Source of the DNA: Klebsormidium nitens
Lineage: Eukaryota; Plantae; Klebsormidiophyceae
Length of the DNA: 64,000 bases
Reading direction: 5' to 3'
Assembly: GCA_000708835.1 (NCBI GenBank)
Contig: DF237011.1
Span: 188,764 to 252,763 of the forward strand
The notes under the pieces are model-generated. The model was not told where the DNA came from. It worked only from the letters and a program-made list of their open reading frames with translations, and made no database searches. Position numbers and translations under genes: made by a program. The number at the start of each line of letters is the position of its first letter. Positions within the stretch are counted from its first letter, which is position 1. Below are positions 1-64,000 of the stretch, one piece after another.

Positions 1-2536
1 ACCAAAACTTGGACCCCCAGAATACTGAGATGCATGTTATCGAAGCTCTGTCGACCCTATCCCCCTCACCTTTGAACTTTGCACACGCGCGTCCAACCCT
101 GTCGACCCTTCTCCGGGAGGCCTCGTCTGGCCAACTTGAATCGATCTGCGGACTGTCTCCCCATTGCTCGAATCCGGTAACCGGTTTGGAGAGGCCTTCG
201 AGCTAGGCAATAGCAAAGCACATCTTTGCTTATGCTGTGCCAAATCGTTGCTGTTCCCAAGGAATGTGCATCTCTTGCTTGGGCACCGGCGCGCAACCTC
301 TGGGCAACTCTCCTGGCAAGGAAAAGCATAAGTGACAAGACTTACAGTCTGGATATCAGATAGAGAAGCAGTCTGCTTCCGATTTGGAAATCATGTGATC
401 CATGTACAGACCATGCAGATTTATCCGACGGGGGTGATTACCAGCATAATTCCAGGCAGTCCGTTTCGTGAGCTAAGATGTGGGGGAAGTGGCTTGACTA
501 GAAGAAGATGACCGGAAGCATAAAGTTTCTCAGCTGCTTCTGGTCACGTCTGGCTGCAGCCAGTGAACCTATCTCCTCCTTTACAAGGTGGCCGAGAGTC
601 GAACACAAGGATCACAGAACCAACTTTTCCTTTCTGACAAGATGGACGGCGATGATTGATACCAGCTAGCGATTACTCACGAAGTTCTTTGACCTCCTAA
701 GCCAATCTTGATATCTTTTGGGGTTTCATAACCGAGCATAGACGGCCCTATAGCAGGTCTTCGGCAGCCAGTCAGCTTTGAAAGCGCTTCCTTCTTGGCA
801 GATGCAAGGTACTTTCCTGCCAAAAGACGTCCGGCCCCTCGGGTTGTAACTGTTCAATTGTGTTGAAAGTCAAAGACGGCGCACCTGGAGATGGGGCACT
901 AAGTTCGGGTAGAAAATCACTCCGCTGCATAGTTGGCACCGTATCCTGCACCCTTTGGCGTGGCTGCTCCGGTTTCGCTCGGCCAAGATGGTCTTGCAGC
1001 GTGTACATGAGGACAGGCGGTATCCACACGTCCTCTGATGCGCTTGCATTTCAGTCCCCTTGCCGACGTACGGGCAGCCCGCTCCATCCTGCCAGCGTAA
1101 AGAGTGTCTCAGCCTATGCAACAAGGTAGCAACGTTTGATCGATTTAAAAGACTCCCATCTTGATCACCACAAGCTATCGAGCGACCAGTGTTCTTGTCT
1201 CCGAACAACTCAAGAAGTGGGAGTACTGTTTTCAAATACGTTTCAGCCACTAGGTACAAGTCTAACTCAAGCAGAGCAAGGCGAGGATAAAGTGCAAGCT
1301 CTTCAGCAAATGGGAGAATAACGAGGACGCAGACTTCTTGCGTTTCACTCCGACCAGCAGTGTAGGAGAAAAGAACAACCTTGGCCCAAACCCTTGAGAG
1401 TGTGTCTAACCACAACTCACGATCCCAACTGTGGACTTGATTTCAGATGCCAGACTCCCAAATCCTGGAAGGCCTCAAAAGTTCTCCAAGGAATGTTTCT
1501 CAAACAGACTTCTCTGATGCTAAAGAGCGCAGCTTGATTCGAGGTACTTTCAGTATTCTGAGCAGAGCGACTCACTCCTTGGACTTAAAAATACTCTTCC
1601 CAATACTGTGTAATAATATTTCCCGATGATCAACCAAACCTGGCAGTATGAAAACCACTCTACACAAGCCCTGTCGCTTGGCCAACTTACCAGTTCCCAC
1701 CCGTCAGTTGCATGGTTGAAGACCATCGCATGCGGGCAATGTACGCGCAAGCTAAGGACCACCTTGCGCAGGTGTCCATTGCGAACCACCGTCTCGAACA
1801 CTTGGCCTCCACAACCAGCACTTTCCCCGCAGTGACGTTCCAGACAGCCCTCACAGAAGCTGTCCTCACAGTCCTTGCAGACGACTGGGTCACAAAATAC
1901 CTTTCTGCAAACAGTACATCTGCAGAAGGAGGGGGGCAAGTCAGAAAGGAATGAATGTGGAACCAAAGGTAGCGCCTTTCTTAAGGGCTGAAGTCCTTGA
2001 TTTTTGACACAGCTTTCCAAGGGTAATTCAGCCAACAGATCGCTTGAGACTTGATTATCAACTTCAAGTTGCATTCTGACAATCTGTTGAAAAGTGTACT
2101 TAAACTATTCGAGGATTATCCACCACTAGACCAGGGAAGATGCTTCCAGCAATGTTCCAACAAAGAGCAGATTGTGGTCCAAGGTCCCTGATCTTGAGAT
2201 TGCTAAGGGGTCAAGCGTAAGAAGAGGCAAGGAGAAAGTAAATCTCTCTGAGACATCTAGTAAGAACAGAAGCTTTCAGACATTTTAGGAAGGCTCGCTC
2301 AAACTGATGTAATCAAGTGGCCGTACAAGGTCCGCACAAACACATCACCTGCACAAAGACGATGGATCCTCCCCAGGTGTTGCCACCATCAACTCATCAA
2401 CGCTTGGCGCCCTAGGAACTCTTGGTAAAGCTTGGTCCACCGGACTGCTTGCCAGACCTATCTCTGGCGTGCTTAATGCGGCAGCACCGGCAGGTGGACT
2501 CCCAGGGTAGTTGTGATACCGAAAGTAGGAAGCCAT
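1..2536 (-). CDS. RING-finger + TRAF-type zinc-finger protein (putative E3 ligase), multi-exon, 3' end uncertain and probably runs off the window
   Basis: Phase-compatible exons 2536-2349, 2075-1691 and 1088-885 with GT/AG ends. They encode CTVCRKVFCDPVVCKDCEDSFCEGCLERHC..C (RING-like) and VHCPH..DGAGCPYVGKGTEMQAHQRTCGYRLSSCTRCK..HAKGCRIRCQLC (SIAH/TRAF-type Zn fingers). An open minus frame at ~204-1 suggests further exons. Confidence 0.75.
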
Positions 2537-4186
2537 CTCCAGGCCGCAGACTGGATGAGAAAAGGGGAAGCAAATGACTGCAGGAGGATGAGGCTAGGAT
2601 AAGCTACAACCCGCTGCGCTTAGAAGGGCTACCGGCGGTAGCCTACCGCGCGCGTTGCAGTGTCTCTACGATGTCTCAAAACCAGTACATACTTCCCGAC
2701 CTCCCTGCAATCGCAGTCACTGCAGCTTTTTGGGGGTCACGTGCAGCTCAATTGAGAAGCGTTCTTCTACCTGAGCTAAGCTACCCCAATACCCTGCTTC
2801 CCTCCTCTGTTGTGCTCTTTTGACCGCTGTGATCAAATGTTCAGCTCATGCATTCATGAGTGCTAGCTCATGCACCTCGTCTTGGAAGTTGGCCAGGACT
2901 TATCGAATCGCTTTGGGATCTGGGGGGAAGGGTCCATGTGCAACTCAAATGTGACAGGCAATGTTTTTACCGTCGATTGACAGGGGCAGCCCACTGGCTT
3001 GCTCTCTGATCCATCCGATGGCAGCCGCATCAGATGCCCCCTGCCGACCTGCAATGCGCATTGCGGTCGGCATTTGTTTTGACACTGACAGTGGTGTGAT
3101 GGTTTATCATACAAACTCGTCGTCTATCTGGTGTCAAAGCGTCCAAGCAAGCAAGTTGGTTCCCACTTCAAGTTCAAAGTTCTCTGATGAGTCTGACAGT
3201 GAGTATACTGTATAGTCTCTATGCTCATTCTGTACATTTCAGTTTCTGACTGTCCTGAAACAATTGCTCAGGCTTTGCACCGCGCTGCTTTCTCAGGTCC
3301 CCTCCTTTGGTTGAGCTCCTTGAGGCTCGCAGAGCCGGCAATCCACCCGCCAGATTCCGAGCAGGATTTCAGAGGCGTACGCATTGCTAACCGTCAACAC
3401 AATTGCGAAGGCAGCTCATCGTCATTGCTTGTAAGAACGTAATCAAACGAACTTTTGCGTTGTCATCAGGTGTAATATGCAATGAATTTTGACTTGTCCG
3501 TTGGATTGCTTGAATGTTTAGGTGGTGGTTGCAGCTAGATGGAAGAATGTCACTTGTCTCGCTTTTGGATAAGGATGATTTATGGCCAAAGCCACATCAG
3601 CACCCCTGGGTATGACTAGCATTCCGCAGGTGATTGCGTTTGATGTTTGGACTTGATGCAAGTTTGTGAAGCTTGGGAATGTCACTTTGGTGTATAGAAT
3701 TGAGCTGTCTTCCAATTGTGTGCATAGGCATGCACGAGAGATATGGGTACGTTACTTCCCTGAGCTTGTTCAACATCTTAGCTTGTCATCACTTTGAGGA
3801 ATCATCACATGGACACAATCCTTACACGACAGTACCTGGCATGTGCCCAAACATTTTGCCTTGTAAATGAGCAGGGTCTGATCTCTGCATTTCTGCATTT
3901 GCCTGAAACTTGCGTTGTAAATGCGAGCTTCTGTTCCTGACGTTTCTTCTGTAGTAGTTTGCAATCAATGGAAACAGGCTTGTTGGGGAAGGGTCTCTAT
4001 ATCGGCAGGCTGAGAGAAAATCACCCCAGGGGCAAAAGCTGTGTCCAATTCTCATATTATTGTTGCTTTCCTTTGGCTCAAAACCCATTGCTACATGATC
4101 ACAAGACTTCATACCGGAAATTGCAACGCACTTGCAAGAAAAGAAACTGAAATTATCCGCACTTGCAGTTTTGCACATCAGTGTCA

Positions 4187-7100
4187 ATGGAGACTGCCAG
4201 TTCCTCAGCATCTGCGGCAAGCGCCAGGAACGTCCAAGGAGAGAAAGAGCGCCAAATTGGGGCGCAGGCTGAACCCCATTCACATGGTGCAACAGGGGGG
4301 GTTCCAGAAATAGGAGCTGCGGCAACAGAAGCCCGGCGGATAGAAAAGAATGGCGTGGACACTGGGGCTTCTCAAAAGGCTCCTCACTTCAGCAACATGT
4401 CGGCTGCCTCGGTACAAGAGCAGAGCCACTCCAAGGCAGAATCAAGGAGCATTCCCATACCCTCAAAGTCCGTGTCTCAGCCTCAGCCACAGGCCTGCTG
4501 TGGAGAGGCGACTTCTCCTTCCACCCCTCCTCTTGGGCCTCAGACAGGGACCCTCCCTCGCGAGGGCATTCTGTCAACAGCAACACGAGCAGCCCTGGAG
4601 GAGCGGCAGTCCTCGAGAAGAGACGCTACCTGCCACAGCCCTTCCCCTTCCAGAAGGAGGCCCCCTCTTTCCCCCTCGTCAAGCTCTGGAGGCATGACCC
4701 CCCCAAAACCACAAGGGGCTCCGTCTCCAAAACCGCAGAAGACATTCCACAACCCGTATGCTAAGAGTCCCTTCAGAGTGACGGGGTTCAATCCGGGGTC
4801 GCCTAGGGCACCAGTCCCTTTGGCACAGCTCTCTGCAGAAACGGAGAATGAGCTGTTGCAGGCAACGCAGAGGGGGCTGTTTTCGGACGACGACGTGGCA
4901 GAATCTGAGCGGTCGCCCAAAGACTTTGGGGGAGGGTGTGGGTCAGCGGTCAGGGGTCCGAAGGAGTCAGCAGTGAACGCTGGAGGACTGAGTCAGGGAG
5001 TTGACGAAATGGAAGTCTCAGGAAGGAATTCTGGGGGGGGAGTGACGAGTGGGAAGGGCTGTGAAAACGAACAGGCAGAACCGGAAGGGACGAGTCCGGG
5101 CATGTCTAGGATGAACATTTCTGGCGGAGATACAGAAGCAGGAGAGAGCGCAGTAACTAGGAATGGAGAGGCGGAGCTGGAGTCAAGGAAAAGGAAGTCG
5201 GAAGAGTCTCCTGAGAAGGTGCGCGCGGGCGCAAGTGGATCTATGGAGGTAAGAGGGCATCCCATACCGAAGCAACCCCAAGTGAGCAGTCCAGCAGATG
5301 TTGAAATCGAAGGAGGGTGTCATTCTGGACGCATCTCAGGATCGCCGCGCCGGCAACCAGACAGTGCTTCCTCGCAAAGCCCCAGTATATCGGCATCAGG
5401 CCGTGCGGCCGGCGGACTAAGCGAGCAGTCTGAATATCACGACCCCCCAGAGCAGGAGCTAGAAGAAGCTGAGGCTAGTGTAGCGCAACCATCCTCTTCC
5501 CTTCCTCCCAGACCTGAGCTAAGTGCAGCGTCTCGTGTCCGCAGCTCTGACGGTGGCAACAAGCGCTCAGCACGCGACAGGTGGCGCAGGGCTAGGTTTC
5601 ACGTGGCAGCAGCGCGGGCTTTTGCGTACGGCAGGGTCGGTGGCTTCTCGGAGGTTACAGAACCGGAGATCAGAGGCGCGGCGACCGGGACGGAGCTGGA
5701 AAGGACAGGTGAGCGGCAATTGGCGGGGTGGGTTTGGTGTCGCAGATGCACCTTGAGTTTGCAGATGAGACATTGCATACTGTGATGGCCGTGTTTCAGT
5801 TGTTCACACTTCAGGATTCTGGCTTGATCTGCTGCTGGTGTAAAAAAGGACGTCCCGATAAATACAAGCCTCGTGGGATAGCATGCCGTCGTTCGAGACG
5901 CCCAAAACAGAGGGTTTCGGGCAGTAGAATCATTTCTGCACCGTCAGCAAGAGGGAAGGTCAACACTAGGAGTTCAGTCATTCTATTAGTGTACCCTTCC
6001 TTCCCGTCAACTTTTCTCATGACAGGTTTTTTGCAGAGTTTTCCGTAGGTCCTATGAAGCATCCTTTGCTTCAGGGGTTTCGAACTTTCTATTATTCTCT
6101 TATCTGCTTCGAGTTGATGGCCCCGCGAAAAGACGGGCCGTTAAGCTGTCAAGGTCTCAGCGTAAGCTTTTACCGTGATTTATTCTTCTGTGACCTGGAC
6201 GGCTCGTTGTCAGCTTCAGTTCAGGCTCCGTTCCTGGCCTTGTACAGGCCTGTACCAGCTCTTTTCCTGACTTTCAATTTTTTTGCCTCATGGAGTAACA
6301 CGAAAGAGTCGGAAGTGACAAGAAGGAAGCGGCAGTCTCCGTTGCGAAGTAGTGACGATCAGCAACAGGAGCTCACAGCTTTTTGCGTCCCTTTTTGCTC
6401 CGGTTGCCAAATCATCCAAACGTGATCCGCAAACTTTGATACATGGGAGACTTTTCAGAGCTGATCAGACGGTCGAAGAACAGGAAGCATGATCCGACCG
6501 AACGCAACCAAAAGGTAAGTAGAACGCAAGGAGCTGACGTCATCGAAAGACGTTTGCTGACGTCATTCTTTCGTCGTGTTTGCAGAGGAGCCCCTCAATC
6601 CCGCCAGTCCCGACTCGATCGTCCGCTCGGCTTCCATAACTCAGCCGAAAGCGGGCGTTCCTGTGAGCGACGTTTCTCAAGACAGGGGCCGGCGCAGGTT
6701 CGAAGGGATACAAGTCATCGAAGATCGAAGCTGGCTGGTCGTCTTCTCGGACTTCTACATAGCTGTGCTCAAGGTGAGATTGCTTTCCGGGGACGTCCCT
6801 CTCAGATGGTGCATGGATTCTGAGGACGCTTCATGCCCATTCTGCCAAACTAGCCGGCCTACCCGTGTTCGTTTCGGGCCCGCTTTCAGATGACAAGTCG
6901 TCGGATAGCCACATTCTGAGCAAAGAACGGTCCACGTTCTGCATATTTGCCAGTAAAGGTCGGGCGACCGGAGTTGAGGAAATGTACAGTATTTCTAGGT
7001 TTCAGATCAATGGGCTCTCAAGTAGTGCGTTCACATATCGATTGACGTGCCTTCGATACGTCTGATGTTGTCACGGTTCCACTGAAGGTTTCTTTCTGGA

Positions 7101-10100
7101 GCGGGATAGATTTGGGTTTCCCAGTGCCTTACGTGGAAAGAATGGATAGAAGGGACCCTGCTATGCATTCGGCTTTGGTCAGCTTTAAATGGTCCTGTCA
7201 CCAACTTGGTGTCGATGTCGTCTTACTCTCGCCTTTGACCTTCTGACTATGTGTTTACGAGAAACCTAGTGAACAATTGCCTTTCAACTTTCGCGCTGCA
7301 CTATTGAATGCTGTGCGCTCTCCATGCCACCATTCTCTGCCTTCTAAAATGCGAAGAAAGAAACGCTTAAAACTTTGCCAGCTTTCCCGTCCGATTGCTG
7401 GGTGCTCCCTGCTACCACATACCGGCCAGCGATGCACGAAAGCCTCTTTCGTAGTGGTCATGGTTCCTTTTCGCCCTCCTATATACCTTCCTTCGGCCTC
7501 TTGTACGTTTCTAACGCTCTTCTCATTTTCAGGCCCCGGTGCTGCTCTTTGTGGCCGTCATTTTCCTCTTCCCCGCCCTCTTATGCCTCTTCTTCGTTCC
7601 CTTATACCTCCTCGACCTGGCTGGTCTTCAGTGCGACGATTGCCAACCCCCCCTCCCCTCAGCTCGCCTAGAAGCCCCCCCGGCGCCTACAGAAACTCAT
7701 AGCCTATGCCACGTGCTACTGTATAGCCTATCGCTGTCGATGCTGTTCGGGGGCTCGCCGGTGCAGGCCCACAGCCGGTATACGCTATTGGTCGCAAACA
7801 TTCAAACGCTGGCGGCAAACTTCACGTTTGTCTTCCTGAGCGGAGCAGGTCAGTGAGTCTCTCGTGTTCCCACCTTTCGTTTCGCAGGTTTTCCGTCCAT
7901 TTGAAGCACATTCATAGGTCAAAAGCGAGCGTCTGCTCTCGTCCTGATGTGAAGGGATACTGTTTGCTTTTGGCTTCTTGTATGACGATGCTTTCTGACT
8001 AGGCGCTCGTCTGCACCCCATTGGAGTATTTGTCCGTTTCATTCGTCCACTTCAGCCCTGCTCCCTGTTTGTCACTCGCAAAAGTCTGTGGTACTTTTGA
8101 ACACATGACATGTCTCAGTGGGACTCCAAGGCATAAGACCATGAAAGCTGTTGAGTACCCGTTTGGATTGGTTCGTCAGTCGTGTTAAGCTGAAGATATG
8201 ATTTATTCAAATGTCAATAGTTATAGGCGACGGTATTGAGGACGAAGATATCTTCTCCTGTTGCGCATAGCAGTTTACCTTCTGCGCGGCCTCCACTCGG
8301 AGGAGCTATTCAGAATTCCAGCTTGACATTCGAGTAGCTTACGTCATGTCTCAGCACATTGACGCGTTCGGTATGACAACAGTCACCAGCATCTTTGAGC
8401 GTCTTTCGCGCAACCGGTTCTGGTGTCCAAAAAAAACATTTTTTGCGCTGACAATTTCCACTTCACAATGCAGTGTTCTCACGTATGTCCCAGCGATCGC
8501 AGCCGGTCCAGTGCGCGCGCAAGGCGGTGATTCGGCCGGATGACGTCACCACAGCGGGCGGCAGCGTCAGCGAGCGCTTCAGGTGGGCACTGTTTCAGAA
8601 CTCGTCTTCTCAGGGAAATCAGAGTACTTTTTTCTGGCTGTTGAGACCGCTTTGTCTGTGTTCGCAACATAGTCCAGATACTGAGCACAGGACCTGCAGA
8701 AAACGTGCCTACTGAGAGACAAAAAGCGAATGGAAGGCTCGAAGGTACCTGCCCGAGCCGTTCACTGCGCAATCATGTGCAGATTCGACGTCGATTGGAG
8801 GGAACGAAACGACCTCTGACAATTTGCTTGGACGATTAATGAGTGCGCAAACGTAAGTTGTGCAAAGTTTTCGATACTGGTGTGAAAACCCAATGACCCG
8901 CGCATATTCACACCATACTCGGTCTGCATCACCAGATTACTGCCACAATATCATTGCTGACCGAGCGCATTCACACCGTGCAGGGTGTTCCTGACGAGGC
9001 TGGTGTTAAAGGGCCCGATGCCCGCAGTGATGGTGGACGTCCGCATCAAGCTCACGTTCCGGATCTTCGTCCAACAGCGGAACGGATCCGTCTTCTGTTC
9101 GACGGCGGCGCTGGATCTGGTCCGGCCAGAAGTGGCCTATCTGCAGTACGGAATAGCGGTGAGCATTTTCGCACTCGCGGAGTTTCGAGCGTTTTCTGCC
9201 TGGATCGGTTTTCGATTCTTAACAGGCCGCGTTCCGGTTCCCTTTTGTGGTCAACCGCAGCGCTGAATCTGGATCCGTTTAAGAAGTGGCGTATCCGCAG
9301 CACGGCACAGCGTTGAGGGCACTTACGTGTTTCGTTGTTCCTTGCCTTTTCCTATAAAGCTCTTCACGATGTCAGTGAGCGGAAATCAGCAGCGGAAACG
9401 GATCCGTCGTTTGCTCGAACACAGCGCTGACTTGAGTCTGCCTACAAGAGGCCTATCTTCAGTACGGGATAGCGGTGGGCATTTGGGCTTCTGAAGCGTT
9501 TTCTTGATTTTGAATGTCGACTACAAGAACCACGTCCATCAAGGGTATAGTCGAACCGCAGCACTGGACTTGGTTTCGCACACACCGTAAGCTTTCAAAC
9601 CGCAAACCCAAAAGCTCTTGAGATGTACCAACAGCTTCCAAACCCGTGCTTTCCTCGCCTCAGGTGAAGCACGTGATCGACCGTAACAGTCCACTCTACG
9701 GCCACACGCGGGAGTCGCTTCTCGCGGGCGACGCCTCCTTCTCTTTCACGGTCCTCGGCACTGAGCGCGCCAGCCTCCAGAGCGTCTTCCATATGCAGGT
9801 GCGTCTTTTGATTCGTTTCGTCCTGCCCTATTTAGGCGTGTCTGAGACAGGTAAACCGTGGCTTCGATCAGGACGGCCGGAGCGCGCCAGCCTTCAGAGC
9901 CTCTTCCAAATGCAGGTGTCCGTCAGATCTTCAGGGCGCTGTTACTCTTTTAAAGGCGTGTCTGGGACCAGGTAGAGAGCCTGTCAACCCTGGCTTTAGC
10001 CGGAACGGCATGGAGCGCGTCAGCCTTCAGAGCCTCTTCCACATGCAGTTAAGCAGGTGGACCGCAGATTCTCGAAACGGGTGAGGGACGACCGAAGTTC

Positions 10101-11679
10101 GCAGCGCTTCCGTCCAGATTTGACGTTGGAAGGAGATGGAACGCTCCAGACGTCTTGTTCGTGGCTGGATGTGTCATGGTTTGCATAGACTCAGGTACCG
10201 GAAGCCCTTCTGCCAAGATGTGCCGCCAGTCTTTGCAGACTGGGGTTTTATCGAATTGGAAGGTAGCGTTGCGATATCGAGTATTGCCATGTTCTGTGGT
10301 CTGCATGTAAGTGTTTGATTCTCATTTCGCGATAGCGCTATTTATCGGTTACTTCGAAAGCAGGTCAACTACCTAGCCTTGCCTTTCCATGACCAGCATC
10401 GACGTGCCGTCGTCGAATATGGTTGTCAGTTGGCGGTCTACGCTCAACCTATATTCCCAGGGCTTTCGGAGGACTCCTATTCTGCAAGATCGAGTGCTGC
10501 GATCGGAGTACTACAAACCAGCTTTAGGCATGCTACCTGGTTTCAGACTCTTTTACATTTCCGCCCCAGGGTTTACAAAGCGGATTTTGCACATGATCAG
10601 AGACACTGTTTCCCTTAGGTATTTGTCTCCGTCCAACGGAAAGGCGTTCCTTCTTACTACTTCTGTCCTAAAGGCCTTACTTTCTTAGTAATCAATGTTG
10701 AATATAAGGAGCTTGACCAACGTTCTCTTTGCAGGAATACTTTATGTCGGATGGAGACATCGCCTGGGACAGCGATTTTTTCAACATCATCTCCATCGAC
10801 TCTCGGGGCATCCGAGTGATCGACCACACCCAGCTGGATACGCTCAGCGTGTTCCGGAGCGCAGCCCAAGTCCCCCGGGCGATCACAAGAATGCAAAACC
10901 TCGTCAGAGCGACAAGAACAGGTGGGTTTGAGATCTTAGGGTATACACTTGATACCTTCCGTGGTTGGATGTATTAAAAGTCTCTTTTTCGTTGTGTGGG
11001 GGGTAAATAGTCGTGCGAACGGAAACGGATTCTAGACACCGAAGCCACCCGATTGTGATTGCGCTGATTACGGGGGCTCCTTTGCTTACAGGCTCCAAGA
11101 GTTCCCTCTCTGAGACAGAACAGTGCCAAGAGGGAGACCCAACCGACAACAGCGGTAAGAATCTGGACAGGACTCAAGGCAGTGATGTACCGGACGAAAG
11201 CTCGGCCGGCGTGACTCAGAAAGGGGTCAGATCAGACACTTCGGACGGCTCTCGGATGTCCGAAAGTGGTCAGGTCGGAGAAACCACTCGAAAGGGGGGT
11301 AACTTGGAAAAGCCGAGCACGGGAAAACTGAAAGGGTCAGTCGAGGGGACGAGTGATCGGGGCAAAGGGGAGGAGACTGGACAGAGTGCCCGGAGGAAAG
11401 CGGAGGAAGTTGGTGGGGCGAGTAAAGGAGAGGAAGAGATGGTGGGCGATGTGCTGGGAGGGTTCACTGGGCCCGCATCTGACTTTGGGAGGGGTCTCTC
11501 CCGGGAAGCGCTGCAAAGCCTGAGGCAGCGGAAGATCGATAGAGAAGGAAGGGCGAAGGAAGATGCGGGAGAGAACGCTCATGAAGGTAAGGGAGTGACG
11601 GCGCGTCGTTATAATGCAGGTTTTTGAGAGTGAGGGCCATCTAGCTGACATGGTGTGCTTAACAGTCACGTTGCCGTAA
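4187..11679 (+). CDS. Inward-rectifier K+ channel (Kir/IRK)-like protein, ~1046 aa, with long disordered N- and C-termini and a non-canonical pore filter
   Basis: Exons 4187-5708, 6586-6773, 7533-7848, 8474-8582, 8984-9158, 9664-9798, 10735-10921, 11092-11586 and 11666-11679 join in frame (3141 nt); the last exon and a possible extra exon near 6459-6514 are uncertain. The model encodes M1 (VAVIFLFPALLCLFFVPLYLL), a pore-helix-like segment, M2 (LLVANIQTLAANFTFVFLSGAVFSRMS) and Kir cytoplasmic-domain motifs (KAVI; VKHVIDRNSPLYG; EYFMSDGDIAWDSDF, compare VHEIDxxSPLY and SYxxxEILWGHRF). Confidence 0.85.
9255..9480 (+). repeat. Two degenerate intronic copies of the 3' end of the Kir exon 8984-9158
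   Basis: gcgctgaatctggatcc..gaagtggcgtatccgcagcacggcacagcgttgag (~9255-9316) and cagcggaaacggatccgtc..ggcctatcttcagtacgggatagcggtggg (~9390-9478) mirror the exon end ..gaagtggcctatctgcagtacggaatagcg|gtgag. Confidence 0.8.
9878..10050 (+). repeat. Two intronic copies of the 3' end of the Kir exon 9664-9798
   Basis: gagcgcgccagccttcagagcctcttccaaatgcag|gt (ends 9915) and ggagcgcgtcagccttcagagcctcttccacatgcag (ends ~10048) copy the exon end gagcgcgccagcctccagagcgtcttccatatgcag|gt. Confidence 0.85.
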
Positions 11680-13586
11680 AGGAATTGTACTAGTCGAGTT
11701 CGACCCTTAAGCACGCTGAGAGAGGATGGTGAAATAGACGGAAACGGAGTTGTAAATTTCTGGAGGAGATTGAGTATAGGTTTTCTAAGTCGAGGCGAGC
11801 GCCTCCAGCCAAGTCGAAAGCCGGATCGATCAGAGTCCAGTTGAAACCTGCCTTATCTTAAGATGTGATCACATGCAAGCGTTTGGAACTGGATGGGTGC
11901 GGGCATTTGCAATCCCCGGCCAATAAGTCACCGACTTTACGTTGTATGGCCCGCTCGATCAGGCGTTGCTAATTACCGTACTAGGGTCGCCGTCTGTGTC
12001 GGGATACGGATCGTCGACTCGAGTGCTTTTGGTCGGATGCATTGTCGAAAGGCCTAGCTAGCTTATGACCGACACACAGACGCGTCGGCCCTGAGTCGAG
12101 CTAGTACTATAAACGGCGCGGCCACGGGCAGCAGCTCTATATATGATCGTATTGGACGAGGGATGATCACTCCAATCCATGCAAACAAACGTGTGAATTA
12201 ACATCGTCGATCCGAGTCAGACGGCCGGGCCAGCTCGATCATGAGGCCGGGGATCATTTGGCTTGATTTTGCAAATTAATCCGCGGCTGGGCATGATGGC
12301 CGCCAACGGTACGTGCGTAGCTCTATTGATGATAATAACATTGAGGTTACAAATGCCATGCACCTGTCGGCAGCAATTCAATATTTATTTGGCCCCGGCC
12401 CCCCGGCCGGGACCATCATTATATGGCCCCGGCCGGCCGCTGGACCGGTCTCCGTTGTACGTTAAGTTCTAGGCACATTGGATTGCAGCATACAAAGCGT
12501 CTGCTCTGATGTAATTACCTACTCCAGATACAATTTTTTGGTCAACAATCACATATACCAAGTCGATCGACGACAGAGACATTTCGTAAGCAGAAGATCA
12601 TCAACTTACGTTGGACATTCGACGGTTTATTGTATGATGTATGAGTCCGTATTGCATGAGTCACTGAGTCCGTTGCATCGAGTTGTTGTGTGGAGAAAAC
12701 CTGTTAAGAGTTACAGTGACTATGTTGATGGTCCATGCTTATTACGAGCTCGTAATTAGTAAGCAGACATCCAACAGTGGTTGTCGGATCATGTGTATTG
12801 GATACTCTCACATCACGCGCAGCGTGTGACGGGGCTAGGGAGACGGCAGTCATCTTTGTCAGCTAAGGCAGCTTTATAGTGCCCAGCTCACGCTAAGTTC
12901 AGGTCACTACTAACTGATTACGTCCTGTACAGGGGATCATCCTGCGGAAGCCACTTGTTCACTGCGAAAGGTATGGACATCTCCATCCATGTACCACTTT
13001 GCAGAGTCATACAACATTCTGTCTGGCTCGGGGTCCGGACTCGGTCATTCCCAAAGATTTAGAGGTTCTCGTGCTCCGACGTAACTAGCCGACGGACCCA
13101 CCTTACGGTTTACTAGGTTTGTACTGTCGGACTATTGACCAACCCCAAAATCAGCCGTACCCCGAGTCCCGGGTACTGTTGTAGTCGACATGGATATATA
13201 AAGTCGATCATTCAAATCGAACACTTCTTTTGCAATTTCGGTCACCATTTCTACAGGGATGTTTTTACAACGACACTAGAGGATTTGTGCAAGAGATTCA
13301 TCTAATACATCCGATGTTTCAAGGCTGGACGCGTCAGAAGTATCCCGCACATCCGAGCCACTGCGCAACCTAGAAGGGTGGCAGGGCGCCCTATCTTAAA
13401 ACCCGCACCTAGAAAGAGCTGCTCGACCGAGAGCATCTGAAAGCCTTCTATTCGCTAAACAAGCATACCAAACCCCACTATCCCACTACACTGTTCAATC
13501 AAGTGAACGTTCACTAAAGCCTCCCCACAGCTTTCCTCTGAGCATTGCAAACCTGCCAGCTCCGCTCGCGCCCGCGCGCATGCGCC

Positions 13587-14205
13587 TCAGTCACGATCCC
13601 ATTTGTACAGCAGGAAATACTTCAGCACTTCGGCGGCTCCCGCGGCCGCGAAGAGCGCGATCGCCTGCTTGTAGTTGTCGTCGCGAACCGCGCGGAACGC
13701 TCCGAAGCACAGCGCTCCTTCTGCGGCGAGGCACAGCGATGACGTGTGCACCACCTGGGAGATGACGTAAGCGGAGCTGCGGGCCATGACGTCCTGGAAG
13801 TCAGCAGAAGGCTGGCGCGGAGAAGAGTCGGATGAGAAGAGTGTTCTCCAGAGCTCGTTGGAAGAAGACTCGGAAACGCTGATAGGAGAGTCAGAGACAC
13901 GAAGACCGGGGAGGACGGGTCCGGAGCTGGACGTTGTTGAAGAGATAGGCTTGTGGGGGAAACGCTGAGAATATTGTTACGAGATCGTTACTGCAGGAAA
14001 GTGAGAGATGAGAGGGCACTGCTCAGAATGAGATTTGCTGGACGAGCAGGGTGATTTTAGTTAGGCGGCAAGAACTGGCCTGGGCCACAAAAGCGGGTGC
14101 TCGAACGATTTCGGAAAAGGAATCGCTACACTAGGCAGAGGATTTTGAGGAACGCAGCGAACATGGAATGTGCTAAATCCGTACCTGAGAACTCAGCTTC
14201 TTCAT
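13587..14205 (-). CDS. Small orphan protein (~132 aa in a two-exon model, or 66 aa from ATG 13787) with a hydrophobic C-terminal half
   Basis: Exon 14205-14185 (MKKLSSQ|gtacgg) joins in phase 0 to tattctcag|13964-13587. The second exon is a stop-free 126-codon frame: RFPHKPISS..DFQDVMARSSAYVISQVVHTSSLCLAAEGALCFGAFRAV..QAIALFAAAGAAEVLKYFLLYKWDRD*. Confidence 0.5.
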
Positions 14206-14699
14206 AATATCACGTATAAGAGGGACTCATATCTGTCAGCTAATTAGCTAGCGAAGGGGCTGCCAGCGTCGGCGCCATGCAAGGTTTCGACACCGTATGA
14301 ACGAACGGCGGCGGATGCAGTGCGTGCCCACCGCGCGCGGCGGCCGCGCAGCTGTAAACAGGCGGGCGCGCTTGGTGGCCAGGGTTTGAGACAGGGTTCG
14401 CGGGTTGATTTGACGGAAGTTGACCGGGTGGGGGTGCCCACTTCCATATGCCAGCGCAGCGCCGTACGGTTTAATCTGCTTGACGCCGGAGTCCGGAGGG
14501 GTCAACGGAATCTCCGGCTTTGAAGCTGGGTTCCGTACCGCACGCTTTCGGCCCCCGAGTGCCGCATATGGGCCGGCTTGCCGGCCAGCACTGCATGAAA
14601 GTTTGATCAGATCGATGATGCTCAGCTCAGAGTGGAAGGAACCCATAATCCAACGGTTGTTCTGCAACAGCTTACAAGTTGCGGCTATGCGAGCGCGGC

Positions 14700-14925
14700 A
14701 GCCAGCGCTTAGGCTGAGCTGCCAGGCAAAGGCTTGCGATTGCCCACTGCATATGTTGGCCAGCTGGGCGCTGCGCTTATGCCGGAAGCAGCAGCGCTGC
14801 AAACATTCAGCAAAGCCTATATTTCCAGATGGCCAGTGCATGCGCTTATGCCGGAAGCAGTAGCGTTGTAAACATTCAGCAAAGCCTAAGCTGGCCAACA
14901 TACCTATGTTGCAGTGGGCAGTGGC
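14700..14925. repeat. Foldback-like segment: inverted arms enclosing a 69-bp tandem duplication
   Basis: gcgcttatgccggaagcag..aaacattcagcaaagccta occurs at 14773 and 14842. tatgttggccagct (~14752) and agctggccaacata (~14888), and gcccactgca and tgcagtgggc, are reverse complements. Confidence 0.7.
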
Positions 14926-15705
14926 AAGTCTATGCTAGCTTGCAGGATATACCTAGTAGCCTGCATGATTGTCCGCATGATCATGTCAGGATACCCCTGT
15001 GATTCTAGGATCGAAGGGAGGAATGGCAGCTGCCAGCGACAGCTGCAGATCGACCACAGCTGATTATCACTGCGCAGGCAGCTGGCGGAGCTCGCACTGA
15101 GCAGCATTGGTGACACATGCTCCGACATATGCATATGCAGCTGAAATAACGGCAGCTGAAATAGCTTTGGCGTGCGTATGTGTACGTCGCTTTCGAGTCT
15201 CGACAACAGAATCGTACGGCAGCTTCCATACAGCAACATTTATTACTCGACGTACGGTGCAACTAAAGGAATTAATGTGCTTGCCCAAAATCAGCAATTC
15301 TGAAGACCGGTACGTACTGGCAATGGGCACTCTGAAGGCCGACGGCGAGCCTAGAACTGAAGGCAAAAGTGAAGATGGATTTCAAAAGGACTTAATAGCT
15401 TCTTGAATAATTGAAGCTGAGGCATATCCGTTGTCGAGTAGACAAATGTGAATCAAGATTCTCGTGAACCAAGCAGGATTTAGTATGTCGTTGTCAATTC
15501 TCGTCACAGGAAATGCTGATAATCAGCTTTGCACAGCTTCAAATTAGCAGCCTCAACCTGAGACGGCAGATTCAATGTGTGCAGCACTGAACTAGTATTC
15601 AAGTATTAAAGCAGGCTGCACCTAAGCCACGTCTCGTCTGACTGAATGATAGGGCCATCCGGACGACAGTCACATATACGACCGCTTCTCCTCTTTGCTT
15701 CTCCG

Positions 15706-15712
15706 TATAAAA
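15706..15712 (+). promoter_or_regulatory. TATA box of the secreted-protein gene starting at 15878
   Basis: TATAAAA lies ~170 nt upstream of the ATG and is followed by a C/T-rich leader. Confidence 0.6.
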
Positions 15713-15877
15713 GCCAACTGCAAGCTTTACCCTCATCACAACTCTGCGCTACCAAGACTCTTCTAATCTCCAACTGCAGCTACTAGCCCTCAAGTGACCA
15801 CTTTCGCGTTCCAATCAAACCTCTTCCGAGCCGACTGCTGAACCTCTGCTCACAGGCCCCGTTAACGTGCTGACGTC

Positions 15878-18224
15878 ATGGCAAAAGCAGCCTTCTTCCC
15901 TCTCGCCTTGGTGGTGGCGTTCCTCGGTTTCATGGCGGCTGGCGCTCAGGCTGCCGAGGCGAAACCAGAGGACTGCCCCTATTGGGTCGGCTACGGTCCT
16001 GTGGGTTTGTCGTCGGGAGATACCGTCTGCGCCTTGAACGGTGAGTGTCGCAGAATATGACCATTTTGGATCGATTGACTAATTTGGCATCTATATGGTG
16101 GAATGCCTGTGATCAGCAAAATGGTTTAGAGCTCTGTCCTTTCTTGGATTGATGCTCATGAGGAATTTCTGAAAGCCCTCAGCTGGTCGATTCCGAGCTG
16201 AAATACAGTTTTGGAGAGCGCACGCTGAGAGTGTTTGTCCACGCAACGAATGGACGTGACACTAATTTCGATACTGCCTTGCTCATGTGATGTTCTGGAT
16301 CCTCGCCTGGGTTGTGTGTGATGATTTGGAGAACTGAGGCTGCCAGCAGATCTGCTTATGCTATACTACGGGAGAAGGGGCGCTGCTTATTTAAGGGGTT
16401 TTCCTATAGATTTTGACGTCCATTAAGTTGCTCTGGTCGCATCAAGGTTCTGGTATTGAATGTGGCAATAGATTTACTTAGGTGGCCCTTTGTGGGAGCC
16501 CGACTTTAAGCGGTCTGTTCAAGTTGGCCACACGGAGAATCATAGAAGTCCGTCCTTCATAATCCAGCTCAAGACTCCCTTGGTGACGCGCACGTGGGCG
16601 TTTGTAGGATAATTTTGACCAACATTATTGAGGTCATTGTATGTACATTGTAATCTAGCTGCGGCTGCTTTGGGAAGTCTGCGCGACATTGATGCATCAT
16701 TAATCTAGGCGGAGGCAGGCAAGAGGTTCAGCCTTTGCATTTTCACCAGCCTCTAGTAGCTAGATCCAGCTTATGTACTTTAATTCATACTCTGCTTCTT
16801 TCGTCGCGGTTTCAGTTGCCTTCAATTTCAAAGGAGGCCTCTCAAAAAGTAGTACTCTTATGTGCTTTACACAATCAGCTATATCCGATATCCGAGGCTC
16901 GAGGACTCACGGTCGCGCAAACGGATGCAGGCAATCTGGGCGACAGTTTCGATGTGTCTGGCGGGCCCGCCGTCAGCTCCTGCGCGGACATTCTGTTTAA
17001 GATCATCGACGTCCTTTACAAGAAGCAAGGCAGCTACCAATGGGCTGACGTGATGGAATTCATGAGCAAGGAAGCGTTCTCAATGCTAGACCCTGCACTT
17101 AGGAAAATGCAGTTCAGGGAGAGCGTTGACCTTCGTGCGGTCGAGGCGAATGCAGTGAGTACTCCCTCTCACTCTACCGGTCATCAGGAGCGTCGGATTA
17201 CGTTCATCAGACGGCGCAAATTGCGATCTCTCTGTCTATTTCAACCCACAAGCGTTCGTAGGTTAACAGAGCTTCAATATCATTGCCTGGTTCCTTCTCG
17301 GCTCGGAGTTTCCGCCGCACTCGCTTCTTCTTTACTGTGCGCTGCCATTTTGTCCGACGTTTTGTCCGAGTCTGCTTGCGTGGCACAGATCTTTACTGTC
17401 AAGTCCTCTGACGACGATTCAAAGCTCAGACAAACCGTAGCAGAAAGACTCCATCTCTTGATCCTGCAACTTTCCTTGGATCTACTTTGATAATTTGATC
17501 AATAGAAAAAGCGAAGTCACTAGTAGCTATAGGACAGTCGCCCGAGATTTCCTCTACTTTGTGTAACTGAAGCAAGTGATCTCCTGCTCTCCTATCTGAT
17601 AGTACAGGTAATAATAACCCGTGAGAAACGTGTGTTTGGAGGGCTGTGTTCTTAGTGTTTACTGAGGACAAACAAAGAATTGCTCGCTTCTTGCCTGAAA
17701 CAATCTTCGACATCAACCATTCCGAGCTCTTTATCCAATTTTGGTTTTCTGCCTGGAGCCGTCAGGAGGATACCGATCACTCAAGTCTGAAAACTAAGGT
17801 CAAGTCTACCGGTCCAAAGCAAACCCAAACATATTGCACCCGAATCCATGTCCTCAACTGCACCCGAACCCATGTCCTCAACCCCCAATAAACCTCAGGA
17901 GCCAAACGTCCGCCGTTGCTGACGTCATGACCCACATAACTAGCCTATTCCTTACAGTCCCGAAGCGCCCGCTGACGTCATTTTGCTGTTTCCGTCCCCT
18001 CGCAGCTGTCCATGGTGAAGGTCATGCCCGGCCAGTTCGTTCTGATGGACATCGTGCTTGACACTTGGGTTGGCCCCAAAGTGCGCTTCTCGAGTGGCTG
18101 GGCCCTCGACAGTGTCAGTACTATGCCCGGGGGCCGCAAGCTGGCAGCTGCTTCTGACGGCCGGAAGCTGGCGGCCGCGATGAAGTGGAAGCTGATGTCG
18201 GTTTCTAATATCTTCCTCTTTTGA
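15878..18224 (+). CDS. Secreted protein of unknown family, 201 aa, 3 exons
   Basis: Exons 15878-16040 (|gtgagt), 16931-17154 (|gtgagt) and 18006-18224 join in phases 1 and 0 (606 nt). The N-terminus MAKAAFFPLALVVAFLGFMAAGAQA is a typical signal peptide. The C-terminus carries GGRKLAAASDGRKLAAA. Confidence 0.85.
17835..17882. repeat. 24-bp tandem duplication in an intron
   Basis: tgcacccgaa(t/c)ccatgtcctcaac x2. Confidence 0.85.
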
Positions 18225-20314
18225 GCAGATTGTTTTGGATAAGTTCAGCCCGGTATCATCATAAGCAGGAGTACCGTGAAGTAACCTTAGCGATTGTATC
18301 AGAGTCAGTAAAATTTAGCGGTATTGGATCAATGGCTTCACTGCTAGTGTTCTCTGGATTGTAGCAGCGCTATAGTTCTACTAGCCACCAAGCAGAACCA
18401 TTTGTGCTGATTCCGATTGGTTCTTCATAGTCCGTAAGATTCACCGAGTCGTATATACGTAGTGGTTATGGAGAAGGCATTTTGACGATTTGAATTGAGG
18501 CAGATTATGGTAGCTTGATCTATCACAAGTTTTCAACAAACCTGGATTGTGTCTTCATTCTGACTGTCTAATATATTAGTGCGTTCTCCGTACGTAAGTT
18601 TCCAAATTAAAAGGACAGCAGCCCACCGAAATTTTTTGATATGATGCTTGTCTTTTAAGAGGAGAGTCACTGGCGCGCCCAGGATAAGCATTTGGATAAG
18701 CAGATACCCATAACCGAACGGAACGGCGCTTGCATGGGTTGCACTGATGCGAAGCAAAAAACGTCGTAACTCACGGTCGAGCTGACGGACCGGCTTAGGC
18801 TTGATGCCTTCATCATGTGGATTGTGTACTTTGTCTGCAAAAACGCCCTTGAATCATAAATGCGTGATTTAGCATGCCTACTTCTTCACTCAATCATCAT
18901 CGCATCCAGCCAAATCTTGGTGCTGAAAGGTTCTTACACTCGACATGTCAGCTAGCGCACGCAAGCCTGCTGGTCGTAGTATTTGCGAGAAAGTTGCCAG
19001 CTCTCGGTCTGCGCCGGGTTCCGCGTGTCGCGACACTCGAAGCGCTAGCTGCAAAATGGCTTTGCTTTTGATGAAGCGACAATTCACCTGCTCATACGGG
19101 CCATATGCCGGCGTCGTACTAAGTACATAAGTTGCCAATTTTGATGCGACGAGCTGATCCGATCAGCTCGTCGTAGTGCCTGATGATCAGGCTGCTACTT
19201 TGCAACGAACCAAGATCTTTAACGTTCATGTGGACCATAAGCACAAAGCCGATTCAGGTCTTCTGCCCGTCGCGCTATTGGCCGGCAGGATCGATCATTC
19301 AAGTCGCCCACGAGTTACTTCGGATCGACTTGGAAGTGGGACCCCTGGGCCAAGGTATAGTTGCATGACATGATCTGATGAAGTTCGATTGCTGCATCGT
19401 GAGGCGTCATGTAGTATCTTATATAACTGGGCGCCACGTTAGTACGGAAAGAGCAATTGAGCGGAGTAACCGGGCCGTCCTCTTCAAGTTTGAATGCAAC
19501 ACCGATCCGATTTGTCAAACTTGATCAACGCAGATTTGCTACATGAAGTCAGATTATCGCGCACAATAGGCGCAGGCCTTCTTAGACAACGTCAAGGTTA
19601 AATATAGGAGTCGCACTGAAATTGAAAGGTGAGACGAATGATAATCCATGGTCCAGCCTTGAAGAAGTTGAACGCTAACCAAATCCAAATTAGGAGAATC
19701 GGGCAAGCGCCCAGACCCGTGGCTCCAGCCTGCTAACGAGAAGACGGGCTCGATTGAAGTTTGCATCGCAAACTCAAGTTCGATCTAAGCTGGTTGTACG
19801 TGGATAACCTGGCACTATCGTTGCAAAGCCAGGAGAATCTACGCGGCGTCGGTCCCGTTTAAATACTCTAATCCGCGACTTGTACTTTTGCCTCTTCCAC
19901 AGACTCAGAGTTTTACTCTCTCTTTACAAATATTAACCGGCATCTACAAGTCTCACATCGGCGATTTAGTCTCACGTGACTTTCTCAATTGACAAGCTGC
20001 TCAGTTAGAAGAAAGCAAACCGACAACGTAACTTGTCGAAGGTTGTGGTTGGGTGCCAATCTACCGCGCGGGCATAGGTAGGGTTGGGTTACCATCTACT
20101 CGTGTCAACGAAGTTCTGTTTAGATAGAGGTACATCCACGCCTCAGCAAAAAGGATACTCAACGTCTCTTCTTCCTACCGGCGGCTCTGGTTCAAAGTAC
20201 GCAGGTTCAAAATTGCCGTTCTTTCCAAGCAACAATTCAAACGGTTGGGGGCCACAACTCTTTCGGACCCTTTGAAGCGTCTCCTCAACCTTGAATCCTT
20301 GAAACGATAGAACC

Positions 20315-23300
20315 CTAAAGGTTGGGAGGCACGAATCCGTTGGACTTGCACCGGGGAAAGAAGTTCCCCGGGGGGTTGAAGCCGTCACAGCCGTCATTGT
20401 CGCAACAAACGTAGCGTCCCTGCGGATCGTTGTTGTACCAACAGCGGATCGGGAAGGCTGACGCGGCTCCTGAGCCGCACACTCCTGTGGACGAAAGCAG
20501 CGAGTCAGCATGACGTCTGCAAGCTTGTGTTACAGAATGTCGCAGCAATGCTTTCTTCACAGCTAGGGGTCCTATTGCACCAGCAGCGGTCCGCGAAGGC
20601 GGACCCGGCCCTTGAGCCGCATACTCCTAGCTGCATAGAATCTATCGACGTCAGCATGAAGTCAGCAATTTTATATTGAGCTGGTTCTTAAAGAGCGAAA
20701 GACTCCGAAGGATCGACGGAGGGTCAAATGGGCTCCCAAAGTTGAAGTCTCCACAAAGATCGAAAGATTTCCGAAATCCAGTCTCAAGCTCCGCTTTCAT
20801 GAGGGTCCCTGCAGCCGACGGACTAAGACGAAGTGGGTTGTGCATGCTCAAACGAGTGCAAAAGGGCTCTCCGAGTTTCGACGTACACTCGGAGAAGCAG
20901 ATCGAGTCCAGGGACTTCTTCGGTGTTACAGGTCTAGATTCCGAAATTTGAGGGCGGCGAATGGCCGCCTCCCTTCAATATATCTACGTGAGTTTCATCC
21001 TTATGAGAACGCGTTCTGAGCGAAATAGGAACCTATCACTCCGCTGACAAACCGGACGGAGCCCAATGTTTCATCCGGATCAACACACGGAAACAAGTTT
21101 GGCCATCGCCAAACCTCCTTACCCGCAGAGGTTTGCCCATCTTAACCCTGATTCGAAACATCTTCAGCTCACCTTGCGGTCCACCAGACGTAGGTGTGGG
21201 CCCGGGAGGCAAAACTTGGTTTGGGGGCACGTATCCAAAGTTCTTGCAGCGCGGGGTTAGGTTATCGGCGTTGAACCCGTCGCAACCCTGGTTATCGCAG
21301 CAGACGTATCGCCCCAAGGGGTCGTTGTTGAACCAGCAACGGGTAGGGAAAGGTTCGGCGCCCGTCTTTCCGCAAACCCCTGAAGAAATGGGATTTCAAT
21401 TTAGACGGGTTAGGACACCACTGATCGAGGCGCCACGTCACTTAGCAACGACCTCAATTTTCAATGAACAGAGGTTGATTGTGCAAGATCGGCATCCTCC
21501 CGTAAGGATGTCGATGGATGTTTCTTCCAGAATTCGTAAGGAATCTGCGCGGCGATTGTATCCATATGGGATAATCACGGAATCCTGGGCGGCCAAGTCT
21601 TCAGCGGGCCATCATGTCTTAAGCACCAACGTGTTCAGAAGACCGTTATTCGTTTCAATCTAGACTAAGGACAGTCGACGAAGGTTGATGAAGGTTGATG
21701 GACAAAATAACAATCTGTGAAGCTGACAAGTTTCAGAAGGACCAGTCCCGAGGACTCAACCCTCCGAGCTTCTTCGCGAGAGGTAGTCCGCCCGAGTGAA
21801 GCTGACTGAATTGGATGCTCGGAAGTCAATGGAGTTCCAAACGGTATAGCTGCCTGACAAACGTTTCAGCACGAGTTGATGTTAACAGGGCGTAAAGTGG
21901 GCCTGTTGAAGATCGTTCATATACGCAGCCCTTGGACAACTTGTTACTCATCGGTCGCGAAAGTCAGGTTGTGGGTCAGAAACTAATGCGTCCAGCACTC
22001 TCGCAAAAAGAATGAATAAGCACTCCGGAAGACTGCCAGAGATAGAGAGACGGAGAAAAGGTTTTAAGTGGCTGCCCAGGTGGAGCTAGACCAAGACTAG
22101 AACGGTTACATCCGCAGAAAACGTTGCTTACGTTCGAAAGGATACCGTTCGGCGGCGCGGTTTTTTGAGTGCCGACAGGAACCTACTGAAGACTTTGATA
22201 TGTGTACTGTCTGAGAGATGATGGAACAGCAGCTCGATCAAAGCATCACGGTCTACCCAGTCGGACGTAAGCCTTACCCTGGTCAGTTGTAGGAGGCGGG
22301 GGCGGCGCTCCATTCTCGCCGAAGTTCGGAGGCACGTATCCGAAGTTCCTGCAGTGGGGGGTGAGGTTGTCGGCGTTGAATCCATCGCAGCCTTGGGCGT
22401 CACAGCACACGTATCGGCCCTGCAGATAGGCAGATGGGGTCTTTTCTCATTCTTCGAACATCCCGCGCGCGATTGATTGAAACCCAGGCCACTAGGAAGA
22501 AGTAAAACGGCAGCATTCATTGTTAAAAGCGTAACGTTGACCTCTTAGATTGACGAGTACGCCCCTGAACTCGAAGCTCCCTGTCAATTGAAGCTAGAAT
22601 GGACGCTACATCAGCAAAAAAAGCCCACCTGGGTCAACGGCTGGGTCATAGAAGATAACGTCAACCCAATGAGGTTAATCCTACCAAGTGGGCAACAAGG
22701 GTTAGCTGGTTCATGATTACATTTTTACAGAACACGTCCACCTAGGTTAAATTGGGTCAAGGTAAGGATAAACCGACGAAACAGCCCACTAACCCGGGGG
22801 TCGTTGTTGAACCAGCACCTCTGCGGGAAGGCAGCCGCGTCCCCCTGTTTGCCAGACAGGCCTTGGTCCCCTGTATACGACAGATCACCGGGTTTGCGCG
22901 TTGACATGCCAGAATCTGAGCATACGTCTGTAAGAGGGGCCCTAAGCTAACAAGTAAGGTTGGATGATAGAAGGTACTTCCGACGGGAAACTAGAAAGGT
23001 CTCTCCTCTAAGACGTTTCCGAGTTCGTTCTCTTTAAATACCAATCATGATGCCAAATCAAGAGCCCCTGGAAAGCACAATGTCAATCTGAACACGAGTC
23101 AATCGAACAAAAGCTGGCTCGAAACTGTTTCCATGAAGGTAGGATGGTATAAGGTGCCCATTGAAGGCGTTTTAGAGACTCTAGTCTAAACCGCGCTGAA
23201 GCAGCACGCGGCCCAGCATCTATACAGACAAGGTGCAGCCCTTACTTATAGCCATCGGAAGTACGGTCTGATCCGACAAATCCGGAGCAGTCTGCTCTGA

Positions 23301-26300
23301 ACTCGCAAGATCACCGTAATCGGAGCAATTGAATTTGAAATCTTCGTACCAGTGATCGGCCCGATGGTAGGAGGGGGGGTGGGAGGCGGAGTAGGCGGTG
23401 GGGTTCCATTCTTGGGCGTAGGGTTAGGACCCGGATTTCTGCAAAGAAAAGCGGCGTCTCCATTAAACGTTAGAAGAAGGTTGAATATTTCTTTGATTGA
23501 AAGTTGGCTCAATGCAACGTTAAATGAAAGCGGAGCAAGATTTCGTCAGACTCTTGGAAACCTCGTTCAGTCGGTTCTGGTCAGCTTGAGCGGACACGCT
23601 TAGCTAGCGTCCCATGATAAGCTCTCAGGGCGATTCCTTCCATGGGAGTCTAGCTTGAGATTCACTGAGGCACATTCAAGTAATGCTTGATAGCAAGACG
23701 GTCCGCTGGAAGTAGCTGGGCACATGATTGATCGTTTCTAGTTTGATTGGTGGTAGGCGATCAGTTTGTATCCGGGGAGACTTGCGCAATTGGCGCATCC
23801 GCAGTCTCAAAGGCTGCAACTTGAACAACCCTCTTTTTCTAGTCTTCAAATTTCCACAATATGAGCAGATGACGAAAGAACGATGACCATCTCAGGCCCT
23901 ACGTATTTCCAACAGACTTGGATTTAATCATTTGGCCCATGTCACGGACTCGTATGTCTCTTTGTGGTAATGGCGCCGAGTCGATCAGTCCGATGCGAGC
24001 AGCCAGCCGACTTATCCAAGATTCTGCTATGGCCAGCTTGCAGCAATGGCCATTTTCCCCCTGATATTTGAAGGATTCTCACACTCGCACAGCCCGTCAA
24101 ACTTACGGAAGTTCGCACGTGCTCCCCTGGAAGTTGCTCGGGCAGACACATTCGAAGGCGCCGTTGACACCATTAAAGTCTGCGAGTGCATAGCATGTGC
24201 CTCCGTTCTTGCATGGGCTAGGATTGCACCGGTCGGTTCCTGCATGGTACGAAACTTGAAAGCATCGAGATCTGCTTGAGCGCTTTGTTCGAACAATGAA
24301 ATCAACAAATATAGAAGCAGGCAAGTGGCAATTGAGAATTCAACCTATGAGGCAAGCAGATAGTTTCTTTACCCAAAGACCTATCTCATTCCCCATGCCC
24401 AAGTGCGCTTTGAAATTCACGGATCCCTCCTGATCGGACAGAAGGCCTCATGCGCAATTGGCAACCAACCTCGTGACACGGGGCAAAAGACCCCTCAATA
24501 AGCACGATTCGGAGAGTCCAGCGCTAGTAGATCCAGAATCCAAACAGCGCCTAGCGTGCAGCTGACACGCTGCCTAATTGCTCGAGTTTACCGTGCAAAT
24601 TCAATGAGCCTGCAGCTGCCGGATTTGAGAGCGCCTGGTGTGCTTCTACTAGAATATAAGTTCTCCTCAGTCACTCGGACTTGGGGCAGGGCCTCTGCAG
24701 ATGGTGTCTTTGAAGCATAACGACTTAGAGAGCAGATATTCGGGCTCGAGTCCTTTCAACAGAAGGCTTGCTCTGATCCACGTTTGAACGACAGGATGCA
24801 AGTCAGGCCTCAGACATGCTACACAGCTAAAGCGCACTGTCAACAAGCGCTCTGACGTTATGAAGCAAGAGCGTCGCTGCAGACCTTCAAAGATGCGTGC
24901 ATGACATCATACCCACTTTTTGTTCCTGTGTGTGAGAACACCGAACACAAACCAGACTTGGAAGGAGGGGGTTGAAAAGAGACTTGTAGAGGCAGAAAGA
25001 AGTTCATTAAAAGTACCTGGCACGTAGCAGAAGTCTTCGTAGATTCTATGGCTGAGCACAGAAGGGGCATTGCAGGTACAGACGGTCTCGACTGTGGTGC
25101 GCCCCGAAATGGAATACACTTTGAGCTTACACTGGTTACCTGCAGGGGTAACACTAGCGAGATGAGCATGAGTAACAGCATCAAAAACGTGGCATCTGTG
25201 CAGCCTGTTTAGCAAAGGGGAAGGTTCAAGTCCGTTTTAAGGTGAGCGCGCGTTTCTCTAAGCTAGCGGGTTTTCTTTTTAGAACTCGCTTACAGACAAA
25301 ACCGCCCAAGTCTTGGAAGCGCTTGGTGGGTTGGCCTCCCTGTTGGACAGAATGCAAGTCGGTTAGTTGCCCCTTTCTGTCTGTCATTGCTTAGAGCAAG
25401 TGTCTCTGTGAGTACTGATGTCTGGGACTCAGTGGTGGGGCGACATGGAGTCTGGGCCAGCAGCCTGATTCCCACTCATGCAGAAAAAGTAGCCCGTCCG
25501 ATGTAGTCAACAGAAAGGCTAAGTACAAACTGGGAGGGGCATCCTATAAGGTCCATTCGGTCATGTCCAAACCAAGCCAGAACGGAGCCATTGACTAAAT
25601 TTTGTCAACATCAGAGTTGAAAGTTTTGTAATTCAGCAACTACCAAATCCAATACAAAATGCACTGTTTCAAACAGCCTGGCAAAGTCTGACAAAGGGTT
25701 GAAGAACAGGGCTCAGCTGGCATTGACAATGTCACTGACTGAGTCAAGACCTTCCTCAATTGGAGGCAAGGCTTGCGCTCTCACTCTTGTTGTCATTGTC
25801 ATAGGACTGCTAGCTTACTATATGGGAGATGTGCAATCACATCCTCATGGTAGGAAGTTAAACAGGGAACTCAGGCTTCTGACTCTGCTAGATTCTGAAC
25901 AGAGTCGATTCTTTGTTAGAGTTTGGGAATTGCACTTTGACCATTCTGACGAGAGTTTCCTCAATGAGCGCCATTAGGAGCTGACATGTCAGTATTCCCA
26001 AGTGACTGATTCTGTCCTAACGGAGACAGAACCAAATAAATTTTCTGTCTCTGTTAGGGGGGCTAGGACTATCCGGACGAGGAAATCAAGCACACTTTTC
26101 ATTGAGCTACCGTGCTCTGGAAGCAAGCACGTCGTAAGAACGTCCGTTCAGCCATTTCGAGCTTCCCCCTTTTAGATCGCTGAGTACTTCAGTCGCAATT
26201 CAACCCATGACCACCTATTACACAGGGCCCCTACTAGAATGGCCTCGGATTAAAGCCAGATATTCTGGTCCAAGCTGGTCCAAGCTCAGGGCTGGTCCAA

Positions 26301-26641
26301 TCGGCAACTCTCTGTGTCTCAACTTCAGCTCCCCAAGGAAATCATAAATGCCGATCACCACATCCTGCAACAGGTAAGGACACATGCAAGAACAGCGCAC
26401 CCAAAAAGCGCAGATTGATAAGGAAACACAGATTACCTGCACCGCAGGGCCCAGGATTCCCGTAGCACGGATCCGCACGGCATTCGGAGGGCTCGGTGGG
26501 CCCATATATAAAGTAGTTCCATACAAAGAACCCCGTGGGGCAGGAGAGTGAGTCGTCAAGACTCTGAGAAAAACTCGCTATAGGAAAAGAGAGCCAGCTT
26601 GCAATGATCAGGAGCAGAGCGCCGGTGTTGCGGAACGACAT
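20315..26641 (-). CDS. Paralog A: secreted EGF/EGF/Pro-rich/3x six-Cys-repeat protein, 381 aa, intact
   Basis: Exons 26641-26437, 25139-25017, 24239-24107, 23438-23350, 22870-22794, 22419-22278, 21379-21173 and 20484-20315 total 1146 nt, are all GT-AG and contain no internal stops. Signal peptide [25 protein letters not shown]; [32 protein letters not shown]; repeats such as [53 protein letters not shown]. Confidence 0.9.
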
Positions 26642-28433
26642 CGTGGGGAAGATTCTGCTAGCACCAGAACGATTGCTGAGTAAAGATGTCCAATCTACAT
26701 GCTGCTTTCAACAAATATACGAGCTGCCGTCCTAGCTCTTTTCAGACCCCTGTCCGCCTGTGAACAAACTATGCCTCCAATGCTCATGAGTGGTGGAAGG
26801 ACGTCGTGTGAAGGGCTTCAGAAGTGTCGGCGCAACTCTTCTCAATTTCTTGTGCGCAAAGCTAGTTGCACTGCATTCAAGCGATGCTCCCCTAGCAATG
26901 CAGGGAGTTGCTCACTGCGAATCACCGTCAATTCGAACTCTAGCTAATTGACCCGCCGCCAAAGCGCCCTGATTGGCAGAGCCTACCTAGGTACCTTAGC
27001 CATACTGTGGATGCATTATGCGACTTTACCTTCGTGTGTCAACATCTTCTTAGGAATGGCCCGGTGATCCCGTGATCCACACTGCAGTGTGCACAGCATC
27101 AGTGATCACGTAGGGTGATTCCGTCTCGGCAAATGACGCACTGCTGACGGATGAGTCAGAGCCAGCAGCTGCCACGTCCTGGCAGGCTGGCACATTTCCC
27201 TGAAACCTTCGACCCCTGTGACGGGCGCGCGGCCGCGGTCGCTTCAAAATTCAAGTTGAGTACGTCCCGGCGGCGCCGGCCGCGCGATCTCGGCCGGTCG
27301 ATCACTGTTGACAGCCGTTCAGACGTTGAACGAATACCGAAGGCGGATGTCACCAGCTGATGTATCTTATATCTAGCTCACTGCATAGCTATCGATGAAA
27401 AATCAATTTCTCTGAATCATGACTGCAAGGCTCATCAGAAGGCATCATTCAAGTTACATATGTCGATCATGCAAGTACGCCACTCATGAAGCTTTGCAGT
27501 ACTACAGCATAAATATACAAGCCCCATACAAGCTATAGTGCGGCCGGACATACTAACTCTGATTGCTGGCGGCTTGGACTGCCGTAATGATGCCGCGCTG
27601 AGCCACGCTACAGAGAATGCATAAGACCCTGCTTGTTGCAAACGTGCCATAAAGCAGCGCATACAGCCTCGTACCGTATAGTCACAGCAGAGTCGGCAGG
27701 CCCAGCTCCTTATAATTAGCTGTCATCATTGCACGGGAGTGGGAGACTGACTCATAGCTTTTAAGCCTGACTGCCTTAAAAGCACGACGCACGAGATGAA
27801 TGAATGTGCGAAGCCGGATGAGCCAGAGTACAAGGACTCTAAACAATAAAAGAACGCTGATGGACTTGCATTTTCACTCAGAACGCAACCTGCAAGCGGT
27901 TCGTTCGTGAAAGATTAGTTATCCTGCATGAAGTTAGCAAGAAACTAGGCGGCGCTACTGTGACGTGATGATGTTTTGTTCCTTGAAAGAGTGGTGACTA
28001 ATCGACTCTCTTCCTTTACAGACTATCTCTCGTACAGTAAATCAGCATCTAAAACTCGAAGTGCAGCGACTTCGAACCGATTCAAAGGGCGACAGTCTAT
28101 TATCACGTCTCTACAAGCTGCCTAATCAGAATCGAGCTAAACGAGAAACAAGCGGTCCTTGAATGCCAGTCTATATAACCGTGTGGGCATAAATAAAAGG
28201 TGCGGCTATCTGTTCGACAACTAAGCAACGGTCAAAAAACAAACGTCTGTGTGCACGGGACGGCCAAAAGTGCATTCAGCAGCTGGTCTCTCTATCAGCG
28301 TCTCTATGTCAAAAGCTCCTTTGAATCCCACGAGGTTCCCAAGCAAAAATTGGGAAGTGGGGGGGCAAAAACTTGTTGGGACTGAGAAACCTAAAACCTC
28401 GAAACGTCTTAACACCCTAGAAGCCCTAAAGCC

Positions 28434-31400
28434 CTAGAGGCTAGGGGGCACGAATCCGTTGGTCTTGCAGCGGGGGAAAAGGTTGCCCGGCTGATTGAAG
28501 CCGTCACAGCCGTCATTGTCGCAGCAGACGTATCGGCCCTGGGGGTCGTTGTTATACCAGCAGCGGTTCGGAAAGGCTGACGCCGCTCCTAAGCCGCACA
28601 CTCCTGCGAGGATACACTTGACGTCAGCATGACGTCAGCAAGCTCGGAATTGGAATTCAAATGACCCGGAGCGGGAGGTCACGGAGTCAGAAGGTAGACG
28701 GAGGGATGGAAGAGGATGCCGGAGCTTCGAAGTCCCTCGCAGAGGATTATCACACGTCCTGTCTAGAAGGTCCCTTCCGACGCAAACATCGAGAAACAGT
28801 ACCAGCAAAAGCGGCGATCGAGGCGAGCTTTGCAGTACCGCAACGAATTCTGAAGGGCTTCTGCCTCTTCAAAAGAGAAAAGCCGGAGTCGGTAGCCTTA
28901 TTTCGGGTGCACGGAATCAGGTTTGGGACTGGGAATCCTGAGCAGAATGGAGTAAGCAAGGGCCAACGCCCTTCCATGCTGATCCTGATCGGCTATTCTG
29001 GCACAGCGGCACAGCAAAGTGCTCGGCAAACTTACTGCTGATTTGCGTTTGGCACGGGGCAACTTAAGTTGTTCATACCCTCTTGTTAAAAAAAGCAAAC
29101 CCATGTATAAACCACGTCGAGCATGAAACTTTCACCCCTTTGACCATATTTCAAACCAGCTTGTAGCCAATCCCTGTTCATTACTAGTGGATCCTGGGCA
29201 CGGGAGGCGGAGGCGCGGATAAACAAAGGACGTGACCCGTATCTGCGCATGGTAACCATGAAGCAATTTAACCCCAATTTAACCCAGTTTTGAACTCACC
29301 TTGCGGTCCACCGGTGGGTCCGGGCCCGGGAGGCGGAGTGCGGGCGAACTTCAAGATGTCGGGCACCAAGCCAAAGTTCTTGCAGTGCGGGGTTAGGTTA
29401 TCGGCGTTGAACCCGTCGCAACCCTGATTATCGCAGCAGACGTAGCGCCCCAGGGGGTCGTTGTTGAACCAGCACCGGGTGGGGAAAGGTTCGGCGCCCG
29501 CCTTGCCGCAAACCCCTGAGGAAAACGGGTACGTTTCAAGTATCAGTCGGGTCGGAGTCTTTCCCATACAGCTTTCAGCTTAGGACAGATATTCTGTTTC
29601 ATCGAGTGGTCGATGAGCTGAACGGCTCAGGCCCAATTGTTTGCTCACCTAATCAGACTTTTATCCTCACTCAAACAAAAGGATTCTGCAAGAACGGGAA
29701 CTCTTACCATGTTGCGTGGACAACAAAGGCGATGAGTCTGTTCGTCGACGGAAATCAGTCCTTGACAATCCTCATTGAGGACTGGTTACTCCTGCGCTGA
29801 TAGGTTGCAAGTCCTTCAGCTAACCAGGTCACAAAAGCACTGGCGCGAGAAAGGAGTAACATACTCATCATGATCTGAGTTGTCGAGCTGGTTAGATCTT
29901 TGATCAGGTTAACAAGGTTCAGTGAACCTCATTCCGGATCCGTTCGTTTGGAGTTCTCCGCACGCACGTATTCAGTTCGTTTCGGGACGAGAGTACGATA
30001 GTGAAGAATCCAACATGAATCAGGGTTCGACGCGACTCCAAGACGCAAAGACGAGTCTCCGTGAAAGCAAAGCGGACCAGAAGGTCGTTCACATCGGCAA
30101 TCCTTACACTCATTCGTTCCCCACTGAGGACGAACGACGGTCAGGATTGTAAGTTCGGAAGTGGTATCAAATTTGCTCGTCGAAAGGCCCGGCCTGAGAC
30201 ATCCAGCTTCTTTGCACAGATAAGTTCGCAGCACTCAAAGAGGAATCACAACCCAATGTCAGAAGCTACGCGCAATCTGCTGAAGCGGCTTCCGATATTA
30301 GCGGAGATTGTTCTCCGGTTATACACGCGAGGAGACACCGACGTCTGGTGGTGTGTCATTGGGGTGCTGAACGTTTGCTGTGTACACTGTCCGACAATAA
30401 CCGGAATCAAGGAAACAAGTCATAGAGAGGTTGACCTGAACCTTACCCTGGTCAGTCGTTGGAGGCGGGGGCGGCCCTCCGATTTTGCCAAAGTTTGGAG
30501 GCACGTATCCAAAGTTTTTGCACTGTGGGGTCAGGTTGTCTGCGTTGAATCCTTCACACCCTTGGGCGTCACAGCACACGTATCGGCCCTGCAGGTAGTA
30601 CCAATAAAATGCTAACACTCTTTAAGGTGTTCAATCGAGTCCTCGTTGAGATCGGGTACGCATCCAACTTCGGCAGCATCCGAATCCAGAAGTTCAAGCG
30701 TGAGCTTCAAGAGACAGTTCGGGACTTCACCCCTTGTTTCATCGAAATTCGTCTCATACTAGCTGAAACTTGGAGCTAGACCAAACAGAGACGAAAAGCC
30801 CCCGGCTCACATGAGTTTGGCTTCGTTGCAAACTTGGAAAACCCACATGGCTTAGCTACAGTGATTCTAAACCAACAGAAATACCCACATGGGTTAGCGA
30901 GGACACGATAGTCCTCAACCCACCGAAATGCTCACTTACCTCGGGGTCGCTGTTGAACCAGCACCTCTGCGGAAAGTCAGCCGCGTCGCCTCTGCCACAG
31001 ATCGGGCCTTGTTCCACTGTATACAAGCATAGCCGGATTAGAACCATAACCATGCCTGGTCAAGTCTCTGAATCAGATTAGTGCCCAGGAAAAAGAGACC
31101 TTAACCGCAATTGGTAACCGCACATCGGGGCCGGCCGGATGATAGTAAATACTCCCTAAGCAATCTAGGAGGGTCTATTAGTTTTCCTGACTTCATGCAT
31201 GTACTTTTTCTTTCCAGCCTAGATGCCAACGTGGGGGCGTCTAGCAAGCAAAGCTGGCCGCTGCTCGACTGATCAAAAGAGAGATCTGCACCAAACCGAG
31301 ACGCAAAGGGTAACACGGTAATGAATGACGTTTCTCGGGCTCATTGTGATACATGGCTCCACGCTCCAGCAGCAAGCAGCATACCAGTGAAGGACGAGCT

Positions 31401-34331
31401 GAATCCTTTGCCAGCGATTTGTAAACAAATCTGTAAGAGAATCTGCAGCAAAAGCATGCCATCCGAAAGTAGATTGAGAAACGAGAAGCGTAGCACCTAA
31501 TGAAGGCAGAGAAGATACAGCTTGTGCCAGCGACTCATACACGGATAGGACAGTTTGGGCAGATTGCATGCATCTTAAAGTGAAGTAAAGCGAAGCTCGA
31601 CTGAAAGTGTCGTACCAGGCGGTTCAACGACAATGATAGGTGTGGGAGAGGGAGTCGGAGTGGGCGGCGGAGGTCCAGTCCTGGGCGCGGGGATGGGAGC
31701 TGGGTTTCTGCAAACAACGGAGCTACGGTTTCAGTGACTCATATTGGTTAAAAGATCTTGGTCGAGTGTCTTTCGACCAGAGGGAGAGCGCCCTTTTAGA
31801 GAGCCTGACTGGTCAACATATGGTCAACACGAGATGGACAGAACGGATAGGCGGTAAGCTGCTCACATGCTCGTTATGAAACCGGTCAAAAGAAGGCAAT
31901 TCCCTTGACCTTTTAGAATGACAGATAGCTTGTTCAGTTGACCTGGTCTTGACCAAATTCGTTGGTGTCTCCGAGTGGGCTGCCATGCAAACCCCTTTGA
32001 ATTGCTCCAACTTGATAAGGGGATTAGCAGGGGACATAAACCAAGACGGTGGGGCAGAACCTGAGCACGTAACCCGTTGAAAATAACAGTGACGTCTGTG
32101 GTGCCTGGACCTGACGGAATTCAGAACGGGATTCAGAACGGTATTCAGAGCGGTTTGTATCGAGGTTATGCAAACCATCGAAAACGAGAAAAGGAGCATG
32201 GGACTGATCTAAACCGTCTGTGACCTGAACCGTGACTCTTGCTGAAACGGAGACGAGTCAATTCCAGCGTCCAGTCGTCTTCTGGCGGGTGAGGCAATGC
32301 CGCCTTCCAAGTTGTTTGGGAAAATTTTGATTACTCGCAAACTCACACAGCTGTCAAACTTACGGGAGTTCGCAAGTGGTTCCCTGGAGGTTACTGGGGC
32401 AGGTACACCTGAAGGCGCCCTGGACACCGTTGAAGTCTGTGACTGCCTCACACGTGCCTCCGTTCTTGCACGGGTTTGGGTTGCACCGATCGGTTCCTGC
32501 TCGGTAAGAGGATTCTGTTTGGAAAATGTGAAAGCCCCCATGTAAGAGTCTTCTGGCATCGATTTTTGTTCGGATATCAGGGAAGAGACCATCTTATCAG
32601 AGCAGCAGGCCTCTTTATCGAGGTAGAAGATCGATCTTGACTTCGGACAAAAGTTAATAGGATTGGGAACGAGAGTTTCCACTTTTTTGGCCCATACAAC
32701 GGCCGCCCAGCCTTTACCTCGCAACACTGCCTAGCATTCACTGTGTTTCCAGATTTATATATGACATGCAGCTACTGCCAAACTTGGTGCGGCTTGGTTA
32801 TGAAGAGCTCTTTAATTAATAGAGACATTGGGTGAGGCCTAATGAAATGCCCTCAAAAGTGTAACAAGTAGAGAGCAAACTCGTTGTCTAAGACTCTCCT
32901 CATACGAGAAGCCTTGCTCTGAAAACTTTTAATCAACAGCTAGACAGTTATTAGCCAGGCCTTAGACGTTTTATGCAGCAAAAGGGCACCTGCCACCGTC
33001 AACTGAGCTCCATAAGGGACAAAGCCTTGCTGCATAGCACACAATGCATTCATGACTTCATACCCAGCTTTATCTTCCATATGAGTAGAAAGACCTGAAG
33101 AATCACTGCATGTAATAATAGAGGAGCCATCAAGAGAGAAGAGCTTCCAACCTGGGTACCCTGGCACATCGCAAAGAGGAAATAGTAGGAGACCTACTTA
33201 CCTGGCACGTAGCAAAAGTCTGCGTAGACGATGTGGCTGAGTATAGAAGGGGCATTGCAGATACACACGGACTCAATTGCGGTGCGCCCCGAGATGGTAG
33301 TCGGCTTGTATGTACACTGGTTACCTGCAGGGTTACATCACTATGATGAGCTCAAGTGAAAGCTTGAAACATTGACACCTTTGCTGTGGGTCTAGCACAG
33401 AGGAGAATCCCATGTCAACCCTTGTCTTGTTACTGCTTTTGTGCCTGGCAGGTTTGAGTGTGGCTTTTGGCGCGTTTATTGCTAGGATTAGAATGAATGG
33501 TACTTGTGAAATTCGATGTCTCTGAAGAGGGAGAGGAGGTGCGTCAGATGAAGTTAATAGGAAGGCTCCGCCGAAAAGGCCTTGTACAGCCCGGGCTGGC
33601 TCACTGTGGCACTGTTGACTCTGGCTGACTTTGGCTGACTTGGATTGACTTGGGGAACATAAGCTTGAGGCCTTGGTAGATGAAGAGTACCTCAAAGACA
33701 CAAAGACTCTGCTATTTGCCATTTTAGATTGTGGAGTAGAATTTCCGGAGCTATCAGGATCGTTCTTGTGCTGGGAGAGAAGGGCAACATCCCCAAGTAA
33801 AGGTGCAGCTGATGACTTTGTGAAAGTTGGACAAAGAGAGCAGTACAGTGTCAGCAATCTTAAACCGTGACTTCCTGGTCGAAGCGCCCTTGCATTTGGT
33901 CAGAGCACAATCTTGAGGCTGGTCTAAGCAGCACCTTGTTCTGTTTGAGCCAAAACAACAGTGCCTGCAAAATCAAGCTCACTACATACGGCAACATGTT
34001 TGTCACTTTCAACCGACTCGTTTCTGACCTTGACCTCAACAGGGTTTTCAAAATTGCTTTCAAAATTGAGCTCAGGCAACTACGCAATGTGACAAATTGA
34101 TAGGAACGTCAACGACAATCTTACCTGCACCACAAGGACCAGGATTTCCAAAGCATTTATCAACGGCGCACACCGGGGGCAAGGCACCAACAAAATCGTT
34201 CAGGCCCGAATGAACCCAGCAGGGCAGGAAAAGTCCTTGTCGACAATCAGAGAAACAGTTGCTGTGGGAAGAGAGATGCAGCTTGCAATCATTAGCAAAG
34301 CAGCAGCGCGAAGCGCCATTGCGGCGACCAT
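28434..34331 (-). pseudogene. Paralog B: same 8-exon architecture with a frameshift in exon 1 (pseudogene or assembly indel)
   Basis: Exons 34331-34125, 33324-33202, 32496-32364, 31707-31616, 31016-30940, 30588-30447, 29515-29300 and 28603-28434. Exon 1 is 207 nt where 3n+1 is needed; ..TTC ATT CGG GCC TGA gives a stop at 34202-34200, while the downstream frame [27 protein letters not shown] is intact. All other exons are open with canonical splice sites. Confidence 0.8.
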
Positions 34332-35329
34332 TTTGCTGGCACCAAATTAAAAGCTCTGAAAGTTCCCGAAAGTCTAAACCCTGGCGCTCATTAATGTGTC
34401 GTCCAACCTCTTTGAAAATGAGCACCTGTGATAAAGCTTAGCTACAGCAATGGGCCCGATAATTCATCTGAAGAAAGACCTTTCTGTGAAGTGCTTTCTG
34501 TAGAATGCTGCTCCTCTAATACCCAGGAGTCGGTCCATAATGCATGGGGATGCCGTAACGATTAATCCCAGCTAGTGGGCGCCCCCACTTTGATCCCAGC
34601 TCTAGCATTGCTTTTGGCAGCTGCCTGAGCAGCCTGCTAGCGCCACCCTGCTACCGGTTACCGGTACAACAGTCTAGGGCCGGTCTGACTACCGGTAGCT
34701 AGGTTACAGGTAGCTGGGGGAGAATCACATGCAGGAACAGTCGCACTCCTGTATCAAACGCAGGGATCAATCATCATAACCCAGTCTTCGGAGTAGCGGA
34801 AACTGGCCGCCACCCTGTAAACCTACTTGCGTAAACCTTTTGGTTACGAGAGCCAAGTGTCGCTGTGAAGTTTCTCTGAGGCCCGGGGATTTGACCAGTG
34901 GGACCCAGTACTGCTGACAAGCTGCCAGGTGGCAGCTGCTTGGCTGGGTAGCGCGCTGCGTCAGCGATGTCGTCATCCGGCGGTCTTCCTCCTCAGAGTC
35001 ACTCTGAAGTACAATGATGCGTATGCGACATTCTCGCAAGGGTGACCCCAGCAGGGTCACCCTGCAGGCTGCCAGTGCGAGTCACCCAGGCGGCTCCAAA
35101 GTCCAGAGTACGGTACCGGTTAACAAATTTGAGGCAGTTCCCTATTTTGTCACGGACATCAGCACATGCATGGGTGCCCACTGCCTAGCGCTTGTGCATG
35201 TCTAGCTGCAGCTGCTGCTTCATACGGTATAGGTACCTCATATTTGGAGGGTCAATCTTTGCGCTGAATGGGCGATTCTCTGAGGTCTGCAGAAATTGTG
35301 GCAGCTAATTGAGCTGAGGTCCGGGGCTC

Positions 35330-35335
35330 TATATA
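35330..35335 (+). promoter_or_regulatory. Candidate TATA box of paralog C
   Basis: TATATA lies ~200 nt upstream of ATG 35529. Confidence 0.4.
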
Positions 35336-35528
35336 TTTTGCTCTGCAATTCTTCAAACACGCAGCAGGAGGGTCGGCATTTCTGGCACAATATCGCCAGG
35401 ACTTTCCCGCACAGACGCAACGCTGTAGCGTCTTCCCTCCGGGGGCTGATTGGTTCTGCATCTCGAGCTAGATTCGGATTGAGCAGCCATCAAATTGCCA
35501 GGGACCGCCTTTGGCGCCAGCTAGCGCA

Positions 35529-38500
35529 ATGGTGGTCACAATGGCGCTCCGCACAACAGCGCTCTTCCTGATCGCGAGCTGCCTCTCTCTTCCTGCGTCG
35601 GCGGCGGACGACTCTCAGAGTATTGTCGAAAGGGACTACTCCTGTCCCCCCGGCTTCATTCCCTTGCCCAATCAGGGCGCCAACTATAACCCCAGTTGCG
35701 CAGTCGATCGCTGCTACGGGACTCCTGGCCCTTGCGGCGAAGGTACGTTGCGCTGTATGCCGTTTGCATGATAGTGTCCTCTTTTATTTGATTCAGGGAT
35801 GAATCAGGATTACTATTGAGGATGCCAAGAGCAGATTGTCAATTTGCAATCACAAGAATGCAGAATTCTTGTCGGATTCTGCAATGAATTACAAAACTTG
35901 TGATTGAATCAGGGTTGCAACAGCAGAATCTGATCCGCAGCGCCTTGTTCACTACTGGCACCTGCACCACGCCCTGGGAAAGAGTCGATAAAGAAATGCT
36001 GCTTAGACAGCTGGCAGCCTTAAGCGCTGATTGCTCTCCCCCCAGGCACGCAGTCATAAAGGTGCCATTGCATGGTAAACTCGAGCAGACTAGGAACTTA
36101 AACGTGCTAAATCGTGCTTGTTTCAGCTGCCCGTGCTGCTCTGCGCATCTCAATGTCTTTGGCCCCTCTGTCTTTGGATGACTGGCCCTACTCTCCCGAA
36201 TCGGTAGAGTTCTGTCCCTTTATCAGTTACTTCGTTGTCCTTCCTAACCGAAACCTGTCCTTACTCCCTTCTCCGGCTGGTTTCCTGCCTCCCCATCTGA
36301 CTCTTTCTCAGCTGTGCTCAGCTCTTCCTTAGGACTGTTTTCGCATTATCAACTTGGACGGAGAAGTTGCAGAGGAACTCACAGGAGATCTTGGTTGCTA
36401 ACCAGGCTGACTACCAGACTGAGTCTCAGGTTACTAGCCAAATATCCCAGCTTTGACCTTCTTCCGGGGCTGGTTGAAGCCCAAGTCTGGTTGCTGGACA
36501 TATAGCCAGTCTCTGACCGGCCATAAACAGCCCCTAACCATCCATGCTTAACAGCCAAAACCTGGTGTGATTGTGTATGGTACGTTGATCGCTTCTCATG
36601 GAGTAGATTCTCAAGGCAGGAGGACAGATAGCCCTGGTGGAGTGGATTGTATATGCTGACGTCTTCTCCTGCTCATCAAGGTGGTGACATGTCACATCTG
36701 CAGGTAACCAGTGTACATCCAAAAAGTCTACGGTCTCGGGGATATCTACATTCGAGTCTGTGTGTACCTGCTCGGCGCCTTCCGTGCTCGCCCACATTGT
36801 CTACACGGACTTCTGCTATGTGCCAGGTACTTATAACGAACGTCTCACTATGGCTATCTACTTCTCAAGAGTTTTCATAGTAACTTCTGGCTGCTAACCG
36901 TACTGATTTAAATATCAGAGTCGAGTCTCAGGTTATTGGACAGATAACCGGGCTCTAACCTTGTTTCAAGGCTGGTTACCGCCCAAGTCTGGCTACTCGA
37001 CAGTTAACCACTTTGAAACGAGCCCATAGCCAGCCCCTAGGTGTCATCGTTACGAGCCAAAAATTCCTGTGAATTTCGCACAGGCCTAGCAAGGTCTTTT
37101 ACTCCCCGACATGTTTCCCTACGTGCCAGGGTACTAGTTTCCGGGTTAAGTTCCTTCCTCTGTGTCTTCCCTGTCAGATCTTGTGCATTCCATCTCTTTC
37201 GCCGGTGTTTCGACTACTCACAGTGGACGAAGGACAGGGTAGTGTAATGAAGCTATGCATGCATTTGAAGGTCCTGCAGCAAGGCTTTGTCAAAAAAAAA
37301 GGGTGTTAACGGTGCCAGGCTTCTACCATGTAGCATGCCTGAGGCCTTGCTTGGCTGGGGTATGCTAACGTCTAACCAGCGTGGTTAAAACACAAGTTTT
37401 TTGGAGAAGGAAAGGTTGAACCCAAAGAGTTTCCCTCCGAGTGGACATGCTTTGGAGACACGTCATCAGACCTCCTCTCATGTCCCTGTGATGGAAGACT
37501 ACTTATCCAAGCACCAACCAGATTTGAGGAGCTGAGACGATCCTGCAAGTGTAATCTAAAATATGTGGGGTGTGCAGCGCTTATAAGCTGCGGGCTAAGC
37601 TTCTCAGACTCGATTCTCAGATACGTGCTTCAATTCAGATGTTCCCTCTCCAAGTTGAAAGTTTGCTGCCCCGCTTAAGAGGCTTGTGCTCGGTTAAGGT
37701 GTTCTTTTTCCCCCACCGTCACCTAGGCGTGTGGAGCTGCTAAAAGTCCCATTACGGATACATCAGCTACTTTAGTTTGCCAAATTGAATCCTTCTTGCT
37801 GCGCAGGGACTGATCGCTGCAACCCCAACCCGTGCAAGAACGGAGGCACTTGCGAGGCAGTCGCGGACTTCATCAGCGGTGAAAAACGGGCCTTTGTTTG
37901 TACCTGCCCCCAGAACTTCCAGGGGGTCACTTGCGACCAGCCGTAAGTTTGATGGCTGCGTCTGTTTGCGAGTGATTAAAAGTTCCAAAACCACGTGAAA
38001 GTTGCAGGGCAGAGTTTGAAGGGTGGCCGCTTATATGGGCTCGTCCCCATCACGAAGTTCTAATGCAGATAGGTCTTTTGACGGGGTCGAGTTCAACACT
38101 TGTGAGGGTCTGACTTTGGAATGCGCTTGGTCACCTTTCGAAGAGTCTTTATACTAAACATTCTTGGAAGTCAAAAATAGGGAGAGGCGTCGCTCAATCA
38201 TGCTCCTAGATCCTACTACTCCCAACCTTATACAGTGATCGGACACAAGCAGCTGGTATGCACCGTTATCCATCTCGAGTAAAGGGTAATCACGTGCCCT
38301 TCAAACGGACCCTCGATCTAGCTTGCTTAATGTACCCTTAACAATAGGTCTCCCCAGTACCCAAGCTCAACTCGGAACAAAGGATCCATCAGCTGACAAG
38401 GACGAGCTCAAGAAAGATTATTCCGTCTTGGAATAAGCAGAAAATGTTTGGGCCCGCTTTCGTTTGAAGGGTGTTTTTGTTGAAAGTAGAGGTCGGTTAG

Positions 38501-41500
38501 ACGTCCAAATTGTTGAGTTAGGACGTGGTTACTAGCTAGTTTAGCTAGGCTAGTTTCGACCGTACGATCTAGAGTTCTTACTCAGTGTGAGCCGTCGATC
38601 AAGGAGTTTTTACATGAGGATACTAGAGGGCTAATTGTAGGCTCGACTAGTGTGACTTGGACGTTTGTATTGTGATGGGAAAATCATACTAAGAGATGCT
38701 TGTTGGGAGAAGAGCGCTTCCTTGTGTGAAGGCGCTTGTGTTGAGGGTGGTCAAAGCCCCGTTGGTTTCAAGCATGTACGTATGATTTCAACATTTCTGA
38801 CCCAATTGACCATCTTTCAGCCTAGCACACTGACCGGGCAGACCGGGATGCATTAACCAAAAAGGGTTGTTGACAACTTCGCTCTGTTTGTGCAGAAGCG
38901 AGAATCCGGCACCCACTCGCAGGAACGGAACCTCGCCCCCAACCCTGCCTCCCACTCCCCCTCCTACCACTGGGCCGCCGATTATCATCGATGGTACGAG
39001 AACTTAGCTCCGGTTCACAATTCTCCACTTTACTTGACTTCATTTTACTCTACTTCACTCATTTTACTTTACTTCACTTCAAGGGAAAAATTGAAAATGA
39101 TTCTGATTCTGCGAACTGAGAAACAGAATCCAAAGTCTGATGATTAGATTGAGTTACTAACTGTGAACGGACTTGCAAACTGCTTCCATTCAATTTGCAG
39201 GAAAACTTCAAAGTGCTGCGATCTTTGTTGAAACTTTCAAACGATTACTGATAGTGTCGTTCTGTCTTGGCTGCCGCTACGCTGGAGATGCTTGACCGGA
39301 TGTTCCGACAGCCCAGGGAACGTTACTCCGTACCCTTTGCGACCTTCTTAAGAAGTCCTTCAGTTTGTATTTCCGATTTTCCGTCCCTTCCAGCGGTTTG
39401 CGGAGTTGCCAGCTTTGCATCGCAGATTAGTTCCTGATCTGCGCACGTGAATTGTATATTGAAATTGAACGGCCTCAGGAACGAGTGATCAAGCCGAGAG
39501 ATGTTCCTCGATTCCACTCGAAGGCATTACTGCTGTTCAGTTCTACTTTGGACAAGTCAGAAACTCTGTTCCAAACAATTACTATGGTCAGAGTCTGCTT
39601 AGATGCCCTTCGAACGTGCATGGTTACATTCAAAGCCCACTTATTCTTGTTTCAGGAAATCAAGGCCTGTGTGGCCCGGGCGAATTGGCCGAGGCGGCTC
39701 CCTTCCCGCAGAGGTGCTGGTTCAACAACGACCCCCAGGTTAGTGGGCGGACTGCGTGGGTTAAGGACGTGTGTCCCTGCTAACCCATGTTGATTTCCTG
39801 GTGGGCTCAGATACATCGTGTGCCAGTTAGCCCTTGTGGGTTACTCAATTTCAAAGTCAGCCAACCGAAGTCACGTGGGCTCTTCGATTCCTGAAAGCAA
39901 GCCAACTCCTTTGGGCTTAATTGCGCTCATTAACCTAGCTGATTCGTACCCAACTTCATACCAGCTTCGAAACAAGACGTGAAGTCTGCGATGGTCGCTC
40001 GAGGTTTCAAACTGAAGCTTCTTCAATTAAGGTTCTGCAGAAAATTGTGGATATGCAGCCGATCTGATCAACCATGCGCTTGAAAGAATGATAGAAACAT
40101 TCATTTCTTGCTTGCAGGGCCGATACGTGTGCTGTGACGCCCAAGGCTGTGACGGATTCAACGCCGACAACCTCACCCCCCACTGCAAGAACTTCGGATA
40201 CGTGCCTCCGAACTTCGGCAAAAGTGGAGGGCCGTCCCCGCCTCCTGAAGGTGACCAGGGTAAGATTTGAGCGAACCTGGTCAGGCGTGACCTTTTGACA
40301 GTGCGCTGAAACTGTTCTAATAGCGTTTGCCAGGCAAGCTGTACCCCCGATTATTCATGCTTCTGTAATCTACGAAAGAGGCGCCACCCAACGATGCGTC
40401 GCCTCTCGGGCCCTTTGTAAGGCAGAAACGTTTCTTTAGATGAGCCTCTGCTTCTCGGTCTACTAATTTTGGTCGGAAACGCCGTTGAGGGCTATACTGC
40501 CTGGTCTTTGGGGATCAGCATTCAAAAGGGCAATTGTGACGGCTCGCGACAATTGTTCCTGCCGGTGCTTTTTAACCTGGGCCCTGCCCGCTCGAGTAGA
40601 GTCACGGTGCTGGTGACCCATACTAGCTATGATCGCCTACTAATCAGCTGTCCCTCAAACAGCATCGCGGCTCCGATCTTCAATGCAACACGAGGGGATT
40701 CGTCTCCTACACGATCCTCAGGCTCTGTTCGGGATGTCCTTGAATCGAGTACAGCGGTGCCCAGTACTGCACGTCAAGGAACAGAACATTTTGAGGAATC
40801 CTAAAGCTCGTGAAAGCCTCCAAACCCGTCTGAATCGAAACCCCTTTGCCTCAGGCGTTTGCGGCAAGACGGGCGCCGAGCCTTTCCCCAACCGGTGCTG
40901 GTTCAACAACGATCCTCTGGGGCGATACGTTTGTTGCGATAACCAGGGTTGCGACGGGTTCAACGCCGATAACCTAACCCCGCACTGCAAGAACTTTGGT
41001 TACGTGCCCGACAACTTCGGCCGCACTTCGCCTCCCGGCCCGGGTCCCACTGGCAACGGGGGGCCGCAAGGTAAGCTGCAAACCGGGTTTTCATATTGGG
41101 TTAGTGTATACTATAACGGGTGAAAGTCTCCGGTTTGAAGTGGGTTAGACGCCATGGATTTGTTTCCACCTATCAGACCATATGAGCATTTTGCCCCCGT
41201 GCGAATGTCGAAGCAGACGTATTTTGCAATGTCAATGTGCTGTGGCCACGCCAAAAGAGCTAGGCATCGAGGAGCCGTTGAAGCTTAGTCGACTCGCTAG
41301 CCTCACGAACCTGGCCCTGATTCTAATTACCGGAAAGTACGACCGATTCCGTAGTTGCTCGTTGTATTTCGACGCTGGAATTGAAAGCCCTTTTGCAGGC
41401 GTGTGCGGGACGGAAGAATTCACTCCGGCTTTGTCCGCTGGGAGCACGTACTGATCCTCTTGACCCTCACAGAGTAATATCTCGAGACAGCACTGTGTGA

Positions 41501-41812
41501 AAATGCGTTCTTAACTTGCGGAAAAGCTATTCAGGCATCCCATCTGCTCCTTCGTCAATCCTTCCATTTCGCGACCTCACGCGCGTTACCCGCTCAAATT
41601 GCAGCTTGCTGACTTCATGCTGACTTTGAGATTTGCTCGCAGGAGTGTGCGGCTTAGGGGCGGCGTCGGCCTTTCCGAACCGCTGCTGGTACAACAACGA
41701 CCCCCAGGGAAGATACGTCTGCTGCGACAATGACGGCTGTAATGGCTTCTATCAGCCGGGCAACCTTTTCCCCCGCTGCAAGACCAACGGGTTTGTGCCC
41801 CCCAGTCTCTAG
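35529..41812 (+). CDS. Paralog C: secreted EGF/EGF/Pro-rich/3x six-Cys-repeat protein, 393 aa, intact, inverted relative to A, B and D
   Basis: Exons 35529-35742, 36704-36826, 37807-37942, 38896-38993, 39656-39738, 40118-40259, 40855-41070 and 41643-41812 total 1182 nt with phases 1,1,2,1,0,1,1 and no stops. Signal peptide MVVTMALRTTALFLIASCLSLPASA; ends ..FPRCKTNGFVPPSL*. Confidence 0.92.
36393..36540 (+). repeat. ~150-bp dispersed repeat, copy 1 (intron 1 of C)
   Basis: Begins gg(t/c)tgctaaccagg and contains gagtctcaggtta, ggctggtt, gcccaagtctgg and cagcccct. Shared with 36889-37041, 44908-45036(-), 48779-48920 and 52947-53078(-). Confidence 0.8.
36889..37041 (+). repeat. ~150-bp dispersed repeat, copy 2 (intron 2 of C)
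   Basis: ggctgctaacc..gagtctcaggttattggacagataacc..aaggctggttaccgcccaagtctgg..cagcccctagg. Confidence 0.8.
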
Positions 41813-43602
41813 AGTGTTAGGATGTTGAGACCTCAGGTTCTTAGGGTTTTAGGGTCGAGGGGTAGGCGTCGAGGTAAACTCAGAGTTTTTGGGTTAGGGG
41901 CTACTAGTTTTAATTCAATGGGTTCGTGCCCTCCAGCTTCTAGAGGTTTAGCTTGGAGACCTGGTCATAACCGGGGGCGGATTTTGCTCGAGAGCCGCCG
42001 GTAGGAGAGCAGCCAATGAGTCCCTTTCTGCCGACTCGTATGCAGACTTTGTCTTCTAACCACGCCTGGTTGACGAGTAGTTAGCCGACCGGTCGAGTTA
42101 ACGCAACCAGCCACAATCAACTGTCTCTTGTCTATCAATCACCCGGGAGCAGCTTGTACATAAAGAGGCCGTAGTTAGTTTAGACTGCGCGCCGCCCAGC
42201 TACTGGTCTGATTAGCGTAGTAATGCCGCTTTCGTTTGTAGACAAGAAGAGGCATAGTCACGCATTAGAGCCTAAGTGTCTGGAGTGGAACTTCGTCACG
42301 TTTAGCGCCGCGCAACTGAATGTTCGCATCGTGCAAAGATGCTGGTCGTCGTTTTGATCCGCTTGAGTTGTCAAGTGTGTGTTCTGGTATAGCTGTGAAG
42401 TTTGGATTTCGGTCCGTCAGCTTGATTGATCTTGGAATGATCTTAATTGTACGTCTGGCCCATCATCGAATCCAGCTTCGCTACAATATTTAAGATCGCC
42501 TTGAACGTACACCGCTAGGCTTTCGATGGATTGATCCGGCCTCAGGGCCTCTCCTCTTACTCGCACACCGCCATGCATGCCCACGATCATGTAGGTGCTG
42601 TGATTCCTGAAGTCTGAGGGCCTGGGTCACCTTCTCATCGTTACTATAAGGCATCATAGCAATGATCAGATACGGTGCACACCATGAATAAGCTTAGTAG
42701 GACACTGCAGTCACTCTCCTAACAATTTTTCTAAGCTACGGTACATAAACCATCGCCGGTCGTCACAGTGTCATGACAAAGATTGAACCGTCATGTACTC
42801 ATGCATCAATACATGCAAGACGTAAAGCTGAATGGCGGCCGGAAAAGCGGGCCGTGGGGCGGCGACATATGCCAGGGATAACGTTCACAATGCACATGTA
42901 TTTTTACATGAGAGTCGGTCCATTGAATGCAGGAGCAACAGATCGTGCAGATTTGGCGGCCGCAGTTCCGTTGGACGCATGCATATGAGCAGTCCAAAGT
43001 CGTTTCTAGCTGATCCATCGAAGCTTCAAATCATGTTCGATTTGATCAGTGAGAGGAAAACAAGGTTTGCAGCTTTGAGGGAGCTCGACAGTGACTGGCT
43101 TCGATATACTACGACGTTGCACATGAAGTGAACCTTCCCGACCACTCAAGTCTTGCTACTTGATTACCGAAAAGCGTGATTGCATGTCGAAACCTACTCG
43201 GAAGCACACACGGCCCGTGTTTTATTGGCTGAAATGCCTAGTACTGGTGCATAGATCCTGAGACCAGTCCAGCTTTCAACACCAATCTACGGTGATTGGC
43301 GAGTCAAATGGCAACGCTTTCACGGTGATCCGCCGCTTTTCCGCCAATCTGACCGGCGCTAAGTGAGAGCGCGGGCACACCGAAATTTCGTCCACCGTCA
43401 GCGGCATCATTCTGCGGACGTCACACCTCTCCCGGCCAGGCCAGAGGGCAACTCTGTCCCCGTCTACAGTTTTGGTATCACTTTCTTAATGTAGCTGTGT
43501 TCCGGATCCCATTCAGGGTACTGCCGATAGGGTCCCCCCTCTCAGGTCTTCATCCACGTGCACCATCCGAGAATGGCCCTGATTAGACTGTAGAAGCAGC
43601 CG

Positions 43603-43652
43603 GATATACGACATACGATAGACGATATACGATATACGATATACGATATACG
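43603..43652. repeat. Heptamer microsatellite (ACGATAT)n, ~7 units, imperfect
   Basis: gatatacgacatacgatagacgatatacgatatacgatatacgatatacg. Confidence 0.9.
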
Positions 43653-44907
43653 AGCCTCATCGTGATTTTGCCCCGCTCTCGCCCTTTTCTTTCTTCTTCC
43701 CCTTCCGATTCCGGTCCGCTTCCGCGTGTTCCGCTTCCTGCCTCCAAACGCCGTCAAGATCCGCCCAATCGAGCGCCAAATCCGGGCAACGTTCTACGCC
43801 GTGTCTCCGTTCCGCTCCCCTTCAGCCGTTCCGTTCCGGCCCCTCAACCGTCTTGCTCTGGCTGCCCGCCGATTATGACGAATGTCAATTTCGCCACAAA
43901 CTCGACGAATAAAGAACAGTCGCCAAATCTTACAGCGCTCGCGCCCACAAACTCCTTGCCCTCCACCGTTCCCTCACAGAACGCCCCGCTACGCGCGCGC
44001 GCCCGGTTGCCCGCGGCCGCGGCAACGGCCGCTCTGCTCTCCCCTCTTTGTTCAATAGCCTTTCCATCCTCCTCTTCGTCTCGACGTAGCAGGCTGAGAA
44101 ATTCTGCGAAGCTCGCATGCGCAAAAACGACCACTCCCAAAAATCATCTCGCTTTGGGAAATGCTTTGGGAAATGCATTCTTTGGGAAATGAATTCTCTA
44201 GATCACACCCGGGCTTCTTCTCATTCTCGGATGCAAACGGGCAGCAACCACTCGGCCTCTGTCCGGACAAAGAAGTCAACAATATCGATGACAAGAGGCT
44301 ATGGAGCGGGCGAGTTCCGCCCATTCTTCGCGCCCTCTAGATCTTGTCCGGCGCCGGAAGGCCTTTGGACGTCTCCGCCCTGTATACCCTGACCTCGATC
44401 TGCTTACCTGAAACTTTGGACAAAAGCTCCACCCCTACTAGTGGCCCGAAGAACGTTCTCAGTTCTTTGGTTCTCTGAAAGTAGAGCCCCTTCGCCGCTC
44501 TCCTCTTCAAGGAGCCCCCAGCCCCGCCTTTCAGTTCACTGCTGTCCGCCCGGTAAGTTCGGGATTCCGGTCTTGCAGATCATCATTTCCGCCGAGCTTC
44601 AGTACGTCAGGCGCCCCTCTGTCCTCACTTCCATTGGAAACTCCGCCTACCCGGGTGGGTTATCCCCCGACTTCGTAGCACCCAAACCCGCCTCATTCTC
44701 CCGCGAACCAAACTCCCCGCTGACGTCACGTATACCTCAGCGTTCTCCCCAGCCTTTTTATTACGGTACGAATGTAAGAACCGTTCCGGTCGCCTCCAAG
44801 CGTTGAGCCTCGGCGTCGCCCCCACTTTCCGCCGCTTCGATCCACGCCTGGGGTTCCGTTGCATCAACAAACACAGGAATCTTTTGCCGTTAACCACCGA
44901 CGATTAT

Positions 44908-45036
44908 GGGCTTGTTAAGGAGTGGTTATGTGTCCAACAGACTTGGGCGGTGACCAGCAGCTGTGGATCAAAGTTAAACACCGGCTATTTATCCAACAAC
45001 CCGAAATTGAGACTGGTAAACAGCCTAATTAGCGGC
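44908..45036 (-). repeat. ~150-bp dispersed repeat, copy 3
   Basis: The reverse complement reads ggccgctaattaggctg..gttgttggataaatagccgg..gctggtcaccgcccaagtctgttggacacataacc. Confidence 0.7.
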
Positions 45037-47000
45037 CAGAATTTCTTCTGAAATCTGCGGTCAAAGCAAGCGCGGGCGGGCGAGTGCGGCCCCATCCCCA
45101 CCGTCGCTTCCCCCTTCCGTTTCCGCTCCATCTTTCGTTCCGCTCTCAGCTCGCGGGACCGCACCGGACGAAGCCCGTCTTTTCGCAGATATACAGACGG
45201 CTCGAAACTTCTAGGTACTTCTGTTCCGATGATAGACTCAGCCCTCGTAAGCATCCACCTCGTCACCGTCCGCTTCCGGCTGACGTCACATGCAGCTTGA
45301 GGCCTCTGAGGGAGTTCAGCGCAACGAGGCCCCAACAGTTAGGAACTTAATGTTGGGGCCGAACCAAGTGTCAGTCGATAGGTCCATGTGGGCAATCTTG
45401 TGCGCACATTCGAAACCTGCGAGGGGACGGAAAGAATAAAGACAGAAAGTCGCGTTGTATCCTTCCAAGTGCCGGTTGATCAGCACGCGGCGACGTCGGA
45501 AGTAATCAAAGTACTCTGAGGTCGCCGGAAGGAAGGACGACTGCATGTTTCCCCGCGACCAAGAAGCAGGCGCCTCGCTCTTGGTTCAGAGATGCAGAGC
45601 GGATGCGTTAGGGGAAGCAAAAGCGTACAGAGGAACGGCTTCAAATCAGAGGTACTTCGACGGCCGGGCCTGCACCAGAAAGCACGACAATACGAAAAAG
45701 CATACAAGCGGAACAAGATCCGATGCTCGGGAAGGCGCGCGCGGGCACCGCGCTGAGGGATCCTGAGAGGGAGACTCGCGCTTGCCCAACAGCTATTCTG
45801 TGCGCGAGCGGCGCAACGTGCGTGCGCGCTGTCAAGATCAACGGCGGCCGGACAGGGGCAGCGTTAAAGTTCCATCTTTGTAGCTTTCAATAAAGACTCA
45901 GAACCGAGCTGGTCTCAAGGTCAGCTGAGTTGATTGTTTCATGCGATGGTCGACCGATCGGACTTAAGCAACATATCGGAGCAGGCGCGCGGTCATGCTA
46001 AGGAACAGCTCCAGATTTAGAGCGTAATCTGATGCGGTATGTACTTCAAGAACAATATAGGGGCGTTCAATTCAATCCTGGCAGTATACGAGGGGTACCC
46101 GTAATAAGCCAGCTTCTCTCAGGTACATGTCAGCCAAAAGGGGAAATAACTCCGCCCGTACTCCGAATCAGAGTTCCAAAAATTGATGAAATTGAATTCG
46201 AACACTAAAATTATTCGGGTGCATCGCTTTTTATAAGGGCGGCTCAGACTCGCCGCTGCGCCGATGGTCCGATCACCTTTCTGAAGCATCATAGTATGAT
46301 CTTGTACTGCAGTGCATGTCCTTCCCAGACTACGGTTCATGCATGATAAGCTGTTCGAATGCTTGCGAGTATTCATATATCATGGCATCAGTGACATTCA
46401 GTTCAGAGCGCCATGCAATTTTGCCGCCTCTTGTGCAGTGTGTATCAGTCGGAAGACGGTGATTGCAATCGCCCACGCGGAACATATCATCAGTTTTCCA
46501 CCGAGCCATATAAGAAGATGATATGCAAATGTTCTTCAGAACAAGGCCATTTGAACAACGTCAACAAATGCGCAGATAGCCGTAACGGATGCTTTACAAC
46601 CTGACCATTTGTTTCAAATACCGTATGCATGCTGCATATAGCAGCATACTGCCCCGTACAAGTATACAGATTTCTAACTTGAAAATCAAGGCACACTGAC
46701 ACATTTTGTAAGTTTGTGCGAAGTGAGTTCGACGGGCGGGTAGGCCAGACAAGGACGCAAAACTACAAAGGTTGACGTACTCAAGTTCGATTGAAGAAGA
46801 ACGCAAAGTACAATAAGCGGTGCGTTTGTGTGAAAGATCAGCTATCGCTGCAACAGAGTAGGCAAAAAGTCTACGCAACGCTACTCGCGACCATGACGTG
46901 CTAACGTTATGATCAATGACTATCCGACTCCCTTTCTTCAAAGGCTATCTCTCGTTACTACTCTCGTTAGTAAATCAGCATCGATCTGGACTGGGAAGTC

Positions 47001-47045
47001 ACTAACTGCACGACCACTGACTGCACGACCACTAACTGCACGACT
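47001..47045. repeat. 15-bp tandem repeat x3
   Basis: act(a/g)actgcacgac(c/t) x3. Confidence 0.9.
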
Positions 47046-48778
47046 CTCACCCTAAACGGACAATTAGGGCAACAGTTTTGTGTCATGTAACTTTCTCAAC
47101 AAGCTGTCTGATTAGAAGCCGACAAATTTCTAAAGGAGGGGTGCTTGGGCGCCAATCCACTGTGAGGCAATAAATCAACGGAGCCTAAGCAACGGCGGCG
47201 GCTAATCAACTAATCAACGGCGGCCAAGTACTCAACAACTAGGCAACGGTCGAAGAGTCGAACACAAATGTCTTTGTGTACGACAATGCACTCAGCGGCG
47301 CCGGCTGGTCACTCTACCGGCATCAGTATGCCAAAAGCTTCTCTGAATACAGTGGCCTCTTCGAGCAAAAACACTGGAGGTGGGGGGGCAAGAATCCGTT
47401 GGAGTCAAAAACCTAAAAACGTGAGAAGCGTAACACCCCAGAAACCCTAAACCCTTTAGAGGCTGGGGGGCACGAAACCGTTGGTCTTGCAGCGAGGGAA
47501 AAGGTTGTCCGGCTCGTAGAAGCCAGCACAGCCGTCATTGTCGCAGCAGACGTAACGTCCTTGGGGGTCGTTGTTGTACCAGCAGCGGTTCGGGAAGTCT
47601 GACGCTGCTCCTAGGCCGCACACTCCTGCGAGAAGACACTCGACGTCAGCATGACATCAGTAAGCTCAGGTTTGAAACGACCTGCAACGGAGGTCGTGAA
47701 GTCGGAAGGTCAAACGGGCTTCGGAATCCCTTGCGAAAAGCGGATTCACACGTTTTGTAGTCCCTTCGGGCGCAAGTATTGGGAAACTAACCGGACGCCA
47801 AAGCGGATGCGATTTTTTAGTACCGCAAACAAATATGCCGAAGGGCTCTTGCAGCTTCAAGACTGTAGAAGCAATTTCCGAGGGAGTCAAAACACGTTAT
47901 TGGTGCCCTTAGAAGCGGGTTCGGTTTCGAGATTCGTGAATAGGCGCGATTAGGCAAGGGGCCAACGCACTTCTATGCTGAGCAGCTCTTTCGGCATAGC
48001 CAGCATCCTCGGCAGAGTTATTGCTGATTCACATTTGGGACGGGGCAGAGCGCTTCATACGCAAGAAACAAACCCATGCCTAACCCTCATCGAGCATGCA
48101 TCATTCACCCGGCTTTAACCATGATCCAAACCAGCTACCCTTTTCTTTATTGATCACCTAGCTGGCACGGGAGGCCAAGCGGATAAAGAAAGGACGTGAC
48201 CCATACCGGACTCGTTTTAACCCAAAGCTTCGTCTTTTTTAACCTTACACTACCCCAGTTTCCAACTTACCTTGCGGTCCACTGGCGGATGCGACGGGCG
48301 CGGGAGGCGGCATGCTACCGGACATGTTGGGCACATAACCAAAGTTCTTGCAGTGCGGGGTTAGGTTATCGGCGTTGAAACCGTCGCAGCCCTGGTTATC
48401 GCAGCAGACGTAGCGGCCCTGGGGGTCGTTGTTGAACCAACAACGGGTGGGGAAAGGCTCAGCGCCCGGCATTCCGCAAACGCCTGAGGAAATGGGGTTT
48501 CGATTAGACGGCCGAGTTCGAAGTTTCATACGGGCTTTGTGATTTCAAGACGTTCTTTGATCGTAGCTGTTAAAGGCACTGCCATACTCAAAAGAGACCC
48601 GCAAAATCTTTTCGAGTGCAAAAATAAAAGATTCTGGGGTTGAGAACACACCGTCTGGTGGAGCGCTATCTGGGTGAGGACATGAGATAATTCGAAGTTC
48701 GTTGAGCAGAGTGTCGGGCTATCAACGACATAACAAGTTAAAGAAAAACGTCATAACCAGGCCAACACAGGAAGGTTT

Positions 48779-48920
48779 GGCTGCTAACCAGGTTCGAAAA
48801 CCACACTTCAGTCTGGTTCTTTGACCAAGAACCGCGTTGTAGCCATGTTAAAAGTTGGTACTGTTCGAGTTTGGTCATTGGACAGTTAACCAGCTTCGTT
48901 ACCGAGTGTGGTTAACCGCC
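48779..48920 (+). repeat. ~150-bp dispersed repeat, copy 4 (more diverged), flanked by a ~43-bp direct repeat
   Basis: ggctgctaaccagg..ttggacagttaacc. The flanks ctatcaacgacataacaagt(t/c)aaagaaa..cgtcataaccaggc lie at 48719-48762 and 48933-48975. Confidence 0.65.
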
Positions 48921-51517
48921 AAAAACCCTGTGCTATCAACGACATAACAAGTCAAAGAAAGCGTCATAACCAGGCTAACGTAAACCTTACCCTGGTCACC
49001 CGTAGGAGGCGGGGGTGTCGTAGGAGGCGAAGGCGCCCCTCCGCTTGCGCCGAAGTTTGGAGGATAGTATCCACGGTTCTTGCAGTTGGGGGTGAGGTTG
49101 TCGGCAATGAATCCGTTGCAGCCTAGGTAGTCACAGCAGACGTATCGGCCCTGGAGGTAAGAGGAAAAAGAAGTCTTCGAACACTCTTCGAAGCGCTTGA
49201 TTGGGATCCGTACGGCTTGACGTGCTCTGTGTCATAAATTTTGAGCGGGGAGCCCCGCCTCTCCCAAGAGGGGCAGCATACGTATTCGCTCGACTTGAGC
49301 GTGAGAAGTTAAGCGCAGTGATTCACCCCTTGTTTAGAAGCTAACTAAAGCTACAGAGAATTTGAACTATGTAGTCCAACAAATGAGGCGAAAAGCCCCG
49401 GCCCACATAGGTTTGGCTTTGTTGCAAAAATGGAAAGCTCGCATGGTTTTGCTGGGTTACCTGGTTCTAAAGGACGAGAAAGCCTACATGGGTTGGCGGG
49501 ACACGGTAAACCGTAACCCACTAAAAAGCCCACTTACCTGGGGGTCGTTATTAAAGTAGCACCTCTGAGGGAAAGGGAGCCGCGTCCCCTAGGCCACAGA
49601 CGCCTTGGTCCAAGTAAGGGCCTTGTATACAAGCAAAGCCGGGTTAGAACCGTTATCATGGCTGGTTGAGGGTATCTCGATCAGATTGAGAACAGAGTCC
49701 GTCTGTTGAGAGGGCCCCTAGCTGACCACAAAGTCGTAGTTGGGGCCGGATAATAATAAGTACTTTCTAACAAATGTGATGGTCTTTCTCTTGACTCGTT
49801 CTTAAGATTGCTACGCCAGTCCAGATGTCAACGTGAAAATTCCCTCGGGCCAATCAAAGCTGGCAGCTCCACAACTGATCAAACTATTCCGGGCGCTCTG
49901 CGAGAGCTGCCGTCACACTCCGGCAACAATCAGCCGCATAGCATTCAAGGGCAGAGAAGATAGCTGTGCAGCGACTCATACAACATTGCGACCACAGCGG
50001 ATTGCATGGAACATCAAAGTCAAAGAAATAAGGCGGATTGACTGAAAATCTTGTACCGGACGGCGGAAAGTTGCCGAAGGGAATGGGAGGGCGACTCGAC
50101 GTCGATGTGGGCGGCGGGGTTGCCGTCCAGGGCGTCGGTTGGGGAGCTGGATTTCTGCAAAGAAACGGAGCTACAATTTCAGTAACCCATGTTGGTTAAA
50201 CGATCTTGGTCTAGTATCTTTCGACCAGAGAAAAAGCGCTTTTCCGAATTTCGTCTTGATCGGTATATCTTGATCAAGACGAGGCTGAAAAGACGAACGG
50301 GTTGTAAGCTGCACAAGCTCCTTGAGTAAACCGGTCAAAGGATTGTTTTTTTTTGCGCAAAATGCGGCCCCTGACTCAGTTGGACCTGATTTTGACCGGA
50401 TCCGCTGGTGTCTCCGAGTGGACTCTCACACCGATTGCTTTAATCTGGATTTTGTAAGGGGATTTTAAGAGAATGACACCATATAACCAAGACGGTGAAG
50501 TGAGGATGCCGAAGTAGCGACGTCTGTTTTGTGTCCGGTGACGGGGTCCAGGAGGGTTCTGTATCCCGGTTAAGCAAACAACCGAGGTTGGAAAAAAGGA
50601 GCATCGGATTCATCTTAAACGTGAGCGATCGAGAACCTAGTCTAGCCTCATCTTGCTGATACGAAAACAAGTCGATTAAAAGTTGCCAGTCGACTTAGAG
50701 GAAGGTTTTGCTGGCGCGTTGAGCAAATCTCATCCTTCATGTAGTCTAATTATTTTTGTACATAAAACTTTAAGCATTCACAGACTCAAACGGCTATCGA
50801 ACTTACGGCAGCTCGCAAGTGGTCCCCTGGACGTTGCTGGGGCAGGTACATTTGAAGGCACCCAAGACACCGTTGAAGTCTGCGACCGCCTGACACGTGC
50901 CTCCGTTCTTGCAGGGGTTGGGGTTGCACCGATCGGTTCCTGCGCGCCAAGAAGAAATTCTGTTCGGAAAACTGTAAAAGCCCCCAAGTAAGAGTACTTC
51001 TTTTGGCATCAATCCATTTGTTTCAATGTCAGGGAAGAGACCGTCTTTTCAAGGCAGCAAACCTCTTCTCAAAATGAGAATACAATCTTGTCTTCGGTGA
51101 AAGACAATTTCCTTGGAATGGAGGTTTCACTTGGACTTGTACTTGCGCGCAGCCTTCACCTCGCAAAACCTGCCCATTGATTACTCTGTGGGAAGATGTA
51201 CACTCTTGGCAACAGATGTGTCGAGGCCTGGTTAAGGGCTCTTGTAATCTATATGAACATTGGGTGAGACCTAGTGAATGCCATGCCCTCATAACCAGAA
51301 TGACAAGAGAAGAAACTCAGTCTCCTTTCTCAGGAAGCCTTGCTTTGAACCCCGTTCGAGCATCAGGGCCTAATCACCAATTAGCCAAGCCTCAGCAAAA
51401 GGGCACCTTCATCTTTACTACTCATTGTGACTCAGCTCCATTATGGACAGAAGCCTTACAGCAGAGTCTGACGATGCATGCATGACTTCATACCCAGCCT
51501 TATGGTAATTCTGAACA

Positions 51518-51670
51518 GAAAGACTAACGAAGAAACTGCATTCTGGAGAAGATGGCAGATCAGCCAGAGACACAGAAAGACTTCAAACCTGGCAGCGAAA
51601 GACTGACGAAGAAACTGCATTCTGGAGAAGATGGCAGATCAGCCAGAGACACAGAAAGGCTTCAAACCTG
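51518..51670. repeat. 79-bp tandem duplication in intron 2 of D
   Basis: gaaagact(a/g)acgaagaaactgcattctggagaagatggcagatcagccagagacacagaaag(a/g)cttcaaacctg starts at 51518 and 51597. Confidence 0.9.
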
Positions 51671-52946
51671 CCATTGAGTACCTGACACGTAGGAAGGGTT
51701 CCTAGAGGGAAAGACTTCGGCCTACTTACCTGGCACGTAGCAGAAGTCTTCGTAGACGATGTGGCTGAGCACAGAAGGGGCGGCGCAGGTGCACACAGAC
51801 TCGAGGAAGGTACGCCCTGAGACGCCGGTCGTCTTGTATGTACACTGGTTAGCTGCAGGGCTACACCCGGGTTAGACCAGGGTGAGTGAAAGCCTGAAAA
51901 CATGTAACACCTTTGCAGCATTGTCCAGCACAGGGCGCGGGCTTTTTGTCGACCAAAGACTGCTACTTCTCTTTTGCCAGGCTGATTGAAGTTTGGCTCT
52001 TGGCGCGTTGTTTGTTAGCAGCATAGTGAATGTTTTGGTGAGGATCAATGTCTCTGAACAGGAGAGGCGGAGCGTCAAATGAAGTTCAAGGGACGCGAAA
52101 AGGCCTTGTACAGCAGGCCTGACTCACTGTGGCACATTGACTCTGGCTGACTTTGGCTGACCCTGGTTGACTCAGATTGATATGGACCAGATTCACAATC
52201 CACAGAAGTATCGAACACCTGAATCTACATTAGACATCACACAAGAAGCAATGCCTGCCAATAGCTCCCAGGCTCAAAACACGGTCTTCTCCAGAGAGCC
52301 TGGCTTTTTGACAAACAAGTACAGGGTTGAGATGTTCACAACCCTTTATATTGAGATGAAGCCCACAAAATGGAAGCGAGCAGGTCTTGAGGTCTAATTT
52401 CTGATAGGACAGCCAGCTTGCTACTTGATAAAAAAGGGCAAATGCATTGGGGGGCAGTTTTGACTGGGGACCATAAGCTTCAGGCCTTGCTAGATGAGAA
52501 GAACCTCAAAGGACCTGGTATTTGCCATTATGAATTGAGGAACATCTTTTTCAGGAGCAATCAGGAAAGGTTTTCAGCTGTTTGACCTTTGACAATTGGA
52601 CAAGAGAGCAGAACAGCTTCAGCGAGCTTCCACCATGACCTCCTGGAGGAACTTGGTCCCTTGCATTTGGTTGAGAGACAAGTTCTGAAGCTGATCCAAG
52701 CAGCATCTTATTTTTGTTCAAGTCACAAAACAACAGGGCCTGCATTCTCAAGCTGACTGCACAATGCAGCAATATGTCTGTCTGTCTCAACCAACTCTTT
52801 CTTTCACAGAAGACAATACATGACATTGCATGACAACAGGAGCTTACATAAATGAGCTCAGGCTGACTATAACACAATGTGACACTCTGATACGTACGTC
52901 GGCGCAATTTCATAGGACATTTGGGCCCGTAATGTTGGATGGTTAC

Positions 52947-53078
52947 GGGCTGGTTAGAAAGTGGGTGTATGTCCAATAGTGAGACTTGGGTGGTAACCAG
53001 CCTTGCAACAAGGTTGAAGCCGGGTTAATTGTCCAATAACCAGAGACTCAAGTGCAGTTATCAGCCTGGTTAGCGGCC
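52947..53078 (-). repeat. ~150-bp dispersed repeat, copy 5 (intron 1 of D)
   Basis: The reverse complement reads ggccgctaaccaggctga..gagtctctggttattggacaattaacc..aaggctggttaccacccaagtctc. Confidence 0.8.
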
Positions 53079-53809
53079 AAAGCTTCCTGTGATACCTTAC
53101 CTGCACCACAAGGACCAGGGTTCCCAAAGCACTTATCCACAGCGCACACCGGGGGCAAGCCAAGGACTTCGCTCAGGGGAATGAACCCTGGGGGGCAGGA
53201 GAAGTCCCTGTCGGCAATCTGAGAAACAGTCGCCGTGGGAAGAGAGAGGCAGGTCGCTAGGAGGAGCAGAGCTGCGGCGGGGAGCGCCATCGCGGCGGCC
53301 ATTTGCTAGCACCAGGAGCTCTGAATGGGAAGGCAATCTAAATGCTGCTCAATGAGGTGTCGTCCTGAGACGTTCTAAAAACGAGCTGCACCTGGGAATG
53401 AGCTACCTACGACAATGCGAGCTGCAAATGTAGGGGAGGACAGGAAGGACCTTCTTGCGAATTGCTGTTTGATCTGCTCTGCAAATTATGCTGCCCCTAG
53501 TCTATCCATGCCACATGGATGATGGGCCATAATGCGTGGGAATGCCGGTGATAGGTAGTCTGGACTCTGGACTCTGGGCTCTGATTCTCAAGTCAGGATG
53601 TGTGCAGTGACTGTGCACTGTGAGTGGCAGAGCCTGAGAGACACCAATTTCACTGTGAGTGGCTACACTGTGGTCGCTGAAATTGGCTGGACGCGCCCTG
53701 CATTTCCAACGTCTCTATTTGGTACCGTAGCCAATCACAAACAGGATGTCGTGTAAAAGGTTTTAACCAGGACAGGTGGACCCAGTGCTGCTGACAACTA
53801 CCGTACGTA

Positions 53810-54006
53810 CCAATTGTCCGGTTGGGCAACAATAAAATATTCTTTGACTTGCCCAAAAATCTGAATTGAAAATAAATTCCAATTAAGGATTTGCAGATCA
53901 TTTTGCCCCGTAAAAAACCAAAATAAATGCATAAATGAAGCTGCCCAAAATCCATGAGATACGAAATTAATTATTGGGCAAAAAATTGCTCAACCGGACA
54001 ATTGGT
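53810..54006. mobile_element. MITE (~197 bp), TA-flanked, Tc1/mariner-like
   Basis: Perfect inverted termini CCAATTGTCCGGTTG / CAACCGGACAATTGG, TA on both sides, AT-rich non-coding core. Confidence 0.8.
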
Positions 54007-54025
54007 ACGGTACCCGGGTCCCGTA

Positions 54026-54264
54026 CTGCCATTCCCATTCGCACCAAGCTGGTGCGAATACTAATTATTTTCGAAAGGTTTTTGTTTCGCTACCCGCTTC
54101 GACGAAGTTTCAAACTTTCGCAAAAGACCGTTTTTCTCCCAACCGAGATAGCCTGATTGCTGTCGTTTCTAAATGATTTCTTGTCTCCATTTTCGAACCT
54201 CGGTCGAAAGTTTCTTCATTGTTTTTTCGCTCGAAACCAATTTTAGTGCGCATGGGAATGGCAG
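54026..54264. mobile_element. Second MITE (~239 bp), TA-flanked, with a different TIR
   Basis: Inverted termini CTGCCATTCCCAT(T)CGCAC / GTGCG(C)ATGGGAATGGCAG, TA on both sides within ccgTA..TAcgg. Confidence 0.8.
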
Positions 54265-54285
54265 TACGGTACGGTACTAGGTAGC

Positions 54286-54513
54286 TCTCAATTTCGCGAC
54301 GTGTTGCCATGCTCGTTGCTGACTAAGGAGAGTGCCCGGAGGACGGGTAGGGTTGGTTTGGGGGTTAGGGTGGGTGCGGGTTCGGAGGATATCTCACTTC
54401 CTGGTCTAGGTTTCTAGTTTTGTTGGTTCCCCCGAGCACCATCCTTCCTACCTACTTTTTAGTACTTACTACTTAGTCAACATGCTCTTCAATAAGTCAA
54501 CATGAAATTGAGA
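54286..54513. mobile_element. Third MITE-like family (~230 bp)
   Basis: Left end tctcaatttc and right end gaaattgaga are inverted. The core gactaaggagagtgcccggaggacggg matches the copy at 62792-63000 (gactaaggaaagtacccggggaacgg), whose left end tctcaacttcatgttgact is the reverse complement of this right end. Confidence 0.65.
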
Positions 54514-54717
54514 AGTACGGTATCTGCTGCCAGCTGGTAGGCTGGTAGCGCTGACTCCTGAGTCAGCGATGCCCGTCATTCGGCGATCTTTGCAGATTCA
54601 CTCTGTTCAATGACGCTTATGTCGACATTGTGGCTAGGGTGTGACAGGCTATCTCGTCCTTCTGATGAAGCTACTAGGTAAGACTACTTCAGGCTTGCAA
54701 TGGTCTTGACTCTTGAC

Positions 54718-55283
54718 CAGTGTTAAGATTAACTTTTTCAATTGGGAGTCCCGGGACACCTTGGGGTGTGTCATTGGGCGTTTTTTGGACACCCCAGGGA
54801 TTTCAGTTGGGTGTCCCGGGTGTCCAAGCTGAGGACACCTTTCAAGGCCCATTTGGGCGTCCAGATTGCCTCGGTAGTAGGTACATGCCTGTCATCGAGT
54901 GATCACACCGATCTTAGCCCAGGTGCTGTTTACAGTAGGTAGCTCAATTAAATAGCGCTGTACCGGCTACGGTGCGTAGCTAAAGCTGCCGGGCCGTCAC
55001 CATAATACTACCGTCACTGGTTAGTGTTAAAAGCTTGATGAAGCGGAACAAGGAAATTCATCAGGCTATATCAGGAAAATACCAGATTATGAAGAGAAAT
55101 CGGCCCCCTGCTCGGTAACAAGGGACTTACTTTGGAATCTCGGTCTGGCAATTGAGTGTCCTTGAGACCCCCTGACTGGGTCAAATGGGTGTCCTTCGGA
55201 CACCCTGGCGACCCCCTTCGGGGGCTCATTTTGGCCATTGGGGGTCACTTTTACCTGAGAGGGGACACCCAATCTTAACACTG
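54718..55283. mobile_element. Non-autonomous hAT-type DNA transposon (566 bp)
   Basis: Perfect 13-bp TIR CAGTGTTAAGATT / AATCTTAACACTG and an exact 8-bp TSD CTCTTGAC (54710-54717 and 55284-55291). Many subterminal GGACACCC/GGGTGTCC motifs. Confidence 0.9.
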
Positions 55284-55548
55284 CTCTTGACATGTCACAT
55301 ACCGTACCTGATGTACCGGTATTAAAGTTAGGCTCTGCCAATCATACTGTACAGCCTGCGAGTTACCCCAGCCGCGAGTACCTACCTATATTAGCGCCGG
55401 TTAGTACCTAGCAGGTATGCATGTACTACCTATGTACTTTATGCAGAGACTTCGTGGTCGTCATCAGCCCGTCATCACGCACAGCGAGAGGGGTTCAAAT
55501 GAGCTTAGAAGTTAGTAGGCCCTGCAGACGCGAAGTTTGCGCTTTTAA

Positions 55549-56530
55549 CACTAGGACCGATAACTGTTCCCGAAAGGGAACACCGTTCCCTTTAGGGAAC
55601 ACTTAGCAAACGGGCGTTTTGACCGTCGATATTTTGGGCGGGTCGACGATATTTCTGCCACGTGGCACTTATGGGGCCTTTAGAGGTAAAACGGAACACA
55701 AATCCATGACCCACGCCAAATTTGGGTTAAGAAGCAAGGGTTAACTAGCAAAAGCATTAACCACGGCTAAAAACCCTAATTTTCAGAAAATTGCCGATAT
55801 AACTATAGAGTTAGCAATGCTAACCATCAATGGTTACCCCGGGGGACTCAAAAAGGTGTTTCCACCCGACGACCCTCAAAAAATAGATCACCAAGGTCTT
55901 TTTATGCTTCTTCCTAACCAAATGTACCCCAGTTTCCTGCGCTGTCACGCCTAGAAGTAGGCTATGTTGTCAAACCATATGAACGAGTTGAAGGCCGCTC
56001 TTAGCTTTAAAAGGGGGGTTGTATGTATGCATTGCACCCATAAGATGCTTGGTGGTTCAAACAAAGTCCTTGTGCCCTACTTTGATCTTCAAAGCTTGGA
56101 TTTTCAGCCATTTCGCTGGAAAACTGGTTTACCATAAGATATGGCTTGGTGATATTCATGCTTTTTTACCATGACTATCATGTAGATGCGTAAACTTTCT
56201 TATAAAGACCTAGTGGAAGCCCTATCATAAAGATTTTGCCATTTTTGGATGCGTAGATAGTAGTATATACACCATTTGATAAGTGTTCCCTAAAGGGAAC
56301 ACTGGGATTCTGGGCCCAGAATCTGCTGAAACCCCCATATCATTTAGGTGACGTAGGCAAGTCAAAACACCGATTCTATGAAAACCCAAGCTACTAGTAT
56401 TTAGCAATCACCTATATAGGGATAACCTAAGAAGGGTTTGAAAAAAATCCGGCAATTTCTTCAAATTTTGGCTTATTTTCGAAGAATTTAGCTGTTCCCT
56501 TTAGGGAACGGTTAGGTATCGGTCCTAGTG
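55549..56530. mobile_element. Non-autonomous CACTA(EnSpm)-like element (~982 bp)
   Basis: 14-bp TIR CACTAGGACCGATA / TATCGGTCCTAGTG. Four subterminal palindromes GTTCCC-N4-GGGAAC at 55565, 55585, 56283 and 56494. No 3-bp TSD is preserved (taa vs tcc). Confidence 0.75.
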
Positions 56531-57279
56531 TCCATTAATCCATTGAAATCTATAATACTGGTCAGTGGTAACTGTAGGGTAGGTAGTAAAGTTACTACCT
56601 AGCCTGATTAATACTAGGTGGACCGTGGTACCCGGGGCCATCGTTCTCTATAGTAGGTTTAGTGAGCTCAAGTCTAGTACTGGGACGGGTAGGGTTAGTA
56701 TGGTGGTTGGTGTGGGTGCGGGTGCGGAGCGGAATTGGGTTCAGGTTTTTAGTGTTAGCTCGTTCTTTAATATACTAAACCTTGAGCTCGAGTCGGCCCT
56801 GTTCAACAAGATCTTAATTTGTGCCAGCCCTGAAAATCTGGGCATGAGTAACTCAGGCTGATATTCATCCAGCCATGTAGGACCTAGGTAGTAGCCTAGC
56901 CCCTTGCTGGCCCCTGGCCCCGGGGGCCGGGATACTTCTCTAGAACAAGTTCAGTTGGTTTGTCGAAATAGGTTTGTCGAAAGTTCGAAACTTTGCACTT
57001 CACTCCGAGTAGCCGGTTTGCTGTCCCGACTCCCCCCTCGCTCGCCTTGCTGCCGTAGTCCGGCATAACGTCAAGTCTCTTTCAAAGTTCAAAATGGGTT
57101 ATAGAATACATTCCTTATTATGCTTGGCAACACATGCATCTGACATAATCAGGTTGAGAACAAAGACGAGAGGTGTCGAAGAAGTGGGCAGTAGAAGCAG
57201 AGACGACCGCCGCGTTGGATATCTATGGCTCGGAAAAAGTTGCAAACCTTAATAGTTCAGGAAGAGGGCGCGCGCGCGC

Positions 57280-58850
57280 GCTGTGGACGCGCATGTTGTG
57301 CAAATGGAAAACTCCCCGCCCAGCCTGAGAAGCTCCCGTGCACGATTGGCAAAAAGTGACGCGCGCGCTCGGGAGTCAGTGGCGACCAATTAGGGCTGAG
57401 ATTTGGTCATATTTAGTGAATGGCGTGAGATTCAATCCAAGCAACCGACGTAACTACTCTCCGTAGACATGGGCAGCAAAAACAAAAGTTTTGTGTGTCC
57501 TTCTCACTTTGAGGCATCCAGTATCTTCTTGTTACTGGCACTTCGCAAACAGTGGCTTCGTGCTTCAGTACGGTCCTTGAAGCTGCAAACGTATGCTAAC
57601 TCAATGATGCTCGACCGACCACAGAGGACCCCGGATCGGCGTTATTAAACCTTATAAGGACGGCTCAACCCTTCGGCCAGCGCCCGGCGCAGTCAGCTAT
57701 GGCCGTTAAGGAACCTGGAAAGCTCTTATACTTTGATGCCCCCGTCCCCGTTCGACTAAAACGGGCCGGAGGCTTCGCACGAGTATTCCGCAAACCTCAG
57801 ATCACAACACCGTACAGTCGGGTACGCGCTTCAGACTTGTCATCCAGCCGCTGAGGAGTGGCCCCTTGCTCCGCCAGCCGTCTTTTCGTCAGTGCCCGAA
57901 GGACCTTCATGTGAGCAGCTTCCGCTCTCGGCTTTCGTAAAGCTAGCGCCGCGTTTGAGTGCTCAGGCGCAAACACTTTGCAAGCCGGGTGCAGTTCGGA
58001 AATCAGGATACACAACACGTCGCCGTACAACTTGCATGGTTGCTGTTTTCCTGTTTCGTGTCCACGTACAGAAGTAGAACTAGACTAAGGAGATTCTTTC
58101 AAAAGTACAGCAGGTTTGAACTGCAGCTGGTCTTGACTATAGACTACGTACAAACGTGTACCATCAGTATTCGTAACCCTACGAGGAGGATAAAGAAGGT
58201 CTCGGTAACTGCAGCCGACAACAATTCTGGGGTGTAACGGTCGGCTTCAACCGCAGTCGGAAAAATGAATGAGCGACGTACTGCTCAGTTCCACGCAATC
58301 GTTGCCGTATACAATAAACCTTTTCTGATCTAGAGGTGAAGAGGTAGAATTTGTGTGGGCCTGCCTTTCCCGCAGCTTGCGATCGACAGCAAACTTGAAG
58401 TCACCGCCAGATTCGACGATTCAAAGACACGAGAGCCACACTAAAATCCGAACGGGATGCATCGCCAGTGAAAGGAGCAGAAGGCAGGTTCCGCGTTCAC
58501 CTAATTCATGCGGCCGGCCACACAGAGTCTAGCTAATTTGAACGTTCAATGCGTTGAACAGTATGTAATTGACCAAGTTGAACGTTTCGACGGCTTAATT
58601 TTCAACGTTCCCACGCTTCCGCAGTCGAGATGGGTGGCTCCATGAAAGTGGTTCATAACCTCGGATAAGGCAAGTTAACCCGGCCTCAGGAAGGGCCCAT
58701 TCACTGCCAGAACTAGTGAGCGGAGACTGAATTATCTCTGCAAAAGTTCGGCCCGGCCGTAATATATACTCCTAACGGCAGCCAGTGCGAATTCTCACCA
58801 CGAAACGACATGGCAAGTGCCATGGAGGTGCTTGTCATTGTTTGCGCAAA
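57280..58850 (-). pseudogene. Copy 1 of a duplicated, decayed coding-like segment
   Basis: Collinear with 62180-63930 through many shared anchors (ggagtcagtggcgacca, ttcttgttactggcact, gtgagcagcttccgctctcg, tcaacgttcccacgctt). Minus-frame peptides align between the copies but are broken by stops and frameshifts. Confidence 0.55.
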
Positions 58851-61800
58851 TAGCTTCTGTCGTAATACCTATCTGCTTCGATCACTTTTGGGCAGTCACC
58901 CGAAAGCCCATCTACAAGCCGGCCTGCGAGCGAAGAGCGCGCGCGCGCGCGCGCGTCCGCTGAAATCAAGTAGATTCAACTTGAAAACTGGCGTATACAT
59001 CACACGGCAGCAGCTCACCCGATCCTGTGCACAGAGACCTTGACGCGGGAATGAGCAAAGCTGCTGACATCACGTAGGTTCTCCCTGCGCGTCATTACTA
59101 GGTTCAGCTTTGCGAGGTTTAAGTATATATTATCCGTAGCTAGTTCCAACTTCTCCCTTTCCGTCATCAGGAGATGTAACAGTCAGCTGACTGCGGGTAA
59201 GCCAACAGATCAACCCTTCATCGCCGCTGCGACATTTTTACTCGGATTTAATTCCGTTCATTGCCCATATGCAAGCACTTTCGTGTCGGCGGTTATCCGG
59301 GAGTCTTGAGTCCGTCACTCCAACGCAGCCCGGGGTCCGCTTCGTTCTCACGCCGCGCGCGCCAGGATCCACGGTCTCACGGTGGCGCCACCTTGTTTTC
59401 AGGGGCCGGCTCCATTCATTTGCGGTAACAAGACTTGAGTGCAGACAATAACAAACAAGCAGGTGTTTATATTGTATGGTTGATATGGCCTGTCGGCATC
59501 GAAGGAAAGCAAGGATATTGGTTAGGCTACACCGCCGACTGCGCAGAATCAATAGATCACACTGGATCACACGACGGCTTACTTGAACGTTCTCAGCCCT
59601 GGGAATACTGGATTCCAATGGCTCTGTTTCGCTTTGGAGGAAGTAGGAGCGTCTGAGGTGATTCAACCTCAGCGGGCCTCCCTTCATTGCCTAAAAGTAA
59701 GCGGAAAATGGACATTTTGCAACTGTAGCCCAAAAGTCTGGCAGCAGCCAGTGTGGGCACGATGGTGAAGCAATGAAGAATCCGAAAGGCAAGAGTTCTG
59801 TGAGATTCCTTTAGCAAATATCCTATGGCAGGCTGCTAGGTATCATCTCATTGCCGTCGACGTTTCGGGGTCAACCACTTAAGAAATGACGAGGCGGCCT
59901 GTGAGCGAAGCGCGCGCTCTGAACCTCAATTAGCCTTGCTTCATGAATAACCCAGCGGAGGCTGATGTGGCGCTTTGACGCAAATGAACTGTTATCAGGG
60001 GACCCAGACGCAGCAAGAAGCAAATAGACAAACCCAAAGGTGCCCGCCTCTGCGGGTGTTGGATCCAGAATCGCAAGCATTCGACCTGCATTTAATCCTC
60101 AGGAACGTCAGGATCACGCACTTCTGTATAAGAGTCATCCGCTGAAGAAGTAAGTCCAGGAATCAGCCCGCGTCGCCGCTACCGACTTGTTGCTTAGACA
60201 AAGTCACCTGATCCCAACCAGCTCTGAATACGACAGTCGCTAACAGCTCCGAGATTCCGTTTTTGAACAGTCGCATGATTTACGCTTTTGCGTTGAGGTG
60301 GCTCGGTGGTGGAGCGGAAGCGGACTCGATCAGATCAGAGGGATCGATGTGGCTTCGCTAAAAGGTGGTGGTTGATATTGATTCCGCAGGGCGATTTCGA
60401 GGCCCGTCCTTGAAGGATAGAAGCCGGCTCCTGTCAACGGCCGGGCCCGACTGGGTGATATAGATTTGTTTTGTCTGTCAGGAAAAAAAGAAGTCCTTTA
60501 TTTCGAATCCAGCGGGGGGGAATATAGTTTTTGCTCGTCCGCCCAATCAATTGATGAGTCAAATGTTCCAATAAATTCGAGAGGTGATGGTTCCAGTGGC
60601 TGGAACTAACAGCCAATTTGCTCCATCATTCTCATTGCCCGGTGACTCTTCATTTGCAACATCCTGGATCGTGTGACCCAGCGCTTCTTAGTTCAGGCGC
60701 CGAGTCTCCTCTGAAGTGATCGTAGTATTTCTGAGTTTTTAGGGTCTTAAGGTTTTTCGGATTTTACCCTAAAACCATTGAAAAAAAGTGTGTTTTCTCT
60801 TCACCTTGAGCCGGTGATCCTTCAAAATCCTGCATTAGGTGGCGATGCAAGCCCTACTCGAGGTCCTGACGTTGCTTTCTCATGGCTTCACGAGCTTCTA
60901 CTACGTGCGCAGGAGAATTGTGCGTAGCCAAACTTTCAAATCACGGCCGCAAAATTCAGTTTCGTACTCTTGTATGTTTATCTTTACTTTGCACGCACTG
61001 GTAGATCTGACAAAGATTGCAGGATAAGTCTCACTTAACGTGGCTAGAGCTGACCTGGCTTTGAAGTTAGCGGTGTGAGCCGTGACCAAAGGTAAATTGC
61101 TTGGCCAATAGTATATAGGCTAAGAGGTTTCTAAAAGATCTGTAGAACTCGCTAATGTGCTACTCTTCTGAACCGCATGCCTCGGGGTGGACATCATTCT
61201 ATCGGATCGCGACCTTGCGTTGATCCAAGAGCAGATACTTTTGGAAGTTACTTCGATCGATCGATACACATGTGGACCTTCTTGCAGACCTCAATCGATT
61301 AAGAGGTCGAAACGAGGATCCGATCGACAATAGGTTGCAGTGCAATATACAACCATGTATATTGCAATTCGCCTGGCTTCAATCAATGAAAAGCTTGCGG
61401 TCTTGAGGAGGAATCCCCACAGGATATTTGTTCATTGCCAGGAACAGCACTATTGATTTCGATTCTGCCACCCTGAGTTTAGACCATTCAAAGAGGCGGT
61501 AAGCCCGCAGCTTCTTCTCTAGTCCGCCCGCTAAGGAGGCCATCAGGCATACGAGTACCTTAGACCACCTTTTCAAGCTCCTGTTCATCTCGTTTTTGAG
61601 ACTTTCATTCCGACCAGATTTTTCCTCCGTTTCCGTGAAAGTCAAGTCAACGACTGTAGTGATGTATTTTTAAAACATTGATTTGCGGAAGCACAAATAC
61701 CGAGTGTTTAGGACCGTTCCACATCTCCAGTCGCTCCGGTTTGCCCGCCCCGTGTCGCCTCCACTTTTGTAGCGAAGGCGCCATGTGGATCTCCCAATTG

Positions 61801-62179
61801 CACGATTTTACCTGGATGTATTTACTTGGGGAAAGGTTTAGCGCACGAATCCCCTAATACTATGGTGCAGGGCCGGGCTGAAAAACTCTCATCAGCCTTT
61901 CCACGTTCAGGCCATGCTAAACGTCAAGGTCAACATGGGTTTCAGAAAACATTCCTTGCTTGACAAAAGCATGCGTCTGACATCATCGATCCGAACGGCA
62001 AGACGCGAATTGAAGAAGACCCAGAAACAACAAAATAACAGAGAGGAGTACTGCAATAGCACGGAGGTTCTTGTTCATTTTAGTTTGGAGGTTATGTTAA
62101 GGCTAGAAGTTGGTAGGAGAGACGAAGAAGCGGCGTCCAGTAAACGAATGGAAAGAGGGCAAGGCCCCACTTCTGGAAA

Positions 62180-63930
62180 TCTCGTGCGCGCGCCCTGACA
62201 AATTGCTGACGTGCAAAACTGCCCGCCCACAAGCCTGCAGAGACCGCACGCAGCCAGCGGCAAGAAATAAGGCGCACGATCAGGAGTCAGTGGCGACCAG
62301 GGGCTCTGAAACGGACATAAATGCATAACCCGAGATTTCGTCACGCGTAATATTTCCGTGAACATGGGCAGCGAAACGATCTTGCTAGTGTTTCATGTCC
62401 TTGCCACTCCGGCGCCGGCACATCCAGCAAATTCTTGTTACTGGCACTGTGCAACTGGCTCAGAATCTCAGGACAAGGTGTGCTTGAAGGATGCTTGATC
62501 TAACATTGCGTACCCGGATCGGTGTTATCAAGCGTGATCGTTTGAACTACGAACAGCTCAAGGGCCTTCTGCCAGCTACTTTACGGACGTTTAGGGCTCT
62601 GTAAAGCCTCGAGAACTTTGATGCCCGGTTCCCGTCCCAGATGAGCGGGTCGGAGTGCTTTTAAAGACTTTTCGCAATTCTGCTCACACGATCACTATCT
62701 TTCAGTTGGGTACTAGTAGCTTCAGAGTAGCATTTAGCACTGAGGAGGACCCTCGGCCAGCCGGCGTTTCGTCAGTGCCCAAAGGAAATGGTCTCAACTT
62801 CATGTTGACTAAGGGCCATGTCGACTAAGGAAAGTACCCGGGGAACGGATCGGGTGGATTCCGGATTCTCTGAGGTGGGTACGGGTGCAAAGCGTACGTG
62901 TCAATATTTCTTGGTCTATAGGTTTTTAGTTTTTCTGTTGCCACAAGCGCTATCCTTACTTAAAATGCTCTTGGTCAACCCTTAATCGTGAAGTATCCCG
63001 GAGGACCGTCGTGTGAGCAGCTTCCGCTCTCGTCCGACCGCATATGATTTCAGCGTGTCTTCGAGCCCCAGTACTTTGACACGGTATACCACACGTTGCC
63101 GTTCAAGATGGTGTTCGTGGTGACAAAACGAAATAAGTTACAAAAGCTCGTCGAGTAAAGAAACTGCTGGTGACATAGACTACCTTTTGCATTCGATATT
63201 TTGCATTTAAACAGCGAACCAAGTGATGTAGAGCAAACTTCAGAGGATATTGAGGAGGTCCCGAACGTACTTACAGCCACAAAAAGTTAGAGGCCACTAA
63301 GGAGGTCAAAAACGTAACTTCACTCGCCAAATCTTTGGGTTCACAGGACGGCTTCAACAGCATCAGGGATGTCATTGAGCGGACTGCTCACCTCCATTCA
63401 ATCATTGCCGGGTACAATAATCTATGATCTAGAAATGCGAAGAAATCATGTGGGCCTGCCCTTCTCGCAGCTTCCGACCGACAGCAAACGAAGAATCGTC
63501 GCCAGAGTCGACGTCGACATTTTCGAACACACGAGAGTCACACTGAAAGCCGAACGAAATATACCGCCAGAGGATAAAAGGACAATTGGAAGTTTTCGCC
63601 ATTCAGCTCCACGCGGCCAGCCACGTCACAGGGTCTAGCTTTGACGTTCAATGCTTTGAAAAAAGTAGATACTCGACAACGTTGCGCATTGTGACAGTTT
63701 ACACTCTCAACGTTCCCACGCTTTCGTAGTCGAGACGGGTGGCTCCATTGAAGTATACCACCTCGCCTAAGGCAAGTCAGGCTCAGTAAGGCCCCACTCA
63801 CTGCCCGATTTAGGAACGGAGACCGAAATACTTATATAAGTCTTGCAAAATCTCGGCTGGCCGAAGTTACGAAGCGCTGACGGCAGTCTGGGCGGGTTCA
63901 CCACAAAACGACAGGGCAACTGCCATGAAG
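62180..63930 (-). pseudogene. Copy 2 of the duplicated decayed segment, interrupted by a MITE-like insertion
   Basis: Same anchors as 57280-58850, with an extra ~215 bp between cagtgcccaaagga (62786) and ggaccgtcgtgtgag (~63003). Confidence 0.55.
62792..63000. mobile_element. MITE-like insertion, same family as 54286-54513
   Basis: Absent from the homologous position in copy 1 (~57900). Shares the left TIR-like end and the core with 54286-54513; the right end is degenerate. Confidence 0.65.
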
Positions 63931-64000
63931 GCGCGCCTGCCTTTAATGTTAGCGCATGCCTTCCAACTTGAAAGCTTCTGTGGCACTGCTACTTCATCGC

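What the first reader, a model, noticed from the sequence alone, without database searches (positions are those of the whole stretch)
39656..41812. Unassigned ~55-aa six-cysteine repeat: C-x11~13-C-W-x-N-N-D-P-x-G-R-Y-V-C-C-D-x2-G-C-x-G-F-x8~9-C-K-x2-G-x-V-P-P
Seen: 12 copies (3 per gene) with near-invariant W/YxNNDPxGRYVCCD and GC.GF motifs, separated by variable Pro-rich spacers. Repeats at the same position resemble each other across genes (repeat 2 GAEPFP, repeat 3 GAASxFP..FPRCK.NGFVPP), so the triplication predates the gene duplications. Established: a C-C-CC-C-C order is typical of cystine-knot and hevein folds, but the hevein S-x-aromatic-x-aromatic chitin motif is absent here. Inference: a new small disulfide-rich module. 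Its conserved W/Y/F and N/D residues would suit carbohydrate or Ca2+ binding, and three copies would give avidity.
Basis: partly seen in the sequence, partly recalled or inferred. Interest (0 to 1): 0.8.

Follow-up and report, generated by a model that had tools for sequence, protein, structure and literature searches.

The report
Klebsormidium-only six-cysteine module on secreted proteins
Four neighbouring genes of the land-dwelling green alga Klebsormidium nitens each end in three copies of a small disulfide-rich protein module; it matches no described family or solved structure and probably ties these secreted proteins to the cell wall, which is untested.

Summary
The window carries four paralogous intron-bearing genes. 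Each ends in three copies of a ~50-residue six-cysteine module separated by proline-rich spacers.

- **Gene identity.** The flagged interval is the 3' half of KFL_000620310 (GAQ80797.1, 389 aa): signal peptide, Cys-rich region with a Pfam EGF domain, Pro-rich spacer, then three modules.
- **Exon structure and selection.** Each module sits on a symmetric phase-1 exon unit. Copies group by position, so the triplication predates the gene duplications. dN/dS is 0.07-0.18.
- **Distribution.** A profile search of 1.84 billion proteins found 28. The named ones are K. nitens or K. subtile, and some are transcripts.
- **No known relative.** There was no Pfam match and no PDB sequence match. An AlphaFold model (pLDDT 90, all-beta) has no neighbour by Foldseek, VIA-align or the ESM Atlas.
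- **Imperfect copies.** Gene B's first module is frameshifted, gene D's first module lacks Cys1, and gene C's signal-peptide exon is out of frame.
- **Function.** Most likely a multivalent wall-binding or anchoring unit. This is inference; binding and disulfide pairing are untested.
- **Earlier notes.** Unchecked notes of this scan report what looks like the same module family about twelve times elsewhere in this genome.

The parts
35541..41812 (+). Gene A = KFL_000620310 (GAQ80797.1, P0035, 389 aa): signal peptide, Cys-rich N-terminal region, EGF, Pro-rich spacer, three modules
   Evidence: P0035 maps at 100% identity to exons 35541-35744, 36703-36831, 37806-37943, 40115-40261, 40854-41072 and 41642-41809. 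Accession.
37805..37943 (+). Gene A EGF-like exon
   Evidence: Pfam EGF PF00008 scores 27.4 bits (cut-off 21.5) at residues 113-149 of P0035. The exon is conserved in all four paralogs.
39656..39738 (+). Gene A module 1, first half (exon R1a, phase-1 acceptor, phase-0 donor after NNDPQ)
   Evidence: Sequence read; scan. The junction is confirmed by P0035.
40118..40259 (+). Gene A module 1, second half plus Pro-rich spacer (exon R1b, 142 nt)
40855..41070 (+). Gene A module 2 plus spacer (216-nt phase 1-1 exon)
41399..41454 (+). Decayed module-like pseudo-exon (acceptor + GVCG..., then a stop) in the intron between modules 2 and 3
41643..41812 (+). Gene A module 3 and stop codon TAG
49538..49621 (-). 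Gene B module 1 first half, broken: +1 T frameshift gives a premature stop, and 10 extra nt sit at the acceptor
48991..49150 (-). Gene B module 1 second half, under relaxed constraint (dN/dS 0.33-0.56)
48271..48483 (-). Gene B module 2 (213-nt phase 1-1 exon)
47456..47625 (-). Gene B module 3 and stop
30940..31016 (-). Gene C (KFL_000620300, GAQ80796.1, P0040) module 1 first half
30447..30588 (-). Gene C module 1 second half
29300..29515 (-). Gene C module 2
28434..28603 (-). Gene C module 3 and stop
22794..22870 (-). Gene D module 1 first half, with Ser (TCT) in place of Cys1
22278..22419 (-). Gene D module 1 second half
21173..21379 (-). Gene D module 2
20545..20627 (-). Gene D decayed module-like pseudo-exon upstream of module 3
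20315..20484 (-). Gene D module 3 and stop

Best explanation
**What it is (shown).** The interval is the tail of a secreted Klebsormidium nitens protein. The protein has a signal peptide, a Cys-rich region with an EGF domain, and a Pro-rich spacer likely to be hydroxylated and glycosylated. It ends in three copies of a ~50-residue all-beta module that presumably holds three disulfides.

**How the module behaves (shown).** It looks like an autonomous extracellular unit. It is carried on symmetric phase-1 exon units, which allows copies to be added, lost or moved between genes without breaking the reading frame. So far it has been found only in Klebsormidium.

**What it most likely does (inferred).** It is probably a non-catalytic binding or anchoring unit that holds its carrier proteins on a cell-wall polymer, most likely a polysaccharide. 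Tandem copies on stiff spacers would give multivalent attachment. The shown steps are gene structure, secretion signal, module boundaries, purifying selection, lineage restriction and lack of any known relative. The ligand, the binding itself and the disulfide pairing are inferred.
For: - **Gene model and identity:** P0035 maps at 100% to the window's exons, with accessions. The N-terminus MALRTTALFLIASCLSLPASA|ADD reads as a signal peptide by eye, and there is no C-terminal hydrophobic tail.
- **EGF domain:** above the Pfam cut-off.
- **Exon structure:** canonical AG/GT sites, exon units of 207-225 nt, phase 1-1.
- **Purifying selection:** dN/dS of 0.07-0.18 over the modules, and conservation between paralogs confined to exons.
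- **Expression:** K. subtile Trinity transcripts P0034 (81% identical to gene A over its full length), P0001, P0039 and P0041. Intronless Logan and JGI contigs encode P0006 and P0013, and P0036 (388 aa) sits on a contig of only 1,816 nt.
- **Mobility of the module:** it lies after EGF-type heads, after a different ~200-aa head (P0010) and after LDLa-like repeats (P0020). It sits directly behind the signal peptide in P0017 and P0006. It is paired with shorter subtypes of the same Cys pattern.
- **Binding-type residues:** six aromatic columns are conserved at 95% or more in a 50-residue domain, and all six Cys are kept in 68 of 68 complete modules.
- **Structure:** a confident model with four short strands (pLDDT 90.3, five models at 85.9-90.3).
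- **Distribution:** only 28 hits among 1.84 billion representative proteins. The named ones are all Klebsormidium.
Against: - No binding, localisation or expression data for K. nitens itself were available, and no paper mentions these genes.
- In my own hits the module is not attached to a recognisable glycoside hydrolase or other wall enzyme. The classic CBM-type argument from fused enzymes therefore rests only on unchecked notes of this scan.
- Conserved aromatics in so small a domain may simply form its core.
- The invariant N-N-D-P-x-G-R turn and the many Asp/Asn residues would also suit metal binding.
- Three of the four copies in this cluster carry lesions, so not every copy is needed.
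Confidence: 0.5

Rival explanations
1. The module is a divergent member of a known small disulfide-rich fold, either a knottin (inhibitor cystine knot) or a hevein-like CBM18. Sequence and structure searches miss it because the domain is tiny. Its function would then follow that family, for example glycan binding.
For: The C-C-CC-C-C cysteine order is kept in 68 of 68 modules. The model puts the CC pair and Cys5 on the two arms of a beta-hairpin, strands 23-26 and 31-34. From general knowledge, hevein domains do the same. Structure aligners have little power at 53 residues, and the tool notes say a missing match does not show that a fold is new.
Confidence: 0.15
2. The module is a structural, protein-protein unit. 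It self-associates or cross-links with other wall glycoproteins, for example through its invariant Tyr, to build a protein network. It would not bind carbohydrate.
For: The carriers look like hydroxyproline-rich wall glycoproteins: Pro-rich spacers with SPPP and PPPPP runs. They also have EGF domains, which are typical protein-interaction modules. Y23 is invariant. No catalytic partner domains were found.
Against: There is no direct evidence. The modules lack the Tyr-x-Tyr extensin cross-link motif. Multivalent tandem copies fit polymer binding equally well.
Confidence: 0.2
3. The module is a defence peptide or inhibitor array. The tandem modules would be knottin-like antimicrobial peptides or enzyme inhibitors, possibly released from the precursor by cleavage in the spacers.
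For: Small six-cysteine secreted modules in tandem on one precursor occur in plant antimicrobial-peptide precursors (general knowledge). The family is lineage-restricted and expanded in tandem clusters.
Against: The spacers are Pro-rich and variable, with no conserved dibasic or other processing site. dN/dS is very low, not the diversifying pattern common in defence peptides. The module also occurs once inside larger multidomain proteins.
Confidence: 0.08
4. The module is a calcium-binding structural unit. The invariant Asn/Asp positions (N16, D18, D27, D/N32, D38) would bind Ca2+ and stiffen the tail, as in cbEGF or LDLa repeats, without binding a glycan.
For: Acidic and amide columns are near-invariant. 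The module co-occurs with EGF and LDLa-like repeats, which often bind Ca2+.
Against: No known Ca2+-binding consensus is matched, and no Pfam Ca2+-binding family was hit. Binding Ca2+ would not exclude ligand binding.
Confidence: 0.07

Closest known systems
Hevein domain / CBM18 (Pfam Chitin_bind_1)
   Same: Small secreted disulfide-rich domain. The first six cysteines follow the same C-C-CC-C-C order. The CC pair and the next Cys lie on a beta-hairpin. It is rich in aromatic residues and often occurs in tandem or fused to other domains.
   Different: No HMM match. The module has six Cys rather than eight, longer loops (x11/x11/x4/x11-12), no Ser-x-aromatic-x-aromatic sugar-binding motif, and no structural hit to solved hevein domains.
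Knottins / inhibitor cystine knot peptides
   Same: Six Cys in C-C-CC-C-C order, an all-beta mini-domain, secreted.
   Different: At ~50 residues it is longer than most knottins. Disulfide pairing is unknown, no family HMM matches and no PDB neighbour was found. It works as a repeated module inside large proteins rather than as a free peptide.
CBM1-type wall-binding tails on Pro/Ser/Thr-rich linkers (fungal and oomycete secreted proteins)
   Same: The architecture logic is the same: a small disulfide-stabilised aromatic-rich module appended through a Pro-rich, probably glycosylated linker to secreted proteins. It may work in the same way.
   Different: No sequence or fold similarity was detected. 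CBM1 has four Cys and ~36 residues. Here the carriers found are EGF-type and other non-enzymatic proteins, not hydrolases.
Phase-1 exon-shuffled extracellular modules of animals (EGF, LDLa)
   Same: One module per symmetric phase 1-1 exon unit. Copies are duplicated, lost and combined with other extracellular modules, and the module co-occurs with EGF and LDLa-like repeats.
   Different: It is a different domain, found in a streptophyte alga and restricted to one genus.

Membership tests
Hevein / CBM18 (PF00187) | Match to the family HMM | tested here: not met
   No Pfam family matched 5 window modules or 32 family members at E<=10.
Hevein / CBM18 (PF00187) | Eight Cys with short loops and the Ser-x-aromatic-x-aromatic chitin-binding motif after the CC pair | tested here: not met
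   The module has six Cys with spacing x11, x11, CC, x4, x11-12. The CC pair is followed by D-x-x-G-C-D-G-F.
Hevein / CBM18 (PF00187) | Structural superposition on solved hevein domains | tested here: inconclusive
Knottin / inhibitor cystine knot | Six Cys in the order C-C-CC-C-C | tested here: met
   All six Cys are present in register in 68 of 68 complete modules.
Knottin / inhibitor cystine knot | Disulfide pairing I-IV, II-V, III-VI forming a knot | not testable with these tools
   Structure prediction returns no coordinates. No natural variant with paired Cys loss exists in the family.
Knottin / inhibitor cystine knot | Sequence or structural match to a known knottin family | tested here: not met
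   No Pfam hit, no PDB sequence hit and no PDB structure hit.
CBM1 (PF00734) | Match to the family HMM; ~36 residues with four Cys | tested here: not met
   No Pfam hit. The module has ~50 residues and six Cys.
PAC / Pollen_Ole_e_1 six-Cys wall-protein domain (PF01190) | Match to the family HMM | tested here: not met
   No Pfam hit in the modules or in the full-length P0035 and P0040.
EGF (PF00008), for the N-terminal part of the gene and not the module | Match above the Pfam gathering score | tested here: met
   P0035 residues 113-149 score 27.4 bits against a cut-off of 21.5. P0040 scores 22.7 bits. The modules themselves give no EGF hit.

The most novel reading that the evidence does not exclude
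The module is a new fold and a new family of carbohydrate-binding (wall-anchoring) domain that arose within Klebsormidiophyceae. It spread by phase-1 exon shuffling onto many secreted proteins, and so forms a lineage-specific toolkit for building or holding together the wall of an alga that lives on land.
Probability: 0.3. Interest if true: 0.7.

Novelty: new variant of a known kind. Interest (0 to 1): 0.5.

Why it matters
Klebsormidium is a standard model for how green algae adapted to land, and its cell wall is central to its desiccation tolerance. This genus-restricted module is strongly conserved and shuffled by exon onto at least fifteen annotated secreted proteins. It is a concrete and cheap handle on lineage-specific wall biology: the domain is about 50 residues long, its predicted structure is confident, and it could be expressed and tested on polysaccharides or used as a wall probe. 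If it binds a glycan it would found a new CBM family. It is also a clear plant-lineage case of animal-style phase-1 exon shuffling of extracellular modules, with births and deaths of module exons still visible in this cluster.

Tried and rejected
- **Pfam.** Scans of single modules, 32 family members and about 25 full-length carriers found nothing for the module. A lone Scytovirin hit at E=0.036 in 1 of 32 members was set aside as chance.
- **PDB sequences.** Searches with three profiles gave only chance rows.
- **First AlphaFold run.** An 11-row alignment gave pLDDT 65, and its Foldseek search was meaningless. It was replaced by a 32-row alignment.
- **Structure searches on the good model.** Foldseek PDB, VIA-align wide, VIA second look and the ESM Atlas shape search gave no usable neighbour. 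The ESM Atlas feature search gave no usable hit.
- **Weak profile hits.** P0029 and P0030 are unrelated proteins (PAN/TSP1 and low complexity) and were rejected.
- **Word search with the short subtype of P0020.** It returned only P0020 itself, so I could not test whether related subtypes sit on enzymes.
- **P0010 N-terminus.** It looked fasciclin-like by eye, but Pfam gave nothing at E<=1, so I do not claim it.
- **Natural variants with paired Cys loss.** I looked for these to infer disulfide pairing; none exist.
- **Literature.** Searches by gene and protein identifiers and by topic found no description.
- **Exon joining.** Module 1 of genes A and C was taken from the annotated proteins, and that of genes B and D was analysed as two separate halves.
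Full report
**Observation**

Six-frame motif scans of the window find the motif ...C-W/Y-F/Y-N-N-D-P-x-G-R-Y-V-C-C-D-x2-G-C-x-G-F... twelve times, three times in each of four genes.
- Gene A is on the + strand, with module exons at 39656-41812.
- Genes B (49621-47456), C (31016-28434) and D (22870-20315) are on the - strand.
- The region is eukaryotic, and every module exon has canonical AG/GT splice sites.
- Modules 2 and 3 are single exons. Module 2 exons are 207-216 nt, all multiples of three, entered and left in phase 1.
- Module 1 is split by a phase-0 intron after NNDPQ. Its two exons together again form a phase 1-1 unit: 83+142 nt in gene A, 77+142 nt in genes C and D.
- The conserved Gln-Gly before each module is the exonic half of the CAG|G or CAA|G donor of the preceding exon.

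**What the gene is**

The interval is only the 3' half of a gene. Self-comparison of the window shows that the duplicated unit extends several kb upstream of the modules. Translated comparison of the paralogs shows three more conserved exons.

A word search with a family member returned two annotated proteins that map at 100% to the window.
- P0035 is GAQ80797.1, KFL_000620310, 389 aa, and corresponds to gene A with its ATG at 35541.
- P0040 is GAQ80796.1, KFL_000620300, and corresponds to gene C.
- Both come from Klebsormidium nitens assembly GCA_000708835.1. This confirms the organism lead from earlier scan notes.

Gene A encodes these parts in order:
- An N-terminus that reads as a signal peptide by eye (MALR, a hydrophobic stretch, then ASA|ADD).
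- A Cys-rich region.
- An EGF domain above the Pfam cut-off (27.4 bits against 21.5).
- A Pro-rich spacer.
- The three modules, each followed by a short Pro-rich spacer, ending at ...VPPSL with no hydrophobic tail.

Spliced sequences come only from tool-returned annotated proteins and transcripts. Module 1 of genes B and D was analysed as two separate exon halves.

**Is the module real and constrained?**

- Conservation between the four paralogs is confined to exons.
- Nei-Gojobori dN/dS over the concatenated module cores is 0.07-0.18 for all six gene pairs.
- A tree of the shared part of the 12 copies groups them by position. The R3 clade has support 1.0, and R1 and R2 are closer to each other than to R3.
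- Among 84 module instances in 44 proteins, 68 are complete, and all 68 keep the six Cys in register.
- The aromatic columns F9, W/Y14, F/Y15, Y23, F34 and Y/F49 are 95% conserved or more. N16, D18, P19, G21, R22, D27, G30 and G33 are near-invariant.

**Relatives**

A profile of the modules searched against 1.84 billion representative proteins gave 28 hits at E<=1e-3. The two weakest of these are unrelated proteins. Named sources are K. nitens (at least 15 annotated "hypothetical" proteins, which UniRef calls EGF-like domain-containing) and K. subtile transcripts. The remaining hits are unnamed Logan, JGI and ENA contigs.

Evidence of expression:
- K. subtile Trinity transcript P0034 is 81% identical to gene A over its full length and confirms the splice pattern.
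- P0006 and P0013 lie on intronless contigs.
- P0036 (388 aa, on a contig of only 1,816 nt) is similar to gene D and has Cys1 intact.

The module is mobile:
- It follows EGF-type heads in three to five copies.
- It follows a different ~200-aa head in P0010.
- It follows LDLa-like repeats in P0020.
- It sits directly behind the signal peptide in P0017 and P0006.

Two shorter subtypes with the same Cys pattern occur in the same proteins. Profile-profile comparison links them: type I to type III at P=6e-6, type II to type III at P=8e-6, and type I to type II at P=6e-3. This suggests one genus-wide superfamily. The alignments are small and Cys-biased, so the link is provisional.

**Comparison with known families**

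- No Pfam family matches any module.
- No PDB sequence matches any of three profiles.
- AlphaFold2 with 11 rows was poor (pLDDT 65).
- With 32 rows the best model reached pLDDT 90.3 and pTM 0.70, and the five models scored 85.9-90.3. It has four short strands (11-14, 23-26, 31-34, 41-43) and no helix.
- For a 53-residue domain these negatives do not prove a new fold.
- The C-C-CC-C-C order fits a knottin or hevein-type pairing. The pairing could not be read because no coordinates are returned and no natural variant has lost a Cys pair.
- The hevein HMM, its Cys spacing and its sugar-binding motif all fail.
- Literature searches found no description of the module or of these genes.

**Mechanism**

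Shown: a secreted carrier, Pro-rich spacers, an autonomous exon-borne module, strong purifying selection, and promiscuous placement.

Inferred: the module is a non-catalytic binding or anchoring unit for a wall polymer, made multivalent by tandem copies. This works like CBM1 or hevein tails, without the module belonging to those families.

Against this reading: I found no fusion to a recognisable wall enzyme in my own hits, and the aromatics may be core residues. Rival readings are a structural protein-protein unit, a Ca2+-binding stiffener, a defence peptide array, or a divergent knottin/hevein. The low dN/dS and the lack of processing sites argue against the defence peptide array.

**State of the four copies**

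- Gene A is intact.
- Gene B has a +1 T and 10 extra nt in exon R1a, which gives a premature stop. Its R1b is under relaxed constraint (dN/dS 0.33-0.56), while its modules 2 and 3 remain constrained.
- Gene C has a net +5 nt in exon 1, which puts the signal peptide out of frame. The annotated model consequently starts without a signal peptide.
- Gene D has Ser for Cys1 of module 1.
- Genes A, B and D keep decayed "VCG" pseudo-exons between modules 2 and 3, which look like relics of a fourth module.

Module exons are therefore being born and lost in this cluster.

**Earlier notes of this scan**

About twelve unchecked notes describe a Klebsormidium-only six-cysteine module on other pieces of this genome. 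According to those notes it occurs on EGF proteins, a xylanase and an expansin. This is very probably the same superfamily. I confirmed independently the lineage restriction, the lack of any family or fold match, and the variety of carriers. I did not confirm the enzyme fusions.

**Verdict**

The "new small disulfide-rich module" reading is supported, while its function and fold class remain open. It is a solid, database-novel, genus-restricted domain family of moderate interest.

Noticed in passing
window 49538-49621 (- strand): Gene B's first module exon has a 1-nt T insertion (CCCTTTCCC where the other genes have CCCTTCCC) and 10 extra nt at the acceptor, which gives a premature stop. The second half of that module evolves under relaxed constraint while modules 2 and 3 stay constrained. 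Either module 1 is being lost (skipping both exons would keep the frame), or gene B is a young pseudogene, or the homopolymer is an assembly error.
   Followed up: partly
window 34110-34335 (- strand): Gene C (KFL_000620300) has a net +5 nt in exon 1 relative to gene B. The signal-peptide ORF therefore runs into a stop. The annotated protein starts from another frame and lacks a signal peptide, so this is probably a mis-modelled or decaying gene.
   Followed up: partly
window 41399-41454 (+), about 47830 (-), 20545-20627 (-): Decayed module-like pseudo-exons (splice acceptor + GVCG..., then stops or lost cysteines) lie in the intron between modules 2 and 3 of genes A, B and D. They look like relics of a fourth module.
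   Followed up: partly
window 22794-22870 (- strand): Gene D's first module has TCT (Ser) where all other copies have Cys1, which leaves five cysteines. The D-like transcript-derived protein P0036 from an environmental sample keeps the Cys.
   Followed up: partly
P0006, P0018, P0020, P0026 (C-termini); P0012, P0026, P0041 (internal): Two shorter subtypes of the six-Cys pattern (CP...SCF...HVCC.NPDSCG...C and C...GCL...Y.CC...CGP.GPDG.P.C) occur next to the main type. hhalign links them at P of about 1e-5, with the third type as the bridge.
   Followed up: partly
P0017 (KFL_008230020): After one module directly behind the signal peptide, this protein carries two copies of another unassigned Cys-rich unit (...CDCPGAVG...YCCIDQPPYDQLCGD...) separated by a Pro/Thr-rich spacer. 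It has no Pfam match.
   Followed up: no
window 58239-58831 and 63346-63934: A direct repeat of about 600 nt at 71% identity, unrelated to the module genes.
   Followed up: no
L006 10004-10165 (Logan SRR23617307 contig, 30.9 kb, GC 52%): This is the most divergent module found (42% identity; FPGDNSGKRY replaces FNNDPQGRY). It lies on a eukaryotic contig of unknown organism next to Tcp11-domain genes, and could mark a relative outside K. nitens and K. subtile.
   Followed up: partly
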